Virus record (IMG/VR): IMGVR_UViG_3300025407_001359
From: a virus
DNA: 64,000 nt
Strand: one strand, 5' to 3'
In this document: positions 1 to 64,000 of the stretch, piece after piece
Position numbering within the stretch: the stretch's first letter is position 1
Layout of the letters: every line of letters begins with the position of its first letter
Position numbers and translations under genes: made by a program
The notes under the pieces: model-generated
What the model was told of the DNA's origin: nothing
Database searches by the model: none
The model's input: only the letters and a program-made list of their open reading frames with translations

Positions 1-570
1 GACTTGGTAATGCCAGTGAGTGTAAAAGTCAATCCCAACGATCAGTTTATCAAAGACAAGTATGTGGCAGAAGAACTGCGTAACTTGTCGCAAGAGCTGG
101 GTGTGCTGTTAGTTACAGCGAGTCAGTTGAATCGTAGTGCAGTAGAAGAAATTGAATTTGACCATAGCCATATTGCTGGTGGTATTTCAAAGATCAATAC
201 TGCGGACAACGTGTTTGGTATCTTTACCAGCCGTGCAATGAAAGAACGTGGGCGTTATCAAATCCAGTGTATGAAGTCACGTAGCTCAACAGGTGTGGGA
301 CAAAAGATTGATCTAGAGTACAATATTGAAACCATGCGTATCACTGACCCGGGAGAAGAAGGACAAACAAGTTCAGGTGGATCAAAACCGGCGGCCAATA
401 TTTTAAATCAAATCAAAACCGGCAGCACAGTGACTGATGCCAAACCCTGGGCCAAACCGCAGGCACGAGAAGGATTTGACTTGGAAAACGCCGGTCCTAC
501 TCCGGGCAGTAGTGTAGAAAGCATCAAATTAAAGCAGATGCTGGCCGGTCTTAAATCTAAATCCGAGTGA
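1..570 (+). CDS. Replicative DNA helicase (DnaB/T4 gp41-like), C-terminal part; 5' end outside window
   Basis: ELRNLSQELGVLLVTASQLNR and HIAGGISKINTADNVFGI match DnaB/gp41 motifs H3-H4; frame open to base 1. Confidence 0.85.
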   Translation, partial: DLVMPVSVKVNPNDQFIKDKYVAEELRNLSQELGVLLVTASQLNRSAVEEIEFDHSHIAGGISKINTADNVFGIFTSRAMKERGRYQIQCMKSRSSTGVGQKIDLEYNIETMRITDPGEEGQTSSGGSKPAANILNQIKTGSTVTDAKPWAKPQAREGFDLENAGPTPGSSVESIKLKQMLAGLKSKSE

Positions 571-605
571 ACTTCAATAAATAATACTAAACTGGAGCTG
601 AAATC

Positions 606-854
606 TTGCAAAAGCGGGCCCGTAGTATTCTTGATGAATTAGATAACCTAATAGTACACAAAGATCGTGAGAATCTTGTGGAAAGCCGTGCCACCCACGT
701 TATTCAGGGTGCTATCAATCTAATCAACTACATACGTGAAAATTACGACGCTGAACAAGCGGGGGAGTTGGAACGTAGATTAATTAATTCAATCCGTAAT
801 CAAGAGCCAGAAAAATTCAAGCGTGGTGTACGGAGAATGAAACGTGAAAATTAA
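606..854 (+). CDS. Hypothetical protein
   Basis: 82-aa ORF with TTG start, GGAG upstream, TAAATA at 578-583. Confidence 0.6.
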   Translation: MQKRARSILDELDNLIVHKDRENLVESRATHVIQGAINLINYIRENYDAEQAGELERRLINSIRNQEPEKFKRGVRRMKREN

Positions 855-1977
855 TGAAGTTATTGTAGAAGCACTTAACACTAATACTGGTACTCCAAAT
901 CCTGCTGCGCCAGCCAACCCACCGGCCGACGATAATCAAACACAGTGGACTGGTCGCAAACCAGCTGCACCAGCAAAGCCTGATTACAGTCAGAAACCTG
1001 GTGCTTATGCTACCAATCCCGGAACAACAGCAAAGTACAATGTTCCGACTGGCATCCCAAATCCCACTCCTGCAACTCCCGCTGCACAACCTGCCCCAGC
1101 TGCTCCAATTGATACAGCATATCAAGATCAACTTGATCAAAATATTCAGCAAAAACAACAAGCGGCAGTGGCTGCCAATCAGGCCAACACACCTGCACAA
1201 AAAGCCAAGCAAGGCCTAAAGAACTTGGGAGGTGCATTGTCCAAAGGTATCCAAGGTGCGGTCAAAGGATATCAACAGGCACGCAACACTCGTCAAGCAA
1301 TTGATCAAGCAAAACAGGCCGGTGGATTGAATCTAGAATTAGAAACCAATGCAGCAAACAAATTTTTAGCACAACGTGGTGCTGTTACCAACTTAAAAGA
1401 TCCTGCCACATTCCAAAAAGAACTGCAGGCGTGGGCCGGTAAGAGATATCCTGGACTTGATGTTGGCAACATAGATGTCAGCAAGGTAAGACCTGGCAAC
1501 AAAAACGACGTGCAAAATTATGTTACACAGGTCTATAGTACCTATATGGCAGACCGTGCCAACAAACCCAAGACAGCGGCACCTGCTACCAAAACTGCCG
1601 CGGCACCTGCTGCAACACAGTCAACTATTATTGATCCTGCAACAGGTAAACCATTTGCACCTGCAACACAACCAGCGGCACAACCTGCGCCGGCCGCTAC
1701 AACAGCTGCACCGGCAACTGCAGCTCCGGCTCCTGATGCACACGATGAAAAAGATATCAAACACGATATGGTACCTGGTATGGAAATTGTACAGCAAGAA
1801 CCTATTATTGTAAAATACAAAAACAGAGAGTTTGGCCTTGATGACAATGGCCAATGGGTACACCTAGGTGGTACTAAAACTCCACACCAGTCATTCCAAG
1901 CTATGTTAGACAAGGCCGCTGGTTTCAGTGAAAGTTTTGATCCAGCTGCAATCTTAGAAAACAAATTGCGAAAGTAA
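844..1977 (+). CDS. Ala/Pro/Gln-rich low-complexity protein, possible internal head protein
   Basis: 377-aa ORF with GTG start; PAAPA/APAAT repeats; N-terminus MKINEVIVE. Confidence 0.6.
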   Translation: MKINEVIVEALNTNTGTPNPAAPANPPADDNQTQWTGRKPAAPAKPDYSQKPGAYATNPGTTAKYNVPTGIPNPTPATPAAQPAPAAPIDTAYQDQLDQNIQQKQQAAVAANQANTPAQKAKQGLKNLGGALSKGIQGAVKGYQQARNTRQAIDQAKQAGGLNLELETNAANKFLAQRGAVTNLKDPATFQKELQAWAGKRYPGLDVGNIDVSKVRPGNKNDVQNYVTQVYSTYMADRANKPKTAAPATKTAAAPAATQSTIIDPATGKPFAPATQPAAQPAPAATTAAPATAAPAPDAHDEKDIKHDMVPGMEIVQQEPIIVKYKNREFGLDDNGQWVHLGGTKTPHQSFQAMLDKAAGFSESFDPAAILENKLRK

Positions 1978-1978
1978 A

Positions 1979-3070
1979 ATGGAATTAAATTTTATCAATG
2001 AGGTCCTGCTAGAAGTCAAAGCAGCACCAGCACGTACTCCACATCCTGAAGATGCCATATTTGATGGCACAGCAGTCGCTGAACGTATGGTAGGTGCAAT
2101 GGAATCTGTAATCAAAGATCCTGGCAGCCTGACAATCAAGTGGGATGGATTTCCTGCCTTGGTATTTGGTCGTAATGCCGACGGTCAGTTGACTGTGATG
2201 GACAAGTATATGTTTGACAAGCCGCACGGTCGAGTTACCAGCCCTGAAGATTGGGTACGTTACGATCAAGAGCGCGGCAAGAATCGTAACGATTTGTATC
2301 AACGCATTGCCAACATTTGGCCTGGTCTAGATCAAGCGGTGGGCAATGTACCTGGATACTTCTGGGGCGATCTGCTATGGAGTGCACCACTTCGACCAGT
2401 CAAAGGCCAGTTTGTGTTCAAACCCAATGTGGTTGAATATCATATTCCAGTAAAAAGCAGTCTAGGTCAACAGATAGCCGGACGCCAAGGCGGTATTGTG
2501 GTACACACTTATCTGGCCGACGAACACGCTAGACCACAACCTTGGAACGGGCAAGGGCTTGACTTTAATGCACCCACAGCAATTTTGACGCCCAGTGCCA
2601 ATATCAAATTTACATTGGATGATCCTGTGCGTTTGCACAAAGCCGCAGTGAGCACCTTAAAGAAGTACAGCACAGTGGCCGACAGCTTTTTGGCCGGCCT
2701 AGATGACAAAGCACGTGCTGCGTTGAAACAGTATGCAAACAAAAAGATTACTGGGCAAACGCACGAAGAATTATCAGATTGGTTACAATCTGCTAATGTT
2801 ACTCAAAAATTACGCAAGTTTTTGTTGGGTGAAAACCAAGACGGATACCTGTATCAGCACATCAACGGTGTGGCCGCAGTTTTTGCGATTTGGAACGCGG
2901 TTTATGCGTTCAAAGTCAATTTAACCGAGCAACTGGAACGCCAGGTACAAGGTATTGGGCAATATGTAAACGGACAGCCAGCTGGCGAAGGATTTGTATT
3001 CAGTACCCCAGAAGGCCCAGTAAAATTGGTACAAAGAACTGTGTTTAGCCAGGCATTATTTGCCCGTTAA
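1979..3070 (+). CDS. Ligase-superfamily nucleotidyltransferase-like protein
   Basis: IKWDG (KxDG motif I), EGFVF (motif IV-like), PVKLV (motif V-like). Confidence 0.55.
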   Translation: MELNFINEVLLEVKAAPARTPHPEDAIFDGTAVAERMVGAMESVIKDPGSLTIKWDGFPALVFGRNADGQLTVMDKYMFDKPHGRVTSPEDWVRYDQERGKNRNDLYQRIANIWPGLDQAVGNVPGYFWGDLLWSAPLRPVKGQFVFKPNVVEYHIPVKSSLGQQIAGRQGGIVVHTYLADEHARPQPWNGQGLDFNAPTAILTPSANIKFTLDDPVRLHKAAVSTLKKYSTVADSFLAGLDDKARAALKQYANKKITGQTHEELSDWLQSANVTQKLRKFLLGENQDGYLYQHINGVAAVFAIWNAVYAFKVNLTEQLERQVQGIGQYVNGQPAGEGFVFSTPEGPVKLVQRTVFSQALFAR

Positions 3071-3145
3071 TAACAACCCGTTTTTTGTTCGAAAGCATAA
3101 ATAATTATAGGTCCATTGAGACCACACATATTAAGGAGATTTAAA

Positions 3146-3502
3146 ATGGCAATTCAGACACGTTATGCAGGTGATGCAAATGGCGTTAACAACGTTGACG
3201 CAACATATGATGGTACACTAGATACAGTTATCGGTTTAGGTTTAACAAAGAACCCAATCGGCTTAAAGATTACTTCTATCGGCACATTATCAGCAGCTGA
3301 CTCAGCTACTGGTGGTATCGTTGAATCAATTCTAAAGCAAATCGCTATCGATTCTACTATCACAGCATATCAAGTTAGCTCAACTCAGTTAAGCGTTCTT
3401 TTAGAAGCTACTGGTTCTAACGATGCAACTAAACAAACTCGTGTACGTACAATTTCAGCTAACGCTGTTGTATCAAGCGCAGGTGGCATCAAGTTTGCTT
3501 AA
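3146..3502 (+). CDS. Small probable virion structural protein
   Basis: AAGGAG RBS before ATG 3146; TAAATA at 3098; followed by terminator. Confidence 0.55.
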   Translation: MAIQTRYAGDANGVNNVDATYDGTLDTVIGLGLTKNPIGLKITSIGTLSAADSATGGIVESILKQIAIDSTITAYQVSSTQLSVLLEATGSNDATKQTRVRTISANAVVSSAGGIKFA

Positions 3503-3523
3503 TAGTTTTTAACTATAACGAAG

Positions 3524-3550
3524 AAAGCAATCTTTATGATTGCTTTTTTT
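3524..3550 (+). terminator. Intrinsic terminator
   Basis: AAAGCAATC-TTTAT-GATTGCTTT followed by T-run. Confidence 0.8.
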
Positions 3551-3572
3551 GTGGCCGATAAATACTAGCACT

Positions 3573-4010
3573 ATGTCAGAATCTAATTTGTATTTTTTTC
3601 AAGGCTACAGTCTAGTAGACATCACTGCTACCGGTGTGGTCCGCAGCTCAGATCCTGACGCAGTAGAACGACATCAACAGCGCAACTGGGAAACAGTCAT
3701 ACAATGTATGAGCCTGCGTACTCAACCACAACATATACAACTGCCTACTGTGGTAGAAATTGAATTGGATCGACTGAGCTTTGGTGATTTCTATGAAGGC
3801 ATACAGCAGGTATGGACCTGGCAGTGGGCTGTAGAAGGCAACGGAGTATACGACCTTCCAGGCAAACCTATAGGTGGATTGCAACAGGATTTTGAGCAGG
3901 TACCTATCATTACCGGACTTGCCGAAACTGCTCGATTTATGTTGCCGATATTTTATCCATATGGCACTATAAAAAACATATACTTTAGGCAAATCAATCC
4001 CGTAGCATAA
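3573..4010 (+). CDS. Hypothetical protein
   Basis: ATG 3573 downstream of TAAATA 3559; the track's 3540 start lies inside the terminator. Confidence 0.6.
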   Translation: MSESNLYFFQGYSLVDITATGVVRSSDPDAVERHQQRNWETVIQCMSLRTQPQHIQLPTVVEIELDRLSFGDFYEGIQQVWTWQWAVEGNGVYDLPGKPIGGLQQDFEQVPIITGLAETARFMLPIFYPYGTIKNIYFRQINPVA

Positions 4011-4105
4011 ATACTAATAGATGCTATAAGGCAACTATTAAGGCTCATATCACGGCACACACAGGCAAATCAACGCATCGCTTAACATGAAAAAAGCGAG
4101 GAACT

Positions 4106-4366
4106 ATGTCTACAACTGACATCGAAAAGAAGAGTCTAGAAGCCCACGTAGAACTTTGCGCGGAGCGATACTCTGCTTTGGAGACAAAATTAATACATCT
4201 TGATGGTCGTATGGACAAATTAGAAGCCCATATTGTTGACATCAAGGATTCCATTGGCCGTGTCGGTAGCGACAGTAACAAAACTCTTATCACAATTGGT
4301 ACTGCTATTTTTGTAGCACTACTAGCTGGTGTTTTTGGTTTAGTGGTACACCTCGTATCAAAATGA
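4106..4366 (+). CDS. Coiled-coil protein with C-terminal TM helix (XhlA/holin-like architecture)
   Basis: Heptad region LETKLIHLDGRMDKLE, then hydrophobic ITIGTAIFVALLAGVFGLVV; GAGGA RBS. Confidence 0.5.
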   Translation: MSTTDIEKKSLEAHVELCAERYSALETKLIHLDGRMDKLEAHIVDIKDSIGRVGSDSNKTLITIGTAIFVALLAGVFGLVVHLVSK

Positions 4367-4572
4367 AAATCGTAGAATTAATTAACCAAGTACAAATTGC
4401 CTTAAATAATGAACAAGCTGATTTATTGGGACGTTTTCAACACGAACCCAGCATATTAAAAAACTCTCTAAATGAAAGAGAACAGCTTATAGCAAATCAA
4501 CTAACGACGCAAGATATATTACTTCGTCGTAATGAAAATGGCAAGATCACATACTCAAAAAAAATACGCTAA
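4363..4572 (+). CDS. Hypothetical protein
   Basis: 69-aa ORF overlapping upstream stop. Confidence 0.6.
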   Translation: MKIVELINQVQIALNNEQADLLGRFQHEPSILKNSLNEREQLIANQLTTQDILLRRNENGKITYSKKIR

Positions 4573-5071
4573 AAAACCTCGTACTTCGGTCCCGAAGGAA
4601 ATAACCAACGTTGCTGCAGATTATATCAAACATTGGACTTCTCGCGAGTTAGGCCGTATACAAAGCAATGAACCACGTCCAGTTTGTGTGCAAGTCAAAG
4701 ACGGATATCTAGTGGGACTGTATAGACTCACTGTAAATCCCAACAAAACTTGCGACTTATTTGATGTCAATAGAGAACTGGTGCACCGTTTTGAAAGCAA
4801 AATTTCAGCAATTTTGTACGCTATTTACTTGACCAAACAACAGTATGCCAGGGCAGATGAAATACTGTCAGTTGATAGAATAATAAATAAATGTTATACA
4901 GATATGTTATGTTTACGTAATATTATTGAAAAGGCAAAAAAACAACAAGATTATGTAACAGTAGATACCCGTCTTCCCAGGTTAGAAATGGCTGAAACTC
5001 GGCTAAATCTTGCTCGGGACAGGATGACAAAAATACATAATATAGCTAAATACTACAAAGTTTGGGAATAA
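4532..5071 (+). CDS. Hypothetical protein
   Basis: 179-aa ORF in operon. Confidence 0.6.
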   Translation: MKMARSHTQKKYAKKPRTSVPKEITNVAADYIKHWTSRELGRIQSNEPRPVCVQVKDGYLVGLYRLTVNPNKTCDLFDVNRELVHRFESKISAILYAIYLTKQQYARADEILSVDRIINKCYTDMLCLRNIIEKAKKQQDYVTVDTRLPRLEMAETRLNLARDRMTKIHNIAKYYKVWE

Positions 5072-5076
5072 ACAAA

Positions 5077-5784
5077 ATGAGACTCTCTGAAATGCGTACC
5101 GAAGTAACACCACAAAAAATTAACAAAGTTATGGAAAGCCGCTTTGGTTTTTCTATTGACTATGACAATTTAACTTATGCCAAGGCACAGCGTTTGGCCA
5201 AAGCACTGGGTGAAAACATTCAATCAATCAAACGTTCTTTTGGCGCACACACCGCTGAAAAGAATCCAAAGTACATAGAACTTATGTTGGTCAAAGAAGG
5301 CCTGAACAAATGGCTAACTAGCGAACAAGGTTTGTTTGAAAGTGAAATGGGCAAGAGCGAAGCAGTATTGGCTGCCAAAGATATGGTTGACTCTGTGCAA
5401 GATATGTTGGAAAAAGTATCCAAGATGCAAAACGAACAGATGCCAGCCCTGGTAGATACAATTCGTGACCAAATCGGCAGCGAGCAAGCAGAACAATTCA
5501 AAGGTGCAATGGCTCCTTTACTAACAAGTTTATACCAAGCAGTCAGCACAGGTCGTGACCAAGCTGACACAGCAGTTCGTGGCCTAGCCGGCGAACAAGT
5601 TGAACAGCCAATGGATATGGGCATGGGCGGTGACACTGGATTAGATGCAGGTGCTCCTGCAGACGCCGGTGCTGATCTTGGTCCAGAACCAGAAAGCGAT
5701 TTAGATGCTGATGGCGCTGATGGGTTTGATGCTACTGATGCCGCAGTTGGTGGTGAAGAAGAATTAGGCCGCGAGCGTCGTTAA
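5077..5784 (+). CDS. Acidic helical protein, possible prohead core/scaffold-like
   Basis: ATG 5077 (MRLSEMRTE); very acidic C-terminal tail. Confidence 0.45.
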   Translation: MRLSEMRTEVTPQKINKVMESRFGFSIDYDNLTYAKAQRLAKALGENIQSIKRSFGAHTAEKNPKYIELMLVKEGLNKWLTSEQGLFESEMGKSEAVLAAKDMVDSVQDMLEKVSKMQNEQMPALVDTIRDQIGSEQAEQFKGAMAPLLTSLYQAVSTGRDQADTAVRGLAGEQVEQPMDMGMGGDTGLDAGAPADAGADLGPEPESDLDADGADGFDATDAAVGGEEELGRERR

Positions 5785-6209
5785 TGAAAATTCGTGAAAT
5801 TGTTCTTGAGTCTCTAGACATAGTAGACGAAGTAATTGAGGACGAAGCTGATAGCCGCGGTGATTCAGCTTTAATCACAACACTTGAATGGCTTCGCAAT
5901 GAAGCGCAAACCAGCGGTGCAGTAACTCCACGTGTCAAAGTTGATACAGTAATCGATCGTGTACGCGATATACCCGGCAACGAAGCATTTAATTATGCTG
6001 CCTTGGAAGCTGCACACGATCATAACGATACTGTAAAAAGTCTAATCAAAGACATCAAAGATGATGACAAATCTGGCTCCAAATATATCTATTTGTCTTT
6101 GCCAGAAAACACAGTTGACCCAGAAGATCCACTTGGTGCCCAAGGCGCCCCAGCCGGTGATCCCAGCAAAATTGTTTCCAAAATGGCCAATCGTGCCGCT
6201 TCTAAGTAA
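5784..6209 (+). CDS. Acidic hypothetical protein
   Basis: TAATG coupling; N-terminus MKIREIVLE. Confidence 0.6.
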   Translation: MKIREIVLESLDIVDEVIEDEADSRGDSALITTLEWLRNEAQTSGAVTPRVKVDTVIDRVRDIPGNEAFNYAALEAAHDHNDTVKSLIKDIKDDDKSGSKYIYLSLPENTVDPEDPLGAQGAPAGDPSKIVSKMANRAASK

Positions 6210-6226
6210 TAAGCCTACCAAATTTG

Positions 6227-6256
6227 TTGACCAAAAAGGTGTAAATACTGTATACT
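6227..6256 (+). promoter_or_regulatory. sigma70-like promoter with embedded TAAATA late box
   Basis: TTGACC-18 nt-TATACT; TAAATA at 6242-6247. Confidence 0.55.
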
Positions 6257-6282
6257 AGTTTACTAGTGTAAAGGAGTCTATC

Positions 6283-6588
6283 ATGAAAAAACTCGTTTTG
6301 TTGATACTGTTGATGTGTTCCACATTGGCACACGCCGAATACTGGCATCACGGTGGTGGCCGCTATTACTATCATCCTGGTTATGGTTGGGTAGCACCGG
6401 CTGTGGTAGGCGGATTGATTGTGTACGAAGCCACACGTCCTCCAGTGATTATTCAACAGCAACCAGTTTACATACAGCAGACTTATCCACCAGCACAACC
6501 AGTATACCCAGCACCGGCTGGATACCATTGGGAAGCCTTGCTAGACGGCACGTGTAATTGTTATAAAACAGTATTGGTACCTAACTGA
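6283..6588 (+). CDS. Secreted/membrane Pro-Tyr-rich protein
   Basis: Signal peptide MKKLVLLILLMCSTLAHA; HHGGG; PPVIIQQQPVY repeats; AAGGAG RBS. Confidence 0.6.
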   Translation: MKKLVLLILLMCSTLAHAEYWHHGGGRYYYHPGYGWVAPAVVGGLIVYEATRPPVIIQQQPVYIQQTYPPAQPVYPAPAGYHWEALLDGTCNCYKTVLVPN

Positions 6589-6749
6589 TGAAAAAGATAT
6601 ATTTTATTTTTGTATTATTAACAGCCGGCTCTGTTCAAGCTGCCGGTTTACAACAGTTGGTAGACAGCTTTAAAAAACCAGTTGCACCGGCGCCAGCACC
6701 ACAGGCACCCAAACCACCACAGCCACCCAAGTCCCCAACAGGAAAATAA
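6588..6749 (+). CDS. Small secreted proline-rich peptide (53 aa; not in ORF track)
   Basis: Translated by hand: MKKIYFIFVLLTAGSVQAAGLQQLVDSFKKPVAPAPAPQAPKPPQPPKSPTGK; TGATG coupling to upstream gene. Confidence 0.6.
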   Translation: MKKIYFIFVLLTAGSVQAAGLQQLVDSFKKPVAPAPAPQAPKPPQPPKSPTGK

Positions 6750-6750
6750 T

Positions 6751-7131
6751 ATGGCCTACAGTGACAAAGTAATTGACCACTATGAAAATCCGCGCAACGT
6801 GGGTTCGTTTGCCAAAGACGATACCAACGTGGGTACCGGTATGGTCGGTGCACCGGCCTGTGGTGATGTAATGAAACTTCAAATAAAGGTGGTAGATGGG
6901 ATTATTCAAGACGCTAAGTTCAAGACGTATGGGTGCGGTAGCGCGATTGCAAGTAGCTCGCTGGTTACAGAATGGGTTAAAGGCAAAACACTCGATGCCG
7001 CAATGGAAATTAAAAATTCTCAAATCGCAGAAGAACTCGCACTTCCGCCAGTCAAAATCCACTGCTCAATCTTGGCCGAAGATGCAATCAAGGCGGCTGT
7101 AAATGATTACCGTAACCGACACAGCACGTAA
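6751..7131 (+). CDS. iscU: Fe-S cluster scaffold IscU
   Basis: MAYSDKVIDHYENPRNVG, GAPACGDV, YGCGSAIASSS, LPPVKIHCS; real start ATG 6751. Confidence 0.95.
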   Translation: MAYSDKVIDHYENPRNVGSFAKDDTNVGTGMVGAPACGDVMKLQIKVVDGIIQDAKFKTYGCGSAIASSSLVTEWVKGKTLDAAMEIKNSQIAEELALPPVKIHCSILAEDAIKAAVNDYRNRHST

Positions 7132-7429
7132 AAAAATTCAAGCCAATTTGTCAAAACGCGGCTCGGGCGTTGGAATTCGTGTGGGCGTACGAACCACCGG
7201 ATGTTCGGGTATGGCCTATACACTGGAATATGTAGACAAATACGAAGGAGAAGAAGGCATTATCAATTATGCTCAACCTGATTTTGTTGTTCTAGTGGAT
7301 CTCAAAGACACCGTATATCTAGACGGTATGACAATAGATTATGTACGCCAAGGGCTCAACGAAGGATTTGAATTTATCAATCCCAATGAACGAGATCGTT
7401 GCGGTTGTGGTGAAAGTTTTAGAGTATGA
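7103..7429 (+). CDS. iscA: A-type Fe-S carrier IscA
   Basis: TTGCSGMAY, GLNEGFEF.NPN, terminal CGCGESF. Confidence 0.93.
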   Translation: MITVTDTARKKIQANLSKRGSGVGIRVGVRTTGCSGMAYTLEYVDKYEGEEGIINYAQPDFVVLVDLKDTVYLDGMTIDYVRQGLNEGFEFINPNERDRCGCGESFRV

Positions 7430-8511
7430 TAGTTTTCAGCGATAGTCAAATTATTGATCAGGATTGGTTACCACAGTTACAGTTGCCTTCGTACACCTTG
7501 TGTCACAGTTTTGACGAATATGCGGCCAGTGCAGATCCAGTAAAAATAGCATTTACTATGCAACGCCTACATTGCAACGAAGATATAAATTGTACAGCAT
7601 ATCAAGGATTTGAAGACAAAGTAAACAAACTCAGTGCTATCAGCCAATTGGTGTTTAGTTTTGAAAGTGAATTGCATCATTACCATTGGGATATGTGGGA
7701 CCAATGTCATCACAACAATGTGTATTGGGTTGTGCCCGGGCAAGTCAACGATGCTCCTGACATGAATGGCCATATTGTTTTTTGGGGAGACTGGTTCAAA
7801 ACAACCACGTTGTTGTATAAAAAGTTACCGGCACAGTTGAATCAAATTTCTTATACGTTACCCAAACCCAAATACTTTGATGCATTACTGGGCAGTCCCA
7901 AACCACACAGAACTTTTGTTGCCGACTCGGTCAAGTCTAACAAATTAGAAGATAAATTTATTATAACCTATGGTGGCAAATGGGACGACAACAGTTTCTA
8001 TGCCCGCGATTATTTTATTTGGGAACCTGGTGTTGAAGTGGTCGGCAAGCAAGAGCCAGGTACAGCTGGTCCTGTGCGCTACTACGGTGTACACACTGGA
8101 CTGAGTAGAGTGATTCCAATCTCTGTGTTTAACGACACAGCCTACAGCGTTATTGCCGAAACGGACCACGACAATACCCTAAGCTTCTACAGCGAAAAAA
8201 CAGCCAAACCCATGATTGCTAGAAGATTATTTGTGGCCTTTACCGGATATAAATTTTTGGCCAATCTGCACAGTTTGGGATTTCGAACCTTTGATTCGGT
8301 CATTGACGAAAGTTACGATTTGATCAAGAACGACACAGAACGTTACACACAGGCATTTGAGCAGGTCAAGCGATTGTGTGCAATGGACCAAACTGAAGTG
8401 TACAACCGCATACAAGATGTGTTGGAACACAATTTCAATTTGATTATGAAAACTGATTGGACTGTGTATGCTGCCAATCAAATTACCAAATTGATCAACA
8501 ATGCAACTTAA
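7426..8511 (+). CDS. Glycosyltransferase-like protein (GT10-like C-terminal motif), paralogue 1
   Basis: AETDHDNTLSFYSEKTAKPMIARRLF...GFRTFDSVIDESYD, shared with 49260 and 54945 ORFs. Confidence 0.5.
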   Translation: MIVFSDSQIIDQDWLPQLQLPSYTLCHSFDEYAASADPVKIAFTMQRLHCNEDINCTAYQGFEDKVNKLSAISQLVFSFESELHHYHWDMWDQCHHNNVYWVVPGQVNDAPDMNGHIVFWGDWFKTTTLLYKKLPAQLNQISYTLPKPKYFDALLGSPKPHRTFVADSVKSNKLEDKFIITYGGKWDDNSFYARDYFIWEPGVEVVGKQEPGTAGPVRYYGVHTGLSRVIPISVFNDTAYSVIAETDHDNTLSFYSEKTAKPMIARRLFVAFTGYKFLANLHSLGFRTFDSVIDESYDLIKNDTERYTQAFEQVKRLCAMDQTEVYNRIQDVLEHNFNLIMKTDWTVYAANQITKLINNAT

Positions 8512-9106
8512 TATAAATCCGGTACATCGTAATCTATTCAAAGATCCACTGACCTGGGACGTGCATTTGGATACCGGTAACACACAAGAGCAAGTACACA
8601 GTGAATTGGTTGCGCTTGATTGGAATTTGGCACAGCAGTCGGTTCAGCCTAACCGATTAGAAATGGGACCGGAGCCAACCAGCCCGTGTTTAAAAACAAT
8701 ATTGAATTATCTCCGAAGCCCTGAGGTTAAAAATCAAGTGATTGATCAATTGTACGAAGGGGAAATCTATTCTTACTGGAGCATTGATCCCGACGATATG
8801 AAACGTATCACTGTGTCGGGCGGTATGTTTGTACTGGATCGTCCGGGCTTTATATGTCGTAGACACGTGGATTCAAGAAGTCTAATTAGCACCGGAATGA
8901 TAATGTTTGGCGCCGAAGACAATCCTGACCAACGTACATTTTTCTACAGAGACAACACAACCAAAGAACGTTACTGGGAATCCAGCAGCAAGTTTGAGCG
9001 CGGTTGGATCAATGCCAACTTACACAACACCTGGCACGAAGGTTACAACAACAGCACACAGGATAGATATTCTTACCTGTTTCATATCAGTCTAAAGATT
9101 TTCTAA
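8501..9106 (+). CDS. 2OG-Fe(II) oxygenase-like protein
   Basis: HxD (RHVDS) and distal His (TWHEG) in a beta-rich C-terminal half. Confidence 0.45.
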   Translation: MQLNINPVHRNLFKDPLTWDVHLDTGNTQEQVHSELVALDWNLAQQSVQPNRLEMGPEPTSPCLKTILNYLRSPEVKNQVIDQLYEGEIYSYWSIDPDDMKRITVSGGMFVLDRPGFICRRHVDSRSLISTGMIMFGAEDNPDQRTFFYRDNTTKERYWESSSKFERGWINANLHNTWHEGYNNSTQDRYSYLFHISLKIF

Positions 9107-9836
9107 CCAATTCAGCCCAGGCCTTTTGTGTTGCAACAGCCGGATGAAATTGATCTGCTTGTAAGTCTTTGTTGGTCACGGCCATTTCGTAAATGCCATC
9201 TCGTTGATCATTGGTAAAAATCCACCGACTCCAGTCCATATCTTGCAACAACTGAACTATGTCGGGAAATTGCCCTATACCAAAGTCACCGTTGCGACTG
9301 AGATTGTTTTCGGTTCCCCAATAGTTTATGTAACTCATAAATTTATATTTGATATGTCGGCTTTCAAGAAATCCACGCAGTTTGATCATTTCCATTACGT
9401 TGATGGTGGCCAAACTCAACGGAGTGCTGACTTTGTACATTTCTCTAAACATGGTTTCGGCCACTTGATTTTTAAACCAAGTTCCCATCTCGCCACCTGA
9501 AAATATATAGCCCAATTGATTACCGGGTAACCTGCGATAAAATCCGTAACTGTCAAACAACTTTTCCCAGGCCGGGTCCTCCAACCCAGTTAAATAATCT
9601 AGTCTACTGACACCAGACCACATGACAGCTACACAATCATATTGTATACGTGGATTTGTCAATATGTGTCGTATTACACCGTCGCAAATGTATTGATTGC
9701 CGGCACCAGCTTCGCCAAGATTGTTTATGGTCCACGTGGGTTCCAGTTCTGCCAACTGTCTTGGCCAACATAAATTTGGACCACCTGGATATTCGGGGCA
9801 TTGTGTAAAACTGCACCCGCTTGTTAGAATTTTCAT
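9087..9836 (-). CDS. SGNH/GDSL-like hydrolase, paralogue 1
   Basis: N-terminal SGCSF, GAGN, C-terminal DQFHP; TAAATA on minus strand at 9842-9847. Confidence 0.6.
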   Translation of the reverse strand: MKILTSGCSFTQCPEYPGGPNLCWPRQLAELEPTWTINNLGEAGAGNQYICDGVIRHILTNPRIQYDCVAVMWSGVSRLDYLTGLEDPAWEKLFDSYGFYRRLPGNQLGYIFSGGEMGTWFKNQVAETMFREMYKVSTPLSLATINVMEMIKLRGFLESRHIKYKFMSYINYWGTENNLSRNGDFGIGQFPDIVQLLQDMDWSRWIFTNDQRDGIYEMAVTNKDLQADQFHPAVATQKAWAELVRKSLD

Positions 9837-9883
9837 TAAAATATTTATTGCTTATTAAAACGGAAGATGTTATAATTAACCTT

Positions 9884-10594
9884 ATGCTTAAACCAAAATT
9901 TGACTATACACCTTGTGACAGAGAAACAATCAACGGCAAACGACATTATTGTTTACCAGACGGCAGCAAAGTTCCCAGCGTTACAACAATCCTGGACCGG
10001 ACCAAAAGTGCAGAATCCAAAGCCGCACTGGCTAATTGGAAAAAAAGTGTCGGGGAAGCTAGAGCACAGCAGATCACCACCGAAGCTGCCAATCGTGGAA
10101 CACGTATGCACAGCTACTTGGAGCACTATGTTAAAACTGGTGAAATGAAAGAGTTTCCAACTAACCCGTTTGCACAGCCTTCGTGGTTCATGGCTGCACA
10201 GGTTATCTTGGAAGGATTTGTCAAAGTCAATGAAGTATGGGGAGTTGAAGTACCGGTTTATTATAGTGGGTTATATGCTGGCACCACAGATTCGGTGGGA
10301 GTACACGACAACAAGCCGGCTATAATGGACTACAAACAAACCAACAAATTAAAAAAACGCGAATATATCACCGACTATTTTGTACAGTTGGCGGCCTATG
10401 CACAGGCACACAACAATATGCACGGAACCGACATCAAAAAAGGCGTAATCCTTATGTGTCAACAGCCTAAACAGCTGGAAGATGGCTCTTACGACACTCC
10501 TGTTTACCAAGAGTTTGTGTTGGAAGGCGCCGAATTTGATCATTATTGTGACGAGTGGAACAAACGTGTAGAGCTGTACTACCTTACTGCATAA
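9884..10594 (+). CDS. PD-(D/E)XK exonuclease (T4-like phage type)
   Basis: PSVTTIL, RGTRMH, E.PVY...AGTTD, DYKQT, YFVQLAAYA. Confidence 0.85.
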   Translation: MLKPKFDYTPCDRETINGKRHYCLPDGSKVPSVTTILDRTKSAESKAALANWKKSVGEARAQQITTEAANRGTRMHSYLEHYVKTGEMKEFPTNPFAQPSWFMAAQVILEGFVKVNEVWGVEVPVYYSGLYAGTTDSVGVHDNKPAIMDYKQTNKLKKREYITDYFVQLAAYAQAHNNMHGTDIKKGVILMCQQPKQLEDGSYDTPVYQEFVLEGAEFDHYCDEWNKRVELYYLTA

Positions 10595-10624
10595 ATACAT
10601 TATTATCATTAAGGTTACAGTAAT

Positions 10625-11962
10625 ATGGCTATTGTTCAAATCAGTAGAATTCAACATCGCAGAGGTCTACAGCAAGATCTTCCACAATTGGCTAGCGCAG
10701 AGCTAGGTTGGAGCATTGACACCCGTCGTTTATATATCGGTAACGGCACTTTGTCGGAAGGAGCTTCAGTTGAAGGCGTTACTGAGATTTTGACCAGCCA
10801 AAGTAATTTCTTAGAATTTGTCAACACCTATACGTTCAAAGGTACTGATGCCGGTTACACCAGTCTTACTGGGCCAACACAACTCAGTCCAGTACTGAGA
10901 AGTTTACAAGCCAAGCTGGATGAAACAGTCAGTGTACGAGATTTTGGTGCTACCGGCAACGGCATTACCGACGATACCAATGCTATTCAACGTGCAATAC
11001 AACAAATTTATGTTTCTGACCTAAACGTTCCGGTACCAACAGTACGTAGAACTATACGGATTCCAGCTGGCAAATATGTTGTTTCATCGCCTATCAAGGT
11101 TCCGCCCAACTGTACCATTGTTGGAGATGGAAAAAACAATACTATACTGTCTAGTATCAATGGCACAGTATTTGTCACAGCCGACAACAAATACAACACT
11201 GGTGCTGGTCTTGGCACTGGTGGTGCAGTACTGCCATCCAACATCAGCGTCAGTAGATTGACCATAACAAAAACTGCCAACACCGTTGATCCAGTTGCAA
11301 GCATTGACAGCGCCACAAATATATCTTTTGATGAAGTGGTCTTCAATGGTGATGCAACTGTTGAACACTTGGTGGAATTGGCCAGTTCTAAAAATCCTTG
11401 CAATGCAGTCACATTCAATCGCTGTGTGTTTACCGGCGCAGTCAATGGCATACGTGCTGTTGTTGCCACCAGTACCAATATCAATGTCAAAAATAGCACG
11501 TTCTCTGGTCAATCAGGAACGGCTGTGGTAACTGATGCTAACTTGTCCGGTTTTGTTAGTGTAGGCAACGAATTCAATTCCGTGGCTCCATTCACCAGAT
11601 TATACGGCAACAATTACAGCATCGGCGATCACGCCACAGCCGGAACTCCAGGTATCCATATGGGTAGCGCAGTTTATGGGCCTGGTGGAAATGTATCCTT
11701 GTCTGGTAATGCAGTGACAACTGTTACCACATTGACATCATCGGGAGTGGTTGATTATCAGTTAACCAACAATACCGACTATAGATTTGGTACTATCAAG
11801 TATACCATTGGCAACACTGGAACAATTTATTTTACAGATGAATACTCCGAATCTACCACAAACTTCTTGTCAGCCAATCTGTATGTTGCAACTGGTGGAA
11901 ACCTTACCTGTTTTGCCAGTGGCGCAGCTGTCATAAATTTTAATATTAAAAACTTTTCCTAA
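10625..11962 (+). CDS. Tail fibre/tailspike with pectate-lyase-like beta-helix
   Basis: QHRRG..LPQLA.AELGW..D..RLYIGNG N-terminus; VSVRDFGATGNGITDDTNAIQRAI; late box at 10592. Confidence 0.75.
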   Translation: MAIVQISRIQHRRGLQQDLPQLASAELGWSIDTRRLYIGNGTLSEGASVEGVTEILTSQSNFLEFVNTYTFKGTDAGYTSLTGPTQLSPVLRSLQAKLDETVSVRDFGATGNGITDDTNAIQRAIQQIYVSDLNVPVPTVRRTIRIPAGKYVVSSPIKVPPNCTIVGDGKNNTILSSINGTVFVTADNKYNTGAGLGTGGAVLPSNISVSRLTITKTANTVDPVASIDSATNISFDEVVFNGDATVEHLVELASSKNPCNAVTFNRCVFTGAVNGIRAVVATSTNINVKNSTFSGQSGTAVVTDANLSGFVSVGNEFNSVAPFTRLYGNNYSIGDHATAGTPGIHMGSAVYGPGGNVSLSGNAVTTVTTLTSSGVVDYQLTNNTDYRFGTIKYTIGNTGTIYFTDEYSESTTNFLSANLYVATGGNLTCFASGAAVINFNIKNFS

Positions 11963-11965
11963 ACA

Positions 11966-12415
11966 ATGTTTCAACTAAAAGCCGAGGACCGGTTGAGGTC
12001 CTGGCGTGACTTTCGATCCACGTTAGATTCGTTAACATTAGACCAAGCACTGGCTCGTACTGCTGAGTACTGGGCCCGCGCACCATTTGTGCCTTATCAT
12101 TTGGATCCAGAATCCATTGATACCTGGCCCACACCCTGGGAATTGGTTGACGAAAATGTCTATTGTGACCTTGCAAAATGCCTGGGAATAGTTTATACTA
12201 TGCTATTAACCAAGCATAGAATGGAACTGGACATAGAAATTAGAGTGTACGAAAACCCACAAAATTTATATGAGTTTAATTTAGCTTGGTTCAATCAAGG
12301 AAAATATATCCTGAATATGATTGACGGAGATATAGTAAATATCAAACAAGTCGAACAAACGTTGCAGTTAAAAAAAACAATTACAGCAGTACAGTTAAAA
12401 CTAGAACAATATTAA
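11966..12415 (+). CDS. Hypothetical protein
   Basis: 149-aa ORF; YCDLAKC may be a transglutaminase-like site (weak). Confidence 0.55.
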   Translation: MFQLKAEDRLRSWRDFRSTLDSLTLDQALARTAEYWARAPFVPYHLDPESIDTWPTPWELVDENVYCDLAKCLGIVYTMLLTKHRMELDIEIRVYENPQNLYEFNLAWFNQGKYILNMIDGDIVNIKQVEQTLQLKKTITAVQLKLEQY

Positions 12416-12424
12416 GAGAAATCA

Positions 12425-14722
12425 ATGACATCAATCAAAGTTACAAAGCGGGAAGGTCACACAGAAGACCTCGATTTAGAAAAATTACACAAAGTGGTAT
12501 TTTGGGCAACACAAGGCATTACAGGTGTCAGCGCCAGCGAAGTAGAAATTAAAAGTCACATACAATTTTACAACGGCATTCGAACAGCCGACATTCAAGA
12601 AACCTTGATCAAAAGTGCTGCAGATTTGATCTCAGAAGAAACTCCCAACTACCAATACGTAGCAGGTCGATTGATCAACTATCACCTGCGTAAACAAATT
12701 TATAACGATTATAATCCTTGCTCACTGCTGGAATTGGTCAAACGCAACGTGGAAAGTGGATTTTATGATCGTGGTCTATTGGAAGCCTATTCTGAACAAG
12801 AGTGGATCACTCTAGACACGTACCTAGATCACAAACGCGATGAGAATTTTACCTATGTGGCCATGGAACAATGGCGTGGCAAGTACTTGGTACAAAATCG
12901 CGTAACCGGTGAAATATTTGAAACACCGCAAATGGCCTATATGCTGATAGCGGCCACTCTATTTCAATCGTACCCTGCAGACACACGCTTACGTTGGGTA
13001 AAGGATTATTATGATGCAATCAGTCTTGGAGACATTAGTCTTCCCACTCCTGTTATGGCTGGTGTACGCACTCCACAGAAACAGTTCTCCAGTTGTGTAC
13101 TGATTGAAGCCGACGACAGCCTGGACAGTATCAATGCTACCAGCAGCAGCATTGTCAAGTATGTTAGTCAGAAAGCCGGTATTGGAATTGGTGCCGGACG
13201 TATCCGTGCATTAGGTAGCCCGATCAGATCCGGCGATGCTTATCATACTGGTGTTGTACCTTTTTACAAATTGTTCCAAAGTGCCACACGTAGTTGTAGT
13301 CAAGGTGGTGTGCGTAATGGTGCCGCCACCTTATACTATCCTATCTGGCATTTGGAAATTGAAGACCTTATTGTGCTAAAGAACAACAAAGGCACAGAAG
13401 ATAACCGTGTACGTCATATGGACTATGGTGTACAGTTTAACAAATTGATGTATGAACGATTAATTTCAGGCGGGGATATCACTTGCTTTAGTCCTCATGA
13501 TGTACCTGAAATGTATGATGCGTTTTTCAATAACCAAGAACGCTTCAAAGAGTTGTACGAACGAGCAGAACGTAACACCAAGTTACGCAAGAAGACCTTT
13601 AAGGCTGCTGATCTGTTTACACGTTTTATGCAGGAACGCAAAGATACTGGACGTATCTATTTGCAGAATGTAGATCACGCAAACACTCACAGTCCTTTTG
13701 ATGAAAATGTAGCACCCGTAAAGATGTCAAACCTTTGTTGTGAAATTGATTTACCAACAGTTCCACTAAAGGATGTCAACGACGAGGATGGTAGGATTGC
13801 ACTCTGTACCTTGAGCGCAATCAATTGGGGCAATGTAAAAAGCCCAAATGACTTCCAGAAACCGTGTGAACTGGCAGTACGTGGTTTAGATGCATTATTG
13901 AGTTATCAGAATTATCCTGTACGTGCGGCGGAACTTGCCACTGAAGAGTTCCGTCCACTAGGAGTTGGTATTATTAACTTTGCCTATTTCTTGGCCAAGA
14001 ACGATGTCAGTTATTCAGATCCTGCTGCATTGGCCTTGGTTGATGAGTATGCTGAAGCCTGGAGTTACTACCTATTAAAAGCTTCAGCTGATCTCGCCGT
14101 TGAACAAGGTGCCTGCGGTCGTTGGAAAGATTTAAAGTCGTCGGCAGGTATTCTTCCTATTGACACACGCAAACGCGAAATTGACGAATTGGTACCACAC
14201 CAAGAGCGTATGCCCTGGAACGAACTACGTACTCAAACACAAGCTACTGGTCAGCGTAATGCTACCCTAATGGCTCTAATGCCTGCAGAGACAAGTGCTC
14301 AAATTAGCAATGCAACAAACGGCATTGAGCCCCCACGTAGTTATGTGTCAGTTAAACAAAGCAAACACGGTGTACTGAAACAAGTGGTACCCGAGTTCCG
14401 CAAATTAAAAAACAAGTATGAATTGTTATGGGATCAACGTAGTCCCGAAGGTTATTTAAAACTGTGTGCAGTACTACAAAAATACATTGATCAAGGTATT
14501 AGTGTAAACACATCCTACAATCCACGCTTTTACGATGACGAAAAAATTCCAATGAGCGAAATGCTCAAAGACGTAATACAGTTTTACAAGTATGGCGGTA
14601 AACAGTTGTATTATTTCAATACCAATGATGGTCAAGGCGAAATTGACATTGATAAATTAAGTCAACAACAGGTAGAACAAACACCAACTGATGATGCAGA
14701 TTGCGATAGCTGTGTGATTTAA
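12425..14722 (+). CDS. nrdA: Ribonucleotide reductase class Ia alpha subunit
   Basis: ATP-cone (VTKREG), QFSSCVL, SCSQGGVRNG, SNLCCEI, C-terminal CDSC. Confidence 0.97.
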   Translation: MTSIKVTKREGHTEDLDLEKLHKVVFWATQGITGVSASEVEIKSHIQFYNGIRTADIQETLIKSAADLISEETPNYQYVAGRLINYHLRKQIYNDYNPCSLLELVKRNVESGFYDRGLLEAYSEQEWITLDTYLDHKRDENFTYVAMEQWRGKYLVQNRVTGEIFETPQMAYMLIAATLFQSYPADTRLRWVKDYYDAISLGDISLPTPVMAGVRTPQKQFSSCVLIEADDSLDSINATSSSIVKYVSQKAGIGIGAGRIRALGSPIRSGDAYHTGVVPFYKLFQSATRSCSQGGVRNGAATLYYPIWHLEIEDLIVLKNNKGTEDNRVRHMDYGVQFNKLMYERLISGGDITCFSPHDVPEMYDAFFNNQERFKELYERAERNTKLRKKTFKAADLFTRFMQERKDTGRIYLQNVDHANTHSPFDENVAPVKMSNLCCEIDLPTVPLKDVNDEDGRIALCTLSAINWGNVKSPNDFQKPCELAVRGLDALLSYQNYPVRAAELATEEFRPLGVGIINFAYFLAKNDVSYSDPAALALVDEYAEAWSYYLLKASADLAVEQGACGRWKDLKSSAGILPIDTRKREIDELVPHQERMPWNELRTQTQATGQRNATLMALMPAETSAQISNATNGIEPPRSYVSVKQSKHGVLKQVVPEFRKLKNKYELLWDQRSPEGYLKLCAVLQKYIDQGISVNTSYNPRFYDDEKIPMSEMLKDVIQFYKYGGKQLYYFNTNDGQGEIDIDKLSQQQVEQTPTDDADCDSCVI

Positions 14723-14723
14723 T

Positions 14724-15533
14724 ATGAAACCTAGTGTATTAGTTGCTGTAGGATGTAGTTGGGTAGCCGGTGCCTTCATGGACTGTGACCCCGCTGCGAC
14801 TGACTTTGACTACAATCACACAGTTGATCCTGAGTTCCGCAACAAAAACAGCTTTGCTGGACTACTACAACAACAACTTGGTTTAGATACTGTGCATTTT
14901 ATTGCACAAAACGGCGCCAGCAACGACAACCAATTGCGAAAACTAATGTCTTTTGTTGACTCCAACAGAGACAAATACGATCGTATGTTTGTGTTATGGG
15001 GCTTATCAAGTATCTATCGTTGGGAAACTTACAGCAGTACATTGAGTTCAGTTGAAGACAATGCCTATGGTAGAATCAATCACAAACCTGGCATAGAAAA
15101 AGAACTCAAATATTATTTTGGCCATTTTTGGAATCAAGAACACGAGTTAGAAAAACTTGGCAACAAAATTTTGCTTTTAGATGGGTACTTGACATCGTTG
15201 AACATTGATCACTTGTTTGTAAACAGTTTTCAAGGGTATTCAGCAAAAGATTTAAAAATACACAATATCCAAGACAAAAATTTTTATTTACCAGCAGATT
15301 CAGAAAATGATCTGGTTAGTTTATTATGTCGCAAAAATCAGATATATATTAAACAGTCAAAAATGCCTTTTTTAAATCTGTTGCGACCAACTGCCAATCA
15401 AATTATCAGCAGTAACATTAGAGAGCTACAGCAATCAGGATGGTTAGATCGTGCCACAGCACATCCAACAGTAAAAGCACACCAGTTGATTGCTGATGAA
15501 TTATACAATTATATAAAGGAAAAACAACAATGA
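14724..15533 (+). CDS. SGNH/GDSL-like hydrolase, paralogue 2 (between nrdA and nrdB)
   Basis: VAVGCSW, NGASN, terminal AHPT. Confidence 0.6.
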   Translation: MKPSVLVAVGCSWVAGAFMDCDPAATDFDYNHTVDPEFRNKNSFAGLLQQQLGLDTVHFIAQNGASNDNQLRKLMSFVDSNRDKYDRMFVLWGLSSIYRWETYSSTLSSVEDNAYGRINHKPGIEKELKYYFGHFWNQEHELEKLGNKILLLDGYLTSLNIDHLFVNSFQGYSAKDLKIHNIQDKNFYLPADSENDLVSLLCRKNQIYIKQSKMPFLNLLRPTANQIISSNIRELQQSGWLDRATAHPTVKAHQLIADELYNYIKEKQQ

Positions 15534-16657
15534 GCGTATTTAATATAAGAAAAACGGATCACACCAAATCATTGGCTTTCCTTGACACCAACGGCACACC
15601 GGCGGTACAGCGTTACGACGTATTGAAGTATCGTCAGTTTGACAAATTGACTGACAAGCAACTGGGGTTCTTTTGGCGTCCAGAAGAAATTGACGTTATG
15701 CGTGATGCCAAAGACTTCAAAGAACTAACCGACTTTGAACAACATATTTTTACCAGCAACCTGAAGCGTCAGATCCTGTTGGATAGTGTGCAAGGTCGCA
15801 GTCCAAATTTGGCCTTTCTTCCATTGGCCACTATTCCTGAATTGGAAACTTGGATTGAAACTTGGGCATTTAACGAAACTATTCACAGTCGTAGTTATAC
15901 ACACATTATCCGCAACGTGTATGCCAATCCCAGCGAAATCTTTGACGAGCTGTTGGAGCTGGACGAAATTGTGGCCTGTGCTCAAGACATCAGCAAATAC
16001 TATGATGATCTGATTGAATATGGCAATTGGTATCGTATGTTGGGTTTGGGCGAGCATACAGTCAATGGTAAAAAGATTGTTGTGGATATGTATCAACTTA
16101 AAAAGAAATTGTGGTTGGCATTAAACTCAGTCAACGCATTAGAAGGTATTCGTTTTTATGTTAGTTTTGCTTGCAGTTGGGCATTTGCGGAATTAAAAAA
16201 GATGGAAGGCAATGCCAAGATAATTAAACTTATAGCCCGGGACGAAAACGTACACTTGGGGTCCACGCAAACCCTGTTAAAATTATTGCCTACAGATGAC
16301 CCAGACTATGCATTGTTAAAAATTGAAACCAAGGCCGAGTGTGAGCAAATGTTTCTGGCAGCTGCTGCACAAGAAAAAAGCTGGGCCCGGTACCTGTTCA
16401 AAGATGGATCAATGATTGGTCTCAATGAAGTGTTGTTGAGCCAGTATGTGGATTGGTTGACCTGCAAACGTATGACAGCAGTGGGACTCGACTGTGGTAT
16501 GAAGCCAGGCTCAAGTAATCCGTTACCTTGGACAGCCAAATGGATTGCTGGTGCTGAAGTACAGGTAGCACCGCAAGAAACAGAAATTACCACCTATGTA
16601 ATTGGTGGTACAAAACAAGATGTCGACAAAGACACATTTAAAGGATTTAGTTTATAA
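15530..16657 (+). CDS. nrdB: Ribonucleotide reductase class Ia beta subunit
   Basis: FFWRPEE, LLDSVQ, ETIHSRSY, LEGIRFYVSF, IARDENVH. Confidence 0.97.
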   Translation: MSVFNIRKTDHTKSLAFLDTNGTPAVQRYDVLKYRQFDKLTDKQLGFFWRPEEIDVMRDAKDFKELTDFEQHIFTSNLKRQILLDSVQGRSPNLAFLPLATIPELETWIETWAFNETIHSRSYTHIIRNVYANPSEIFDELLELDEIVACAQDISKYYDDLIEYGNWYRMLGLGEHTVNGKKIVVDMYQLKKKLWLALNSVNALEGIRFYVSFACSWAFAELKKMEGNAKIIKLIARDENVHLGSTQTLLKLLPTDDPDYALLKIETKAECEQMFLAAAAQEKSWARYLFKDGSMIGLNEVLLSQYVDWLTCKRMTAVGLDCGMKPGSSNPLPWTAKWIAGAEVQVAPQETEITTYVIGGTKQDVDKDTFKGFSL

Positions 16658-16902
16658 TGATCACAGTATATTCAAAAAATCATTGCCCATTTTGCGATCA
16701 AGCAAAATCGTTGTTAAAATTAAAAGGCATTGCATTCGAAGAAATCAAAATTGATGAAACACCCGAAGCACGTGAGTTTGTTTTAAGTGAAGGTCATCGT
16801 ACAGTTCCACAAATCTACCAGGACGGCAAGTTGTTAGTAGAAGGCGGATTTCAAGGTCTTAAAAAGCAGTCAGAAGAGTTTTTCAATCAACTAAAAGGAT
16901 AG
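16657..16902 (+). CDS. Glutaredoxin
   Basis: CPFC active site, TVPQI, GGF; adjacent to nrdB. Confidence 0.93.
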   Translation: MITVYSKNHCPFCDQAKSLLKLKGIAFEEIKIDETPEAREFVLSEGHRTVPQIYQDGKLLVEGGFQGLKKQSEEFFNQLKG

Positions 16903-16905
16903 TAA

Positions 16906-17214
16906 ATGTTAATCAATAAAGGATATGAAGCAGGCGACATCGTTTGCTTCAAAATCGTCACTGGTGATGAAATCATTGCCAAACTTGTAAGTGAAGGATC
17001 AGCTGGATTTGTAGTCAGTCGTCCTTGTACTGTTATTCCAAGCCCACAAGGTCTAGGCCTGATGCAAAGCCTGATTTCTGCGGATATAAATACTAATGTA
17101 ACGCTGAAAAACGAGCATATTCTTATGCACGGTCCTGTAATCAAAGATATTGAAAATCACTATATCCGCACTACCACAGGTATTGAACCAGCGTCAAAAG
17201 GAATAATTACCTAA
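16906..17214 (+). CDS. Hypothetical protein (possible Sm-like fold)
   Basis: GDIVCFKIVTGDEIIAKL beta-rich pattern. Confidence 0.5.
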   Translation: MLINKGYEAGDIVCFKIVTGDEIIAKLVSEGSAGFVVSRPCTVIPSPQGLGLMQSLISADINTNVTLKNEHILMHGPVIKDIENHYIRTTTGIEPASKGIIT

Positions 17215-17498
17215 TGCCAGCAGCCGCAAGAAAAGGTGACCCAGACACCAGCGATGGTGCAATTACCAGTGAGTGTGTTGATTCCGTGTTGATCAACGGC
17301 AAACCAGCGGCAGTGGTAGGCAGTATGGATAGAGATCACGCACCATATGGTCGACCACACAGACCCCACGTGCCCAATCCCATTGTGTCGGGCAGTAGCA
17401 CAGTTTTCTTTGGTGGTAAAGCAGCCGCACGTGTAGGCGACCCATTTCAATGCGGACACAAAGTTGCCAGCGGTAGTCCAGATGTTAACATTGGGTAA
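17214..17498 (+). CDS. PAAR-repeat spike tip protein
   Basis: PAAARKGD, NGKPAAVVG, GGKAAARVGD with His/Cys ligands; TATAAATA at 17085. Confidence 0.92.
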   Translation: MPAAARKGDPDTSDGAITSECVDSVLINGKPAAVVGSMDRDHAPYGRPHRPHVPNPIVSGSSTVFFGGKAAARVGDPFQCGHKVASGSPDVNIG

Positions 17499-17500
17499 CC

Positions 17501-19300
17501 ATGGCAACCGCACTCGCTCTCAACGCCGCTAGTACTATCCTTTCAGGCCAAGGGTTGGCTCCCAACGCCAATCTGATTGCGCAGATTTCTGCATTTCAAG
17601 CACACACCCCCATTGTGCAATTGGCAAATCTTTTTGCCTACATACAAACCGATGCCAATGCGGCCGCTAACCTAATGCCAGTATTGAGCACAATAGGTGG
17701 ATCAAGTGCCAATCGTTGGATATTGGATCTTTGTCCAACCGACACATTGGTTTATATCACAAACAGGCCGTTGGTGTACGGCAACATCGCCGGTAATTAC
17801 AAACCAAGATTCAGCACTACTATAAGCAATCAAGCAACTGGTCCATTCTCAGGTGGCCTGGCCACATTTGCCAATGTGTACACCACTGTGGCTGCATATA
17901 CCATTTCAAGTTTTGATGTGGTGGCCAGTGCATTTATGCTTGGTGGAAAAACTTATGCCGACTCTGGAATTGGATTTACGGGGCCGGGCGATTTGGCAAC
18001 CGGCGGAATTGGCAATGTTGGCCCAACGATCGCTACTGCTGTCAGTGGGTGGGGCACAATGTATGATATCAAAAACATTGCCACAGCCGGCGACACCTAT
18101 GTGTTTGGAAAAAATTTACTCAGTCAAAAACTTGGCACGTATGGTAATCTTTCCGATCAATTGACCAGCGTGGGATTGGATGTGTCAGATCTGACCACTA
18201 TTCCCTCATCTACTACTACCACAAGTCAAGTGGCTTCTTCAACCACATCGAGAAGCCTGATTGGGCAAGTTGATTTGCCAAGTTTGGCCACTGTGACCAC
18301 AACTACAGTAGTGACTGGTAGTAGCCCAGCAGTAGTACAAAACATTTATGCCAATGTCACCGGTAGTGATTTATCAGCTATTATATCAGCCACTAACTTT
18401 ACTGGCAATACTGCTGCAATACGCAATCTCAATGACTTTTTAGATATCACTCGGGTGGTTCCTGCCAACGTCCTGCCAATATTAAACAGCCTTGGTGCCA
18501 ACACTTTTGCCACATTTGGTCAGCTGGTACACAACAAAATAGGACAAGGCAATTTTAAATCCTGGGCCGATCTCTCAGCGTTTTTATCCAGTGTTGTGGT
18601 ACCTGCGCTGAGCAATACTTCAACTACCAGCACCACTCCACTGTTAAACAATGTATCAGTATTGACCAACGGCATCAAAGGATCTGGCCCATTTCAAAAT
18701 CTCATTATCAGCGATATGTTAGGAGCAGTCGGCGGCGGCAGTTATGTTACCAATTTAACTACATTGAACAACTACTATAACACAGTGGTTACTCCGGCAG
18801 TTACATCTGCTATGAGCAACTTGGTTGTCTGTGTCAATCAATTTATGGCAAACTCTGCTGCCGGCAATGCCAACACAGTGGTGGCCAACGTAGCATCAGT
18901 AACATCTGCATTGAACGCTATTCCTGCCAGTGCCAATTTGACTCTTTGCCAAACAGCCTATAACACAATGTGGGCCAATGTACAAACAGAAATTGCCGCA
19001 CTCAAAGCTGCTGGAGTAGACTACAGTGGTACTGTTACAGCACTAAACAGCTTTGCACAGAATTTTTACAGCACAGCGGCAGATCGAGACCGACTGGAAA
19101 CTTATCAATTTTTTGCCAATTTAATTACCAACGATGCTGCCGGTGATACCTTACGTGCGACTGTGGCAGAAACTATCAATACTCAATTGTTGGGATCACG
19201 AGGAATTGTCCTTAACAACAATGCCGATCCTAATTCTGCCATTTCAAATGCTGCCAAGCAAAACGTACCATTAACTACATACTTATCCCAAAATAAGTAG
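17501..19300 (+). CDS. Large Ala/Thr/Asn-rich protein, probably baseplate/tail-associated
   Basis: 599-aa ORF directly after PAAR. Confidence 0.5.
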   Translation: MATALALNAASTILSGQGLAPNANLIAQISAFQAHTPIVQLANLFAYIQTDANAAANLMPVLSTIGGSSANRWILDLCPTDTLVYITNRPLVYGNIAGNYKPRFSTTISNQATGPFSGGLATFANVYTTVAAYTISSFDVVASAFMLGGKTYADSGIGFTGPGDLATGGIGNVGPTIATAVSGWGTMYDIKNIATAGDTYVFGKNLLSQKLGTYGNLSDQLTSVGLDVSDLTTIPSSTTTTSQVASSTTSRSLIGQVDLPSLATVTTTTVVTGSSPAVVQNIYANVTGSDLSAIISATNFTGNTAAIRNLNDFLDITRVVPANVLPILNSLGANTFATFGQLVHNKIGQGNFKSWADLSAFLSSVVVPALSNTSTTSTTPLLNNVSVLTNGIKGSGPFQNLIISDMLGAVGGGSYVTNLTTLNNYYNTVVTPAVTSAMSNLVVCVNQFMANSAAGNANTVVANVASVTSALNAIPASANLTLCQTAYNTMWANVQTEIAALKAAGVDYSGTVTALNSFAQNFYSTAADRDRLETYQFFANLITNDAAGDTLRATVAETINTQLLGSRGIVLNNNADPNSAISNAAKQNVPLTTYLSQNK

Positions 19301-19339
19301 GGTTATAACGGCCAATTTCTCCAAGAAACACTACTTACC

Positions 19340-19393
19340 TTGACTTGTTAAGACTTATGTAGTATTATAACTACTGAGATATGGCCGTAAATA
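19340..19393 (+). promoter_or_regulatory. sigma70-like promoter plus downstream late box for the hydrolase gene
   Basis: TTGACT-17-TATTAT (19340-19368); TAAATA at 19388-19393. Confidence 0.5.
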
Positions 19394-19436
19394 TCTTACA
19401 TTCCTTAAAAAGAATGTACAACCAAAGGAGGACAGT

Positions 19437-20114
19437 ATGAGAACGATTGTTTCAACTATCGTAGCAATATTAGCCCTGACCGTAATGGCACCCGGTCAAG
19501 CAGAAGAAGTACAACAGAGTTTTTTTAACGCAGTAACAACACAGGCGCAAAGTCGCTTGGATACCTTGGTAGATGCTATTATGACACCCATAGTAGACAT
19601 CACAGTCACCAGCAAGGACATAGACTGCCTTGCGCACAATATCTACTATGAAGCTGGCGGCGAACCCGAAGAAGGCAAAGTAGCAGTGGCCATGGTTACC
19701 ATTAACCGCGTCCGCGATGGTCGTTTTGGTAACTCCATTTGCTCAGTGGTCGGTCAACGCACCGTTGTGGTTCGTGAACGCACAGTCAAAAAAACCGAAG
19801 TAGTAAATACCGGTTGGTTTGGTCGTCCTGAACCAAGAACAATAACTGAAATCAAAATGGATCAAGTACCTGTATGCCAGTTCAGTTGGAAATGTATGTT
19901 TGTTCGCAAACCCAAAGAAGCTGACGAACGCTGGGCAGAAAGTCAACGAGTAGCCACAGCATTGTTGCGAGGCAACTATGCAGACTGGCAGGACAAATAC
20001 AGTGACGCATTGTATTTCCACGCCGCCGGAGTAAGACCACCCTGGGCACGTCAGAAACACTATGTGGCCCGTATAGGTGGACATTTCTTTTACGCTGACT
20101 ATCAGAAATCATAA
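19437..20114 (+). CDS. SleB-like cell-wall hydrolase (Hydrolase_2), copy 1
   Basis: CLAHNIYYEAGGE (catalytic Glu), VT.NRV, CQFSW, ALYFHA; N-terminal signal; GGAGG RBS. Confidence 0.9.
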   Translation: MRTIVSTIVAILALTVMAPGQAEEVQQSFFNAVTTQAQSRLDTLVDAIMTPIVDITVTSKDIDCLAHNIYYEAGGEPEEGKVAVAMVTINRVRDGRFGNSICSVVGQRTVVVRERTVKKTEVVNTGWFGRPEPRTITEIKMDQVPVCQFSWKCMFVRKPKEADERWAESQRVATALLRGNYADWQDKYSDALYFHAAGVRPPWARQKHYVARIGGHFFYADYQKS

Positions 20115-20767
20115 TGTTCTTTGAAGCCCTTGAGCGTTTACAAAGTATCGCTGAGAGACACAGTGGTAAACAATACACGCCCAAGGGACTAACACATTTG
20201 ATTCGTATGCAGTTTTGTGACCCCCAATTGGTATTCAATACCGAGCGCGACAGTCGTGTGGAACCAGGTAATTTTTGGATCAAAGGCGAATATCGTCCAG
20301 CCGACGACGAACAACAAGATCCTTGCATTTATATTACCTTGACTTTTCCCACTCGTAAAAAAATCTGTTACATTGATGGTACCGATTGGGATACCATGGG
20401 ATTTCACATCGCTGATGTAATAACACACGAATATCTGCATCAGTATTACTGTCGCCGCCGCGGTTATCGACACGGACGCGGTTACCGAGCACGAACCACT
20501 TTGCGTTACACAGAAACAATGCAAGACTATTTAGGTTGCGAAGACGAATTGTTGGCCTACAGTTTTAATGTTGCAAGCGAAATGATAGTGTACAATCGTC
20601 CAATGGAACGAACACACGCATATCGACTGTATCGCCGACATTTTAAACACGATCCAAAAGTGCTAACACAATTAAAAAAACACGCCAATAAATATCTTAA
20701 ACGACTGGAGCCAAACAATGAGCAAAGTATCTCAAGATCAAGAATTAGAAATGGGCGACATATATGA
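20114..20767 (+). CDS. Zincin-like metalloprotein
   Basis: THEYLH (HExxH) and downstream EDELLAY. Confidence 0.5.
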   Translation: MFFEALERLQSIAERHSGKQYTPKGLTHLIRMQFCDPQLVFNTERDSRVEPGNFWIKGEYRPADDEQQDPCIYITLTFPTRKKICYIDGTDWDTMGFHIADVITHEYLHQYYCRRRGYRHGRGYRARTTLRYTETMQDYLGCEDELLAYSFNVASEMIVYNRPMERTHAYRLYRRHFKHDPKVLTQLKKHANKYLKRLEPNNEQSISRSRIRNGRHI

Positions 20768-20939
20768 CACAGAAATCAGTGACGAAGATTACGGTTTCAT
20801 ACTTGGACCAGACGGTGAATTAAAGTCGGTATTTTTACCTGACAGCATACCCTTTAAACAACCCAAAAATGTTCAAAAAATCTTTAAAATGTTTGGCATT
20901 CGTGATGCTGAACAGCTAGATAACGACACCCTGCACTAG
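20718..20939 (+). CDS. Small acidic hypothetical protein
   Basis: 73-aa ORF, GGAG RBS, TAAATA at 20689. Confidence 0.6.
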   Translation: MSKVSQDQELEMGDIYDTEISDEDYGFILGPDGELKSVFLPDSIPFKQPKNVQKIFKMFGIRDAEQLDNDTLH

Positions 20940-20965
20940 ACCAAAAATTGCCAAAATGCTATAAT
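20937..20965 (+). promoter_or_regulatory. Early sigma70-like promoter, conserved-spacer cassette copy 1
   Basis: TAGACC-AAAAATTGCCAAAATGC-TATAAT. Confidence 0.75.
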
Positions 20966-20970
20966 GCAGT

Positions 20971-21198
20971 ATGAATACAGTTATAGCAACACGCATCAAA
21001 TGGACAGCTACTGCCATCACCCTAGCAGGTGCAGTATTCGCTAGTCTTAATATCTACCCACTAAGTGCCATAACCCTGAATTTGGGTAGTGCAACCTTCC
21101 TGATCTGGGCAGTTTTGATACGGGATCGAGCTATGATCACTGTAAATGCCGGGCTTTTAGCCATATACACAGCGGGTCTGGCTGTAAAACTCCTTTAA
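20971..21198 (+). CDS. Small multi-pass membrane protein
   Basis: 75 aa, three hydrophobic segments. Confidence 0.6.
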   Translation: MNTVIATRIKWTATAITLAGAVFASLNIYPLSAITLNLGSATFLIWAVLIRDRAMITVNAGLLAIYTAGLAVKLL

Positions 21199-21211
21199 AA
21201 TCAACAACTTA
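21199..21211 (+). promoter_or_regulatory. IHF-consensus site
   Basis: AATCAACAACTTA matches WATCAANNNNTTR, ~30 bp upstream of a promoter. Confidence 0.5.
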
Positions 21212-21238
21212 CAACACTTAAAATTCCTGGTATTTTGG

Positions 21239-21267
21239 TTGTCCAAAAATTGCCAAAATGCTATAAT
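21239..21267 (+). promoter_or_regulatory. Early sigma70-like promoter, conserved-spacer cassette copy 2
   Basis: TTGTCC-AAAAATTGCCAAAATGC-TATAAT. Confidence 0.75.
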
Positions 21268-21296
21268 ACTTGTATAGTAATTAACAAGGAGTAGCG

Positions 21297-21725
21297 ATGA
21301 GTACAGTTCAATTTGCAGGTTTTAGCCGTATGAATGGTGTTTTAAAGTTCCGTACTGCTAACGAAATTAGCCGTGCCCAACAGTTGGCTAAACTGGGTGA
21401 TACAGACATCTCAATGGCAATCTTGCCTAACCCAATGAGCAAAAATGATGCCGCTAAGTATGTGCTCACTAACTTGGCTGTTTCGTACCCCAAGTATAAC
21501 ACCCCTGAAGCCACAGGCCTGCTTACCAGTTTGATCCGAGACGAAAACCCGTTCGCTAAACCCAAAGCGGTCAAAAAGACACGCACCGTGGTAGCTAAAA
21601 ATGCCGTGGTCAAGACTTCAGTCAAAAGTCAGGTATATCCTGAAATTGAGTTGACACCCAAACAGGCTGCCAAGATCCGTGCTGAGTTTATGAAGAAGCT
21701 CAAAGCCGCTTACGAGGCCAACTGA
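21297..21725 (+). CDS. Basic hypothetical early protein
   Basis: AAGGAG RBS; Lys-rich C-terminal half. Confidence 0.7.
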   Translation: MSTVQFAGFSRMNGVLKFRTANEISRAQQLAKLGDTDISMAILPNPMSKNDAAKYVLTNLAVSYPKYNTPEATGLLTSLIRDENPFAKPKAVKKTRTVVAKNAVVKTSVKSQVYPEIELTPKQAAKIRAEFMKKLKAAYEAN

Positions 21726-21726
21726 T

Positions 21727-21975
21727 ATGCCGTATGTGCCTAAAGAACTCCGTACTGAATCATTCATTGCTGGCTTCAGTGATGTTTATATGACTGTACA
21801 GGCCAATCCCGAATTGCGTATGATTCCGATCAGTCAGTTAGAATCCTTACGCCACAGTTTGAAACAGTTGGGTTATCGTTTTCGTATAGTATATCGTGGC
21901 CCACATTGTCGGAATCGTAGCACACTTAAACAGAATGCTCGTGCTTTTAATGTTTATTTTAAGGACTTGGTATGA
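21727..21975 (+). CDS. Hypothetical protein
   Basis: 82-aa ORF in early operon. Confidence 0.6.
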   Translation: MPYVPKELRTESFIAGFSDVYMTVQANPELRMIPISQLESLRHSLKQLGYRFRIVYRGPHCRNRSTLKQNARAFNVYFKDLV

Positions 21976-22181
21976 ATGCTTTATACAGTTATTTGGGTTA
22001 TGAATATTGCCCTTGGGACGATGTTGAAGAAGACAACATCAAGACTTACCACGAGTGCTACAAGAACGGTGTCAGAGTCAAGATGCCTGAAGCATTTTAC
22101 TCAACCAGTCCTTATGAGCTTGTGCCGTATGACAAGTTTGTTGAGTATGTTCAAACTGTAGAAGTATTTGTTCAAGGCTAA
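21972..22181 (+). CDS. Hypothetical protein
   Basis: ATGA overlap, AAGGA RBS. Confidence 0.6.
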   Translation: MNALYSYLGYEYCPWDDVEEDNIKTYHECYKNGVRVKMPEAFYSTSPYELVPYDKFVEYVQTVEVFVQG

Positions 22182-22182
22182 T

Positions 22183-22437
22183 ATGTATCGTCTCAATGTG
22201 CTCTTGATGGTTGCTGTAGTGTATTTTGGTTTGCACTCGGTGAGCGGGTATTTGTATTGCCAAGACAACTTCTGCCCAGGCGACAGTGAAGCAGACTATG
22301 TGTATACTGTAAAAGATGAAGATGGCAAGACCTGGTACATCGAAGATGGCAAACCTGTTTCGGAAGAGGTATACAGAGAAGCACACAGAAATATATTTGA
22401 GTTTATGGAGGAGAAAGACAGCAATGGAAGAAAATAA
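22183..22437 (+). CDS. Hypothetical protein with N-terminal TM/signal
   Basis: MYRLNVLLMVAVVYFGL. Confidence 0.55.
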   Translation: MYRLNVLLMVAVVYFGLHSVSGYLYCQDNFCPGDSEADYVYTVKDEDGKTWYIEDGKPVSEEVYREAHRNIFEFMEEKDSNGRK

Positions 22438-22606
22438 AAGAATTAGTGTATTGCGTTACACTCTTACTCGAGATCAGATTGGAACTTTTGTATCAGGCCT
22501 GCACGAAATACAGGCTGATATGATCGAAGCCACAGTGGCCGTAAAAGAATCTCAAGGTTTTCCCGAAGCCAACCAAATTATCAATCACGTCAGGAGTTTG
22601 AAATGA
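22424..22606 (+). CDS. Hypothetical protein
   Basis: GGAGGAG RBS before ATG 22424. Confidence 0.55.
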   Translation: MEENKRISVLRYTLTRDQIGTFVSGLHEIQADMIEATVAVKESQGFPEANQIINHVRSLK

Positions 22607-22866
22607 TGAACGATCACGATAGAGCCAATCTAGAATTTTTGCTTAAGGCCACACCCGAAGCATTAGAAGAGTGGAGTCAGGAAGTAACCCAAGACGATTT
22701 GGATTATGCACAAGAGCTGTTAGATGCTTACCAACTTGAGCTGAACGAACGGGCACGGATGTTAGGTGTGCCAGAAAACCACGATGCCGAGTTTGAACAG
22801 GCAATCATTGACGCCGAAGCACGTGGTAGTGTATACTACGAATTTGAGGAATATAGTGTCCATTAA
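22603..22866 (+). CDS. Acidic hypothetical protein
   Basis: AGGAG RBS, overlap with upstream stop. Confidence 0.6.
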   Translation: MMNDHDRANLEFLLKATPEALEEWSQEVTQDDLDYAQELLDAYQLELNERARMLGVPENHDAEFEQAIIDAEARGSVYYEFEEYSVH

Positions 22867-23887
22867 ACGCATAGGTTTTTGTTGCAAGTGGTTAAATGAC
22901 CCTTCAGAATGTGGTGGTATGAAAGTCAATGCCGTTGACCGCGATCTCAATGGTCGCTCAACCACAATGCGTTGGTTGCGTGAGCATCCTGCCGAAGCTG
23001 AACAGCGTCAGTGGGATATCATGAATCACAATGCGGCGGCCGCTGTAAGACTGATTGAACGTGTGGCTACCTTGCCGCCTGAACGCCGTATGGTTCGCTT
23101 GGGTTCGGAAATGCTACAGGGCTATACCGAGAAGGACTGGAAGGCCTGGTGGCAACGCAGGGAGATACAAAATCATCTTGAACGCATCTTTGCACCCATT
23201 GGCGAAACTGCAAGACGTCTAGACGTTAGACTCAGCTTCCATCCCGGACAGTTCTGTGTGTTGGCCAGTGAAGCTGAAGAAATAGTAAATAGAAGTATAG
23301 AGGAGTTTGAATATCATGCTGATATGGCCAGGTGGATGGGTTACGGAAAAACCTTTCAGGATTTCAAGATCAATGTCCACATCTCAGGTAAGCGCGGTCC
23401 CGCCGGTATTCGCTCTGCCCTCCAACGGCTTTCTCCCGAAGCGCGAAATTGTATTACCATCGAAAACGACGAAATGTCGTGGGGAGTTGACGCCAGCCTT
23501 GAACTGGTCCGCGACTGCGCTCTTGTGCTTGACATACACCATCACTGGATCCGTACAGGAGAGTACATTCAGCTCACCGACGATCGAGTTCTACGCTTGA
23601 TCGAATCCTGGCGCGGCGTTAGACCAGCCTTGCACTATTCGGTATCAAGAGAGGATGTGCTGGTTGGACACAACAATGCTGCTCAACCTGAAATGGCACA
23701 TTTGTTGGAATCGGGTTACAAGAAACAAAAACTGAGGGCACACAGTGACTTCTACTGGAATCAACCTGTGACTGACTGGGCATTGACATTTTGGGAAAAC
23801 TTTGACATACAATGCGAAAGCAAAGGCAAAAATCTTGCCAGCGAACAGGTGTACAATCGAGCAGTTGAACTGGGACTAGTACGATAG
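22856..23887 (+). CDS. uvsE: UV-damage endonuclease UvsE/UvdE
   Basis: RLSFHPGQFCVL, EFEYHA, IENDE, LDIHHH, LRAHSD; GTG start after GAGGA. Confidence 0.9.
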   Translation: MSIKRIGFCCKWLNDPSECGGMKVNAVDRDLNGRSTTMRWLREHPAEAEQRQWDIMNHNAAAAVRLIERVATLPPERRMVRLGSEMLQGYTEKDWKAWWQRREIQNHLERIFAPIGETARRLDVRLSFHPGQFCVLASEAEEIVNRSIEEFEYHADMARWMGYGKTFQDFKINVHISGKRGPAGIRSALQRLSPEARNCITIENDEMSWGVDASLELVRDCALVLDIHHHWIRTGEYIQLTDDRVLRLIESWRGVRPALHYSVSREDVLVGHNNAAQPEMAHLLESGYKKQKLRAHSDFYWNQPVTDWALTFWENFDIQCESKGKNLASEQVYNRAVELGLVR

Positions 23888-23924
23888 TACTTGTATTACC
23901 AATACCCGGTGCATAAATATTTTT

Positions 23925-24269
23925 ATGCGATCAACCGAATTTATCAATCCCGTCAATGAAGAAAAGTGGATTCAAAAAGCCATCAAGCACAAGGGTGGCC
24001 TGCACCGTAGTTTACACGTTCCTGCAGACCAACCTATTCCAGCTGGTAAGCTAGAAAAAGCCACACACAGTACCAATCCACGGATTAAAAAACAGGCAGT
24101 ATTGGCCAAGACGTTAAAAAGTCTACACCAAGAAGATACAGTAACAGAAAAAGCTCCCCCGGGAATGGAAGATATGGTCTTGAAGTTAAAGAAAGAATAC
24201 CCCGGCGAACCAGCTAAAGCATTTGCCACAGCCTGGAGCATTTACAACAAGAAACACGGCAAACGCTAA
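23925..24269 (+). CDS. Small basic late protein, possible internal head protein
   Basis: TAAATA at 23914; MRSTEFINPVNE N-terminus; Lys-rich. Confidence 0.55.
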   Translation: MRSTEFINPVNEEKWIQKAIKHKGGLHRSLHVPADQPIPAGKLEKATHSTNPRIKKQAVLAKTLKSLHQEDTVTEKAPPGMEDMVLKLKKEYPGEPAKAFATAWSIYNKKHGKR

Positions 24270-24320
24270 CCCTGCTTTCGTTTTGTTTTTACCATAAATA
24301 CTCAAATAAAGGTAAAAACA

Positions 24321-25358
24321 ATGTCCGCACTGAGCTCCAACGTAAAAATCACACTACCCCCAGTACCTATTCCTTTTAGCGGAACAACGGCCTGGGCTGC
24401 ATTGACACCCCTAGTCAACACAATCAACAACAATTTTAATGTGATTGCCAATGGTGCTGGATTTATCCCGGGTACTGTTAGACTGGTCAATGGCCGCCCG
24501 GTTAATTTGAGTACTGGTGATTTAACAATACTATTATCAGATGTGCCTGGATCAACCAGTAATGCGTATGTAAATTCTACTTTTGCTACTATCAGCGCAT
24601 TGACTGGTCTAGTTGCAAATGTCAATTCCGGTTTTACAGCCGCCAACGCAGCAATTCAAACTTTAAGAAATACAGTCAACTCATTACCATCCGGTAATGT
24701 GTCTGGCAACACCGCACAGGTATCCAGCTGGATACAATCAAACATAGCCGCAGTAACAGCGGCATGGTCGGCCAACGCTGCCGCACAACAAACATCCATC
24801 AACAGCACTACTAACAATTTAAATTCTTTTGCTACATATTCTAATGTACAAATTGGATCGGTGTATACTAGCCTAGATTCAGTCAACACCAGCGTTGGAC
24901 AATTGGTATCAAACGTTTCTGCACTATTTGCCAATGCCGCTACTCAGTCTACACAGATTGCCGCAGTAGCTGGGAACTTGACTGCATACCAAACAGCAGC
25001 CAACTCTACATTGTCTGCCACAGTCAGCAATGTATCCACTCTACAATCTCAAACAACAAACTTGGCCAACACACAGAATTCTGTTAACACTACACTGGCT
25101 TCTTTATCAACTGAAATTAGTAACCTTACTGGCCAACTGTCGGTCACCAATTCAAACCTATCAGCAAATGTCACAGCGTTTGCTGCAAACATAGCCACTC
25201 TATTTTCCAATGCAGCTACACAGGCCACAGCCATAGCTTCTATCAACAGCAATGTGGCCCTGTTGGCAAATAACAACAATCGCACAATTCACGTGAGCAA
25301 CCAAGCACCTGGGCCCACAGATGGAAATGTTGGCGATATTTGGTATCAAACAATCTGA
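24321..25358 (+). CDS. Coiled-coil tail-fibre-like protein
   Basis: Asn/Ser/Ala heptads; C-terminal IHVSNQAPGPTDGNVGDIWYQ fibre motif; late box at 24295. Confidence 0.65.
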   Translation: MSALSSNVKITLPPVPIPFSGTTAWAALTPLVNTINNNFNVIANGAGFIPGTVRLVNGRPVNLSTGDLTILLSDVPGSTSNAYVNSTFATISALTGLVANVNSGFTAANAAIQTLRNTVNSLPSGNVSGNTAQVSSWIQSNIAAVTAAWSANAAAQQTSINSTTNNLNSFATYSNVQIGSVYTSLDSVNTSVGQLVSNVSALFANAATQSTQIAAVAGNLTAYQTAANSTLSATVSNVSTLQSQTTNLANTQNSVNTTLASLSTEISNLTGQLSVTNSNLSANVTAFAANIATLFSNAATQATAIASINSNVALLANNNNRTIHVSNQAPGPTDGNVGDIWYQTI

Positions 25359-26602
25359 TGATTTCTAATTATATATCCTATGTAGGTCAAGATCCCAGTG
25401 CAGTACGTCTCGGTGATTCTGGACTCACACCCACTGCGGTAGTCAATGCATATGGTGTACCGGCTGGTACCGGAGCCGGGGTAAAGATTGGTATTGTCAG
25501 TTTAGGTGGCGGTTGGCTAGCCTCAGATTTTGATCAGTCAATGACAGATTTAGGATTATATCCAACTGTTACCAGTGCCAACATTCACACAGTATTGATT
25601 GATGGAGCTGTAAATAATTTTGATGGTGGTAATGGAAGTATTGAAAATACTTTGGATCTTTATTGTGCGGCGGCTGTGGCCCCTGAGGCCGATATCACAA
25701 TCTACATTGGACAAAACACCATTAGTGGTTTTGCAAGAGTACTTGATCGAGCAGTAACCGACAACTGTGATGTTATCACGGTCAGTTGGGGATTGGCTGA
25801 ATATGGATTTTTAGAAGGTGTTTTCCGTTGGATGTTCGAACCAATTTTTGCAAGAGCAGTTGCTCAAGGCACCACAATATTTGTTGCCACAGGAGACTTG
25901 GGATCTGAAGCCACATACGGAACTGGGCTATCAATACAGTACCCAGCAGGCAGTCCTAATGTTGTTGCTGTTGGCGGAACCAATCTACTGCTGTATCCAT
26001 CGGGTGCAATACAGTCAGAAACTGTTAGTCAAACCAGTGGTGGTGGAGTAAGCAGTATTTTTGCAGCGCCAGCGTGGCAACAAGGGTTAACATACACTTC
26101 ATATTCAAACGTACCCGGCACACCATCACGCACACTACCTTTGCTTAATCGTGGCACACCAGACATATCCGCACCAATGAACGCTTACGACTTGTATCTG
26201 GCCGGTGCAATACAGCAAGTGGGCGGCACCAGTGCAGCTGCTCCTGTAATGGCCGGAGTAATGGCAAGAACACAGGCCGCAAATGGCGCCAGACTGCCGC
26301 AACTAAATCCCTTGTTTTATAACAACCCAGGTGCATTTTATGATTTTGCGTCGGGCAATGATACAGGTTGGATTGACACTGGATATCGATCAACTGTGGG
26401 ATGGGATCCAGTAGTGGGACTAGGGCGTATTGAAGGATCGGCACTTGCAGGTATGTTTGCACCGCAAAAGCCCAAGATCAAAACAGCCGACAGCACCTGG
26501 AGTACAGTGGCCAATACCTGGGTCAAAACAGACTCGGTTACCTGGACCCAAATTCAGACTGTATGGGCCAAAACTGTTAATGGTTGGCAACAGACACACT
26601 GA
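25358..26602 (+). CDS. Sedolisin (peptidase S53) catalytic domain with tail-fibre-type C-terminal motif
   Basis: ENTLD (Glu/Asp), ATGD (oxyanion Asp), GGTSAAAP (Ser), GWDPVVGLG Ca-site; TGATG coupling. Confidence 0.85.
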   Translation: MISNYISYVGQDPSAVRLGDSGLTPTAVVNAYGVPAGTGAGVKIGIVSLGGGWLASDFDQSMTDLGLYPTVTSANIHTVLIDGAVNNFDGGNGSIENTLDLYCAAAVAPEADITIYIGQNTISGFARVLDRAVTDNCDVITVSWGLAEYGFLEGVFRWMFEPIFARAVAQGTTIFVATGDLGSEATYGTGLSIQYPAGSPNVVAVGGTNLLLYPSGAIQSETVSQTSGGGVSSIFAAPAWQQGLTYTSYSNVPGTPSRTLPLLNRGTPDISAPMNAYDLYLAGAIQQVGGTSAAAPVMAGVMARTQAANGARLPQLNPLFYNNPGAFYDFASGNDTGWIDTGYRSTVGWDPVVGLGRIEGSALAGMFAPQKPKIKTADSTWSTVANTWVKTDSVTWTQIQTVWAKTVNGWQQTH

Positions 26603-26632
26603 CCATAAATACTAGATACAAGGTAAACTACA

Positions 26633-26953
26633 ATGACTTTTAGCGCAGTTAATATTGGCACCACAGCAAACGATCAAACCGGTGATCCCCTACGCGATGC
26701 TTTTAGCAAAATCAACACAAATTTTGCCAACATTGCCAGTGGTTCTGAAAATTTACCAGTGGTCAGTGTAGCCGGTCGTGGCGGCAATGTGTTGTTGACT
26801 GTAAACGATGTGTTGGGCGCGGCCAGCATTGCTTATGTAAACACACAGACCAGTTATACCATGGCCAACAGCGCAAACTGGACCAGCAATGTTTATACCA
26901 TTTCATCGGCACTGGATCAAATTGCTCAACGTTTGACCAACGCAGGATTCTAA
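26633..26953 (+). CDS. Baseplate/tail-fibre connector-like protein (T4 gp9/gp10 N-terminal motif)
   Basis: VNIGTTANDQTGDPLRDAFSKINTNF; late box at 26606. Confidence 0.7.
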   Translation: MTFSAVNIGTTANDQTGDPLRDAFSKINTNFANIASGSENLPVVSVAGRGGNVLLTVNDVLGAASIAYVNTQTSYTMANSANWTSNVYTISSALDQIAQRLTNAGF

Positions 26954-26954
26954 T

Positions 26955-27155
26955 ATGTCACAGAATGGTATCAGTCACTTATCTACAAAACAAGCACGTC
27001 AGGCTGCCAAATTGGCCGCAGCCGCAACCAAACGTGCCGCAACTGGACGCCCGAGTACTTTAGACACAACCGAATTACCCAGTACCTATTCGGGCAATAC
27101 CGCAGTGGCCGGCACACATACCGGAGGCCTAATACTGGGTCGCCCTTGGAAATAA
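26955..27155 (+). CDS. Small basic hypothetical protein
   Basis: 66-aa ORF in operon. Confidence 0.6.
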   Translation: MSQNGISHLSTKQARQAAKLAAAATKRAATGRPSTLDTTELPSTYSGNTAVAGTHTGGLILGRPWK

Positions 27156-27156
27156 T

Positions 27157-27387
27157 ATGAAAATTGCCGACATCTTGAGATCAGTAGCTGACGCATTGGA
27201 AAAGGCCGAATCTGAATCACACATTGGCACAGCCAGTCCGTTTACCTCTGCCAATCAACCTTGTGACACCTGCCGAGCAACACCTTGTGCCTGTGATACC
27301 CAATCCGATGCGGAACAGCCAGACGAACTAGCAGTGATTCGCCAATTGGGTGGTATAGCGCCCGCTGTTGCCGTAGTTGGCCAGTAA
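27157..27387 (+). CDS. Small hypothetical protein with CxxC..C.C
   Basis: PCDTCRATPCACD. Confidence 0.55.
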   Translation: MKIADILRSVADALEKAESESHIGTASPFTSANQPCDTCRATPCACDTQSDAEQPDELAVIRQLGGIAPAVAVVGQ

Positions 27388-27393
27388 CAGACA

Positions 27394-27406
27394 TAAGTCA
27401 TTGATT
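27394..27406 (-). promoter_or_regulatory. IHF-consensus site
   Basis: Reverse complement AATCAATGACTTA matches WATCAANNNNTTR. Confidence 0.5.
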
Positions 27407-27410
27407 TAAT

Positions 27411-27437
27411 AAAAATGCTAGAGCTGGCATTTTTTTA
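27411..27437 (+). terminator. Intrinsic (possibly bidirectional) terminator
   Basis: AAAAATGCTA-GAGC-TGGCATTTTT plus T-run. Confidence 0.65.
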
Positions 27438-27483
27438 TGGCTAAATTTTTTACGTAGACATATAGACTGTAATAAAACTGTAG

Positions 27484-27512
27484 TTGACTTTACAACACTT
27501 ATAATTTATATT
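27484..27512 (+). promoter_or_regulatory. sigma70-like promoter with no ORF directly downstream
   Basis: TTGACT-17-TATATT. Confidence 0.5.
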
Positions 27513-27677
27513 GTTAATACACAGAAGTAAACATTTAGTTAGCGATCTTGCATAACTGAAGTACTAGTACTACTTTTGCCGCGACTGATCCAGGCAATGC
27601 TGGATACCGTTTGAGTATGTCAAACCGGAATTTGTGGATATGTGGATTTTTGATATCAATTTGATACCAAATATCAG

Positions 27678-27730
27678 TTGACGGCAAATGTGTTTTAGTG
27701 TATAGTTACAGTATCTTCTACTGGTAAATA
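27678..27730 (+). promoter_or_regulatory. sigma70-like promoter plus late box for the 27737 gene
   Basis: TTGACG-17-TATAGT; TAAATA at 27725-27730. Confidence 0.6.
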
Positions 27731-27736
27731 CTAACT

Positions 27737-29407
27737 ATGATACTTGCTTACCTATTGTTACTGACGGGCTTGACCATTAGCTCGGTCGCAATCTACTACA
27801 GCGTGGTGGGTTTAACTGCCATCTTCTCTGCCGCAGCGGTGCCCATTATGATCATGGGTGTGAGTTTGGAAGTGGCCAAGTTGGTATGTGCTACCTGGAT
27901 CAAACAGCATTGGAGCCGTGTTCCAATGCTGATGCGTATCTATATGTGCGTGGCCGTTACAGTATTGATGCTGATCACAAGTATGGGTATCTTTGGCTTC
28001 TTGAGCAAAGCACACAACGATCAAAATTTGGTGTCGGGTGATGTAGGCGCCAAACTGGCTATTTTTGATGAAAAAATCAAAACAGCACGTGACAACATCG
28101 AAGCTGATCGCAAACAGCTACAGCAAATGGATGCCGCAGTTGATCAGGTAATGAGCCGTAGCAGTGATGAAAAAGGGGCTGACAAATCCAACGCTATTCG
28201 CAATAGCCAAAAGCGTGATCGTGCGGCCTTGGCCAAAGATATTGAAGCCAATCAAAGAGTCATTAGTCAACTCAATGATGAAGCTGCTCCTATACGTGCT
28301 GAGAATCGTAAAGTCGAAGCTGAAGTAGGTCCTATCAAGTATATTGCCGCATTTATTTACGGTACTGCACCCGACGCATCAATGTTGGAAAAGGCAGTGA
28401 CCTGGATCATCATAATGATTGTTATAGTATTTGATCCGCTGGCAGTTATTATGTTGTTGGCCAGTCAAATGACATTTGCTTGGCAACGCAATCCTGCGCC
28501 AACAGTTGAGCAAGAACCTGACCAGGGAGAAGAATCTGAACAAGAAGAAAAACTAGTACTGGTCAATGATGACACTCCAAATTACGAAGGTGTGCGTATG
28601 CCCAATGGCGAGTGGGTCCAGACCGGTCCCAGTTTTGAACCACAGGAACCACACTACGAGCGCCAGTCACTTCCGTTAACAGATGAACAACTTGATCAGA
28701 TTAATGCTATGCTGGCCGAGTATGCCGAACACGCTGAAACTGAACTGCCCGAACTGGAAAGTATCAAAGAAGAAACTCCGTTCCGCGGGCGTGGGTTGGC
28801 ACCCAGTATGCCAATGACAGCCAGCTATGTGCAACCTGTTGCCACTGAGCGATTGCCTGCAAATTTAGAAACAACTTGGACTCCGGCCACACAAGAAGAC
28901 GCAGATCAAGTGGTACAACAGTTGAAAGAAGTTGGATATTTAACTGCTGATGGTGAAATCAATCCCGACTATGCGCCAAACGAAGATGGAGTTGATGTGG
29001 TAGAAGCAAAAGCACCACCCGAAGATCCAGAACCACCCGAAGTACCTGAAGCACGACCCGGCGCCAATCGTGGAGTTGATATGAGTAAACTGTTGGCAGT
29101 GGGAATACAAGCAGACAATCAACTTGATTCGGCCAAAGCCAGCAATACCGGATTTGGCAACGAATACCCAGCCAATCCCGCAAAGGGCGACATCTACTTG
29201 AGAACCGATTACTTACCAAATCGTTTGTTCAAATTCAATGGCAGCAAGTGGATAGAGGTTGACAAAGATCAAACAGACGTGTATGCTTATGATGATCTGT
29301 ATATACAGCACTTGATTGCCGAAATTGATGCTGGACGTTATGATCCCGATTCATTGACTGATGTAGAACGCGAACAAATTCGACAATATTTGGAAAAGAA
29401 TGCATAG
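27737..29407 (+). CDS. Membrane protein: N-terminal TM bundle, coiled coil, acidic cytoplasmic tail
   Basis: Three N-terminal TM helices, coiled coil, further TM, Glu/Pro-rich C-terminal half. Confidence 0.7.
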   Translation: MILAYLLLLTGLTISSVAIYYSVVGLTAIFSAAAVPIMIMGVSLEVAKLVCATWIKQHWSRVPMLMRIYMCVAVTVLMLITSMGIFGFLSKAHNDQNLVSGDVGAKLAIFDEKIKTARDNIEADRKQLQQMDAAVDQVMSRSSDEKGADKSNAIRNSQKRDRAALAKDIEANQRVISQLNDEAAPIRAENRKVEAEVGPIKYIAAFIYGTAPDASMLEKAVTWIIIMIVIVFDPLAVIMLLASQMTFAWQRNPAPTVEQEPDQGEESEQEEKLVLVNDDTPNYEGVRMPNGEWVQTGPSFEPQEPHYERQSLPLTDEQLDQINAMLAEYAEHAETELPELESIKEETPFRGRGLAPSMPMTASYVQPVATERLPANLETTWTPATQEDADQVVQQLKEVGYLTADGEINPDYAPNEDGVDVVEAKAPPEDPEPPEVPEARPGANRGVDMSKLLAVGIQADNQLDSAKASNTGFGNEYPANPAKGDIYLRTDYLPNRLFKFNGSKWIEVDKDQTDVYAYDDLYIQHLIAEIDAGRYDPDSLTDVEREQIRQYLEKNA

Positions 29408-29636
29408 CAATTTTGTAACACCACCTGACTACGTGGAAACAGTATTGATCATCGACGCTCCTGAAGAACAGATCAAGATATTGGCCACCTTGATAGAACA
29501 CCGTGGACAAGCGTACAATGTGTATTTTTACCGACAAGAAATGAATCAACCCGAGTGGTTTGACTTGGTAGCACGTAAAGCAGATGTAGTAATAGATGCA
29601 AAATTAACCAACCCCGAAGATTACTTCAATAAATAA
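29400..29636 (+). CDS. Hypothetical protein
   Basis: 78-aa ORF overlapping upstream stop. Confidence 0.6.
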   Translation: MHSNFVTPPDYVETVLIIDAPEEQIKILATLIEHRGQAYNVYFYRQEMNQPEWFDLVARKADVVIDAKLTNPEDYFNK

Positions 29637-29640
29637 ACTT

Positions 29641-29892
29641 ATGGCATATTATCAAAAAGGCTCAGCAGTTGTGTGTAAAGGTAACACAGTTACAGTCGGC
29701 ATCGACGGTAACGTGGAAAAGGCTATGCGTAAATTCAAGAAGAAGGTATTGGAATCAGGCCTACTACGTGAATTAAAAGAACGCGAAACCTACGAAAAAC
29801 CCACCACAGCACGTAAGAAAGCTAAAGCAGCGGCCAAGAACCGCTGGCGCAAAAAATTAGCTTCCGAAAGCCTACCCAAAAAACTGTACTAA
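29641..29892 (+). CDS. rpsU: Ribosomal protein bS21
   Basis: VEKAMRKFKKKV..SGLLRELKERE.YEKPT..RKK.KAAAKNR; TAAATA at 29630. Confidence 0.93.
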   Translation: MAYYQKGSAVVCKGNTVTVGIDGNVEKAMRKFKKKVLESGLLRELKERETYEKPTTARKKAKAAAKNRWRKKLASESLPKKLY

Positions 29893-30551
29893 TGAATCCT
29901 ATAATCTATCTGGGCTTTGGCGATAGCTGGGCCTACGGTGATGAATTGGATCTCTCACGAGAGTTTCCATACATTGCAGTATTGGCCAAACACCGTGGAT
30001 CTACTTATAGCAATTATGCTCGTCCTGGCACCAGTTTGCCACAATTGGTAATTCAACTACGCAAGTTTCTCAAAGAAAATCACAATCCTGCCAATCGCTA
30101 TTGTGCAGTATTTTTCCTCACAGCCAAAGAACGATCTTTTGTGTATCATCAACAGGTAGATCAAGCATTTAATCCGCGCGGTATTTTTCCTCCCGATCCA
30201 GTTGCCGACGAATTAACAAAAATGAATGACCTGTACTACAAGTATTTTTATTCCGACGAATCAGCTGATTATCAAGCCAACGTCACCTTGCTGGTATTGC
30301 AGAGTCTTTGTCGGCAGTACAACATACAAGATTACTACTTGCCGGGTTGGCAAAACAACACATTCTGGCCCGAAGTTGATCGTGCTAGAATCTACCACAC
30401 CACTTGCCAAGAACTGTTGAATTTGGAAATGGATCGGCACGGATGTGCTTTAAAAAACAATCCGTATTTTACTCCCAACATTTCTCACCCAAATCAAATG
30501 GGACACGAAAAAATAGCCAATGCGTTGCACAATTGGATTTCAAATAATTGA
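29892..30551 (+). CDS. SGNH/GDSL-like hydrolase, paralogue 3
   Basis: GFGDSW, PGTS, terminal SHPNQMGHEKIA. Confidence 0.65.
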   Translation: MNPIIYLGFGDSWAYGDELDLSREFPYIAVLAKHRGSTYSNYARPGTSLPQLVIQLRKFLKENHNPANRYCAVFFLTAKERSFVYHQQVDQAFNPRGIFPPDPVADELTKMNDLYYKYFYSDESADYQANVTLLVLQSLCRQYNIQDYYLPGWQNNTFWPEVDRARIYHTTCQELLNLEMDRHGCALKNNPYFTPNISHPNQMGHEKIANALHNWISNN

Positions 30552-30582
30552 TTTAAATTGAAAATTCGTGTATAAATATATT

Positions 30583-30635
30583 TGTAGTGCCGATAGTCGG
30601 GCTACACATTTAGTCATTAACTTGCTTAAAAGGAG
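30583..30635 (+). promoter_or_regulatory. Structured 5' leader of hsp20 (shared motif, copy 1)
   Basis: UGUAGU-G(bulge)-CCGA-UAG-UCGG-GCUACA hairpin, then UUGCUUAAAAGGAG; preceded by TTGATT-17-TATAAATA. Confidence 0.6.
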
Positions 30636-30641
30636 AAAAAT

Positions 30642-31094
30642 ATGACACAATTACAAATCCACACCCTTGATTTACCTGCATTCGTAAACCAGATTCATCG
30701 CCAGACCATTGGCTTTGACAGTTTATTTGAACAGCTGAATCGCAATTTTGCCAACAGCAAAAGCGACAACTACCCGCCACACAATGTGGTCAAGCTGGAT
30801 GACACTCACTATGTTATCGAAGTGGCCGTTGCTGGTTTTGCTGAAGATGAAATTGATGTTGAATTAAAAGACAACGTCTTAACTGTACGAGGCGAACAAG
30901 CCAAACGTGAAACCGAAGTTGAGTACTTGCACAAAGGTATCAGTGCTAGAAACTTTACTCGTACCTTCCCATTGGCCGAACACATTGAAGTACGTGGTGC
31001 CACAGTTAAGAATGGTATTTTGGCCATTGCTTTGGAACAAGTGGTTCCAGAAGAAGACAAGCCTAAAAAAATTGCCATTACATTTGCAAAATAA
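30642..31094 (+). CDS. Small heat-shock protein Hsp20 (IbpA-like)
   Basis: YPPHNVVK, IEVAVAGF, YLHKGISARNF.R.F.L, NGILAI. Confidence 0.95.
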   Translation: MTQLQIHTLDLPAFVNQIHRQTIGFDSLFEQLNRNFANSKSDNYPPHNVVKLDDTHYVIEVAVAGFAEDEIDVELKDNVLTVRGEQAKRETEVEYLHKGISARNFTRTFPLAEHIEVRGATVKNGILAIALEQVVPEEDKPKKIAITFAK

Positions 31095-31110
31095 GCTGTA
31101 AGGCTGTATA

Positions 31111-31144
31111 ATAAAGGGAAAGGTACTTCTTTCCCTTTATTTTT
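31111..31144 (+). terminator. Intrinsic terminator
   Basis: Perfect 12-bp stem ATAAAGGGAAAG/CTTTCCCTTTAT, then TTTT. Confidence 0.8.
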
Positions 31145-31147
31145 AAT

Positions 31148-31480
31148 ATGAGCGAAACTTTAATGTCAAAAACCAAAACACACATAGAAATACGTCCACG
31201 TATTGAGCCCAAACTCAACATACAGGAACCACCACAATTCCGTGTTATCTATATCAATGATGAAACAACTACACAAGAGTTTGTAGTTGAAACACTCAAG
31301 GTAATATTCAATTATGACCAAGGTGCCGCTGAAGCATTGACGATGCAAGTACACGAGGAAGGATCGGCTGTGGTAGCGGTATTGCCGTATGAAATGGCCG
31401 AACAAAAAGGCATTGAAGTTACCATGCTGGCTCGCAACAACGGATTCCCTTTACAAGTCAAAATTGAACAAGACGTATGA
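31148..31480 (+). CDS. clpS: Clp protease adaptor ClpS
   Basis: PPQFRVIYINDETTTQEFVV, MQVH..G.AVV, AEQK, GFPL. Confidence 0.9.
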   Translation: MSETLMSKTKTHIEIRPRIEPKLNIQEPPQFRVIYINDETTTQEFVVETLKVIFNYDQGAAEALTMQVHEEGSAVVAVLPYEMAEQKGIEVTMLARNNGFPLQVKIEQDV

Positions 31481-31953
31481 TTTTCAACCACGTTAAAAAG
31501 CTCAAGGCCGAAGGCAAGCGCATTGGTATTACCTTTAGTACCTTTGATATGCTACACGCAGGACATATTGCTATGCTGGCCGAAGCAAAGAATCATTGCG
31601 ATTACTTGATTGCTGGCTTGCAAACAGATCCCACTATTGATCGTCCCGATACCAAGAATAAACCGGTACAGAGCATTGTGGAACGCCAAATCCAATTGGC
31701 TGCTTGTCGTTATGTAGACGAAGTGGTAGTTTATCAAACTGAACAGGATTTGATCGACTTGCTCTTAATTCTGCCTATTGATGTTCGTGTACTAGGTGTT
31801 GAATACGAAAACAAAGCATACACCGGCGAGCAAGAAGGATTTGTACGTGGTATTCGACCAATCTTTAATCGTCGTGATCATTCGTTCTCCAGTTCAGGGT
31901 TACGTACACGTGTAGTTGAAGCAGAATCAATGAAGCTCCTAAAAGGAAAATAA
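31477..31953 (+). CDS. Cytidylyltransferase-like (HxGH) protein
   Basis: TFDMLHAGH, ER..QLAACRYVDEV, SSSGLR. Confidence 0.85.
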   Translation: MIFNHVKKLKAEGKRIGITFSTFDMLHAGHIAMLAEAKNHCDYLIAGLQTDPTIDRPDTKNKPVQSIVERQIQLAACRYVDEVVVYQTEQDLIDLLLILPIDVRVLGVEYENKAYTGEQEGFVRGIRPIFNRRDHSFSSSGLRTRVVEAESMKLLKGK

Positions 31954-32165
31954 TGTTTAAAGAAACCAACTATCGCAGTCTATTCAAAGCCATAACCTGG
32001 CGTCTTACCACTAGTGTTTTGACTTTTGGCGTAAGCTATATGGTTACCGGTAGCCTAGGCGGTTCGGGTAAAATTGCCGGAATCTTGTTTATAGTAAATT
32101 CCATCTGGTATTTTACTCACGAACGTTTATGGAACACACGTCAAGTGGGCAAACTTGCCGAATAA
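31953..32165 (+). CDS. DUF2061-like small membrane protein
   Basis: KAITWRL...YFTHERLW. Confidence 0.7.
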   Translation: MFKETNYRSLFKAITWRLTTSVLTFGVSYMVTGSLGGSGKIAGILFIVNSIWYFTHERLWNTRQVGKLAE

Positions 32166-32201
32166 GTCGACTTTTAATCAACAATACAGTATAATAGCAT
32201 T

Positions 32202-32756
32202 ATGGACGTAATGCTCGATTTAGAATCTCTAGGAACCAGACCCGACTGTGCCATTCTCACCTTGGGTGCCGTCAAGTTTGACCCATACGTTGTGGACAGT
32301 TTTGGTGCCAGCCTATACTTCCGCATTGATGTTGACGAACAGCTGGCTCTGGGCAGAGAGGTACAAGAGGACACACTACGATGGTGGAGTACTCAAAGTA
32401 GTGATGTGTATGACGAAGCATTCAGCGAACGCGATCGGGTTAGCCTAGAATCAATGTACCGACAGTTGAATAAATTTCTAGTGGGTGTGGAAAACATCTG
32501 GTGTCAAGGTCCTGCGTTTGACATTGTTATCCTAGAAAATATCTATCGTCAACAGGGCTGGCCCACTCCGTGGCAGTTCTGGCAGATCCGTGATAGTCGT
32601 ACCTTGTTTGGTGTACACGGCGATCCAAGAGAAAAGAACAAGGCCGGCTTGCACAATGCTCTAGAAGATTGCATTAGCCAAGCACAAGGCGTACAAGAAA
32701 TATATCGCAGTTTAAAGTTAGAGAAAAGAACTTATGCAAATAGTGTGGCATCCTGA
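32202..32756 (+). CDS. DEDDh 3'-5' exonuclease (Rv2179c-like exoribonuclease)
   Basis: DVMLDLESLGT, GPAFD, HNALED; promoter TCGACT-17-TATAAT at 32167-32195. Confidence 0.85.
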   Translation: MDVMLDLESLGTRPDCAILTLGAVKFDPYVVDSFGASLYFRIDVDEQLALGREVQEDTLRWWSTQSSDVYDEAFSERDRVSLESMYRQLNKFLVGVENIWCQGPAFDIVILENIYRQQGWPTPWQFWQIRDSRTLFGVHGDPREKNKAGLHNALEDCISQAQGVQEIYRSLKLEKRTYANSVAS

Positions 32757-33063
32757 AGCAGTTGAAAAATTACGTGGCGTTCATACTGTGTTGGAATTGG
32801 AATCATTCGCAGTCAACGGGGAAATGCTACGAGCCTGGTGCATTGTACCCCCAGAAAAAATTGGTCTTGACGGATTGGCATCTTTGCCGGCGTTGAAAGA
32901 TCTACACGCAAAATTGATAGAGGCCTGGAAAGCCAAAGACCTGCGCTTGTGCGAGGACATCATTCCGCATCTAACCGGCAAATTTGGTGGTGAGCTAGAT
33001 TCTTTTTACGAAGAATTAACAAAAAAAATCACAAACATCAAAAATGAATCCGTCAATTCTTAA
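32734..33063 (+). CDS. Hypothetical protein
   Basis: 109-aa ORF in operon. Confidence 0.6.
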   Translation: MQIVWHPEAVEKLRGVHTVLELESFAVNGEMLRAWCIVPPEKIGLDGLASLPALKDLHAKLIEAWKAKDLRLCEDIIPHLTGKFGGELDSFYEELTKKITNIKNESVNS

Positions 33064-34192
33064 TTCTGTTTATGGTTACTACAAGGTCGGCGATCAGTAT
33101 TACATAAACAAAACAGAGGCGCTGTACAACGCCACCAAAAACAAACAGTCAGCCGAGTGGCACTTTCACGAAGATGTGTACGGCAAGATAGACTGGAGTT
33201 CAAGACCGGCTGGTACATTGGACGATCTCTATAGAGAACGAGCACAACAAATACGTGACCGATACGACTACATAATTTTGTTGTTCAGTGGTGGTATGGA
33301 TTCGTGGGCAATGCTGGAAGCTTTCTTGATCAATGGAATACACATCGACGAAATAGTCACACGCTGGCCCAGAGCTGAACGCAAGTTTGTCAAAGTCGGT
33401 ACCAATAGAGATCAAATCAATATGGGCAGTGAATATGAATTTGCTGTACACCCAGTTCTGAAGTACGTAGAAAAACATTGTCCTGATACAAAAATTACAG
33501 TAGACGATTTTAGCGAGTGTTTTCACCAAGAGCTGACCGAAGCTGATTTTATGAAGACCAACGGTTGGCAGTTCTTGGCAAACTTTTTCAAGTACAGTCG
33601 CAGTACAGAATCAGAACTGGAACAAGTACGACATCATCGCTCTATTGGATTGATCAGTGGCAGTGAAAAAATACATTTGATGTCCAAGAACAATAATCTG
33701 TATGCGTTCTTTACTGATCAAAGCAATGGCGGGGACAACAACCCAAACAGAAAAATGGAATTTTTTTACTGGTCGGTTGACGCTCCACTAATACCAGTGC
33801 TACAATCTCATTGTATTAAAGATTTTTTAGTAGAACAACAACGGATCAATCCTGAAAAACTAAAACTAATGATAGACGATTGGCGCACAATCTATCAGCA
33901 AGTATGCTATCCTAGATACAGCATTGACACATTCCAAGTTAAAAAACAATTTGGCTCACGTGTTTGGCAAAGTGATGCGTGGACTTATCAATATAGTCCT
34001 ACCTACTACCACAGCTGGAAGTGGCTTACAGATCAATACTTTGACAACATTGATGATCAGTATATTGCAAGATTAAATGATGTACCTACTGCACCCAAAG
34101 GCTCAAACAATATGATAGTGGGGTTAAATCTGTTCAATAGCCCGTTGTATCTAGTGAGTCAAAACACAAATCTCCCCGAGTTCAAACGATAA
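33044..34192 (+). CDS. PP-loop (adenine nucleotide alpha-hydrolase) ATPase-like enzyme
   Basis: IILLFSGGMDS (SGGxDS). Confidence 0.65.
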   Translation: MNPSILNSVYGYYKVGDQYYINKTEALYNATKNKQSAEWHFHEDVYGKIDWSSRPAGTLDDLYRERAQQIRDRYDYIILLFSGGMDSWAMLEAFLINGIHIDEIVTRWPRAERKFVKVGTNRDQINMGSEYEFAVHPVLKYVEKHCPDTKITVDDFSECFHQELTEADFMKTNGWQFLANFFKYSRSTESELEQVRHHRSIGLISGSEKIHLMSKNNNLYAFFTDQSNGGDNNPNRKMEFFYWSVDAPLIPVLQSHCIKDFLVEQQRINPEKLKLMIDDWRTIYQQVCYPRYSIDTFQVKKQFGSRVWQSDAWTYQYSPTYYHSWKWLTDQYFDNIDDQYIARLNDVPTAPKGSNNMIVGLNLFNSPLYLVSQNTNLPEFKR

Positions 34193-34300
34193 TTACACCC
34201 AGATAATCATTCCTCCTACTTTAGTTAAATACTAATAAGCATTATGGCACCTAGACCATAATAACCCTATAATAAAAATAATAATAAGGGAGTAGGAGCA

Positions 34301-34777
34301 ATGCGTTTTATCAAACAAGCTATCACAGCTTTTCTAACCGCAACCGCATTTTCAGCAGTGGCGACCCCTATTAACGACTACAGTTTCAAAAGCCCAAGCC
34401 TAAACGGGTCTGGATACGGTGCCTTCCAATTGGGCTTGGAAAACGAACAATACACACGACAACAGGCAGTGGCTGCATCAATCAAGGCTGCTGCAGATGC
34501 TGCTGCCGCTGCCGCACAAAACACTCCCTTGCAACAATTTTTAACCAACTTAGAGTCACGAATCTACGCACAAATCAGTCAGAACGTGGCCACCAGTATG
34601 TTCAGCACACCGGGACAAGTACAGCCCGGGCAGATAGCTTTTGGTGCTGGACAAATATCTTGGGGACAGGTAATCTTGCCCGGTGGCGGACAAGGAATAC
34701 AGTTGCACGTGTTTGATGGTATGAATACTACAACTATCAACGTTCCGATGGGACAATTTACTCCGGGTGGCAATTGA
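34301..34777 (+). CDS. csgF: Curli assembly protein CsgF-like
   Basis: Signal peptide; YSFKSPSLNG, LQQFLTNLESRIYAQIS, IQLHV..G..TTINVP follow the CsgF pattern; upstream of csgG. Confidence 0.8.
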   Translation: MRFIKQAITAFLTATAFSAVATPINDYSFKSPSLNGSGYGAFQLGLENEQYTRQQAVAASIKAAADAAAAAAQNTPLQQFLTNLESRIYAQISQNVATSMFSTPGQVQPGQIAFGAGQISWGQVILPGGGQGIQLHVFDGMNTTTINVPMGQFTPGGN

Positions 34778-36063
34778 TGAAACGAATCTTAATTTTATCC
34801 GCTCTCATTTTAGCCCTGTCTGGTTGTGCCGTTAGCCAGAAAGTGGGTATCTTGGAAGAAAAACCCAAGTTGATGAAACAGGAAATGATCAAAGAACTTG
34901 ACTCAGTTCCGCCTCCTGCCAAAGGACGCCTAACTGTAGCAGTCTACAACTTTAGCGACAAGACCGGACAGCGTAAAGCAACCCCAGGTGTGGCCAGTTT
35001 CAGTACAGCAGTCACACAAGGTGGTGATGCACTATTGATACGTGCCTTACAAGACGTAGGACACGGTACTTGGTTTGATGTTGTAGAACGTGGCAACATA
35101 GATGCCTTGACCAAGGAACGCTTGATCATTACACAGATGCGTCAGGCCTATGAAGGTGCCAATGCACAGAAACTGATGCCATTACAGTTTGCCGGTATCA
35201 TCATTGAAGGTGGTATCATTGGCTACGATTCAGGCCTAGAGTCCGGCGGTGTGGGCTACAACTTCTTGGGTATTGGGCCTACCACACAGTATTCAAAAGA
35301 TGTAATTACAATTAGCTTACGTGCTGTGTCGGTAAACACCGGCAAGATACTTGCTACCATTGCTGTGACAAAAACAGTTTACTCAACCGCAGACTCAATC
35401 GCCATATTTAAGAGTGTAGATCCAGGTGGAAGCATAAGCGACCTGGTCAAACAGATAGGTGCACCCAACACTGGCAGTCAAAGTGCCATAGCCGGTATAT
35501 TCCAATTTGAATCTGGCATTACCATCAACGAAGCCACAACCATAGCACTCAAAGCCGCTGTGGAAAGTGCTGTGGTAGAATTGATCAAAGAAGGCGAACG
35601 TAAAGGTGTATGGGAATACAGATATCCATTGACACCTGAACGGGCCTGGTACGACTTTACCAAAGACAAACCACAGCCAACATTGACACCCACACCAGTG
35701 CCGGCTGTTGCAACACCAGTTCAACCTGTAGTGCAAGTTGAAAAAAAGAACAGTTTGATAGACTCTACCCGAGTATATACAAACAAATCAAATTTGAACG
35801 GACCCAGTTATGGCCTATACCATACCTATCCCAAAAATACAGTAGTAACAGTAGTGCCAACAGAGTTTAATGATGTTGTAGAAATAACCACACCCGACGG
35901 TAAACGGGGTTACGTTAAATCTACACAAATTAAAGAAGAAGTATTGTCGCCACGACCATCGACTAACCCGGTCACGGAACCTGCAATTCCGTTGGGCCCA
36001 TCAAAGAAAGAAGATGTTCCGGCAGACCAAGCAGCAAAAGAAGGAGTAATACCGGCGAAGTAG
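34777..36063 (+). CDS. csgG: Curli secretion channel CsgG lipoprotein with C-terminal SH3b-like domain
   Basis: Lipobox LSGC; AVYNFSDKTGQRK, STAVTQG, WFDVVERG.IDALTKER.II, IEGGIIGYD, ISLRAVSVNTG. Confidence 0.93.
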   Translation: MKRILILSALILALSGCAVSQKVGILEEKPKLMKQEMIKELDSVPPPAKGRLTVAVYNFSDKTGQRKATPGVASFSTAVTQGGDALLIRALQDVGHGTWFDVVERGNIDALTKERLIITQMRQAYEGANAQKLMPLQFAGIIIEGGIIGYDSGLESGGVGYNFLGIGPTTQYSKDVITISLRAVSVNTGKILATIAVTKTVYSTADSIAIFKSVDPGGSISDLVKQIGAPNTGSQSAIAGIFQFESGITINEATTIALKAAVESAVVELIKEGERKGVWEYRYPLTPERAWYDFTKDKPQPTLTPTPVPAVATPVQPVVQVEKKNSLIDSTRVYTNKSNLNGPSYGLYHTYPKNTVVTVVPTEFNDVVEITTPDGKRGYVKSTQIKEEVLSPRPSTNPVTEPAIPLGPSKKEDVPADQAAKEGVIPAK

Positions 36064-36106
36064 TAGGAGTCGCAGGACAAGGGCCAAGGGCCAAGGAAAG
36101 AACAAA

Positions 36107-37033
36107 ATGAAATATAGACTAGCTAAAATAATAACAGTAGTGCTAGGTCTTGTATGTACAGGTGTTTATGCTGCCGACGACAGTATCTACATCAATCAAT
36201 CAGGTAGCAATTCAACTATTAACATGACCCAGAATGGAGCCAGTAACGTGGTTGAAGGAATTCAAGGTACCGGCACGGGAACAACTACACCCGCAATCAT
36301 TACCGGTAACAACAATACTGTGAATGTGAGCCAAGTTGGTAGTGGCAATACTTTGCAGTTGGGGCTTCAGACAGGCACAGCCAACTCGGGTCAAAATACT
36401 GGGTCGGGATCAGGCAATAATTTTACCTATAATGTGACCGGTGACAATGCCACTGCCATTATTAACAGTAATAACGCAGGTACTACAGGTGCCAGCCAAA
36501 GCAACAATATCACTGTTAATCAAACAGGTAATACTGCCAACTTGAATGTTAACCTACTAGGTTCAAACAATAACTTTACAGCAACAACCTCGGGCGGTGC
36601 AAGTAACTCGGTAGTGGCCACTGTAAAAGGATCTGGTACTAACGATCAGATCTCAATGACTGGTGGTGCCAACAACAGCTTGACTTTGAATCAAGGTGTA
36701 AACACTCAAGTGGTAACAGGTACACAAGTCAACGTACAAAGTGTAGGTGCTAACAACACTTATAATTTGAATCAGGACGGTGGTACCAATGGTAACAATA
36801 TCACTATTGGTGGATACAATGCCACAGGTCTTACTGTGAGTGGTGCCGCAGTTGGTAACGGTAACAGTTACACCGTGACGCAATCGGGTAACTATGACAA
36901 CACCTTAATCCTGGGCGTAACTGGTGGTAGCAACACATTTGGTATTACACAAACAGCCACTGGTGGCAACAACGTGACCAATATACAAACAAATGGTAGC
37001 AACAACTCTTGGACTGTACACCAAACACGTTAA
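36107..37033 (+). CDS. Curlin-repeat protein (CsgA/CsgB-like subunit)
   Basis: Signal peptide; many alternating-hydrophobe repeats with Q-x-G..N (INQSGSNSTINMTQNG, VSQVGSGNTL, VTQSGNYDNTL). Confidence 0.75.
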   Translation: MKYRLAKIITVVLGLVCTGVYAADDSIYINQSGSNSTINMTQNGASNVVEGIQGTGTGTTTPAIITGNNNTVNVSQVGSGNTLQLGLQTGTANSGQNTGSGSGNNFTYNVTGDNATAIINSNNAGTTGASQSNNITVNQTGNTANLNVNLLGSNNNFTATTSGGASNSVVATVKGSGTNDQISMTGGANNSLTLNQGVNTQVVTGTQVNVQSVGANNTYNLNQDGGTNGNNITIGGYNATGLTVSGAAVGNGNSYTVTQSGNYDNTLILGVTGGSNTFGITQTATGGNNVTNIQTNGSNNSWTVHQTR

Positions 37034-37034
37034 T

Positions 37035-37205
37035 ATGGATAGACGTTTTTTAGAGATTATGTATCAACAGTGGCAACAAGGCATGACAGATTATGCCAAC
37101 CGCTGGATAGATTTTGTAGAAATGGCAGCTCGTGTCAATGGAACGACTGCTGATCAAATAATGAAAGAGTTACAAAAATGCAGCTGGTTTATAAAGGGAG
37201 ACTGA
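37035..37205 (+). CDS. Small hypothetical protein (56 aa)
   Basis: ATG 37035 directly after curlin stop. Confidence 0.55.
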   Translation: MDRRFLEIMYQQWQQGMTDYANRWIDFVEMAARVNGTTADQIMKELQKCSWFIKGD

Positions 37206-38335
37206 TATGGACAGTGGTACTATGCGCCGCCTTTGCCAGTATCTCCACGAATTGCGTAGCCGGAATCGGGACCATAACGGAACAGGTGAACACTCCGGCA
37301 CAGATTCAACGGGCAAAATCCACGTTAACTGGAACCAAGGGCACTCCAGTAGAAATGGCCGACGCAATAAACACAACAAAGGGTAAGGTCGGTATAGTAT
37401 TTGCCGATGAAACCAAGGTACAGGTAAATGAAAATTCAAAACTGGTCATTGACGAATTTGTTTACGACCCAAAAAATAAAGATGCTGGCAAGCTGGCTCT
37501 CAACATGGCCAGCGGAACAGTTCGCTACGCCTCGGGGGCGATTGCTCATAACAATCCTAATAAGGTGGCTATCAACACTCCTACTGCTACCATTGCTGTT
37601 CGCGGTACTGATTTTACTGCTACTGTGGACGAACTGGGTGAATCAACTGTAATTTTATTACCATCGTGTCCAAGAAAAGATCTACTACCAGACGAAATAG
37701 AAAGACTATGTAAGACTGGTCGTATTGATGTTATCAATGATGCCGGTACCGTTACACTGGATCAACCATTCCAAGGTACCAAAGTTACAGCTAGAAACAT
37801 AGCCCCCACAAAACCTGCCGTACTACGCTTAAACGAAGATGGTATCAGCAACATTTTGATCTTGGCACCGCCACAAGAAATCAAAAACGCAATCAAACAA
37901 AGAGAAGAAGAAAAACAACAAGCCGTAACAGCCTTGAGTCAAAACTTCTTGCAGGGTGTTGACTTAGGTAGTGTGCTGGCCGCACAGAACGCAACCTACT
38001 TGAGCAATGCATTAGAACGTAACTTTTTGGATCAAGACTTCTTGGCCAATGTGTTGACCTTGTTGAACGATCAGTTGGCTGCAGAGTTTGGAAACCTGTT
38101 GGCACCAAAAACAAACAGTTTGTTGCCTGATTATAAAAAAGAAACTGGTGTGGTAGCCACGGTTGATCCTATCAGTGTTACACTATGTCGTACAGACTCT
38201 GGCAACAACACCAGCTGCGTTACCACACCGCACGTACAGAATTCAACAGTTACACAGACACAAAGTGAAAATGTGGCTATTAAAAATCGTATCAACGCTG
38301 GTGGCAATACTTACATAAACATAAAGCAGAACTGA
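37178..38335 (+). CDS. FecR-domain periplasmic protein
   Basis: Signal/TM; IVFADETKVQVNENSKLVIDEFVYD, GTVRYASG, TPTATIAVRGTDF; exact start uncertain. Confidence 0.85.
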   Translation: MQLVYKGRLIWTVVLCAAFASISTNCVAGIGTITEQVNTPAQIQRAKSTLTGTKGTPVEMADAINTTKGKVGIVFADETKVQVNENSKLVIDEFVYDPKNKDAGKLALNMASGTVRYASGAIAHNNPNKVAINTPTATIAVRGTDFTATVDELGESTVILLPSCPRKDLLPDEIERLCKTGRIDVINDAGTVTLDQPFQGTKVTARNIAPTKPAVLRLNEDGISNILILAPPQEIKNAIKQREEEKQQAVTALSQNFLQGVDLGSVLAAQNATYLSNALERNFLDQDFLANVLTLLNDQLAAEFGNLLAPKTNSLLPDYKKETGVVATVDPISVTLCRTDSGNNTSCVTTPHVQNSTVTQTQSENVAIKNRINAGGNTYINIKQN

Positions 38336-38336
38336 T

Positions 38337-39809
38337 ATGAAATTTGTTGCCTACCTATTTGTTGCTGTTTTACTTGCCGGACTTGGTCAGTGCAATCGAG
38401 CTCACGCTGCCGGGGTAGCTGGCTGGAACTACACTACCTATTATGCTGGTGGCGCCAGTCCTAGTACAAGTAATAGAACTGTAGATACTACAGGTGTAAC
38501 TACGTCAATCAATTATGACTGGGGCGGCGGTTTAGTTTTAGATAGCAGACTGTATGATGGAGTTATCATACACTTTCAAGGCTACTTGCAAGCACCAACT
38601 ACAGGAACTTATTATTTTGGCATTACCAGCGACGACGGCAATCAGTTAACTATCAACAATACTGTAGTGACTGCCTGTTGGTGCGAACAAGGACCTACAT
38701 TTAGATCGGGCAGTATATATCTCACAGCAGGACAAATAGTACCAGCGGATATTTGGTATTATGAAAACGGTGGCGGTGCCATGGTACAATTTTGGTGGTA
38801 TACCAACGGTAGTTGGCAAATAGTACCTACGTCAATGCTGGCTACCAGTGCCAGTTATTGGGGGCCCAGTGTTACAGGGTATGGCGGTGGAACCGTTACA
38901 ACTACATCAACTTCGGGATCTGTGACATCTACCTACAACCAACCTGTGACCATTACCTACTACAGCGATGGCTCACAAACCACTGCCAACAATGGCGCCG
39001 CTACACTGATCAGTACAACTGACACAGGTGGATCTTCAACCATCACTGGCACACAACAACAGATGGTCAACGCAGTGGCCTCAAGAATGCCTGGCCTGGG
39101 CGACAACAGCATTTATATAAATCAAACTGGCACAGGCGACACCATTAATATTACACAAAAAGGTGCCGGAAACCGTATTGACGGAGCAACAAGTACTGCA
39201 AACGGACCAGGCTACACCACGGCCGCGCCCATCACCGGCGGCGGTAATCACATTACTGTACGACAACAATCAAACAACAACCTAATTGATTTGGCCGCGG
39301 TGGGTGGCAACAATACTCTTAACCTAAATCAAGGCACAGATAGTAACGGTAATTCAACTGGCTTGGATACTGGCGGACACTATCAGTTTGACTATGTGAA
39401 TGGCACAGGCAATAACTTGACAGTAGTTCAGGAAAATACTGCCACTGGCGCCGGGCAATTTTCCAGCGTGGCCATAATAGGCAACTTAAACACCGTGGGC
39501 ATTACACAAACCGGCAACGCCAGAAATCAATTGTTTGCCACAGTATCGGGCAACAGCAACAACATAACCACAACACAAACAGGAACCAGTGCTGGCTACG
39601 TCAACATCAATGCTTCAGGCAATGGTAACTCTGCTGTGGTAACACAATCAAACGCCGGTAGTGGCGGATCTAATAACGCATCAATAACTTTAATAAATGC
39701 AGGAGCACCGGCGTCGGTGAACCTGACACAAACAGGTGGGCAAAACTATTCGGTAACACAAACCTGCGCCACCACCTGTGGTACAGTAACCGTACGTCAA
39801 GGAAACTAA
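38337..39809 (+). CDS. Secreted PA14-domain / curlin-repeat fusion protein
   Basis: Signal; GYLQAPTTGTYYFGITSDDG..YYENGGG (PA14); C-terminal curlin-like repeats (INQTGTGDTINITQKGAGN). Confidence 0.8.
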   Translation: MKFVAYLFVAVLLAGLGQCNRAHAAGVAGWNYTTYYAGGASPSTSNRTVDTTGVTTSINYDWGGGLVLDSRLYDGVIIHFQGYLQAPTTGTYYFGITSDDGNQLTINNTVVTACWCEQGPTFRSGSIYLTAGQIVPADIWYYENGGGAMVQFWWYTNGSWQIVPTSMLATSASYWGPSVTGYGGGTVTTTSTSGSVTSTYNQPVTITYYSDGSQTTANNGAATLISTTDTGGSSTITGTQQQMVNAVASRMPGLGDNSIYINQTGTGDTINITQKGAGNRIDGATSTANGPGYTTAAPITGGGNHITVRQQSNNNLIDLAAVGGNNTLNLNQGTDSNGNSTGLDTGGHYQFDYVNGTGNNLTVVQENTATGAGQFSSVAIIGNLNTVGITQTGNARNQLFATVSGNSNNITTTQTGTSAGYVNINASGNGNSAVVTQSNAGSGGSNNASITLINAGAPASVNLTQTGGQNYSVTQTCATTCGTVTVRQGN

Positions 39810-39810
39810 C

Positions 39811-40002
39811 GTGATATCATTTACCGTAAACAAATATCGATACTACGAAGATAATTTAGATGATGTAAGTTTGTATGTGCATGAATGCGGCGGATATTTT
39901 GAAATACAAAGATATGTGGTAGAATTTTATGTGCCAACAGAATATCGAGATTTTATTATGATCAAATATCCATTTTTAGAGGAGGTACCTTATGTTTATT
40001 GA
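39811..40002 (+). CDS. Small hypothetical protein
   Basis: GTG start after AAGGA. Confidence 0.55.
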   Translation: MISFTVNKYRYYEDNLDDVSLYVHECGGYFEIQRYVVEFYVPTEYRDFIMIKYPFLEEVPYVY

Positions 40003-40171
40003 ATTACTGGCTCAAATTGCCGGCGGCTTATTTGGTCTTGCTGTTGCGTATGCAATGCACAGATTTGTTGAAAGACCATACGAACGCAGTACACAAGAAG
40101 CTCGGGTCAAGTACGAAGCCGAAATGGCAGAAATACGTCGTCAAAAAGAACAGTTGCGTAAAGCTAAATAA
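39992..40171 (+). CDS. Small TM + coiled-coil protein (59 aa; not in ORF track)
   Basis: GAGGAGG RBS; MFIELLAQIAGGLFGLAVAYAMHRFVERPYERSTQEARVKYEAEMAEIRRQKEQLRKAK. Confidence 0.65.
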   Translation: MFIELLAQIAGGLFGLAVAYAMHRFVERPYERSTQEARVKYEAEMAEIRRQKEQLRKAK

Positions 40172-40240
40172 GTGTGCGGGCACAAGATAAGGTGTCGTGG
40201 GAATCCGTAATCCACGCTAAGGGACCGAAAGGTCCTTTTT
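40172..40240 (+). ncRNA. Candidate small structured RNA (three hairpins ending in a terminator)
   Basis: TAAATA at 40165; hairpins TGTG/CACA, CGTGG/CCACG, AAGGGACC-GAAA-GGTCCTTT plus T-run. Confidence 0.35.
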
Positions 40241-40244
40241 CTTT
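40219..40244 (+). terminator. Intrinsic terminator with GNRA tetraloop
   Basis: AAGGGACC-GAAA-GGTCCTTT followed by TT-CTTT. Confidence 0.85.
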
Positions 40245-40259
40245 GTCACAATTTTCTGG

Positions 40260-40298
40260 TTGACAACAGCTAAATACTATGTTACAGTTTTATTACAG
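40260..40298 (+). promoter_or_regulatory. sigma70-like promoter with embedded late box and Pho-box-like direct repeat
   Basis: TTGACA-17-TACAGT; TAAATA at 40271; reverse complement of 40281-40298 is CTGTAATAAAACTGTAAC. Confidence 0.5.
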
Positions 40299-40319
40299 TA
40301 ACCGAAAGGGAGATAAGCT

Positions 40320-40478
40320 ATGAAACAACGGAAATTAATTTCTCAAGTGTATCAGGCTTGTGTTGACCACGATGCCGAGAAACAGTTTGAACTTCGCAAA
40401 AAAGAGTTCGCCAAAATCTTGAAACACAAGGCCGAAGGCAAACCATTTACACCAAAATGGACAGTAGTACAGATTTAA
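40320..40478 (+). CDS. Small basic protein (52 aa; not in ORF track)
   Basis: GGGAG RBS; [52 protein letters not shown]. Confidence 0.6.
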
Positions 40479-40523
40479 TTATACTGTAATACATCAACTA
40501 CCGATTGGGCGGTAAATACGATT

Positions 40524-41291
40524 ATGAATCGTACTTATCGCTCAATTTTTATTTCCGATGTACACTTTGGCACCAGAGATTGCAAGGCCGAGGAACTCAA
40601 CAACTTTCTCAAACACAACACCTGCGAAACACTTTATCTAGTGGGCGATATAATTGATGCTTGGAAAATTCAACAAAACAAGTGGCGCTGGCGACAGAGT
40701 CACACCAATGCTGTCAGACGAATCTTGGGCCACGCTAAACGTAACACACGAGTTGTATACGTAGCTGGTAACCACGACGAGTTTCTTCGTCCACTGATAC
40801 CATATGGTATGGGTTTTGGACGAGTAGAAATTGTAAATCAATGCGAACACGTGGGAGCCGATGGCAAACGTTATCTGGTTACTCACGGTGATCTGTTTGA
40901 CGGTATTACCAAATTGGCGCCTTGGTTAGCCTTTTTGGGTGACAAGATGTATGACTTTGTGCTAAACTTGAACTCTAGCTACAACTGGATTCGTCATCGT
41001 CTAGGATTTGGCTACTGGTCCCTGTCAAAATTTCTCAAACACAAAGTAAAAAGTAGTGTAGATTTCATTTTTCAATTTGAACGGAATCTAGCAACATACT
41101 GTAAAAAACGTGGCTTCGATGGTGTAATATGTGGGCATATACATCACGCAGAAATCAAAGACATTGACGGAGTCACATATATGAACGATGGCGATTGGGT
41201 GGAATCAATGACAGCCTTGGTCGAACATCACGACGGGCAATGGGAAATCATAACCTGGACACAAGCTCATGACAGTATTACTTCTAACTAA
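40524..41291 (+). CDS. plcP: PlcP-like metallophosphoesterase (phospholipase C; LpxH-like annotation family)
   Basis: SDVH, GDIID, GNHD, HGD, GHIH plus PlcP-typical LAFLGD..YD, YWSLS, DGDWVES.TALVEH. Confidence 0.8.
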   Translation: MNRTYRSIFISDVHFGTRDCKAEELNNFLKHNTCETLYLVGDIIDAWKIQQNKWRWRQSHTNAVRRILGHAKRNTRVVYVAGNHDEFLRPLIPYGMGFGRVEIVNQCEHVGADGKRYLVTHGDLFDGITKLAPWLAFLGDKMYDFVLNLNSSYNWIRHRLGFGYWSLSKFLKHKVKSSVDFIFQFERNLATYCKKRGFDGVICGHIHHAEIKDIDGVTYMNDGDWVESMTALVEHHDGQWEIITWTQAHDSITSN

Positions 41292-42150
41292 ACAAACAAA
41301 AAAAGCCTACGAACGCCGCCGCCTGGAAGAAAGTTTTGCCGATAAAAAAATCAAAACAACTGTCAAGCATCCAAAAGACTTTGATCTGGTAGTGACTCAC
41401 GAAATAGAACACAGCGTCAAATTGAATGGTCAAGATTTTGAGTGGCCCAAATTTGTAATACTGCGTGGCACCAGTGGCGAAAACAATTTTAACCTGGCCA
41501 TTATGCGAGAATTTGAACAGGCCGGAATTCCAGTTATCAACAGTCCCACAGCAATTGAAAATGCCCGAGACAAATTGCGTACTTGCCAGATTTTGGCCAA
41601 CAACGGTATTCGTATTCCCAAAACTTTGATGTTCAAGTGGCCGGTGGATGAAGAATTGATTGAACGAGAAATAGGCTGGCCCTGTGTGGTTAAGGTAGTG
41701 TCGGGCAGTCAAGGCAATGGCGTATATCTCTGCAAAAAACGCAAACATTTCACAGCCTTGATGAATATGGCAGTTACCTTGGGCAATCGTCAAACTCTTA
41801 TTGTACAAGAATACATGGCTGACCGAGTTGGCGAAGACCTACGTGTGTTGGTAGTTGGCGGACGTGTGATTGGCGCTATGCGCAGAATCAGCAATGATGA
41901 TTTTCGTGCCAACATCAGCCAAGGTGGCCACGGTGAGCCATTCCCTGTGTCAGACGAAATTGATTACATATCTAGAGAAGCTGCCAGACTGTTGGGACTA
42001 GAAGTTGCCGGTATTGATTTGTTGTTTGATGGCGACAGTTTCAGAGTATGCGAAGTAAATAGCAATCCAGGTTTTCGTGGATTTGAACGATACTGCGATG
42101 TCAATGTAGCTGATGCCATCACAGAATATATTAGACTAAAAATTCAATGA
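41269..42150 (+). CDS. rimK: RimK-family ATP-grasp ligase
   Basis: INSP.AI..ARDKL, GSQG.GV, IVQEY, DLRVLVVG, FRANISQGG, AGIDLL, EVNSNPGF. Confidence 0.85.
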   Translation: MTVLLLTKQTKKAYERRRLEESFADKKIKTTVKHPKDFDLVVTHEIEHSVKLNGQDFEWPKFVILRGTSGENNFNLAIMREFEQAGIPVINSPTAIENARDKLRTCQILANNGIRIPKTLMFKWPVDEELIEREIGWPCVVKVVSGSQGNGVYLCKKRKHFTALMNMAVTLGNRQTLIVQEYMADRVGEDLRVLVVGGRVIGAMRRISNDDFRANISQGGHGEPFPVSDEIDYISREAARLLGLEVAGIDLLFDGDSFRVCEVNSNPGFRGFERYCDVNVADAITEYIRLKIQ

Positions 42151-43145
42151 AAACTATATTGGTAATAACCGACAACCTAAAGGATCAAATCAATGGTGTG
42201 GTCACAACTTTCAAAAACCTGGAAGATCACGCTGGCCGTGATGGGTATCGTGTTGTTTATTGTGATCCCGGGCAGTTCCCTAATTTTGCTTGCCCTGGCT
42301 ATCCTGAAGTTCGTCTCTGTTGGCCGCACGGCATCAGTAAAAAAATTAAAGCGATATGTCCGGATTTTATACACATCGCTACAGAAGGGCCTGTAGGCCT
42401 ATTTGCAAGGTGGTGGTGTGAGCGCAATCATATTCCTTATAATACTAGTTATCATACTGATTTCCCCGAGTTCTTAAAGACCATGTACCGTGTGCCCAAG
42501 AGCATAACTTATTGGTACCTGCGTTGGTTTCACAAGAACAGTCATCGTGTGCTGGTTACTACTCGCACTATTCAACAGGATTTGGCACAGCACGGATTTG
42601 AACGTATGGTCGTATGGACACGCGGAGTCCGCAGAGACATTGAGCCTAGCCGGGAGCGTTGTGAACGTACACGCCCGTTGTTGCTCAATGTGGGCCGTGT
42701 CAGTAGCGAAAAAGGTCTAGCCAGCCTGGTGGAGTTGGACAGTGACCAGTACAACCTGGTCATTGTGGGTGATGGACCATATATGAGTCGTGCTAGACAG
42801 TTGTTGCCCGAAGCTCATTTTGTTGGCTACAAGTCTGGACAAGAATTAGTGGACTATTATCATCAAGCAGACGTTTTTGTATTCCCTAGCCAAGCAGATA
42901 CTTTTGGCCTGGTTATTATTGAAGCAATGGCACAAGGTTGTCCAGTGGCGGCTTTTCCTGTACAAGGTCCTGTAGACATTATCGAACAGGGTGTAAATGG
43001 TTATATGTCGTGGGACCTGGAAGAGGCTGTACGCGAATGCTTGACCCTAGATCGAAACGTGGTCAAACAGTCTAGTCAACAGTGGACTTGGGAAGAATGT
43101 TGGCGTATATTCCGTGAAAATCTAGTAGAAGCGGATAAATATTAA
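42147..43145 (+). CDS. agt: GT4 glycosyltransferase, Agt-like glycolipid synthase
   Basis: QINGVVTT, CPGYPEVRL, HIATEGPVG, TSYHTDFPE, VGRVSSEK, FPSQADTFGLVIIEAMAQG. Confidence 0.75.
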   Translation: MKTILVITDNLKDQINGVVTTFKNLEDHAGRDGYRVVYCDPGQFPNFACPGYPEVRLCWPHGISKKIKAICPDFIHIATEGPVGLFARWWCERNHIPYNTSYHTDFPEFLKTMYRVPKSITYWYLRWFHKNSHRVLVTTRTIQQDLAQHGFERMVVWTRGVRRDIEPSRERCERTRPLLLNVGRVSSEKGLASLVELDSDQYNLVIVGDGPYMSRARQLLPEAHFVGYKSGQELVDYYHQADVFVFPSQADTFGLVIIEAMAQGCPVAAFPVQGPVDIIEQGVNGYMSWDLEEAVRECLTLDRNVVKQSSQQWTWEECWRIFRENLVEADKY

Positions 43146-43165
43146 AATGTAAATAGGACTTTAAA

Positions 43166-44896
43166 ATGGCAATAACTATTGGTGGCGGCATAACAATTGG
43201 TAGCGGCATCAGCCTAGGGGGCGGTACAATTTCTTCTTCCCCTACACCAACCTATAGCGTAACACCCGGTGCTGGTAGCATCAACGAAGGCAGCGGTCTA
43301 ACATTCACAGTATCTGGTACCAACATCACAGATGGCACATACTACTGGGCTATCAATAACGTAACCACCAGTACCGCAGACTTTGGAACTAACTCTGGTT
43401 TGTTTACTATTACTGGCAACTCAGGTTCATTTACAGTAACACCCACAGCTGACAACTTGACAGAAGGAGCAGAAACCTTTACTGTATCTGTTCTCACAGG
43501 TAGTACTTCTGGTACAGTAGTCGCTACCAGTACTTCTGTCACAGTCAATGATACAAGCACAACACCTGCTCCAAGCTATACTGCAACTCCTACTGCAAAC
43601 AATGTCAACGAAGGCAGTAGCTTAACCATTAATGTCACAGGATCAAATATCACAGATGGCACATACTACTGGACCATTAATAACGGCACAACAAGTACTG
43701 CTGACTTTGGTACCAATAGTGGAAGTTTCTCCATTACAAGTAACTCAGGATCATTTAGTGTAACACCCACAGCTGACAACTTGACAGAAGGAGCAGAAAC
43801 CTTTACAGTACAAATCCGTACTGGTAGTACTAGTGGTACAGTAGTAGCCACAACATCAACCATCACCGTCAACGATACAAGCACAACTCCTGGCCGCGGT
43901 GGAAATCGAGTAGTATTCTTTGCGTACAGCAGTGCCCCAGCATCGTTTGGAGCCTATTCTGTTGATCCATACACTAGCATAGTGTCAAGTACCACTGTAC
44001 CACAGTCAACAATAACTGCTGGATATTGTGCATCTTCAGGCAACGTGTTAATGGTGGCGGACGGGTACGGACAAGGTGGCACAACCAACACCGCTGGAAA
44101 TGCATTGACTACCAGTGACGGTATTACCTGGAACCAGGTCACCAGATTGCCACAATTTAGTCCCAACCCTGCTAACATTCGTTGGAGCGGTCTTGCATAC
44201 GGTAACGGAACCTGGGTAGCAGTTGCAGGCGGTCCTAATGCACAATCTACACAAGTAGCCTACAGTACCAATAATGGAAGCACGTGGACCAGTATTAACC
44301 CGTTGCCTAGCAACTACTACGTCGGCGGTGGATTTGGTAATAATATTTTTGTGGCTCTTGCTCCGTTTGGTTCCAATGGATACAGCAGTACAGATGGAAT
44401 AACTTGGACACAAGGCCCAGTAAGACCGACCAATTTTTCAACAACACCGGTATATGTACCATCATTGAACAAGTGGTATGCAATTGATCACACGCCGAGC
44501 ACAAGTGGAAACTTGATGGTAGCAACTTCAACCAATAATATGTCATCATGGACCAGCAATACCTACTCAACTCCTGGTATTCTCTACTACGATAACGTAC
44601 TATGGGCTTACGGAAACGGAGTGTTTGTGGTACTAAATACTCTTCAGACTTTCAGTTACACCAGCACCGACGGTGTAAACTGGACACAACATTCTGGCGT
44701 ATTTTCGGGTCAATTCTATTGGAATAAACTGGTATGGACCGGAACAGAATTTATTGCAGCCAGTACCACCATAAATCCATATGTTTCGTCTTATTGGTAC
44801 AGTCCCGACGGAGCCACATGGACACAAATCACATCAGTTCCAGGAGATCCAACTGGCACACAAGGACTTCTATTAGATGGCCTGTTGACCTCATAA
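43166..44896 (+). CDS. Tail/adhesin-like protein: two Calx-beta/Ig-like repeats plus Asp-box beta-propeller
   Basis: Two 108-aa repeats; SxDGxTW boxes (TSDGITW, STDGITW, STDGVNW, SPDGATW); late boxes at 43136 and 43150. Confidence 0.7.
   Translation: MAITIGGGITIGSGISLGGGTISSSPTPTYSVTPGAGSINEGSGLTFTVSGTNITDGTYYWAINNVTTSTADFGTNSGLFTITGNSGSFTVTPTADNLTEGAETFTVSVLTGSTSGTVVATSTSVTVNDTSTTPAPSYTATPTANNVNEGSSLTINVTGSNITDGTYYWTINNGTTSTADFGTNSGSFSITSNSGSFSVTPTADNLTEGAETFTVQIRTGSTSGTVVATTSTITVNDTSTTPGRGGNRVVFFAYSSAPASFGAYSVDPYTSIVSSTTVPQSTITAGYCASSGNVLMVADGYGQGGTTNTAGNALTTSDGITWNQVTRLPQFSPNPANIRWSGLAYGNGTWVAVAGGPNAQSTQVAYSTNNGSTWTSINPLPSNYYVGGGFGNNIFVALAPFGSNGYSSTDGITWTQGPVRPTNFSTTPVYVPSLNKWYAIDHTPSTSGNLMVATSTNNMSSWTSNTYSTPGILYYDNVLWAYGNGVFVVLNTLQTFSYTSTDGVNWTQHSGVFSGQFYWNKLVWTGTEFIAASTTINPYVSSYWYSPDGATWTQITSVPGDPTGTQGLLLDGLLTS
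43253..43891 (+). repeat. Intragenic tandem duplication, 324-nt period
   Basis: ACCCACAGCTGACAACTTGACAGAAGGAGCAGAAACCTTTAC identical at 43441 and 43765. Confidence 0.9.
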
Positions 44897-44906
44897 TAAA
44901 TACTTG

Positions 44907-46922
44907 ATGCTCAAAAAAATACTTGTCAGTCCCTGGACTGCTCTACTAACTCTAGCTCTAGTTGTTGCTGTACGTGCAGCTGACCCTACATTTGTTGAAA
45001 GCGTAAGACTACGTTACTTTGATACTTTGGTAACAAGTCGGCCAGCTGAAACCATTGGTGTGGACGTGGTAAATATTGATGAAAAAGCCCTGGAACGATA
45101 CGGGCAATTTCCTTTTTCAAGAGACATATATGGAAAAATTATTAGTGATTTGTACCGTCGCAATGCGGGCCTTGTTGTATTTAATATTCTCACTCCTGAT
45201 CGTGACCGCCTTGGTCGAGATGCGGATTATATAGCCGCACTTAAACAATTCCCAACAGTACTACCCAGCATAGGTAGTACACAAACTCGTAACACTCCTA
45301 GAGCTCCAGGATCTGTAGTTATTGGCCCGTACGGCTTGGATACCTTTGTAACTTATCCTGGACTGATTGCCAATATACCTGCGGTGGAATCAGCGGCCGC
45401 TGGTGTTGGCGTTACCAATACACTCCCTGAAGTGGATGGTGTTGTACGTCGTATGCCCTTGGTAGTTGCTTACAATGGCAAACTGTATCCAAGTTTAGCA
45501 ATGGAGACCTTACGTGTGGCCGGTGCTGACTCCACAGTACAGATCAAAGTAAATGAAAATGGCGTTGAGAAAATGCGTATTCCCAAGTTTGGTCCTGTGA
45601 CCACAGACAGCTTGAGTCGCATCTGGATTGACTGGAGTCTAGTTCCAGAGCATTACAGTTTAACAGACTTGCCTCAGGATTTTGAAGGCAACATAGTCAT
45701 TGTGGGTGTGAGTGCCCAAGGTCTTGCTAATCCTGTTGCTACTAGTCGTGGTGAAATGTTGCCACAAGATTTACAAGCAAGTGTACTGGGTACAGTGATT
45801 GCCAATCGAGACAGACCGGCTATTACCAGACCTGACTGGGCCGACGGCGGCGAACTTTTAGCCTTGGTAGTATTGGGCATAGCGTTACTTTTTTTAACAA
45901 GGTGGGTATATGTTGGACTCGTTACTGGTGTTGTCACTATTGGTGTTTTGCTTCCTTTATCTCAGTATTTTTACACGAATTATCTTTGGCTTACTGACGT
46001 TACTGCCCTTATTGGCGGTCTTGTTGTTGTTCTCCTTCATGCTTACGGTGTTAAGTTTGTAAGCGAATTCCTACAGAAACAACAAATCAAAAAGCAATTT
46101 GGTAGTTATGTTAATCCTACCATAGTAGAACGATTACAAAAGGATCCATCACTGATTAAATTGGGCGGTGAACGCAAAGAGCTTTCAATTGTCATGACTG
46201 ACCTGCGTGGCTTTACTACACTAGGCGAAAGTTTTGGCGATGACGTGGAAGGCCTAACACAGATCATGAATGACTATATGACAGCCTTGAGTGTACCAGT
46301 ATTAAAGAACAATGGTACACTGATCAAGTTTATCGGTGATGCCAGCTTGCACGTACACGGCGCCCCGTTAGATGACGTCAACCACGCACATACCGCGGTA
46401 CTCACAGCATTGGACATGATTCGAGCTATCGAAGAATTTAACGTGGAGTTGGTGGCCAAAGGACGCCCACCGGTGGGTATGGGTGCTGGAGTCAACACCG
46501 GTGAGACCTTGATTGGTAACATTGGTGCCAAAACCAAATTTGGTTATGACGTGTTGGGCGACTCAGTCAGTACTGCTGCGCGACTAGAAGGACAGACCAA
46601 AGCATATGGAGTATTATTGATCATTGGCCCACGCACCGCAGAACTGGTACGCAATGAAATACCTGTAATGGAACTTGATTGCATAGCAGTCAAAGGCAAA
46701 ACAATTGGATTAAATATATATACTCCGGAACAGAGTACTAAAGAGCACGAAGATTTCTTAAAATTGTATTACGCCGGCGAATGGAAAAAAGCATTAGCAT
46801 TGATACCAGGGTGTGTAAAAGCCAACCCTAGAATGGAAAAGTACTATGATGCAATGGCCGCACGATTGGAAGAAGGTTGTCCCGCCAGCTGGGACGGAGT
46901 ATATCACGCTACTAGTAAATAG
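44907..46922 (+). CDS. CHASE2-domain class III adenylate/guanylate cyclase
   Basis: N-terminal TM, CHASE2 (IDEKAL..YGQFPF, DGVVRRMPL), 3 TM, TDLRGFT, KFIGDA, GVNTG, LGDSV..AARLE; late box at 44897. Confidence 0.92.
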   Translation: MLKKILVSPWTALLTLALVVAVRAADPTFVESVRLRYFDTLVTSRPAETIGVDVVNIDEKALERYGQFPFSRDIYGKIISDLYRRNAGLVVFNILTPDRDRLGRDADYIAALKQFPTVLPSIGSTQTRNTPRAPGSVVIGPYGLDTFVTYPGLIANIPAVESAAAGVGVTNTLPEVDGVVRRMPLVVAYNGKLYPSLAMETLRVAGADSTVQIKVNENGVEKMRIPKFGPVTTDSLSRIWIDWSLVPEHYSLTDLPQDFEGNIVIVGVSAQGLANPVATSRGEMLPQDLQASVLGTVIANRDRPAITRPDWADGGELLALVVLGIALLFLTRWVYVGLVTGVVTIGVLLPLSQYFYTNYLWLTDVTALIGGLVVVLLHAYGVKFVSEFLQKQQIKKQFGSYVNPTIVERLQKDPSLIKLGGERKELSIVMTDLRGFTTLGESFGDDVEGLTQIMNDYMTALSVPVLKNNGTLIKFIGDASLHVHGAPLDDVNHAHTAVLTALDMIRAIEEFNVELVAKGRPPVGMGAGVNTGETLIGNIGAKTKFGYDVLGDSVSTAARLEGQTKAYGVLLIIGPRTAELVRNEIPVMELDCIAVKGKTIGLNIYTPEQSTKEHEDFLKLYYAGEWKKALALIPGCVKANPRMEKYYDAMAARLEEGCPASWDGVYHATSK

Positions 46923-47025
46923 CGGTATTGATAACTATGTATGGTGGATGTTGCAGTTGTATTTTTTACCGTACAGATTGCCCGAGCTTGGTAGTGAAGT
47001 TGATCAGTGGGTCAGTGTTTATAGT

Positions 47026-47745
47026 TTAAACGGCATCAAGAGCGCGAACCTTTGCAAGCCCGCAACGTCTAAGTAGTTGTATATAAGTCCAACCCAAATC
47101 CCATTCCCAAGGTTTCATACTTAATTTGGCACTGGCCGGATCTGCGTGATGATTGTTGTGTAATTCTTCTCCACCAATAAAGAACGCCCAAGGCACAATA
47201 TTAGTTGAGTAATCGTTGGTCCTGGTATTACGATAACCCCACCAGTGACCAAAGCCGTTGATTACACCAGCTGCCCATAATGGAATCCAAACCATTTGCC
47301 ATAACCAAGGCAACCAACCCCAGGCCCAGCCCCATACGGCACAGTTGATAAAGAACATCAACACAATACCCACAAAGTTAAATCTAGTATACACATTGCG
47401 TTCCATCCAGTCGTTGGGTGTGCCGGCTCCATAGGTGTCGACCATTTCTTGATCCCGTGCTGCATCGGCATAATAAAACGCACCACCCAAGAATATTTGC
47501 CAAATGCCGTACACGTGAGGACTATGCGGATCACCTTCTCCATCTGTATAACGATGATGTTTACGATGTGTTGCTACCCATTGCTTGGTAACCATACCAG
47601 TGGTAAGCCACAACCAGAATCGCATAAAGTGTTGTACACGTGTATCAAACGTGACTGATCGATGTGCTTGGCTACGATGTAAATAAAGTGTAACGCAGGC
47701 TATGGTGATGTGAGTCATCACCAGGATGTATAATATTAATGTCAT
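47026..47745 (-). CDS. Membrane fatty-acid desaturase (delta-9/DesA-like)
   Basis: Three His boxes HR.QAH, HRKHH, HNNHH; DPHSP. Confidence 0.92.
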   Translation of the reverse strand: MTLILYILVMTHITIACVTLYLHRSQAHRSVTFDTRVQHFMRFWLWLTTGMVTKQWVATHRKHHRYTDGEGDPHSPHVYGIWQIFLGGAFYYADAARDQEMVDTYGAGTPNDWMERNVYTRFNFVGIVLMFFINCAVWGWAWGWLPWLWQMVWIPLWAAGVINGFGHWWGYRNTRTNDYSTNIVPWAFFIGGEELHNNHHADPASAKLSMKPWEWDLGWTYIQLLRRCGLAKVRALDAV

Positions 47746-47747
47746 TG

Positions 47748-48065
47748 TTAGTCGTTTCCGCCTGATGCTATTTGATCATCTTCGGATTTTTTGTTAATAG
47801 ATTTTTCTGCTTCTACACGTTCGTGTTCAATAGTTTTACCACGTAGGTGTAATACTGTGTTTACTTTTTGATTTAATCTAATTAGATCATTGTCCAACAT
47901 ACGGATACGATCAATAAGAGCAATAAGAACTGTGTTGGCATCCGAAATAACAGGCTTGACTTCGGTAGTGGCCCAATGCCACACATAATGAATAATGTAG
48001 CCCATTCCCACTGCCATGATAATGGGAAAGCCATACTTGTTGATCAGTTCTGCTATATCGCCCAT
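47748..48065 (-). CDS. Small single-TM coiled-coil protein (YvrJ/BhlA holin-like), copy A
   Basis: INKYGFPIIMAVGMGY, then coiled coil. Confidence 0.5.
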   Translation of the reverse strand: MGDIAELINKYGFPIIMAVGMGYIIHYVWHWATTEVKPVISDANTVLIALIDRIRMLDNDLIRLNQKVNTVLHLRGKTIEHERVEAEKSINKKSEDDQIASGGND

Positions 48066-48066
48066 A

Positions 48067-48624
48067 TTACATCCACAACCAGAGGCCCTGGCTCATCAGC
48101 AACAATCCCATTCCGGCAACCAAGAAGCTGGCCCAAAACAGTTCCATACGTACTGCTAGAATACTTGCAGACAACAATACGATTGCCAGTTGATATGCTG
48201 TTGATGCATATCCGATCCAAGGTGATTTCTTTTTAGCCAAATCACGTTCGGCTTCTAATCTCTTTGCCTCTGTGTATAATGCTTTCTTGCCTTCGGTACC
48301 TTCTTCGTAGCTGGCAGCTTTGTCGGCCCATTGTTTGGCCAACACAGGATCTTTGGACTGTTGCGCAGCCAATTCGTACTGTGTTTGTTTGATACTTTTA
48401 GCTTGATAAAAATTCCACAGGTCATTGGCTTTGATAGTATTGTTCATAACAGTACTACTTAAACCGCCGCCAATAACTGTGTTGAATGCCAACAATGCTG
48501 CAAACACGTTGATGACCATACCGGCTTTGTCTTTGATCTTGGCTTCACGTTCGCTACGTGAGCCTGTCAGGGGTTCTTTACGACCCTTGCTGATTAAATT
48601 TAATGCGCTGTCTAATAGACTCAT
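48067..48624 (-). CDS. DUF4337-like membrane protein
   Basis: KANDLWNFYQAKSIK, YQLAIVL.SA; ATG 48624. Confidence 0.65.
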   Translation of the reverse strand: MSLLDSALNLISKGRKEPLTGSRSEREAKIKDKAGMVINVFAALLAFNTVIGGGLSSTVMNNTIKANDLWNFYQAKSIKQTQYELAAQQSKDPVLAKQWADKAASYEEGTEGKKALYTEAKRLEAERDLAKKKSPWIGYASTAYQLAIVLLSASILAVRMELFWASFLVAGMGLLLMSQGLWLWM

Positions 48625-48746
48625 AATATGTATCCTATGATTAATCCTGTTATAAATGCAAATGTCATCCATTTGATCAAATCTTTGTCAGTCCACAGTT
48701 GTTGGTCCAATGGATGATCTCCCGGGTTCCATTTTAAGTTACTCAT
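48621..48746 (-). CDS. Small membrane peptide (41 aa)
   Basis: AGAGGA RBS before ATG 48746; C-terminal TM. Confidence 0.5.
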   Translation of the reverse strand: MSNLKWNPGDHPLDQQLWTDKDLIKWMTFAFITGLIIGYIL

Positions 48747-48927
48747 TGCTGTATCCTCTTGTGAATTTTTCCAATGGGTCCACTTTTTTAAGTAGTCGTG
48801 CGCCACTGTCGGTTGTTACAAGTTGAAACAGATCGCCTTCGTGCCAGCCTAGTTTATCTACTGGCAACTCTTCGTCTAGTTTAAGATAGTTGGGGTATAG
48901 GTCCCAGATATAATCGTAGTGTATCAT
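48739..48927 (-). CDS. Small hypothetical protein (possible AbrB-like fold)
   Basis: KLGWHEGDLFQL motif; overlaps upstream stop. Confidence 0.5.
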   Translation of the reverse strand: MIHYDYIWDLYPNYLKLDEELPVDKLGWHEGDLFQLVTTDSGARLLKKVDPLEKFTRGYSNE

Positions 48928-49208
48928 CAATCTCTCCGGGCATCTGTTTTGCCGTCGGCTCTACTGATACGATCCACATCTGGGCGCAGGCCCAACGCAT
49001 TGCTCACCACAGTATCAATGCGAATCACGTCGTGATTCATTGTTTTTACTCTATTATCTAAAGCAGTAATAATACCAGCCATACCTTTAACGCTGCTGAG
49101 CACACCGCCTAACAATAGCTTGATCGTCAAGAATACAAAGTATCCGCCGGCCAATGCTGCCACTACCGGAAGCCCCAGTTCTCCAATGATCTTGAATATT
49201 TCTCCCAT
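48927..49208 (-). CDS. Small single-TM coiled-coil protein (YvrJ/BhlA holin-like), copy B
   Basis: IGELGLPVVAALAGGY; AAGGAG RBS; minus-strand TAAATA at 49257-49262. Confidence 0.5.
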   Translation of the reverse strand: MGEIFKIIGELGLPVVAALAGGYFVFLTIKLLLGGVLSSVKGMAGIITALDNRVKTMNHDVIRIDTVVSNALGLRPDVDRISRADGKTDARRD

Positions 49209-49259
49209 ACCTGCTCCTTGATACACGACAGCTTGATACTGTTCTTAATGTACAAGTAT

Positions 49260-50483
49260 TTATTGCTTGAGTCGGGATTTTACCTCTAGCAAATATTCTG
49301 GGGACAGTTCAAATCGTTGATGATGGCGGCTGTGGTTATTGGGTGTACGGCCAACGTTGATTTGATCCAATATATTAGCAAAATTATCAACCAATTCGTC
49401 AACAATCGTGTCTTTAAAACGGCCGTAAAAGTGATGGAAATTGTATTCCAGCGTTTCTTGCATTTCTATATGCATTGTTTTTAATTCCTCTGGCGTCAAT
49501 GCACACAAGCGTTTGATTTGTTCTGTGATATTTTCTATGCGTATATAATGATCTGGCTCCTCGTCGTAGCTTTCGTCTATCCACTGATCAAATGTACGAA
49601 ACCCGTAGCTCTTTAAATAGGCCAAGTTACCTGGAGCTGCTGCCAGTATAAACGGACGCCGACTCACGATAGGTTTAAAGATCTTTTCTGTCAGGTGTAG
49701 CTTGGGATCGTAGTAAATGGTTTCTGTCACTATGTGCCACAGCGCACTGGTCAACTCATCCAGGTTAACATTGGCACTGAGAGCGCCATTGGGATTGACA
49801 GTATCTATAATCAGGGGATCTTTGATATCTTTAAGGGCATTGTATATTTTTACCCTTGCACGATTATCCAATGGGTTTTCGGCATCTTGTATGGTTTCCT
49901 GCCAACCGGTGTGAAACAGACTGACACGCCCGTGCTGTAACAAATCTTGATCTATCAAGTTTGAAACCAAATGCAGTCGATATGAACGTAAATTTGACGT
50001 CAAGTGATTGTAGCATATAAATACTTTAGAATATCGATTAAAAGAATCTGAGTTTACATACTGAAAATCTCTATACCAATCTAACGTGGCAAATCCGTGA
50101 AAGAAATAATACCAATTATAGAACTTGTTTTGTTTTGCATAGTCCAAAACAACACCGGATCTTTCACTGGTTGCCAACAGGTTGATCTGAGTAGGTCTTG
50201 ACATTTCTCGATCCAGTGTGAGTATAGACTTTTTTACTTCTGTGGTGGTATAATCATAGAAGGGTTCTTGATCAAAAAAGTAACAATGAAAAAACGTTTT
50301 ATCAGCTTGCCAGTGATGATTCCAAACAAAGGGTTTTTGATTTTCGCTGGTATCAACAGAGTCGCTTAAGAATACGGTATTTTGGTAAGTGCCAAATGGG
50401 TAAAAATACACACTACGCCCATTTCTAAATTGAGAAATTAAGTTGCTGTGAAGAATGTTATAGAATCTGTCTAAGGAGAACAT
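49260..50483 (-). CDS. Glycosyltransferase-like protein (GT10-like motif), paralogue 2
   Basis: HIVTET.....HLTEKIFKPIVSRRPF...GFRTFD.WIDESYD; start trimmed to ATG 50483. Confidence 0.5.
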   Translation of the reverse strand: MFSLDRFYNILHSNLISQFRNGRSVYFYPFGTYQNTVFLSDSVDTSENQKPFVWNHHWQADKTFFHCYFFDQEPFYDYTTTEVKKSILTLDREMSRPTQINLLATSERSGVVLDYAKQNKFYNWYYFFHGFATLDWYRDFQYVNSDSFNRYSKVFICYNHLTSNLRSYRLHLVSNLIDQDLLQHGRVSLFHTGWQETIQDAENPLDNRARVKIYNALKDIKDPLIIDTVNPNGALSANVNLDELTSALWHIVTETIYYDPKLHLTEKIFKPIVSRRPFILAAAPGNLAYLKSYGFRTFDQWIDESYDEEPDHYIRIENITEQIKRLCALTPEELKTMHIEMQETLEYNFHHFYGRFKDTIVDELVDNFANILDQINVGRTPNNHSRHHQRFELSPEYLLEVKSRLKQ

Positions 50484-50486
50484 CGA

Positions 50487-51704
50487 ATGAATGTAGGGTT
50501 TATTGGTATTGGTAAATTGGGTATGGCTTGTGCCGAAGTAATGGCCAGCAAGCACACAGTAACTGGTTATGATATTTATCCACGCACTAGCGACAAAATT
50601 AAGATTGCAACCAATCTTGAAGAAGCGGTAACCGGTAAAGATCTCATCTTTATTGCGGTACAAACACCGCACGATCCTATTTACGGCGGCGATCAACCTA
50701 TTACTCATTTACGCAACAAAGATTTTGATTACACAATCGTAAATCAAGTGTTGGCAGATGTCAATCAATATGCCAAACCCGAACAATTAGTAGTCCTTAT
50801 CTCAACAGTTCTTCCCGGCACTACACGGCGCGAACTGAGGAACAACATTACCAATGCACGTTTCATTTACAATCCTTACCTTATTGCTATGGGATCAGTT
50901 GAATGGGACATGGTCAACCCCGAGATGGTTATGATTGGTACCGAAGACGGTAGCGAAACTGGCGATGCTAGAGAGCTGATTGACTTCTATAAAACAATAA
51001 TGGAGAACGACCCACGTTACGTAGTTGGTACCTGGGACGAAGTAGAATGTATCAAAGTGTTTTACAACACATTCATTAGTGCCAAGATTGGCCTGGTCAA
51101 TATGATACAAGACGTGGCTATCAAACAAGGCAACATCAACGTGGACGTGGTCACTGCGGCATTGGCCAACAGTACTATGCGTATCATGGGACCCAAGTAT
51201 ATGACAGCAGGTATGGGCGACGCAGGACCTTGCCATCCACGCGACAACATTGCCTTGCGTTACCTAGCAGAAACGCTGGACATTGGTTACGATATTTTTG
51301 ACACCATCATGAAAGCACGTGAACAACAGGCAAAAAATATGGCACGTTTTATCTATGACCATTGCGAAGGACTGCCAGTGTACATTCACGGTAAAGCATA
51401 CAAACCGGGTGTAGAATATCTTGAAGGCAGTTACAGTCTGTTGGTAGGTTACTATTTAAAAGAGATGGGCATTGATCCGGTCTACATTGATCCCTTGACT
51501 GAACCTTCAAATCCGTCGGTTGTTAAAGGTTGCATCTTGTTGGCACACAATCAACAGGTGACCTATGGCTATGCTGGAGTTACTGAAAATCAACCTACCT
51601 ATTGCATTTTTGACCAGGGCAGTATCGTTATTGATCCTTGGCGCCGGTATCCACAGAACGGTAATCTTCGAGTTATACATTATGGCAACACCCGTGCTAA
51701 TTAA
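50487..51704 (+). CDS. ugd: UDP-glucose/GDP-mannose dehydrogenase family protein
   Basis: GIGKLG Rossmann, STVLPGTT, catalytic Lys (IKVFYN), Cys in GPCHPRD, AYKP. Confidence 0.88.
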   Translation: MNVGFIGIGKLGMACAEVMASKHTVTGYDIYPRTSDKIKIATNLEEAVTGKDLIFIAVQTPHDPIYGGDQPITHLRNKDFDYTIVNQVLADVNQYAKPEQLVVLISTVLPGTTRRELRNNITNARFIYNPYLIAMGSVEWDMVNPEMVMIGTEDGSETGDARELIDFYKTIMENDPRYVVGTWDEVECIKVFYNTFISAKIGLVNMIQDVAIKQGNINVDVVTAALANSTMRIMGPKYMTAGMGDAGPCHPRDNIALRYLAETLDIGYDIFDTIMKAREQQAKNMARFIYDHCEGLPVYIHGKAYKPGVEYLEGSYSLLVGYYLKEMGIDPVYIDPLTEPSNPSVVKGCILLAHNQQVTYGYAGVTENQPTYCIFDQGSIVIDPWRRYPQNGNLRVIHYGNTRAN

Positions 51705-52200
51705 ATATCACATTGAACGGTTCTGGGACGACGAGTTTAAAAACTTAAACTATGTCAACGAACCTTTCAACGACAATGCCAATGCACGTCACTGGATTGA
51801 ATTGGGTTTTCCTCCCAAGTTCACTGGAGATATGTGTGATATGCGTGGCACACAACCTAGTTGGAACAACAAGTTTGTAGAAATATATGAAACGCTGGGT
51901 TGGAAAGACATTGGTACCAGTTACTATCGTATGGGCCCGGGTACTGTGTTGCCCACACATAGTGATCTATATGTAAAATATGTTGAGCTGTTTGGCTTGC
52001 AAGGTCGAGAAGAAACTATACGCCGCGCCATTGTGTTTTTGGAAGATTGGCAACCAGGGCATTATGCCGAATACCTAGACGTACCTTTTGTGAATTGGTC
52101 TGCCGGAGCCACAGTAGAATGGCAGTACGATACCAGCCATATGGCAGCCAACGTGGGTTCAACTCCGCGATATACACTTCAAATTACAGGGCACTTATGA
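51682..52200 (+). CDS. 2OG-Fe(II)/cupin oxygenase-like protein
   Basis: LPTHSD (HxD), RAIVFL, TSHMAAN, RYTLQITG. Confidence 0.65.
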   Translation: MATPVLIKYHIERFWDDEFKNLNYVNEPFNDNANARHWIELGFPPKFTGDMCDMRGTQPSWNNKFVEIYETLGWKDIGTSYYRMGPGTVLPTHSDLYVKYVELFGLQGREETIRRAIVFLEDWQPGHYAEYLDVPFVNWSAGATVEWQYDTSHMAANVGSTPRYTLQITGHL

Positions 52201-53111
52201 TCAGCAGTTACAACGAGTGGGACACCCTTCGATCCATAGTGGTTGGGTCAGCCAATTATGCAAACTGGCCCAGTGACGATCCAGTATTTGCTCTAGAGTC
52301 AGAAAAGACCTTGTGGAAAGAAACACCGGTACCTTCAGGTCCGGTACCCAAGCACATTGTTGATGAGTCTAATCAGGATCTTGATATACTAGCAAAAACT
52401 CTAGTTAGTCTAGGTGTAGAAGTACACAGACCCAGCAATAGAAATTATCGACTGACTGGTGGTATGTACAACTATTGTCCCAGGGACCGGCTGTTGGTAT
52501 ACGGCAACACAGTGATAGACTGTGCAATGATGTATCCTTGCAGAGATCAAGAAATATTTGCTCTGGATTGTGTGACGAATCACACACAAAATATCATATC
52601 AATGCCCAGAGATCAAGGATTGGTATTGGATGCAGCCAACGTGGCACGGCTAGGTGACAGTATGTTGTTCTTAGAAAGTGCCAGCGGCAATCGAGCAGCA
52701 TATGAATGGCTGTGCAAACAGTTTCCCGATGTAAACATTGAACTGTGCAATTTTTATGCAGGTGTACATATTGACAGCACTATTGTACCATTGCGCGAAG
52801 GCTTGGTCATGCTGAATGCATCACGTGTTACTGAAGCAACTTGCCCCCGAGTATTTGATGGTTGGAACAAGATATATGTCAAGGATGTGGTAGCACAGGA
52901 CTTTTATCAATATCCCTATGCCAGCAAATGGATCGCTATGAATATGTTAGTAGTTGATCCCAATACTGTTATTGTAGATAAGAACCAACCCAAGCTGATT
53001 AAAACATTAGAGAACTGGCATTTTACAGTCGTACCCCTGGAATTGCGTCACAGTCGTACACTAGGCGGTGGATTTCATTGTGTTACACTAGATTTATTAC
53101 GCGGTTTGTAA
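52197..53111 (+). CDS. Amidinotransferase (glycine/inosamine-phosphate amidinotransferase family)
   Basis: SYNEWDTLR..VVG, YCPRD, HID, NMLVVD, GGGFHC; ATG 52197. Confidence 0.9.
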   Translation: MISSYNEWDTLRSIVVGSANYANWPSDDPVFALESEKTLWKETPVPSGPVPKHIVDESNQDLDILAKTLVSLGVEVHRPSNRNYRLTGGMYNYCPRDRLLVYGNTVIDCAMMYPCRDQEIFALDCVTNHTQNIISMPRDQGLVLDAANVARLGDSMLFLESASGNRAAYEWLCKQFPDVNIELCNFYAGVHIDSTIVPLREGLVMLNASRVTEATCPRVFDGWNKIYVKDVVAQDFYQYPYASKWIAMNMLVVDPNTVIVDKNQPKLIKTLENWHFTVVPLELRHSRTLGGGFHCVTLDLLRGL

Positions 53112-53125
53112 TAAATACTTGCACT

Positions 53126-53860
53126 ATGACATTTACAAACTATACCGATACTATTCTCTCGGCTTTGACATTCAATCCCAAGATTGACGACGTTGTTGCA
53201 CGTAAGCAAGAAATTCTTGACGGAGTTTATCGCGTTGAAAATCTTGAACCGACCTCGGTATTATTTATAGGATTCAATCCAGCCATATTGAGTTGCAAGG
53301 CCAAAACCCTGGCGGTCACAGAAATCAGTGATGCCGCACAGGATTACCTTAAAAGTCGCGGTATAAAATTTACCCATATTGATCCGGCGCATTTGTCGGA
53401 TTATCGCAAGTCTTTTGAGTGTGTTATTGCAATGGACGAGTATTTTACATTTGCGGGTAGTGACCAAGATCAACAAGACGCTATTGCTAAAATTTGTAGT
53501 CTGGCCACAGCGTTTGTGATAAGTACAATACGCGATTATAAAAATATGGATTTTAAAGATCGCGAATTCAGTCAACCGGTGGTGTTACGAAATGGTTCAA
53601 ATACCAAAATGTTCGTAGAAAATCACAGTTGGGATATGAAAGATCGTACCTTGTTTGACACAATGGTTTATGAAGTAGATGAACCAACTAGCAAATTTGC
53701 ATCTTATGGTATATTCCAAAGACGCACAATGTTCTTCAAACAGCTGGCAAAATTTAGTATGGACGCAGGAGCAGTGAATTTCCTCGTACATAAAAACTTG
53801 ATGTACAAGAGTTTAATCAAAAAGAACTACGAGCACGTGGTTAGCATACAATTCGAATAA
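53126..53860 (+). CDS. Methyltransferase-fold-like protein (degenerate)
   Basis: SVLFIG..P, then acidic residue at end of beta-2, FECVIAMDEYF; TAAATA at 53112. Confidence 0.4.
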   Translation: MTFTNYTDTILSALTFNPKIDDVVARKQEILDGVYRVENLEPTSVLFIGFNPAILSCKAKTLAVTEISDAAQDYLKSRGIKFTHIDPAHLSDYRKSFECVIAMDEYFTFAGSDQDQQDAIAKICSLATAFVISTIRDYKNMDFKDREFSQPVVLRNGSNTKMFVENHSWDMKDRTLFDTMVYEVDEPTSKFASYGIFQRRTMFFKQLAKFSMDAGAVNFLVHKNLMYKSLIKKNYEHVVSIQFE

Positions 53861-54948
53861 TGGACATAGATAAACAACTCAAACAAATCGTAGAAAACAT
53901 AATTGCAGAAGTAAACACAAACATACAAAGCCAAGTTGAAAGCATTGTGCGTGAACAGGTTTCTGCCTTGGTGCGTACGATTCCGTTACAAACATACTTC
54001 AATCAAATGTTTGCTGGGTCACTGGCCAACGAACAATTTGAATTTCCAGCCGAGTCAATCCCGGCTGAGTCAGTACAGTCGGCCAATCTACGTATATCTG
54101 GTAGCCAAGTTGCCGGCGGCATCATTGCCAACTTTGGCAGTACCGGTATCGATGACAAAGCTACCGCTTGCCAGCTGACCATACTTGACGATGTCACTGT
54201 GGTTGAAAACAACCTGTTGACCAAGGATCTCACAGTCAAAGGCGCGGCCACTATCGAAGGTTCAACCACAATCGAGGGTGACCTAATTGTTAACGGTCGT
54301 GTGCCTGAATCTAGTCCTATGTATGTGAGCATTGTTAATTCTGTTGCAAACAATGTATTAACCGGACTGGACCAAACGCTGTTCAACAGATATTCCACAC
54401 TGGTATTTCAACAAATTACTCAAAACGGCTTGGACCTTACCAAGATCACTGTCAATGGCCGAGAAGTAATCACAGGTAACACACTGAGCAGTGACATTAC
54501 TGTGAGCAATTTACAAAAGTTGGGAGTATTAAAAGAACTACAAGTCTCGGGCGAAACACTATTGGACGATACCTTGTATGCGGCCAGCAAACGTGTTGGT
54601 ATCAATACACTACAGCCCACACAGGCTTTGGATATTTGGGATCAAGAAATTGAAATTGGTCTTGGTAAATTAGAAAAGAATACTGCCACTATCAGTGTGC
54701 CACGCACTGGGCAACAGTTGGTAATCGACAGCAACGGACAGCGTAACATTACAGTATTGCCAGATGGGTCCACAACTGTAAAAAGATTAAACATTGGTCG
54801 CACATCAATTTACAGCAGTGATCTTCCGCCGGCTGTTGATGAACCCAAGGGTACTGTGGTGTTTAATTCGAATCCCACACTGGGAGGTCCGTTGGGTTGG
54901 GTAAGTCTAGGTGGCGCCAAGTGGGCCAATTTTGGATTTGTTGACTAA
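53860..54948 (+). CDS. Tail-fibre/tailspike-like structural protein
   Basis: LTVKG..TIEG repeats, RVGINT..P, C-terminal FNSNPTLGGPLGWVSLG..W..FG. Confidence 0.55.
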   Translation: MDIDKQLKQIVENIIAEVNTNIQSQVESIVREQVSALVRTIPLQTYFNQMFAGSLANEQFEFPAESIPAESVQSANLRISGSQVAGGIIANFGSTGIDDKATACQLTILDDVTVVENNLLTKDLTVKGAATIEGSTTIEGDLIVNGRVPESSPMYVSIVNSVANNVLTGLDQTLFNRYSTLVFQQITQNGLDLTKITVNGREVITGNTLSSDITVSNLQKLGVLKELQVSGETLLDDTLYAASKRVGINTLQPTQALDIWDQEIEIGLGKLEKNTATISVPRTGQQLVIDSNGQRNITVLPDGSTTVKRLNIGRTSIYSSDLPPAVDEPKGTVVFNSNPTLGGPLGWVSLGGAKWANFGFVD

Positions 54949-56033
54949 CGACCAGTCAGTGCTGCCACAAATGGCTGCTTGAATCGGTCGTACCAATCAG
55001 TGTTGTACATCAAATCAAAGTTGTGATCTACGATTTCTCTGCATTGGTTTAATATTTTTTCCTGATCTTGATCACACAAGGCTTTCAACTGTGCCAATGC
55101 AGTCAATTGACGATTGTATATTCCTTCAACTGCATCATAGCTTTCGTCAATGATACCGTCAAAAGTTCTAAATCCCAACTCACGCAAAAACGCCAGGCTG
55201 TATCTATTGGCCACCAGTATAAATGGTCTACGTGCCAAGATTGGCTTGACTGTTTTTTCTGTAAAGAACACATAGTCTTGGTCGCAATTGGTTTCGCACA
55301 CTAGACTGTATGCGGTCTGATTGTATACAGTCAACGGAATAACCTGACTCAGGCTCATGGTATAACCGTAATAGTTGACCGGGTCAACAGTCCATTGCAC
55401 TTGATCTTGCCCAGATAATCCTTCATCTTCCCATAACCACTGATTTGAATTTTCTGCTGTAAAGGTGGTATTGATGTCATTCATATATGTCACTATACCT
55501 TTGTCTGCCAGACCTTTTGTTTTTATAAAATCGTAGGATCTGTCTCTGTGCAATTTTTTGCGTCCTAGTAGAGCATCAAACACATAAGGTTTTGTATTAT
55601 ACGGTTGAAGTACGTCTAGTGTTTCGGGCCTTATGTTTTTGTAAAAATGTGTAGTGGTCATAAACCACTCAAGGAACAGATGAGTTTTACTGTGTTGCAA
55701 CGGTGGATTCAATCGACCACAGATAAAATATTCAATTTTGGGACGATCAAATTTTCTTATAAAATCAACAGTGACAATATGAAGTTCGCTACCAAGTATC
55801 AGGATTGCATCCACGTGATCGTACAGCTGGTCAATTTGTTGTTCAATGATGTCGTCGTACGGATACGGTATTTGCAAACAAGCAACTTTTCTAGAGTGAT
55901 TGCGACTTATTAAATCAGATGGAGTTCGATAGTAAGACCACTGTTGGCCCGGGCCAACAGATCGTCTAATGTGATGATGAAAAAACCTATTTGACTCGTC
56001 AGATATGTAAATGCCAATATCTTGCGATGTCAT
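54945..56033 (-). CDS. Glycosyltransferase-like protein (GT10-like motif), paralogue 3
   Basis: YSLVCETN...VFFTEKTVKPILARRPF...GFRTFDGIIDESYD. Confidence 0.5.
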   Translation of the reverse strand: MTSQDIGIYISDESNRFFHHHIRRSVGPGQQWSYYRTPSDLISRNHSRKVACLQIPYPYDDIIEQQIDQLYDHVDAILILGSELHIVTVDFIRKFDRPKIEYFICGRLNPPLQHSKTHLFLEWFMTTTHFYKNIRPETLDVLQPYNTKPYVFDALLGRKKLHRDRSYDFIKTKGLADKGIVTYMNDINTTFTAENSNQWLWEDEGLSGQDQVQWTVDPVNYYGYTMSLSQVIPLTVYNQTAYSLVCETNCDQDYVFFTEKTVKPILARRPFILVANRYSLAFLRELGFRTFDGIIDESYDAVEGIYNRQLTALAQLKALCDQDQEKILNQCREIVDHNFDLMYNTDWYDRFKQPFVAALTGR

Positions 56034-56039
56034 TGAATA

Positions 56040-56285
56040 TTACTCAGATTTTGGTTTGCGTGTGGATGCTTTTTTAGCTGGAGTCTTTTTTGCAGCAGGA
56101 GCTTTCTTAGCGGCTGGAGCTTTTTTTGGTTTTGCTTCAGCTACTACCTTGACTTCTTCAGCTTTGACTTCAGCAACTTCTTCTTTAACAGCTTCAACAA
56201 CAGTTTCTTTTTTGCTGAATGCTCTAAATAGAGTATAAGCGATAGCTAAAATTAATACAATTCCTACGATTGTTGTAAAATCCAT
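56040..56285 (-). CDS. Membrane-anchored protein with Lys/Ala/Pro (histone H1-like) tail
   Basis: AGGAG RBS, ATG 56285, TM helix then KKAPAAKKAPAAKK; minus-strand TAAATA at 56315-56320. Confidence 0.65.
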   Translation of the reverse strand: MDFTTIVGIVLILAIAYTLFRAFSKKETVVEAVKEEVAEVKAEEVKVVAEAKPKKAPAAKKAPAAKKTPAKKASTRKPKSE

Positions 56286-56354
56286 TTTAAATCTCCTATT
56301 CGAATAGATAGTATTATTTAGTGAGCTAAATGGACAAATAAAATTATTAAATTG

Positions 56355-56383
56355 TTGCACCGCAAGGTAAATAATGTTATACT
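56355..56383 (+). promoter_or_regulatory. sigma70-like promoter with embedded late box and TGC-rich operator-like sequence
   Basis: TTGCAC-17-TATACT; TAAATA at 56368; TTGTTGCACCGCAA. Confidence 0.55.
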
Positions 56384-56403
56384 ATGAAAATAGTAGCAGT
56401 AAG

Positions 56404-56452
56404 CAAGATGCCGAATAGTTTGGGTCTTGTAAAACATTCGCTTAATAAAGGA
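56404..56452 (+). promoter_or_regulatory. Structured 5' leader (shared motif, copy 2)
   Basis: CAAGAU-G(bulge)-CCGAA-UAG-UUUGG-GUCUUG, then UUCGCUUAAUAAAGGA. Confidence 0.6.
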
Positions 56453-56460
56453 AAAATAAA

Positions 56461-56679
56461 ATGTTTAATTTCAAATCAGTAGTAGACCAGGCAGTAACAG
56501 CAACAAAGACACCTTTGACATACGTTGAAGACAAAGCCATCCGTGCTAACCTAGAAACTCTAGTGGACTCATATGCAGACTTTACTAAGACTGTGTACGA
56601 AACAAACTTAGAATTGGCTAAACAAGTGGTTGAAACTGTTAAGACCGTTGATTACACCAAGTTCTTCACAACTAAGTAA
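56461..56679 (+). CDS. Phasin-like small amphipathic helical protein
   Basis: 72-aa all-helical Ala/Thr/Val-rich sequence resembling PHA-granule phasins. Confidence 0.45.
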   Translation: MFNFKSVVDQAVTATKTPLTYVEDKAIRANLETLVDSYADFTKTVYETNLELAKQVVETVKTVDYTKFFTTK

Positions 56680-56703
56680 TCTGTTGTAAAAAAGCCACAC
56701 TCC

Positions 56704-56729
56704 AAAGCCCCAAAATATGGGGCTTTTTT
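56704..56729 (+). terminator. Intrinsic terminator
   Basis: AAAGCCCCA-AAATA-TGGGGCTTT plus TTT. Confidence 0.85.
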
Positions 56730-56745
56730 ACGGCCGCAATTTCGG

Positions 56746-56774
56746 TAGACCCAAAATTGCCAAAATGCTATACT
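56746..56774 (+). promoter_or_regulatory. Early sigma70-like promoter, conserved-spacer cassette copy 3
   Basis: TAGACC-CAAAATTGCCAAAATGC-TATACT. Confidence 0.75.
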
Positions 56775-56802
56775 AGCTCTACAGTACATAAAAGGAGCCG
56801 GA

Positions 56803-57132
56803 ATGAATCAAACAGATTTGGAAACTAAATCAGCAGGATCGTATGCGTATGCCGCGGCACGTGATGCTCGTATGCGTAACATTGTTGAATCTTCGCATTA
56901 TTCAGAACAGCAAAAAATTGCCGCAGATCGTATGGCTCTTGCATTAGAGTTGGTTTACTATGCTCGTGCTATTCACATCAACTATCGCAAAAAATTTATT
57001 GCAGTTAAAGTGGATCGTGCGTATGTAAAAAATCGTGAAAACTTACAGTACCTTGAAGCCGAGTACGAAGCATTGGGTTACAAAAAAGCCTCTAGCCCAC
57101 AAGGTGTCACTTATCGTATTCCAAAGGCTTAA
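56803..57132 (+). CDS. Hypothetical early protein
   Basis: AAGGAG RBS. Confidence 0.65.
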   Translation: MNQTDLETKSAGSYAYAAARDARMRNIVESSHYSEQQKIAADRMALALELVYYARAIHINYRKKFIAVKVDRAYVKNRENLQYLEAEYEALGYKKASSPQGVTYRIPKA

Positions 57133-57133
57133 T

Positions 57134-57664
57134 ATGTCAAATCGTATGCTGGCCATAATTGGCTGTAGTCTACTTGCCGTTCTGCTTGTTCGTCAAGAAG
57201 TTCGTATGGACATTCTAGAAGAAAAGATTGACGACGTGATTCAGGTCAAAGAGCATATCAAATATACCAAAACGGATGTAGAGTGTCTTACTCGGAATAT
57301 TTACTATGAGGCCGGCGTAGAATCCCAATTGGGAAAGTTTGCAGTAGCCCAAGTCACTATCAACCGACTTAAAACAGGCTATTGGGGCGACAGTATTTGT
57401 AAAGTGGTGTATGCTCGTAAACAGTTTTCGTGGACAATGGCTCGAAAATTACCACGTCCAGATAGTCGGTTATGGGCCGAATCTGAAGATATTGCTCGTA
57501 AAGTCTTGGCAGGACACCGTATTCGTGGATTGACAAAAAGTTTGTTTTACCACGCGATCTATATTCGAGATCCGCATTGGGTTGACCCGGCACACGAAGC
57601 AGGCCAAATTGGTAATCACGTGTTTTACAATCGTGCCCGAGGTAGCACGGTGGAACTGATTTGA
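57134..57664 (+). CDS. SleB-like cell-wall hydrolase, copy 2 (TM-anchored)
   Basis: CLTRNIYYEAGVE, VTINR, QFSW, LFYHA, IGNHVFY; ATG 57134. Confidence 0.9.
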   Translation: MSNRMLAIIGCSLLAVLLVRQEVRMDILEEKIDDVIQVKEHIKYTKTDVECLTRNIYYEAGVESQLGKFAVAQVTINRLKTGYWGDSICKVVYARKQFSWTMARKLPRPDSRLWAESEDIARKVLAGHRIRGLTKSLFYHAIYIRDPHWVDPAHEAGQIGNHVFYNRARGSTVELI

Positions 57665-57721
57665 CTAGAATATGTTAAAATGTTATAGTGTAGTGTCTTT
57701 AATTTTATAAAAGGTGACCGT

Positions 57722-57955
57722 ATGGAAGAAAATAAGAAAAAGTTTCTTGTTAGTAATTGTTTTTGGCCCAAAAGAGAATTCAATCCTGCCAGTGCTGAAG
57801 ATTTGAAAATATATCAAAATTTTGTAACCGAAAGCAAATGGGCCAAGGGCTGTCCGTTCATTGTGGAATGGCCATATCTCAATGTGGTTGATACTATCAA
57901 ACAAAAAATTATCAACTACCATCTTGCTAGACTTATTGCGATTGCCGAAAAGTAA
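57722..57955 (+). CDS. Hypothetical protein
   Basis: AAGGTG RBS; promoter TTGACT-17-TATAGT at 57661. Confidence 0.6.
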   Translation: MEENKKKFLVSNCFWPKREFNPASAEDLKIYQNFVTESKWAKGCPFIVEWPYLNVVDTIKQKIINYHLARLIAIAEK

Positions 57956-58242
57956 TGAAATATTCAGTTGCCATCGTTGTGCTGTCGTTGGTAGGTTGTG
58001 CAAACAACCCATATCGATCGGCTACCTACGAGCAATTGGATGCAGTCAAGGTAACCAATCAAGATTGTGCCAGGATAGACCGGCACGTGAATTTTCTTGA
58101 AGAGCAGTTGCGTATGAAGGGCTTGTCAAACGCCGAACCCGAACAGCTTGCAGATGCGGATCGCAAGTATAACGCTACTGTACGATCAATGATCTGGAGC
58201 CTGCGTATAGGTTGCAGTAACCCTGACAGGTACAAATCGTGA
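57955..58242 (+). CDS. Lipoprotein
   Basis: Lipobox LVGC; TAATG coupling. Confidence 0.7.
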   Translation: MKYSVAIVVLSLVGCANNPYRSATYEQLDAVKVTNQDCARIDRHVNFLEEQLRMKGLSNAEPEQLADADRKYNATVRSMIWSLRIGCSNPDRYKS

Positions 58243-58802
58243 AACGTGCCTTGATTGTTGGGTTGGTTTTGGTAAGTTCTACAGCCCTAGCAGACTGTTA
58301 TACAAGATCTACCATTCGTATGACCAGACAGACAGTTGAAGCCGGCCCAACTGACGTACAACGACTGGCAACACCAGATGCTGGTGGATTCAAATGCACA
58401 GTTAGATATCGTGTGAACATTGGCGGCGACTGGCACACAGCAGAAGGATCGGCTGTGGGCCGTACTGAATCAGAAAGTTGCACTCGTGCAATGGACATAG
58501 GACAAGGTCGGGTATTGAGTGAAATTGAACCCAAATCGGTCAGTGCAGATATGCAAATGGTATGCAGTGACTTGCCCGAAATTCGAGTACGTCCAGTACA
58601 CATTGGTGAAACTGTATGGGAAAGTGAAACGGACCTGCACAGTAATCCACAAGAGCGCAGGTATTTTTGGTACAAGCGAACCAAATGTCGCCTGTTCCAG
58701 GAACGTGATCCCAGGGATCGTAACCTGATAGTGTACCAAGGTGTAGTTTGTCAGGCTGATGGATCACCCAATTCGAAATGGCGAGTGATTGACAAATTTT
58801 AG
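58239..58802 (+). CDS. Secreted Cys-rich protein
   Basis: Signal MKRALIVGLVLVSSTALA; six Cys. Confidence 0.65.
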   Translation: MKRALIVGLVLVSSTALADCYTRSTIRMTRQTVEAGPTDVQRLATPDAGGFKCTVRYRVNIGGDWHTAEGSAVGRTESESCTRAMDIGQGRVLSEIEPKSVSADMQMVCSDLPEIRVRPVHIGETVWESETDLHSNPQERRYFWYKRTKCRLFQERDPRDRNLIVYQGVVCQADGSPNSKWRVIDKF

Positions 58803-58851
58803 CCATAATGTTAAACTGTAGTTATTGTAATTCAACCACAAGAGGTGTAAT

Positions 58852-59586
58852 ATGAAGAAGTTAGCAATCGTAGTAGCAGTAGCAGGTTTATTGAGTGCCT
58901 GTGGTACAACCGGTCAATACTCAAAAAACGATGCTTATGCTAATCCGCAGACTGCTAGCAATATGAAGTCGGCTATTAGTGAAGCGCCGGAGTGGATGAG
59001 CAAGTTGCCTAAGAGTGCAAATGCTGTGTATGAAAATGGTACAGCTACCTCAGGTGACTTCGGTATGGCAGATCTCAAAGCTAAAACTATTGCCTACAGC
59101 AAAATTTGTACAGCCGCTGGCGGCAAGGTTCGTAGCCAGACCAAAGTGTTTATGAGTGACAACGGAACTACCAGCACTGAACAGAGCGAAACAGCTATCC
59201 GTAGCATCTGTGCAGACATTGACATTACCGGTGTAGAAACTGTAGAGATGAAACACGTGGCCGAAGGCAATCGTATTCGTACCTATGTGCTAGTTGCACT
59301 ACCAATGGGCGGTGCCAATGTGATGAAGTCCAGCAAAGAAACAATGCGTAACAGCAAAGAAGCATTCCGCGAACTGGATGAAATTACCGGCAACAAGCCG
59401 GTTGGTGAAAGCGAAGTTGCTCCGGTCGCTGTACAAAAAGGTCCCGAAGTCAGTGTAGTTCGTCCCGACGGTACCAGTGGTACTCTTAACCTAATGCCAG
59501 TAGAAAACGCTGAGTACAAAGCACGTCGCGAAGAAGCCCTTAAAAAGCCCGGTGCTGTGGTAGGACAAGTTACAATCAATAACTAA
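58852..59586 (+). CDS. Lipoprotein (LPP20-like)
   Basis: Lipobox LSAC; APEWM, GTATS...ADLKA; GAGGTG RBS; promoter TTGACA-17-TAAACT at 58789. Confidence 0.65.
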   Translation: MKKLAIVVAVAGLLSACGTTGQYSKNDAYANPQTASNMKSAISEAPEWMSKLPKSANAVYENGTATSGDFGMADLKAKTIAYSKICTAAGGKVRSQTKVFMSDNGTTSTEQSETAIRSICADIDITGVETVEMKHVAEGNRIRTYVLVALPMGGANVMKSSKETMRNSKEAFRELDEITGNKPVGESEVAPVAVQKGPEVSVVRPDGTSGTLNLMPVENAEYKARREEALKKPGAVVGQVTINN

Positions 59587-59661
59587 GCCGTTAATGATGT
59601 AATAAAGTAGTAATAATGCTCTCCTAGGGTATATTATAAATACCTTAGCGAGGGCATTTCT

Positions 59662-60150
59662 ATGGCAAGACCAAATCCCATTAGAGCAATTATGGAAGCT
59701 CCACTTCCGGGCATTACGTATCAACGTAGGCTACAGTTCCGTCCTAGCTACGAAGATATAAACTACGTATATAATATCTGCAATCGATACCTGTTTGACA
59801 ACCGATTACGCAAGCCGGTAATTACACAGGGCAGTCGACGCCAAACCTGGGGATTTTGTCAGTGGGAAGATGACTACGACGATACCGGTAGTTATTGTAC
59901 TATTAAGATTATGGACAAATGGTTTTGCCCACAGTGGTTTATACAAACTCTGGCCCACGAAATGGTGCACCAGTACCAATGGGACATACACCGCTTTGAA
60001 TATCACGGCGGTAAAATGAACAAACGCAGCGGCGCTCACGGCCCAGACTTCTTTATGTGGCGTGAACGCTTTGATTACTATGGCCTACACCTGAAACAAT
60101 GGTACGGACAAAAGCGTTGGTTCAAACACCAAGATTTCCGCAAGTGTTGA
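59662..60150 (+). CDS. SprT-like zinc metalloprotein
   Basis: TLAHEMVHQYQ, HGPDF; TATAAATA at 59635. Confidence 0.8.
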   Translation: MARPNPIRAIMEAPLPGITYQRRLQFRPSYEDINYVYNICNRYLFDNRLRKPVITQGSRRQTWGFCQWEDDYDDTGSYCTIKIMDKWFCPQWFIQTLAHEMVHQYQWDIHRFEYHGGKMNKRSGAHGPDFFMWRERFDYYGLHLKQWYGQKRWFKHQDFRKC

Positions 60151-60203
60151 CATCTTAACACAAATCTAGTACACTACTACAAATAACCAATCAAAGAGGA
60201 ATT

Positions 60204-60794
60204 ATGCCTAATCTAGTACCTATTGTTCTCGAAAAAACCGCCAATGGCGAACGTTCATACGACATATACTCACGACTGTTAAAAGACCGCATTGTGATGC
60301 TGGATACCGAAGTAAACGAGCACACTTCTAGTCTACTGGTAGCACAGTTGTTATTTTTAGAAAGCGAAAATCCCGATGCAGACATCCTATTCTACATTAA
60401 TAGCCCCGGTGGTAGCGTTACAGCAGGTATGGCGATATACGATACACTACAGTTTATCAAGCCTGATGTCAGCACCATTGTGATGGGGCAGGCTTGCAGT
60501 ATGGGCAGTCTACTGAGTACAGCCGGAGCTGCAGGCAAACGATTCATACTGCCACACGCTCGTCATATGATTCACCAACCGTCGGGCGGGGCTCGTGGAC
60601 AAGCAACCGATATTCAGATCCAAGCACAAGAAATCTTGAAAATGAAACATTACTTGACCGAAATTTATGTCAAGCACAACTCTGCAGGCAAAACCTACGA
60701 CGAATTTGCAGCCGATATGGAACGAGACTTCTTTATGAATGCCGAAGAAGCAGTAGCATACGGTTTGGTAGACCGGATCATCACAAAACGGTAA
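60204..60794 (+). CDS. clpP: ClpP protease subunit
   Basis: [26 protein letters not shown] (Ser), MIHQP (His), ERD (Asp); promoter TTGACA-17-TACACT at 60147. Confidence 0.96.
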
Positions 60795-60822
60795 AACGGT
60801 CACAAAAGTTTAATATAATTTG

Positions 60823-60851
60823 TTGCATTGCGTGATAAATATCAGTATAAT
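60823..60851 (+). promoter_or_regulatory. sigma70-like promoter with embedded late box and TGC-rich sequence
   Basis: TTGCAT-17-TATAAT; TAAATA at 60836. Confidence 0.6.
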
Positions 60852-60899
60852 CACTAATAGTACAAACACTAATGATTATACTCGAAAGGAAGTCACACA

Positions 60900-61064
60900 A
60901 TGACAACAATTATACAAAAACTTATCCAGTTTTTTAACTTCACAGGATCAGTAAGCTCTGATCTAGATTCTTACATTACCAGCAAGAATCCACAAAACGT
61001 AGCCGATGTTGAGCGCCTGACTGTTCAATACTTGAGCCGTGGCATCTGCGGGAGAACCGTATAA
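60900..61064 (+). CDS. Small protein, 54 aa (DUF3563-like; not in ORF track)
   Basis: AAGGAAG RBS; MTTIIQKLIQFFNFTGSVSSDLDSYITSKNPQNVADVERLTVQYLSRGICGRTV. Confidence 0.6.
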   Translation: MTTIIQKLIQFFNFTGSVSSDLDSYITSKNPQNVADVERLTVQYLSRGICGRTV

Positions 61065-61153
61065 TGCTATTGCTAATTTCAAAAATCGCCGAATTCCTAA
61101 ACAAGTACGCAGGTAAAACTTGCCGTCACGACTCCTATCTAGGAGGCCTATGA
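61064..61153 (+). CDS. Micro-ORF, 29 aa (not in ORF track)
   Basis: TAATG overlap upstream and ATGA overlap downstream; MLLLISKIAEFLNKYAGKTCRHDSYLGGL. Confidence 0.4.
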   Translation: MLLLISKIAEFLNKYAGKTCRHDSYLGGL

Positions 61154-61245
61154 TGCGTAAACTTCTAGCAGAGATATACGAAGCAATTCGTTTGGTACAA
61201 GAAGTTCGTGCGGCAGCCATCAAACAAGGTCACTACTGGTACTAA
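61150..61245 (+). CDS. Micro-ORF, 31 aa (not in ORF track)
   Basis: AGGAGG RBS; MMRKLLAEIYEAIRLVQEVRAAAIKQGHYWY. Confidence 0.55.
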   Translation: MMRKLLAEIYEAIRLVQEVRAAAIKQGHYWY

Positions 61246-61246
61246 A

Positions 61247-61801
61247 ATGATCATCACTGAATTTTTACCTTGCACTAAATTCAACAAATATGGTGATTGG
61301 CTAAAAAGTCAGAATGACGAAACCAAAGAGTTGTATTTTGGTACAGCCAGCAACGACAACATCATTGACAGTCTAATAGATCGTATCAGCTCCTCATCCA
61401 ACAATCACTATATTCTAGTGGCACGAAATCGCAAAAAATGGGTCGGCACCTTACACATTGCTGTCAGTGGCAAACAGGTAGAATTTGGTGTTATAGTTGC
61501 ACCCGAATATCGTGGCCAAGGCATTGCCAACATCATGTTGGAGCAGGCCTTGATTTGGGCACGTAATCGTGGTTACCGAGAACTGTTTATGCATTGCCTG
61601 GGATGGAACAAGCCAATTCAACACTTGTGCCAAAAACACGGGTTAAAACCCCGCAGTATGTACGGTGATAGCGAAGTGCAAATTGATTTGGATCCTGCCA
61701 GCTGGACCACAGTGGTCAAAGAAATGGGCATTCAGCAACGCAACATATTCCATACTTGGTTGCAAAACTACACCTGGATGTATCAAGAAATTTACGGCTA
61801 A
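61247..61801 (+). CDS. GNAT-family acetyltransferase
   Basis: VAPEYRGQGIA (acetyl-CoA motif A), N.PIQHL..KHG; ATG 61247. Confidence 0.85.
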   Translation: MIITEFLPCTKFNKYGDWLKSQNDETKELYFGTASNDNIIDSLIDRISSSSNNHYILVARNRKKWVGTLHIAVSGKQVEFGVIVAPEYRGQGIANIMLEQALIWARNRGYRELFMHCLGWNKPIQHLCQKHGLKPRSMYGDSEVQIDLDPASWTTVVKEMGIQQRNIFHTWLQNYTWMYQEIYG

Positions 61802-61843
61802 CAGCTGATCCTTGTTAAATAATACACAAGGAGATTTTCAACT

Positions 61844-62677
61844 ATGAAAAAACTATTAGCAATTTTAACTTTTGCTGTTGCAGGCTTAACAGCAACAACA
61901 GCCAGTGCTTGGACACAGCGTCAGCCATTCCCGGTACAAAACTGTCAAGTACACGCACCTTACGGTTTTCCACAGTCAGCACGTCAGCTACAACCCTTAT
62001 GCCAACAGGCATATTTGGTAGGTTACGATGCAGCTGCCAAGTTACCTAACTATGTGATGTATGAGCTACTGCCACAGAACGCACTAGGCTGTGTGGCACG
62101 TACCAACGCATTTGCTGCCAACCAATTTGTACCTAACGGTGCTACCCCAGCTGACTATGCTGGTACCGGTTACGACAAAGGTCATATGGCACCAGACGGC
62201 GACTTAAGTTGGGATCCGCAAGTTGAGTACGAAAGTTTTTTAATGACAAATATGTCACCACAAGCCGGTTCTTTAAATCGCGGAATTTGGAAATTGTTGG
62301 AGACTTCTGTCCGCGGATGGTCAGTCCAGAGAAATCAGAGCTACACAGTTATTGCGGGCGGTTTGTATGGTCCTGGCGATAAAACCATTGGTAAAGGTGT
62401 AGTTGTACCACACGGTTTCTACAAAATTGTTATCAACAATCAAACCAAAGAATATGCAGGCTGGGGTTTTCCACACACAGCACCATATCCTAACTTGGGC
62501 AACGATTTGACCAAGTTCCGTGTTCCTGTTGCTACAATTATGCAGGACGCAGGTGTTAAGTTTGCATTGCCACAAGGCGGTGTTGAACTACAGCCCGGCA
62601 AAGAATGGCCAGTGGACTTTGGTGCATTGACCAATGCAAAACGTGCCAAGTGTGGCGCTAACGCTTCTACAGACTAA
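61844..62677 (+). CDS. Secreted DNA/RNA non-specific endonuclease (NucA/EndoG family)
   Basis: Signal peptide; YDKGHMAP, NMSPQ..LNRGIW..LE, VPHGFYKIV. Confidence 0.93.
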   Translation: MKKLLAILTFAVAGLTATTASAWTQRQPFPVQNCQVHAPYGFPQSARQLQPLCQQAYLVGYDAAAKLPNYVMYELLPQNALGCVARTNAFAANQFVPNGATPADYAGTGYDKGHMAPDGDLSWDPQVEYESFLMTNMSPQAGSLNRGIWKLLETSVRGWSVQRNQSYTVIAGGLYGPGDKTIGKGVVVPHGFYKIVINNQTKEYAGWGFPHTAPYPNLGNDLTKFRVPVATIMQDAGVKFALPQGGVELQPGKEWPVDFGALTNAKRAKCGANASTD

Positions 62678-62699
62678 TCAACTAACCATTGATAAATAC

Positions 62700-62726
62700 T
62701 AGGGTAAGGCAACTTACCCTATTTTT
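62700..62726 (+). terminator. Intrinsic terminator with GNRA loop, directly after a late box
   Basis: TAGGGTAAG-GCAA-CTTACCCTA plus TTTTT; TAAATA at 62693. Confidence 0.75.
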
Positions 62727-62737
62727 ATGAGTGCATA

Positions 62738-63193
62738 ATGCGATTTAGTGATTTCCAACAACCAAGAAAATTAATCCCAGGAAATATTCCACGAAAATAT
62801 TCTAGCGGTGGTTTTACTTTTAACTTTGATCCAGCCACAAAAGTTATTTCGGTTACCTATGGCGGCAAACGTATAGGTAAGTTCAATTATAAAGGTCTTG
62901 GTATAAACGATTATCAAAATGTTACCGACAGAATCATAAGACAATTTAGCCACTATCAACAAAAAAAGATAGATGCTATAAACGCAAAAAAACAACCATA
63001 TAACCATCCGATACAACCAAATTACACTGATCAAAATAGTTACAACATAGCTTTGCCCGGTGATATTCAAAGCCAGATATTTCAGCAACACGACGTAGAT
63101 ACAGCACAACATGGTGATGTTGATGTAGTAAATCCAGGCAAATGGAGTGCTATAAGAAAAAGACAAAAACAGCAAGATCAAAATGAGATATAA
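62738..63193 (+). CDS. Hypothetical protein (AT-rich gene)
   Basis: 151-aa ORF, MRFSDF N-terminus. Confidence 0.55.
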   Translation: MRFSDFQQPRKLIPGNIPRKYSSGGFTFNFDPATKVISVTYGGKRIGKFNYKGLGINDYQNVTDRIIRQFSHYQQKKIDAINAKKQPYNHPIQPNYTDQNSYNIALPGDIQSQIFQQHDVDTAQHGDVDVVNPGKWSAIRKRQKQQDQNEI

Positions 63194-64000
63194 ACAGCTA
63201 CTATCCGAACAACAGTTAGACGAAATTCGTATGAGTCCCGGCTCGTTACGAGCATTTGCTGCCAGCCCCGAAGCTCGAGGAATTATGGCCGGTTTTGAAG
63301 CTGAACTGGTATTTACAGGCCTAGGTGGCGAACCTGAATACGATCAAGATCCCGAACCTGACTACGATGCCGACGAGCGTTGCAGCAGTCTTGATCAGGT
63401 AGTAGAATTTTTCCAAAACGACGAATACGGCTGGGGATTGAGTGATCGTCAAGCTAATCGTTTACGTGAAGATCTAGATGAAAAATACTACGAGTGGTAT
63501 GATTCACAACTGTATGATTCCTGGCGCGACCAACGCGATGACCTGATCAAAGATGCCTGGTTAGAAGAAAAACCTTGGAGTGAGCGCATACACGCCGCCT
63601 TGGTTGATGGACTAGAACTTAGTGACGAACAAGCCGACGCTGTTCAAGCATTGCACGACCGTAGAGAAAAGGGCGAGATCAAAGGTTCAGAAATGAATGA
63701 TACCGAGCTAGAAATGATCAGCCAATACAGCGAAGCTCGTAGCATTGCCGAAGATATTTTAAACGACGATGTTGAACAGACCCTGGACAAAGAAGACGGC
63801 TTCTATGATGAAGTATTAGACCAATTTCGTAACGACTTTTACATTGACGATGACTCGGGTTTCTTCAGTGATGTAGGACTGCGCTGGCTGAGCGACGTGG
63901 CCAACGAATACGATTTGACGTGGCCGGTGGTCACTTACACCGGCAGTAGCAGCGAAGGCGGTTGGAGTGATGAAAATGCCGAACGCTTGGCTGACGACCT
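63183..64000 (+). CDS. Large acidic protein, 3' end outside window; possibly amidoligase-like (not in ORF track)
   Basis: ATG 63183, open to window end: MRYKQLLSEQQLDEIRMSPGSL...AGFEAELVF; GxExE resembles the amidoligase/GCS-fold first motif. Confidence 0.6.
   Translation, partial: MRYKQLLSEQQLDEIRMSPGSLRAFAASPEARGIMAGFEAELVFTGLGGEPEYDQDPEPDYDADERCSSLDQVVEFFQNDEYGWGLSDRQANRLREDLDEKYYEWYDSQLYDSWRDQRDDLIKDAWLEEKPWSERIHAALVDGLELSDEQADAVQALHDRREKGEIKGSEMNDTELEMISQYSEARSIAEDILNDDVEQTLDKEDGFYDEVLDQFRNDFYIDDDSGFFSDVGLRWLSDVANEYDLTWPVVTYTGSSSEGGWSDENAERLADD

Follow-up and report, generated by a model that had tools for sequence, protein, structure and literature searches.

A viral type VIII secretion (curli) module with two predicted curlin-fold proteins in a large uncultured phage

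We analysed a window of 64,000 nucleotides, the whole stretch of DNA presented from the 158-kb IMG/VR virus record IMGVR_UViG_3300025407_001359. Positions 34301-39809 encode five co-oriented genes on the + strand, placed exactly as in the initial annotation, which had described a curli-like operon of CsgF, CsgG, a repeat protein, a FecR-domain protein and a second repeat protein. The open reading frames and the Pfam matches agree with this description, but two small conserved ORFs and a CHASE2 cyclase had been overlooked. The features are the following:

34301-34777, + strand: CsgF-like protein, 158 aa (Pfam PF10614, signal peptide)
34774-36063, + strand: CsgG outer-membrane lipoprotein channel, 429 aa (Pfam PF03783, lipobox LSGC)
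36107-37033, + strand: R1, N/G/T/Q repeat protein, putative plain curlin-type subunit, 308 aa (predicted fold, summed Curlin_rpt score, hhalign)
37178-38335, + strand: secreted FecR-domain protein, 385 aa (Pfam PF04773, phrog_37870)
38337-39809, + strand: R2, PA14 head and curlin repeat tail, 490 aa (PA14, Curlin_rpt)
39811-40002, + strand: small ORF, 63 aa (tblastn conservation after R2)
39992-40171, + strand: small membrane protein, 59 aa (tblastn conservation after R2)
44904-46922, + strand: CHASE2-domain class III cyclase, 672 aa (Pfam CHASE2 and Guanylate_cyc)

The gaps within the five-gene cassette are, in order, -4, 43, 144 and 1 nt, and all five proteins start with a hydrophobic signal-like segment. 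The 63-aa ORF, which has no Pfam match, begins 1 nt past R2 and is found directly downstream of R2 in loci L004-L006, L012, L014-L016 and L021 (57–84% identity, tblastn). The 59-aa protein, with one transmembrane helix and a charged helix, occupies the same position in loci L004-L006, L010, L016 and L021 (52–80% identity, tblastn). A terminator-like hairpin lies 3' of the latter ORF (40219-40238), such sites occurring overall at the chance rate. The operon had been called late, but this timing is not supported: TATAAATA is absent from its vicinity and sigma-70-like sites occur there at chance frequency.

The two channel proteins had been correctly recognised. CsgF matches PF10614 (E 6e-10, 39.8 bits for a cut-off of 25.8) and phrog_35372 (E 6e-35). 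The phage protein retains the motif found at the N-terminus of mature CsgF (F-x-F-x-x-P-x-x-x-G ... L ... Q); F29, P32, G36, L44 and Q50 are invariant in the alignment with the sequences of E. coli, Melnitz and HTVC008M. CsgG matches PF03783 (142 bits, E 2e-41) and is 39% identical to E. coli CsgG; its start may alternatively be the ATG at 34777 instead of 34774. The previous statement that CsgG has the full core motifs holds for the lipobox and the PF03783 domain, but not for the constriction: T70, S75 and F76 align to E. coli Y51, N55 and F56, and the Phe alone of this triad is kept. The protein also has a 21-aa insertion (around residues 225–245) and a Pro-rich C-terminal extension of 140 aa, which is confined to the closest relatives and matches SH3_2 below the cut-off (E 0.032). 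CsgE, already reported as unrecognisable, had no match across the 158-kb record in a search where the E. coli control was positive. Its absence is normal outside Gammaproteobacteria (PMC3521004).

After its signal peptide, R1 has some 22 strand-turn units, each 11–12 residues long (N-x-h-x-h-x-Q-x-G-x-x-N), i.e., about 11 rungs, with periodicities of 23 and 11. R2 has a signal peptide, a PA14 head (residues ~30–170), a beta-hairpin linker and a curlin solenoid (~252–490) with two conserved Cys at its C-terminus. The curlin repeats claimed for both proteins were recovered: the tail of R2 alone (residues 246–490) scored 23.8 bits over five stretches with Curlin_rpt (cut-off 20.7), and R1 reached 21.9 bits when its in-frame stretches were summed, hmmscan giving no Curlin_rpt match for the whole R1 protein. 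PF07012 is present in most R1 homologues, and R1 matches E. coli CsgA (hhalign, E 2e-5). The repeat domains of R1 and R2 are homologous (hhalign 99.3%, E 8e-21); judged by sequence, the two are paralogous, like CsgA and CsgB.

Both proteins had been expected to form beta-solenoids, and both were modelled confidently with AF2. The R1 model is all-beta (pLDDT 80.5, pTM 0.80) and its best VIA-align match is 8c50_A, the CsgA of Pontibacter korlensis (Sleutel et al. 2023, PMC10192328), with a Z of 24.0 over 237 residues (25% identity, rmsd 8.6); the runner-up, and the upper limit for other beta-helices, is a Z of 16.9. Foldseek returned no significant PDB match for R1. In the R2 model (pLDDT 81.4), residues 252–490 also match 8C50 best (Z 20.5), and PA14 scores a Z of 21.4. 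The R2 head is matched by Pfam (PA14, E 4e-13, 49.8 bits) and by Foldseek to sugar-binding PA14 domains of adhesins (3e-10 to 2e-8). The P. korlensis protein is a long multi-repeat curlin solenoid, like R1 and R2 (22–25% identity, 205–237 residues aligned), but comes from a Bacteroidota and lacks a head domain such as that of R2. The rmsd to 8C50 is high (8.4–8.6 Å), so the models deviate from it in curvature or twist. This best match of both predicted structures to CsgA 8C50 is what the present analysis adds. R1 and R2 have, according to the models, the curlin fold; their repeats, predicted folds and paralogy make them credible CsgG substrates, as had been suggested from their position beside the channel.

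The FecR-domain protein was also confirmed (PF04773, E 5e-11, 43.3 bits; phrog_37870, E 5e-108). Its alignment has a conserved core (IDEFVYDPK...GTVRYASG...TPTA.I.VRGTDF) and its 170-aa C-terminal region belongs to no known family. It represents a virus-specific subfamily present in 53 IMG/VR loci, and the nearest ESM Atlas clusters among the matches listed are 100% viral. The cyclase (CHASE2, E 3e-37; Guanylate_cyc, E 2e-17) has a predicted N-terminal transmembrane segment, a periplasmic CHASE2 domain, a hydrophobic block (~312–388) and a cytoplasmic cyclase domain. In the present lineage its transition-state (catalytic) Asn is replaced by Ser, and its activity is therefore uncertain. Here it lies about 5 kb downstream of the cassette, after inserted genes for a metallophosphoesterase, a RimK-like protein, a GT4 and a 576-aa Ig-like protein. 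In Melnitz and HTVC008M its orthologues come immediately after the cassette, and in nearly all IMG/VR loci they are neighbours of it; the cyclase is the sixth conserved member of the module.

The pairing of FecR and CHASE2 also exists in bacteria. In 34 of 71 bacterial FecR loci (L065-L135) a CHASE2 gene lies within 3.3 kb, adjacent and on the same strand in 11 of these; all 71 lack CsgG, CsgF and the rest of the module. In Burkholderia, the "BiofilmReg" operon of a LysM-FecR protein and a CHASE2 kinase controls biofilm formation (PMC5192318). Like the phage pair, it encodes a secreted FecR-domain protein beside a membrane-bound partner whose CHASE2 domain is periplasmic. However, its output is a histidine kinase and its FecR carries LysM, whereas in the phage a class III cyclase provides the output, and the phage FecR has a phage-specific C-terminal region and is encoded between curlin genes.

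The order CsgF, CsgG, R1, FecR, R2, cyclase is found in most of the 53 IMG/VR phage contigs and in HTVC008M and Melnitz, at 36–90% amino-acid divergence. The locus had been considered special on the premise that the latter two phages lack subunits. This premise was wrong: curlin-repeat proteins are annotated at the corresponding positions of their GenBank records, as Pfam confirms, and the "hypothetical" second subunit of HTVC008M consists of PA14 and Curlin_rpt. The novelty of the module is not upheld either, because viral T8SS regions with CsgF, CsgG, CsgA/B, FecR, a second CsgA/B and a cyclase were described in 2022 in marine SAR11 phages, with transcripts in ocean metatranscriptomes (PMC9599517). 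We conclude that the locus is a copy, in a large uncultured phage, of the viral type VIII (curli) module known from SAR11 and OM43 phages.

The pelagiphages HTVC008M (KC465899) and Melnitz (MZ577097) and the HTVC023P-type podoviruses have the same genes in the same order, without CsgE (PMC9599517, PMC7029224, PMC9004378). Identity with their T8SS is 36–42% for FecR, CsgG and the cyclase, and 31–34% for CsgF. With a GC content of about 43% and a record estimated at 43% of the complete genome, the phage analysed here is much larger than the pelagiphages compared. It further differs from them by the 5 kb separating the cyclase from the cassette, the C-terminal extension of CsgG, the length of R1 (308 aa vs. 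228–239 aa), the Ser variant of the cyclase, and the lack of the histidine kinase found in the podovirus form. The module shares with the E. coli csgBAC/csgDEFG operons the CsgG lipoprotein, the CsgF N-terminal peptide and two paralogous Q/N/G strand-turn-strand subunits, but has no CsgE, CsgC or CsgD. Its subunits have about 10–11 rungs and no N22-like leader, whereas those of E. coli have five rungs. The PA14 head on one subunit, the replaced constriction Tyr and Asn, and the FecR and cyclase genes interleaved among the curli genes also set it apart from E. coli.

The explanation we favour, and consider fairly probable, is that curlin fibre subunits, R1 and the PA14-headed R2, are exported through CsgG/CsgF and that a FecR-CHASE2 sensor pair accompanies them. 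During infection, all products of the module would be exported by the Sec and Lol pathways of the host. CsgG would form the outer-membrane channel, capped by CsgF through its conserved N-terminal peptide, and R1 would cross it unfolded and then polymerise extracellularly, forming a beta-solenoid fibre of the curlin type. R2, with the same solenoid, would enter the fibre and display its putative sugar-binding head, giving the infected cell sticky, glycan-binding fibres. The FecR protein and the cyclase would be a separate periplasmic sensor pair of bacterial type, joined to the curli genes by phages. They would be in contact and probably couple the state of the envelope or fibre to a cyclic-nucleotide output. 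We infer a benefit for the phage; surface amyloid on infected cells, leading to aggregation or masking, is plausible and has already been proposed in print. The lack of clumping of Melnitz-infected cells (Buchholz et al., PMC9004378) counts against this explanation, as do the altered CsgG triad, the hmmscan and Foldseek results for R1, the high rmsd and the Ser of the cyclase. The cassette proteins are unlikely to act on the virion, since all of them carry signals of the Sec or lipoprotein type.

Instead of fibres, the channel might export amyloid-like oligomers that are short and remain at the outer membrane, the PA14 head holding or binding polysaccharide, in a remodelling of capsule or glycans that could, e.g., block superinfection. 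There is a precedent in Caulobacter, where HfaB, the CsgG-like translocon of HfaABD, exports curlin-like, amyloid-like anchor proteins such as HfaA, acting with surface polysaccharide (PMC6707917) and the Pfam CsgG model finds matches; the lectin-type head of R2 and the glycosyltransferase and other envelope genes inside the locus fit such a role. Yet the Hfa system lacks the curli-specific CsgF present here, its proteins are polar anchors and no phage module, and the 11 or so rungs of R1 best match a true fibre-forming CsgA. We regard this alternative as unlikely. CsgG with or without CsgF could also be a gated outer-membrane pore that times lysis by depolarisation or takes up larger solutes, the repeat proteins being accessory or non-fibrillar. 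This use has been proposed for Melnitz and the pelagimyophages (PMC9004378, PMC7029224), and would suit the missing CsgE gate, the altered constriction loop and the small transmembrane protein encoded after R2. However, depolarising the inner membrane is beyond a pore in the outer one, which does not need CsgF either, and a pore-only role leaves unexplained why two signal-peptide curlin-fold paralogues are kept beside the pore across highly divergent phages. We find it quite unlikely.

An ordinary curli operon on a bacterial contig or a prophage-free chromosomal island is very improbable. Eight related loci do lie in bins labelled as bacterial MAGs, and capsid and portal proteins had no match in the 158-kb record, in searches whose controls also matched nowhere. 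Against this, the source is a virus record, nearly all genes are on one strand, and PHROG matches include tail-spike, tail-fibre-like, phage-type RNR, ligase and GroEL families. The 71 bacterial FecR loci that lack the module also lack both channel proteins. Among annotated relatives, cultured phages are the closest, and homologues occur on 369-kb "uncultured Caudovirales phage" contigs, which supports the original view of a phage-borne curli set. Three of the MAG loci (L059-L061) even have further genes in common with the phage beyond the module.

Five plus-strand ORFs at 34301-39809 form a cassette that is well supported as a real, intact module of the curli type. They encode CsgF, CsgG, two repeat proteins that we call R1 and R2, and a FecR-domain protein between the latter two.

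Genes of the curli-type cassette and the small ORFs that follow it (window positions)
34301-34777, + strand, CsgF (PF10614, 39.8 bits for a cut-off of 25.8)
34774-36063, + strand, CsgG (PF03783, 142 bits for a cut-off of 20.8)
36107-37033, + strand, repeat protein R1, 308 aa (no Pfam match to the whole protein)
37178-38335, + strand, FecR-domain protein (PF04773, 43.3 bits)
38337-39809, + strand, repeat protein R2, 490 aa (PA14, PF07691, 49.8 bits for a cut-off of 24)
39811-40002, + strand, small ORF after R2, position kept in close relatives
39992-40171, + strand, small ORF with a TM helix after R2, position kept in close relatives

The five cassette ORFs are separated by -4, 43, 144 and 1 nt. 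All five proteins have a hydrophobic, signal-like N-terminal segment, and CsgG carries the lipobox LSGC. The Pfam matches, the signal-like segments and the lipobox agree with the CsgF/CsgG/repeat/FecR/repeat operon described in the initial annotation, and this observation was therefore correct. The description of the operon as "late" is unsupported. The T4 late promoter TATAAATA occurs five times in the window (3.0 expected) and none of these occurrences is near the cassette; sigma-70-like and terminator-like sites are as frequent as in shuffled sequences. A terminator-like hairpin is found at 40219-40238, 3' of the two small ORFs. The cassette locus had no blastn match in the phage collection, and its relatives were recovered by protein-level searches only. 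Just 5' of csgF, a 382-aa protein (33044-34192) with an SGGxDS PP-loop motif matched neither Pfam nor PHROG families; it has counterparts (43-44% identity) in the equivalent position of two related phage loci (L006 and L008).

The viral curli module has already been published in pelagiphages. The operon was reported in pelagimyophages, where "sibling capture" was proposed (Zaragoza-Solas et al. 2020, PMC7029224). It was later argued that the subunits are missing, and a lysis pore was proposed (Buchholz et al. 2022, PMC9004378). In myo- and podo-pelagiphages alike, a third study (mSystems 2022, PMC9599517) identified two CsgA/B proteins, FecR and an adenylate cyclase. It detected the viral module at every one of the 65 GOV2.0 stations, and in metatranscriptomes as well; the roles that it considered were aggregation, defence against superinfection, and import. 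The gene set and order of that viral T8SS (CsgF, CsgG, CsgA/B, FecR, second CsgA/B, adenylate cyclase; PMC9599517) are those found here. This module is syntenic with that of HTVC008M, with that of Melnitz and with most of 53 IMG/VR loci retrieved with the FecR protein as query, with the difference that the cyclase gene lies 5 kb away in our phage. The initial annotation had described HTVC008M and Melnitz as phages without obvious subunits, and contrasted them with a phage whose candidate substrates sit beside the channel. This contrast must be abandoned, since the GenBank records of both phages already carry annotated curlin-repeat proteins, and a 441-aa "hypothetical" protein of HTVC008M consists of PA14 and Curlin_rpt. 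Together with PMC9599517, these proteins make the presence of candidate substrates beside the channel no distinguishing feature. What is new here is evidence from predicted folds for both subunits, the modular nature of the R2 head, the bacterial FecR-CHASE2 pairing and a few variants specific to this lineage (the tail of CsgG, the cyclase at a distance from the cassette, and its Ser-for-Asn replacement). The module is now also known from a much larger and compositionally different phage. These points sharpen experiments and leave the published picture unchanged.

We consider a bacterial origin of the contig very improbable. The sequence comes from an IMG/VR virus record (157,933 bp, 43% complete according to CheckV), of which the window covers bases 28729-92728. 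Nearly all genes are on one strand, and cultured myophages are the closest relatives with annotation. Among the PHROG matches are tail-spike and tail-fibre-like proteins, as well as RNR, ligase, GroEL and protease of phage type. The Pfam profiles for the Gp23 capsid and the T4 portal had no match in the 158-kb record, and the controls matched nowhere either, so that this search was uninformative.

The channel proteins combine a conserved core with variable parts. Over its core, CsgG shares 39% identity with the E. coli protein. Of the E. coli constriction residues, which we take to be Y51, N55 and F56 (numbering per Goyal et al. 2014), only the Phe is retained, as they align with T70, S75 and F76 of the phage protein. 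The phage CsgG also contains an insertion of 21 aa. A Pro-rich C-terminal extension of 140 aa (residues 286-429, window 35629-36063) is shared with the closest IMG/VR relatives only; neither E. coli CsgG nor that of Melnitz or HTVC008M has it. The extension may serve to bind peptidoglycan in the periplasm. A weak SH3-like stretch in it stays below the cut-off (SH3_2, E 0.032), and the reading as an SH3 domain was rejected. In CsgF, the N-terminal CsgG-binding peptide motif has F29, P32, G36, L44 and Q50 identical to E. coli CsgF. As initially noted, no CsgE is recognisable: PF10627 had no match at E ≤ 1 across the 158-kb record, and the E. coli control was positive. Alphaproteobacteria lack csgE, and CsgE is not a defining component outside Gammaproteobacteria (Dueholm et al., PMC3521004). 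According to the same study, its absence is normal for systems of the alphaproteobacterial type.

Units of 11-12 residues (N-x-h-x-h-x-Q-x-G-x-x-N) make up R1 as well as the C-terminal half of R2; autocorrelation peaks lie at lags 23 and 11. Whole-protein hmmscan found Curlin_rpt (PF07012) neither in R1, even at E 10, nor in R2; the repeats were detected in sub-regions and by six-frame search. The R2 tail alone scored 23.8 bits over five stretches (cut-off 20.7), the two halves of R1 scored 17.5 and 15.9 bits, and the six-frame search of R1 gave 21.9 bits summed, above the cut-off. Most R1 homologues (among the best 120 of 207) match PF07012, and the homologues include proteins from 369-kb contigs under the name "Curlin associated [uncultured Caudovirales phage]". 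Compared with E. coli CsgA, the R1 family profile gave an hhalign E-value of 2e-5, and the R2 family a weak match (probability 3%, E 0.014). The repeat domains of R1 and R2 match each other with a probability of 99.3% (E 8e-21), which clearly marks them, at the level of profiles, as paralogues. In this they resemble CsgA and CsgB of E. coli curli.

Predicted structures place both repeat proteins with solved CsgA. The AF2 models of R1 (pLDDT 80.5, pTM 0.80) and R2 (pLDDT 81.4) show regular short strands. Searches of R1 against the PDB by phmmer returned only a chance galectin match and Foldseek of its model found nothing at E ≤ 1e-3, which is why an exhaustive VIA-align search was necessary. 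Its top match for R1 was the Pontibacter korlensis CsgA (8c50, Z 24.0, 237 residues, 25% identity), and generic beta-helices scored at most 16.9. The same structure was the top match of R2 residues 252-490 (Z 20.5; next solenoid 15.5). The rmsd of the repeat domains to 8c50 is high (8.4-8.6 Å), which we read as a different curvature of the predicted solenoids. The curlin repeats and beta-solenoid fold anticipated for the products of 36107 and 38337 are thus borne out, both by Curlin_rpt scores above the cut-off and by CsgA as the top structural match.

The head of R2 is a PA14 domain whose closest resemblance is to modules of adhesins that bind sugars, with 6qdi matched by phmmer at 1.5e-17, Foldseek matches of 3e-10 to 2e-8, and a VIA-align Z of 21.4 (rmsd 1.7). 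Sugar binding by this head is putative. The PA14 head is present in R2 and in the second subunit of HTVC008M. Many relatives of R2 are longer (730-760 aa; P0137, P0138, P0140, P0144, P0147 and P0184 among the R2 homologues) and retain the curlin tail, with 59% query coverage and 56-82% identity. Their N-terminal parts matched no Pfam family. Since these long forms join the curlin tail to another N-terminus, the second subunit looks like a modular protein, in which a curlin stalk would carry a swappable head.

The module extends beyond the five genes initially described, to the two small ORFs and a CHASE2 cyclase. Immediately after the cassette, Melnitz and HTVC008M encode orthologues of the cyclase, and nearly every one of the 53 IMG/VR loci has one beside the cassette. 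In our phage, inserted genes separate the two by 5 kb; among these, the RimK-like gene sits between those of the metallophosphoesterase and the GT4 glycosyltransferase. The Ig-like protein has no counterpart in 55 related phage loci.

Genes between R2 and the cyclase, and the cyclase (window positions)
40524-43145, metallophosphoesterase, RimK-like ATP-grasp ligase and GT4 glycosyltransferase, inserted between R2 and the cyclase
43166-44896, Ig-like protein, 576 aa, directly 5' of the cyclase (Gly-rich N-terminus, weak Ig_3 and Calx-beta matches)
44904-46922, + strand, CHASE2 class III cyclase, 672 aa (Pfam CHASE2, PF05226)

Class III cyclases use two metal-binding Asp, a substrate-specifying Lys and Asp, and a transition-state Asn and Arg. 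The phage cyclase has D433, D479, K475, D553 and R560, and its catalytic set is incomplete: the transition-state Asn is replaced by Ser (GDSVSTAARLE, residues 553-562, window 46560-46590). The same Ser is found in eight of 25 aligned relatives (L004, L010, L012, L024, L027, L042, L059 and L060); the rest have GDxVNLA(S/A)RLE. All sequences with the Ser, our phage included, also have a DK-to-IK change beside the substrate Lys. These proteins are a conserved variant clade, whose activity may be reduced or altered and whose chemistry may differ. Because of the Ser at this position, an enzymatic output should not be assumed.

A search with the FecR alignment in 185,579 species genomes returned two types of loci. 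Eight loci in MAG bins (L057-L064, labelled Pelagibacter, Flavobacteriaceae, Luteolibacter, Rhodobacteraceae, Pirellulales and Caulobacteraceae) encode the FecR protein and the cyclase, most with the rest of the phage-type module. At least L059-L061 have further genes in common with this phage, and such contigs are therefore probably of phage origin and misbinned. The other 71 loci match the FecR domain only, and none of them has CsgG or CsgF. In 34 of these 71, a CHASE2 gene lies within 3.3 kb of the FecR gene (adjacent and on the same strand in 11). They include several SAR11 single-cell genomes: in six from Pelagibacteraceae (L105, L107, L110, L120, L124, L127), a 191-aa FecR-domain protein is encoded ~2.3 kb from a CHASE2 gene. 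Hence, the hosts of the published curli phages belong to a clade that itself encodes a FecR/CHASE2 pair. SAR11 genomes have this pair but no curli genes.

A biofilm-regulating operon of Burkholderia similarly consists of a LysM-FecR protein and a CHASE2 histidine kinase (PMC5192318). The phage module likewise has a secreted FecR-domain protein (PF04773) encoded beside a CHASE2 membrane protein (PF05226). Given the bacterial loci and the Burkholderia operon, the two proteins are best seen as a bacterial periplasmic sensing pair. By sequence, the pair is of bacterial type and phages have interleaved it with curli genes; contact between the two proteins is putative. FecR is better read as the sensor partner of CHASE2, and a reading as iron regulator is not needed. 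Among the matches listed, the phage FecR proteins are a virus-only subfamily. We also considered the FecR C-terminus (...NRINAGGNTYINIKQN) as a curlin-like nucleator or anchor of fibres, and dropped the idea because hhalign against the R1 family did not support it (probability 1%, E 0.05, 15 columns).

Taken jointly, these data make one reading probable, if far from assured. CsgG and CsgF would be exported via Sec and form a channel, through which R1 would be secreted to polymerise into curlin fibres. The lectin-headed R2 would decorate these fibres, and FecR and CHASE2 would sense and signal; export and amyloid are putative. A short anchor that binds polysaccharide, as in the Caulobacter Hfa holdfast, where HfaB exports HfaA and HfaD, is an unlikely alternative, whose known link to this module is the CsgG family; the repeat domains of both subunits have CsgA as their top structural match. 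Slightly less likely still is the use of CsgG and CsgF as a pore only, akin to the proposed lysis pore; here, two candidate curlins are encoded beside them. A role of the products in the virion is unlikely because every one of them carries export signals. The probability that is left goes to none of these readings.

Beyond the favoured reading of R2-decorated curlin fibres, the whole module might be a single trans-envelope sensing device, in which lectin-headed curli fibres report glycan contact or secretion state and signal via FecR to the cyclase. We regard this as a long shot. If true, the glycan contacts would be with neighbouring cells, particles or grazers, and the cyclic-nucleotide output of the CHASE2 cyclase would tune the infection programme. 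A physical link would then explain why FecR lies between the two curlin genes of almost every phage and why its subfamily is confined to viruses. Phage curli systems occur widely in ocean viromes; they would provide a putative surface structure that the hosts cannot make themselves. Just after the cyclase, on the - strand, a fatty-acid desaturase (47026-47745, PF00487) adds a membrane-lipid gene to this neighbourhood.

Follow-up and report, generated by a model that had tools for sequence, protein, structure and literature searches.

The locus considered here raises the question of what use a phage might make of three overlapping genes, the outer two of which code for a metallophosphoesterase and a GT4-family glycosyltransferase resembling the components of a bacterial lipid-renovation operon. 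These genes lie in the window, i.e. the whole 64,000-nucleotide stretch that we analyzed (from IMG/VR virus record IMGVR_UViG_3300025407_001359).

Phage origin and organization of the locus

The source record is 158 kb in length and is a fragment, with a CheckV completeness of 43%. Of its 235 ORFs, 159 match, in collinear order and at a mean identity of 64%, a complete relative of 356,865 bp (hereinafter G011). G011 is a T4-like phage with a gp23 capsid gene (329 bits); its terminase match (20.3 bits) falls short of the Pfam cut-off of 22.6, which was exceeded in three of four other relatives searched. The genes for gp23 and the T4 portal were found in relatives and not in the record itself, because the latter is a 43% fragment. 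The module is carried by a T4-like jumbo phage; the phage carrier proposed in the original prediction is borne out by the collinearity with G011 and by the gp23 and terminase genes of the latter. The module comprises three genes:

40524..41291, + strand: predicted plcP-type phospholipase C of 255 aa (metallophosphoesterase, LpxH paralogue; from Pfam, family models, tree and fold search)
41269..42150, + strand: RimK-family ATP-grasp ligase of 293 aa, a variable insert between plcP and agt (from TIGR00768)
42147..43145, + strand: agt-type GT4 of 332 aa, a predicted diacylglycerol glycosyltransferase of the Agt/GTcp clade (from Pfam, motifs and tree)

The first two ORFs overlap by 23 bases and the last two by 4, in keeping with the overlapping operon, with the GT4 two genes on from the metallophosphoesterase, that had originally been described. 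Pfam recovers Metallophos in the first product (45.9 bits), the RimK ATP-grasp domain in the second (161.7 bits), and both Glycos_transf_1 (89.4 bits) and Glyco_transf_4 (62.7 bits) in the third.

Affinities of the PlcP-like protein

The first product displays the full metal-binding set expected from the PlcP-type motifs that had drawn attention to it, namely D12-x-H14, G41-D42, G82-N83-H84-D85, H121 and G204-H205-x-H207, and these residues vary little or not at all among 31 phage and cellular homologues. Its assignment to PlcP, as opposed to LpxH, is well supported by sequence comparisons. The protein fails both LpxH equivalog models (NF003743, 40.6 bits vs a cut-off of 134; TIGR01854, 28.7 vs 190.35), and E. 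coli LpxH gives no tblastn link to it even at an E-value of 1e-3. In phylogenetic analysis six LpxH proteins are split from 106 PlcP-like proteins with 100% support and by a very long branch, and the phage protein falls among the bacterial PlcP-type proteins, apart from the six true LpxH; on this point the tree and the failed LpxH models side with the original prediction. Moreover, five beta-/gammaproteobacterial genomes with the plcP-agt pair also hold a separate true LpxH (225-293 bits), and the PlcP homologues of two among the five, the two for which the search reported one, attain only 33-36 bits on the same LpxH model.

The phage protein is 42-59% identical to bacterial proteins encoded directly upstream of agt-type genes, and 47-55% identical to relatives in Pelagibacteraceae, Shinella, Pararhizobium, Erythrobacter and Paraburkholderia; it is through such close relatives that the characterized PlcP and Agt proteins (SMc00171, MED193_17359, PB7211_983/960, Atu2297 and PA3219/PA3218) enter the comparison. 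In the tree the phage PlcPs branch as the sister group of the entire cellular sample, outside its diversity. The enzyme has evolved independently in phages for a long time, and its substrate could have changed.

A sequence search of the PDB with the phage protein recovered no match at an E-value of 0.01 or better. With an AlphaFold model (pLDDT 83), the top 24 PDB fold matches are all LpxH, spanning the whole length with TM-scores of 0.55-0.60 and identities of 16-19%. Between the core strands of the model lies a helical segment (approximately residues 122-195). LpxH structures have a lipid-holding lid, and one reading of this segment is that it is the equivalent of that lid. By virtue of its family the enzyme would be expected to act as a phospholipase C on PE, PG or PC, releasing diacylglycerol.

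Affinities of the GT4 glycosyltransferase

All the motifs originally quoted for the third product are found in its translation: QINGVV (positions 14-19), CPGYPEVRL (49-57), HIATEGP (76-82), TSYHT (100-104) and FPSQADTFG (246-254). Using the Agt/GTcp motif definitions and the list of mutagenized residues from an earlier study (bioRxiv 10.1101/2021.03.25.437072), we find that it carries GRVSSEKG and FPSQADTFG, along with H103 and D251. It retains 14 of the 14 residues that were mutated in the SAR11 GTcp (G16, G82, G85, H104, T162, R163, R190, K195, D256, T257, F258, G259, E264 and W320; numbering checked on a 335-aa Pelagibacteraceae homologue). These cover both donor and diacylglycerol binding and include the Asp in place of the usual GT4 Glu.

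Over its full length the protein is 40-45% identical to homologues from Rhizobiaceae, Pelagibacteraceae and Erythrobacter. Five bacterial genomes each contain one full-length match, at 265-281 bits and 42-45% identity, with the next GT4 paralogue in the same genomes at 94 bits or less. The tree separates an Agt-like clade from 22 other GT4 paralogues with 100% support, and the phage GT4s form a single clade (100%) nested inside it. Agt is set apart from other GT4s by a clade of its own and by an identity to them below ~25-30%, a separation that is seen here in the clade and the score gap. A PDB profile search with the GT4 alignment returned distant GT4s only, matching solely over the C-terminal domain; to our knowledge, no Agt-type structure has been solved. 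Hence, placement of the third gene in the Agt/GTcp clade is well supported, as had been anticipated from its motifs, and the enzyme is predicted to make glucosyl- or glucuronosyl-diacylglycerol from a UDP-sugar. Activity of this kind was examined for PB7211_960 by lipid mass spectrometry of E. coli expressing it (PMC4796936).

Linkage of the pair and the RimK insert

In 55 of 57 related viral loci the gene immediately preceding that of the GT4 codes for PlcP, and this survey of viruses strengthens the case for the pair. Of 80 cellular loci, 62 show the same arrangement. Genes for relatives of the GT4 occur in at least 593 viral stretches. The order of plcP upstream of agt has been described in SAR11 HTCC7211 and Erythrobacter (PMC4796936). 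Judging from this gene linkage and the relationships of both proteins, what the window contains appears to be the bacterial 'type 2' plcP-agt operon for lipid renovation, in a copy carried by a phage. In the literature searched we came across no virus for which the pair is described, consistent with the earlier remark that it had not been characterized in a phage. In the cultured Pelagibacter phage Mosig, a PlcP homologue (49.8% identity) adjoins a phosphate ABC transporter gene.

The ORF between the two matches the broad RimK subfamily model TIGR00768 (235 bits vs a cut-off of 143), and it scores below the cut-off of all equivalog models, including that for the S6 ligase (NF007764, 144 vs 331). 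A rimK gene is present in eight of the 57 related viral loci and is absent from the complete relative G011. A search of viruses with the single RimK protein gave no match; the viral RimK loci were recovered with an alignment-based search, and among the best 80 of these, 26 have the gene adjoining PlcP and/or GT4, and 48 have neither partner nearby. None of the 80 cellular plcP-agt loci contains a RimK gene, and in other phages the slot between plcP and agt holds unrelated ORFs. The window and a sister locus (L006) have RimK copies that are only ~40% identical to each other, suggestive of repeated capture at the same slot. We rejected RimK as an obligatory third step, given that the pair occurs without it in most phages, that RimK often occurs elsewhere and that the slot is variable; it is accessory cargo in that slot and not a pathway step.

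Candidate regulatory elements

The region upstream of plcP contains the following:

40219..40238, + strand: terminator-like hairpin then a T run, closing the upstream FecR/PA14 gene block (consensus match only; 8-bp stem with 4 G-C pairs, tail TTCTTTG)
40260..40288, + strand: sigma-70-like promoter TTGACA-17-TACAGT with extended TG, upstream of the 52-aa ORF (consensus match at 10 of 12 positions)
40280..40297, - strand: Pho-box-like tandem repeat TGTAATA-AAAC-TGTAACA, overlapping the -10 of the preceding promoter (pattern search)
40320..40478, + strand: conserved 52-aa ORF preceding plcP (tblastn)
40474..40491, + strand: degenerate repeat TTTAATT-ATAC-TGTAATA with 2 mismatches, ~50 nt before the plcP start (read from the sequence)
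40513..40518, + strand: TAAATA, a promoter-like box of T4-late type that ends 5 nt ahead of the plcP ATG (enrichment and conservation)

By tblastn, the 52-aa ORF is present at 55-87% identity in 21 related phage loci and absent from all cellular loci; it matches no Pfam family.

The TGTAAYA repeat was derived by aligning the plcP upstream regions of relatives. The 158-kb record contains a single exact match to TGTAAYA-N4-TGTAAYA, namely the perfect copy in the window, whose 7-bp direct repeats are in an 11-bp phase. Several relatives have the same repeat 223-230 nt before plcP, and relatives also show copies with 0-1 mismatch 41-53 nt before it. Relatives totaling 577 kb contain 46 matches, most of which (about 38) fall into two fixed positions ahead of plcP, and within the 357-kb G011 genome the repeat is found nowhere but at this operon. 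In Pelagibacteraceae the region upstream of plcP contains TTTAACA-ATTC-TGTAAC, and a Pho-box-like site was found in 21 of 59 cellular plcP upstream regions as opposed to none of 59 coding-sequence controls. The architecture, position and uniqueness of the phage repeat thus fit a candidate Pho box of two 7-bp repeats at an 11-bp phase. The E. coli Pho box (CTGTCAT-N4-CTGTCAT) proved uninformative, with 7 matches at 3 mismatches vs 7.4 expected by chance; the phage repeat itself is 3 mismatches away from CTGTCAT, and the E. coli consensus may not be that of the host, for which a permuted tmRNA hints at an alphaproteobacterium. A further repeat with one mismatch, at 59598, precedes an SprT-like gene and was dropped as a Pho site, as that gene has nothing to do with phosphate.

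TAAATA occurs within 40 nt upstream of 28 of 159 plus-strand ORFs, against ~3 expected by chance, and is conserved upstream of plcP in relatives. The operon is probably controlled by the host PhoB via the Pho-box-like repeat, plus the phage late-type promoter box. PhoB control is less clear in the window than in the relatives, as the repeat proximal to plcP deviates at two positions and the exact copy lies in inverted orientation, overlapping a -10 box.

Genomic neighborhood

The module is situated in a variable region crowded with envelope genes, coding for FecR and PA14 domain proteins, a CHASE2 cyclase, a DesA-type desaturase and a DUF4337 protein. Two further genes of the window had been singled out in the original prediction:

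47026..47745, - strand: short DesA-type acyl-lipid desaturase with three His boxes (NF049918)
50487..51704, + strand: divergent nucleotide-sugar dehydrogenase, nearest to UDP-glucose 6-dehydrogenases (TIGR03026 and PDB matches)

The desaturase is a genuine ORF of the family named (370 bits on NF049918 vs a cut-off of 400, aligning to profile positions 10-241 of 385), with the His boxes HRSQAH, HRKHH and HNNHH, and is 85% conserved in relatives; it is a second membrane-lipid gene in the variable region of plcP-agt.

As for the dehydrogenase, the ORF and its family assignment stand: it scores 140 bits on TIGR03026 (cut-off 190), in the PDB its best matches, at 74 bits, are without exception UDP-glucose 6-dehydrogenases, and it shares 62% identity with a gene of Synechococcus phage Bellamy and 50% with one of Pelagibacter phage HTVC008M, and is 83% conserved in G011. 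Its suggested tie to the module was set aside as unproven. It occurs also in T4-like phages without an Agt-type gene in the GT4 search, and is a widespread T4-like phage gene that is not tied to plcP-agt. Nevertheless, it is a possible source of UDP-glucuronate.

A probable phage version of lipid renovation

We consider it quite probable, from the gene content and its comparative analysis, that plcP-agt mediates a phage version of lipid renovation, in which membrane phospholipid is exchanged for glycolipid with release of lipid phosphorus, under PhoB-type control and with RimK as an accessory. During infection, the PlcP-type enzyme would cleave host glycerophospholipids to diacylglycerol and a phospho-head group. 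The Agt-type GT4 would then use a UDP-sugar to attach glucose or glucuronate to the diacylglycerol, such that the bilayer would be kept as phosphorus-free glycolipid and the lipid phosphorus would be freed. Since both enzymes of this lipid swap are carried, the phage probably draws phosphorus from the host membrane, and we infer the mining of membrane phosphorus to be its benefit. The conversion of the phospho-head group to usable phosphate requires a phosphatase, and none was identified adjoining the plcP-agt module.

The same chemistry might instead serve another benefit, with the phosphorus gain not being the point: the envelope could be remodeled against competing phages (at adsorption or DNA injection), grazers or antimicrobials, or the membrane stabilized through the long latent period of a jumbo phage. 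This we regard as rather unlikely, but it draws on the setting of the module among envelope genes, on the linking of lipid renovation to phage attachment and predation in three articles (PMC9938194, PMC9804370, PMC9457565) and on the surface alteration by phage glycosyltransferases proposed in a pelagimyophage study (PMC7029224). Against it, the operon-specific Pho-box-like site points to phosphate stress as the trigger, and the PlcP homologue of Mosig has a phosphate transporter gene as its neighbor; at any rate, phosphorus gain and envelope benefit are not mutually exclusive. Another alternative is that the enzymes are LpxH (UDP-2,3-diacylglucosamine diphosphatase) and an LPS or cell-wall glycosyltransferase, which alter the lipid A or LPS of the host. 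Annotations favor it: JGI names the homologues 'LpxH' and 'glycosyltransferase involved in cell wall biosynthesis', GenBank calls those of Mosig and S-SRM01 UDP-2,3-diacylglucosamine hydrolase, virus surveys file lpxH under LPS genes (PMC9611531, PMC10653327), and the predicted fold, too, is closest to LpxH. However, the LpxH equivalog scores far under the cut-offs, the fully supported split in the tree, the failed tblastn link to the E. coli enzyme and the coexistence of a true LpxH with the pair in bacteria all oppose it, and the GT4 is orthologous to the neighbor of plcP and not to LPS GT4s, with its diacylglycerol-binding residues kept. We therefore hold it to be highly improbable.

The three genes might also constitute one pathway to a glycolipid that is not a plain one, e.g. 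with RimK adding an amino acid to what PlcP and the GT4 together produce. The three-gene overlap does suggest coupled translation, and the fraction of the best viral RimK loci that adjoin either partner, as well as the apparent repeated capture at the slot, speak for such a connection. Yet RimK is missing from most related phages with the pair, the complete G011 among them, the majority of those same best 80 RimK loci lack both partners nearby, the slot is filled by unrelated ORFs in other phages and cellular plcP-agt loci are devoid of RimK, all of which render a single pathway improbable. Amide-linked glucuronosyl-diacylglycerol lipids, such as the taurine amide, are reported in some Alphaproteobacteria. 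There is a slim chance that RimK tailors the new glycolipid, for instance by forming an amide between glutamate or another amine and the carboxylate of glucuronosyl-diacylglycerol, in which case the phage would install a head group that its host does not make. Lipid renovation by the plcP-agt pair, with RimK as accessory cargo, remains our preferred reading.

If this function holds, infection could alter the lipid make-up of aquatic bacteria and add to glycolipid pools, and the surveys that place viral 'lpxH' under lipopolysaccharide synthesis would need to be re-read. A 357-kb genome imposes a very high demand for phosphorus in DNA. Membrane phospholipids are a sizeable internal phosphorus store of the host, and the plcP-agt cassette would let the phage tap it with the membrane kept intact.

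Comparison with known systems

The known phosphate genes of cyanophages and pelagiphages, pstS, phoA and phoH, serve the uptake or sensing of external phosphate. Like them, plcP-agt represents a host Pho-regulon function in T4-like aquatic phages, in this case with a Pho-box-like site and, for the Mosig homologue, the adjoining phosphate transporter gene; unlike them, it would act on the internal phosphorus store in membrane lipids and not on uptake from outside.

LpxH (PDB 5K8K, 6PH9, 8QJZ) shares with the phage PlcP the metallophosphoesterase core and is its best fold match, but it differs in its low sequence identity, its separate clade, its own models that the phage protein fails and its coexistence with PlcP in bacteria. 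The phage GT4 parallels Agt of Agrobacterium tumefaciens (Atu2297) and GTcp of Pelagibacter HTCC7211 (WP_008545403.1) in length (332 aa vs 334 aa), in the motifs GRV(A/S)xEK(N/G) and FPSxxDTFG, in the His-Asp dyad and in the tested donor- and diacylglycerol-binding residues. Part of the phage clade departs from GTcp in having Glu for the Asp of the dyad (FPSxWETFG), whereas the window copy keeps the Asp.

The closest counterpart is the bacterial 'type 2' plcP-agt operon itself (SAR11 HTCC7211 PB7211_983/PB7211_960 and Erythrobacter NAP1; Sebastian et al. 2016, PMC4796936), which has the same gene order on one strand. The phage PlcP is 48-49% identical and the Agt 41% identical to those of Pelagibacteraceae single-cell genomes, with corresponding values of 51% and 42% for Erythrobacter SD-21, and the Pelagibacteraceae plcP, too, is preceded by a very similar tandem 7-bp repeat with an 11-bp phase. 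In contrast to the bacterial operon, the phage version has a T4-like jumbo phage as its carrier, a TAAATA box before the start codon, the 52-aa ORF before plcP and a variable cargo slot, here occupied by RimK, and its PlcP and GT4 copies form old clades of their own.

The plcP-agt pair as the conserved unit of the locus

The locus that the original prediction read as a phosphate-starvation lipid-remodelling module comprises three mutually overlapping ORFs on the + strand, and every motif that it quoted is found in their translations. The block is delimited by boundaries of its own, namely a hairpin, a promoter and a 52-aa ORF, after which plcP begins:

37178-39809 (+): FecR-domain and PA14-domain proteins, 5' of the module
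40219-40238: terminator-like hairpin
40260-40288: sigma-70-like promoter
40280-40297 (-): distal tandem repeat, the sole exact match in the window's own record
40320-40478 (+): conserved 52-aa ORF without family assignment
40474-40491 (+): plcP-proximal tandem repeat, two mismatches
40513-40518: TAAATA box just 5' of the plcP start codon
40524-41291 (+): plcP, 255 aa (Pfam Metallophos)
41269-42150 (+): RimK-type gene, 293 aa (RimK ATP-grasp)
42147-43145 (+): agt-type GT4, 332 aa (Glycos_transf_1 and Glyco_transf_4)
43140-43160: region of a TAAATA box
43166-44896 (+): insert encoding 576 aa that separates the GT4 from the CHASE2 cyclase; its matches, to Ig_3 and Calx-beta, are weak
44890-44900: region of a TAAATA box
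44904-46922 (+): class III cyclase with a fused CHASE2 sensor, 1.8 kb 3' of the GT4
47026-47745 (-): short DesA-type acyl-lipid desaturase, 239 aa, with all three His boxes
48067-48672 (-): DUF4337 protein
50487-51704: divergent nucleotide-sugar dehydrogenase
60204-60794 (+): ClpP protease (269 bits)

The conserved unit is plcP plus the agt-type GT4: of the 57 related viral loci, 55 have PlcP immediately 5' of the GT4 and the remaining two are cut at a contig end. The same order occurs in 62 of 80 cellular loci. A profile query recovered at least 593 viral stretches encoding a relative of this GT4. The cultured pelagimyophage Mosig (locus L001, MT647606 93031-94866) encodes a PlcP homologue of 49.8% identity, arranged divergently to a phosphate ABC transporter gene; no Agt-type gene was found near it.

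Family assignment of the two enzymes

The most obvious alternative for the first gene is LpxH, and the fold of its product does resemble that enzyme: the 24 best PDB fold matches of its AlphaFold model (pLDDT 83) are all LpxH structures, at TM 0.55-0.60 and 16-19% identity. The LpxH equivalogs of NCBIfam score the window PlcP far below their cut-offs (40.6 bits vs 134; 28.7 vs 190), and E. coli LpxH goes unmatched in tblastn with the phage PlcP, even with an E-value limit of 1e-3. Each of five beta- and gammaproteobacterial genomes with the pair encodes a separate true LpxH (225-293 bits), with the PlcP homologue reaching 33-36 bits on the same model in the two of these five where it was reported, and each of five alphaproteobacterial genomes has exactly one homologue of the phage PlcP, at 48-55% identity. 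A tree built from 112 proteins (6 LpxH and 106 PlcP-like) has a very long branch, with 100% support, between LpxH and the PlcP-like proteins, and all but two of its 47 phage sequences (45) fall in a single clade (98%) sister to the sampled cellular PlcPs. The first gene is thus PlcP-type, not LpxH. Its model has a helical segment between core strands (approximately residues 122-195), which we read as the putative equivalent of the lipid-holding lid of LpxH structures; if so, it would fit a lipid substrate.

As for the third gene, scanning one genome per cellular species gave at least 597 stretches encoding a GT4 relative, of which the best 80 align over the full length at 40-45% identity. These best 80 are mostly alphaproteobacterial (Pararhizobium, Shinella, single-cell genomes of Pelagibacteraceae, Erythrobacter SD-21, Caulobacter and Bradyrhizobium), with Beta- and Gammaproteobacteria contributing a smaller share. 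Searched with the phage GT4, each of five genomes yields a single gene at 265-281 bits, and the next GT4 paralogue scores at most 94. A single clade (100%) unites the phage GT4s; it lies beside an OCS116 single-cell genome, nested in an Agt-like clade that is separated from 22 other GT4s with 100% support. The Agt/GTcp clade is marked by GRVAxEKN, FPSxTDTFG and a His104-Asp256 dyad, and residues were examined for a part in binding the donor (G16, G82, G85, R190, K195, T257, F258, G259, E264) or DAG (H104, T162, R163, W320) (Wei et al., bioRxiv 10.1101/2021.03.25.437072). With the numbering checked on a Pelagibacteraceae homologue, the window GT4 keeps all 14 of these residues, Asp256 included, and the third gene is, on sequence criteria, Agt-type.

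By every sequence test available, then, the window enzymes belong to the PlcP and Agt families. The original observation is confirmed, and its interpretation, PlcP rather than LpxH and Agt rather than other GT4s, is supported; what the enzymes do, which sugar donor they use, how they are regulated and what the phage gains are inferred.

The RimK-type gene as cargo

The RimK-type gene is present in eight of the 57 related viral loci and absent from the complete T4-like relative G011. The position between plcP and agt is filled in other phages by unrelated ORFs or by another metallophosphoesterase; L050:5177-6004, L015:5052-5999 and L026:5231-5818 are such viral loci, with a second, different metallophosphoesterase or ORFs without family there. 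This junction is a cargo hot spot, and the RimK-type gene is such cargo. Among the best 80 viral RimK loci, 26 adjoin PlcP and/or the GT4 and 48 are located elsewhere. Identity between the copies in the window and its sister locus L006 is just ~40%, a sign that the slot may have captured such genes repeatedly. The protein clears the cut-off of no model but the broad RimK subfamily one, failing the equivalogs for S6-ligase, MptN, LysX and CofF. That the ligase tailors the lipid product has a small probability.

Candidate regulation

Aligning the sequence 5' of plcP across relatives revealed a tandem repeat, TGTAAYA-N4-TGTAAYA, with 46 matches (at most one mismatch) in 577 kb of related loci. 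Most of these (~38, as counted from the match list) fall at two fixed sites, one 41-53 nt 5' of plcP and the other on the opposite strand, 223-230 nt 5' of plcP and just ahead of the 52-aa ORF. In 21 related phage loci, and in none of the cellular ones, plcP is preceded by this ORF, which is situated between the two sites. In the 357 kb of G011 the sole matches are three phased repeats just 5' of plcP (region 107689-108530), as against 0.2 in shuffled sequence. What sets the window locus apart is its RimK insert together with a distal repeat that is perfect and inverted. A Pho-box-like site (at most two mismatches) occurs in 21 of 59 cellular plcP upstream regions vs none of 59 coding-sequence controls, and that of Pelagibacteraceae, TTTAACA-ATTC-TGTAAC, comes very close to the phage motif. 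An (A/G)TAAATA box, probably the T4-late-type promoter of this phage, lies within 40 nt 5' of 28 of 159 + strand ORFs (~3 expected by chance). We consider it possible, if slightly short of an even chance, that candidate host PhoB control is superimposed on this late-type promoter.

Neighboring genes

The product of 50487-51704, originally put forward as a UDP-glucose dehydrogenase, keeps that family in that its top-scoring PDB hits are UDP-glucose 6-dehydrogenases throughout, but it stays under every NCBIfam cut-off and is not tied to the plcP-agt module. Synechococcus phage Bellamy has a homologue (62%), as does Pelagibacter phage HTVC008M (50%); for neither did searching isolate phage records with the GT4 return an Agt-type gene. 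It could serve as a UDP-glucuronate source. The predicted desaturase holds up as DesA-type; it is 85% conserved in relatives, and G011 has a second copy at 32% identity. Synteny of the CHASE2 cyclase, FecR and PA14 genes is retained in the closest relatives; in several relatives the cyclase directly follows the GT4, and there the 576-aa insert is missing.

Phage origin and host

The window spans bases 28729-92728 of a 157,933-bp IMG/VR virus record (CheckV completeness 43%). Within this fragment there is no capsid or portal match, and its ribonucleotide reductase, helicase, ATP-dependent ligase, GroEL, Lon-type protease and tail-fibre-like protein are typical of large phages. Of its 235 ORFs of at least 100 aa, 159 match G011 (356,865 bp, rated 100% complete) in collinear order at a mean identity of 64%. 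Five relatives of 289-357 kb, G011 among them, carry a gp23 capsid gene of T4 type (262-329 bits). A terminase match occurs in four of the five and exceeds the Pfam cut-off in three; that of G011 falls short, at 20.3 bits vs 22.6. Judging from this collinearity and the gp23 genes and terminase matches of the relatives, the source is a jumbo phage of the T4-like kind. Seven tRNA genes, at 661-5634 of the record, and a permuted (two-piece) tmRNA with the tag ANDSQFALAA, at 99296-99691 (L184:7296-7691), are predicted by ARAGORN. Permuted tmRNAs are typical of Alphaproteobacteria, and this one is therefore a weak hint of an alphaproteobacterial host.

Comparison with known systems

The original prediction knew of no characterization of the pair in a phage, and the literature searched likewise contains no description of phage-borne plcP-agt lipid remodelling or of PlcP in pelagiphages. 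The PlcP homologues of Mosig and S-SRM01 are labeled UDP-2,3-diacylglucosamine hydrolase in GenBank. The pelagimyophage survey makes no mention of a plcP gene (PMC7029224), and two virus surveys place 'lpxH' genes, possibly of the same family as phage plcP, under lipopolysaccharide genes (PMC9611531, PMC10653327). In the Rhizobiaceae Shinella and Pararhizobium the plcP and agt-type genes stand apart. The two are also apart in Agrobacterium. The plcP-agt order of the phage loci matches what Sebastian et al. 2016 (PMC4796936) describe as 'type 2'.
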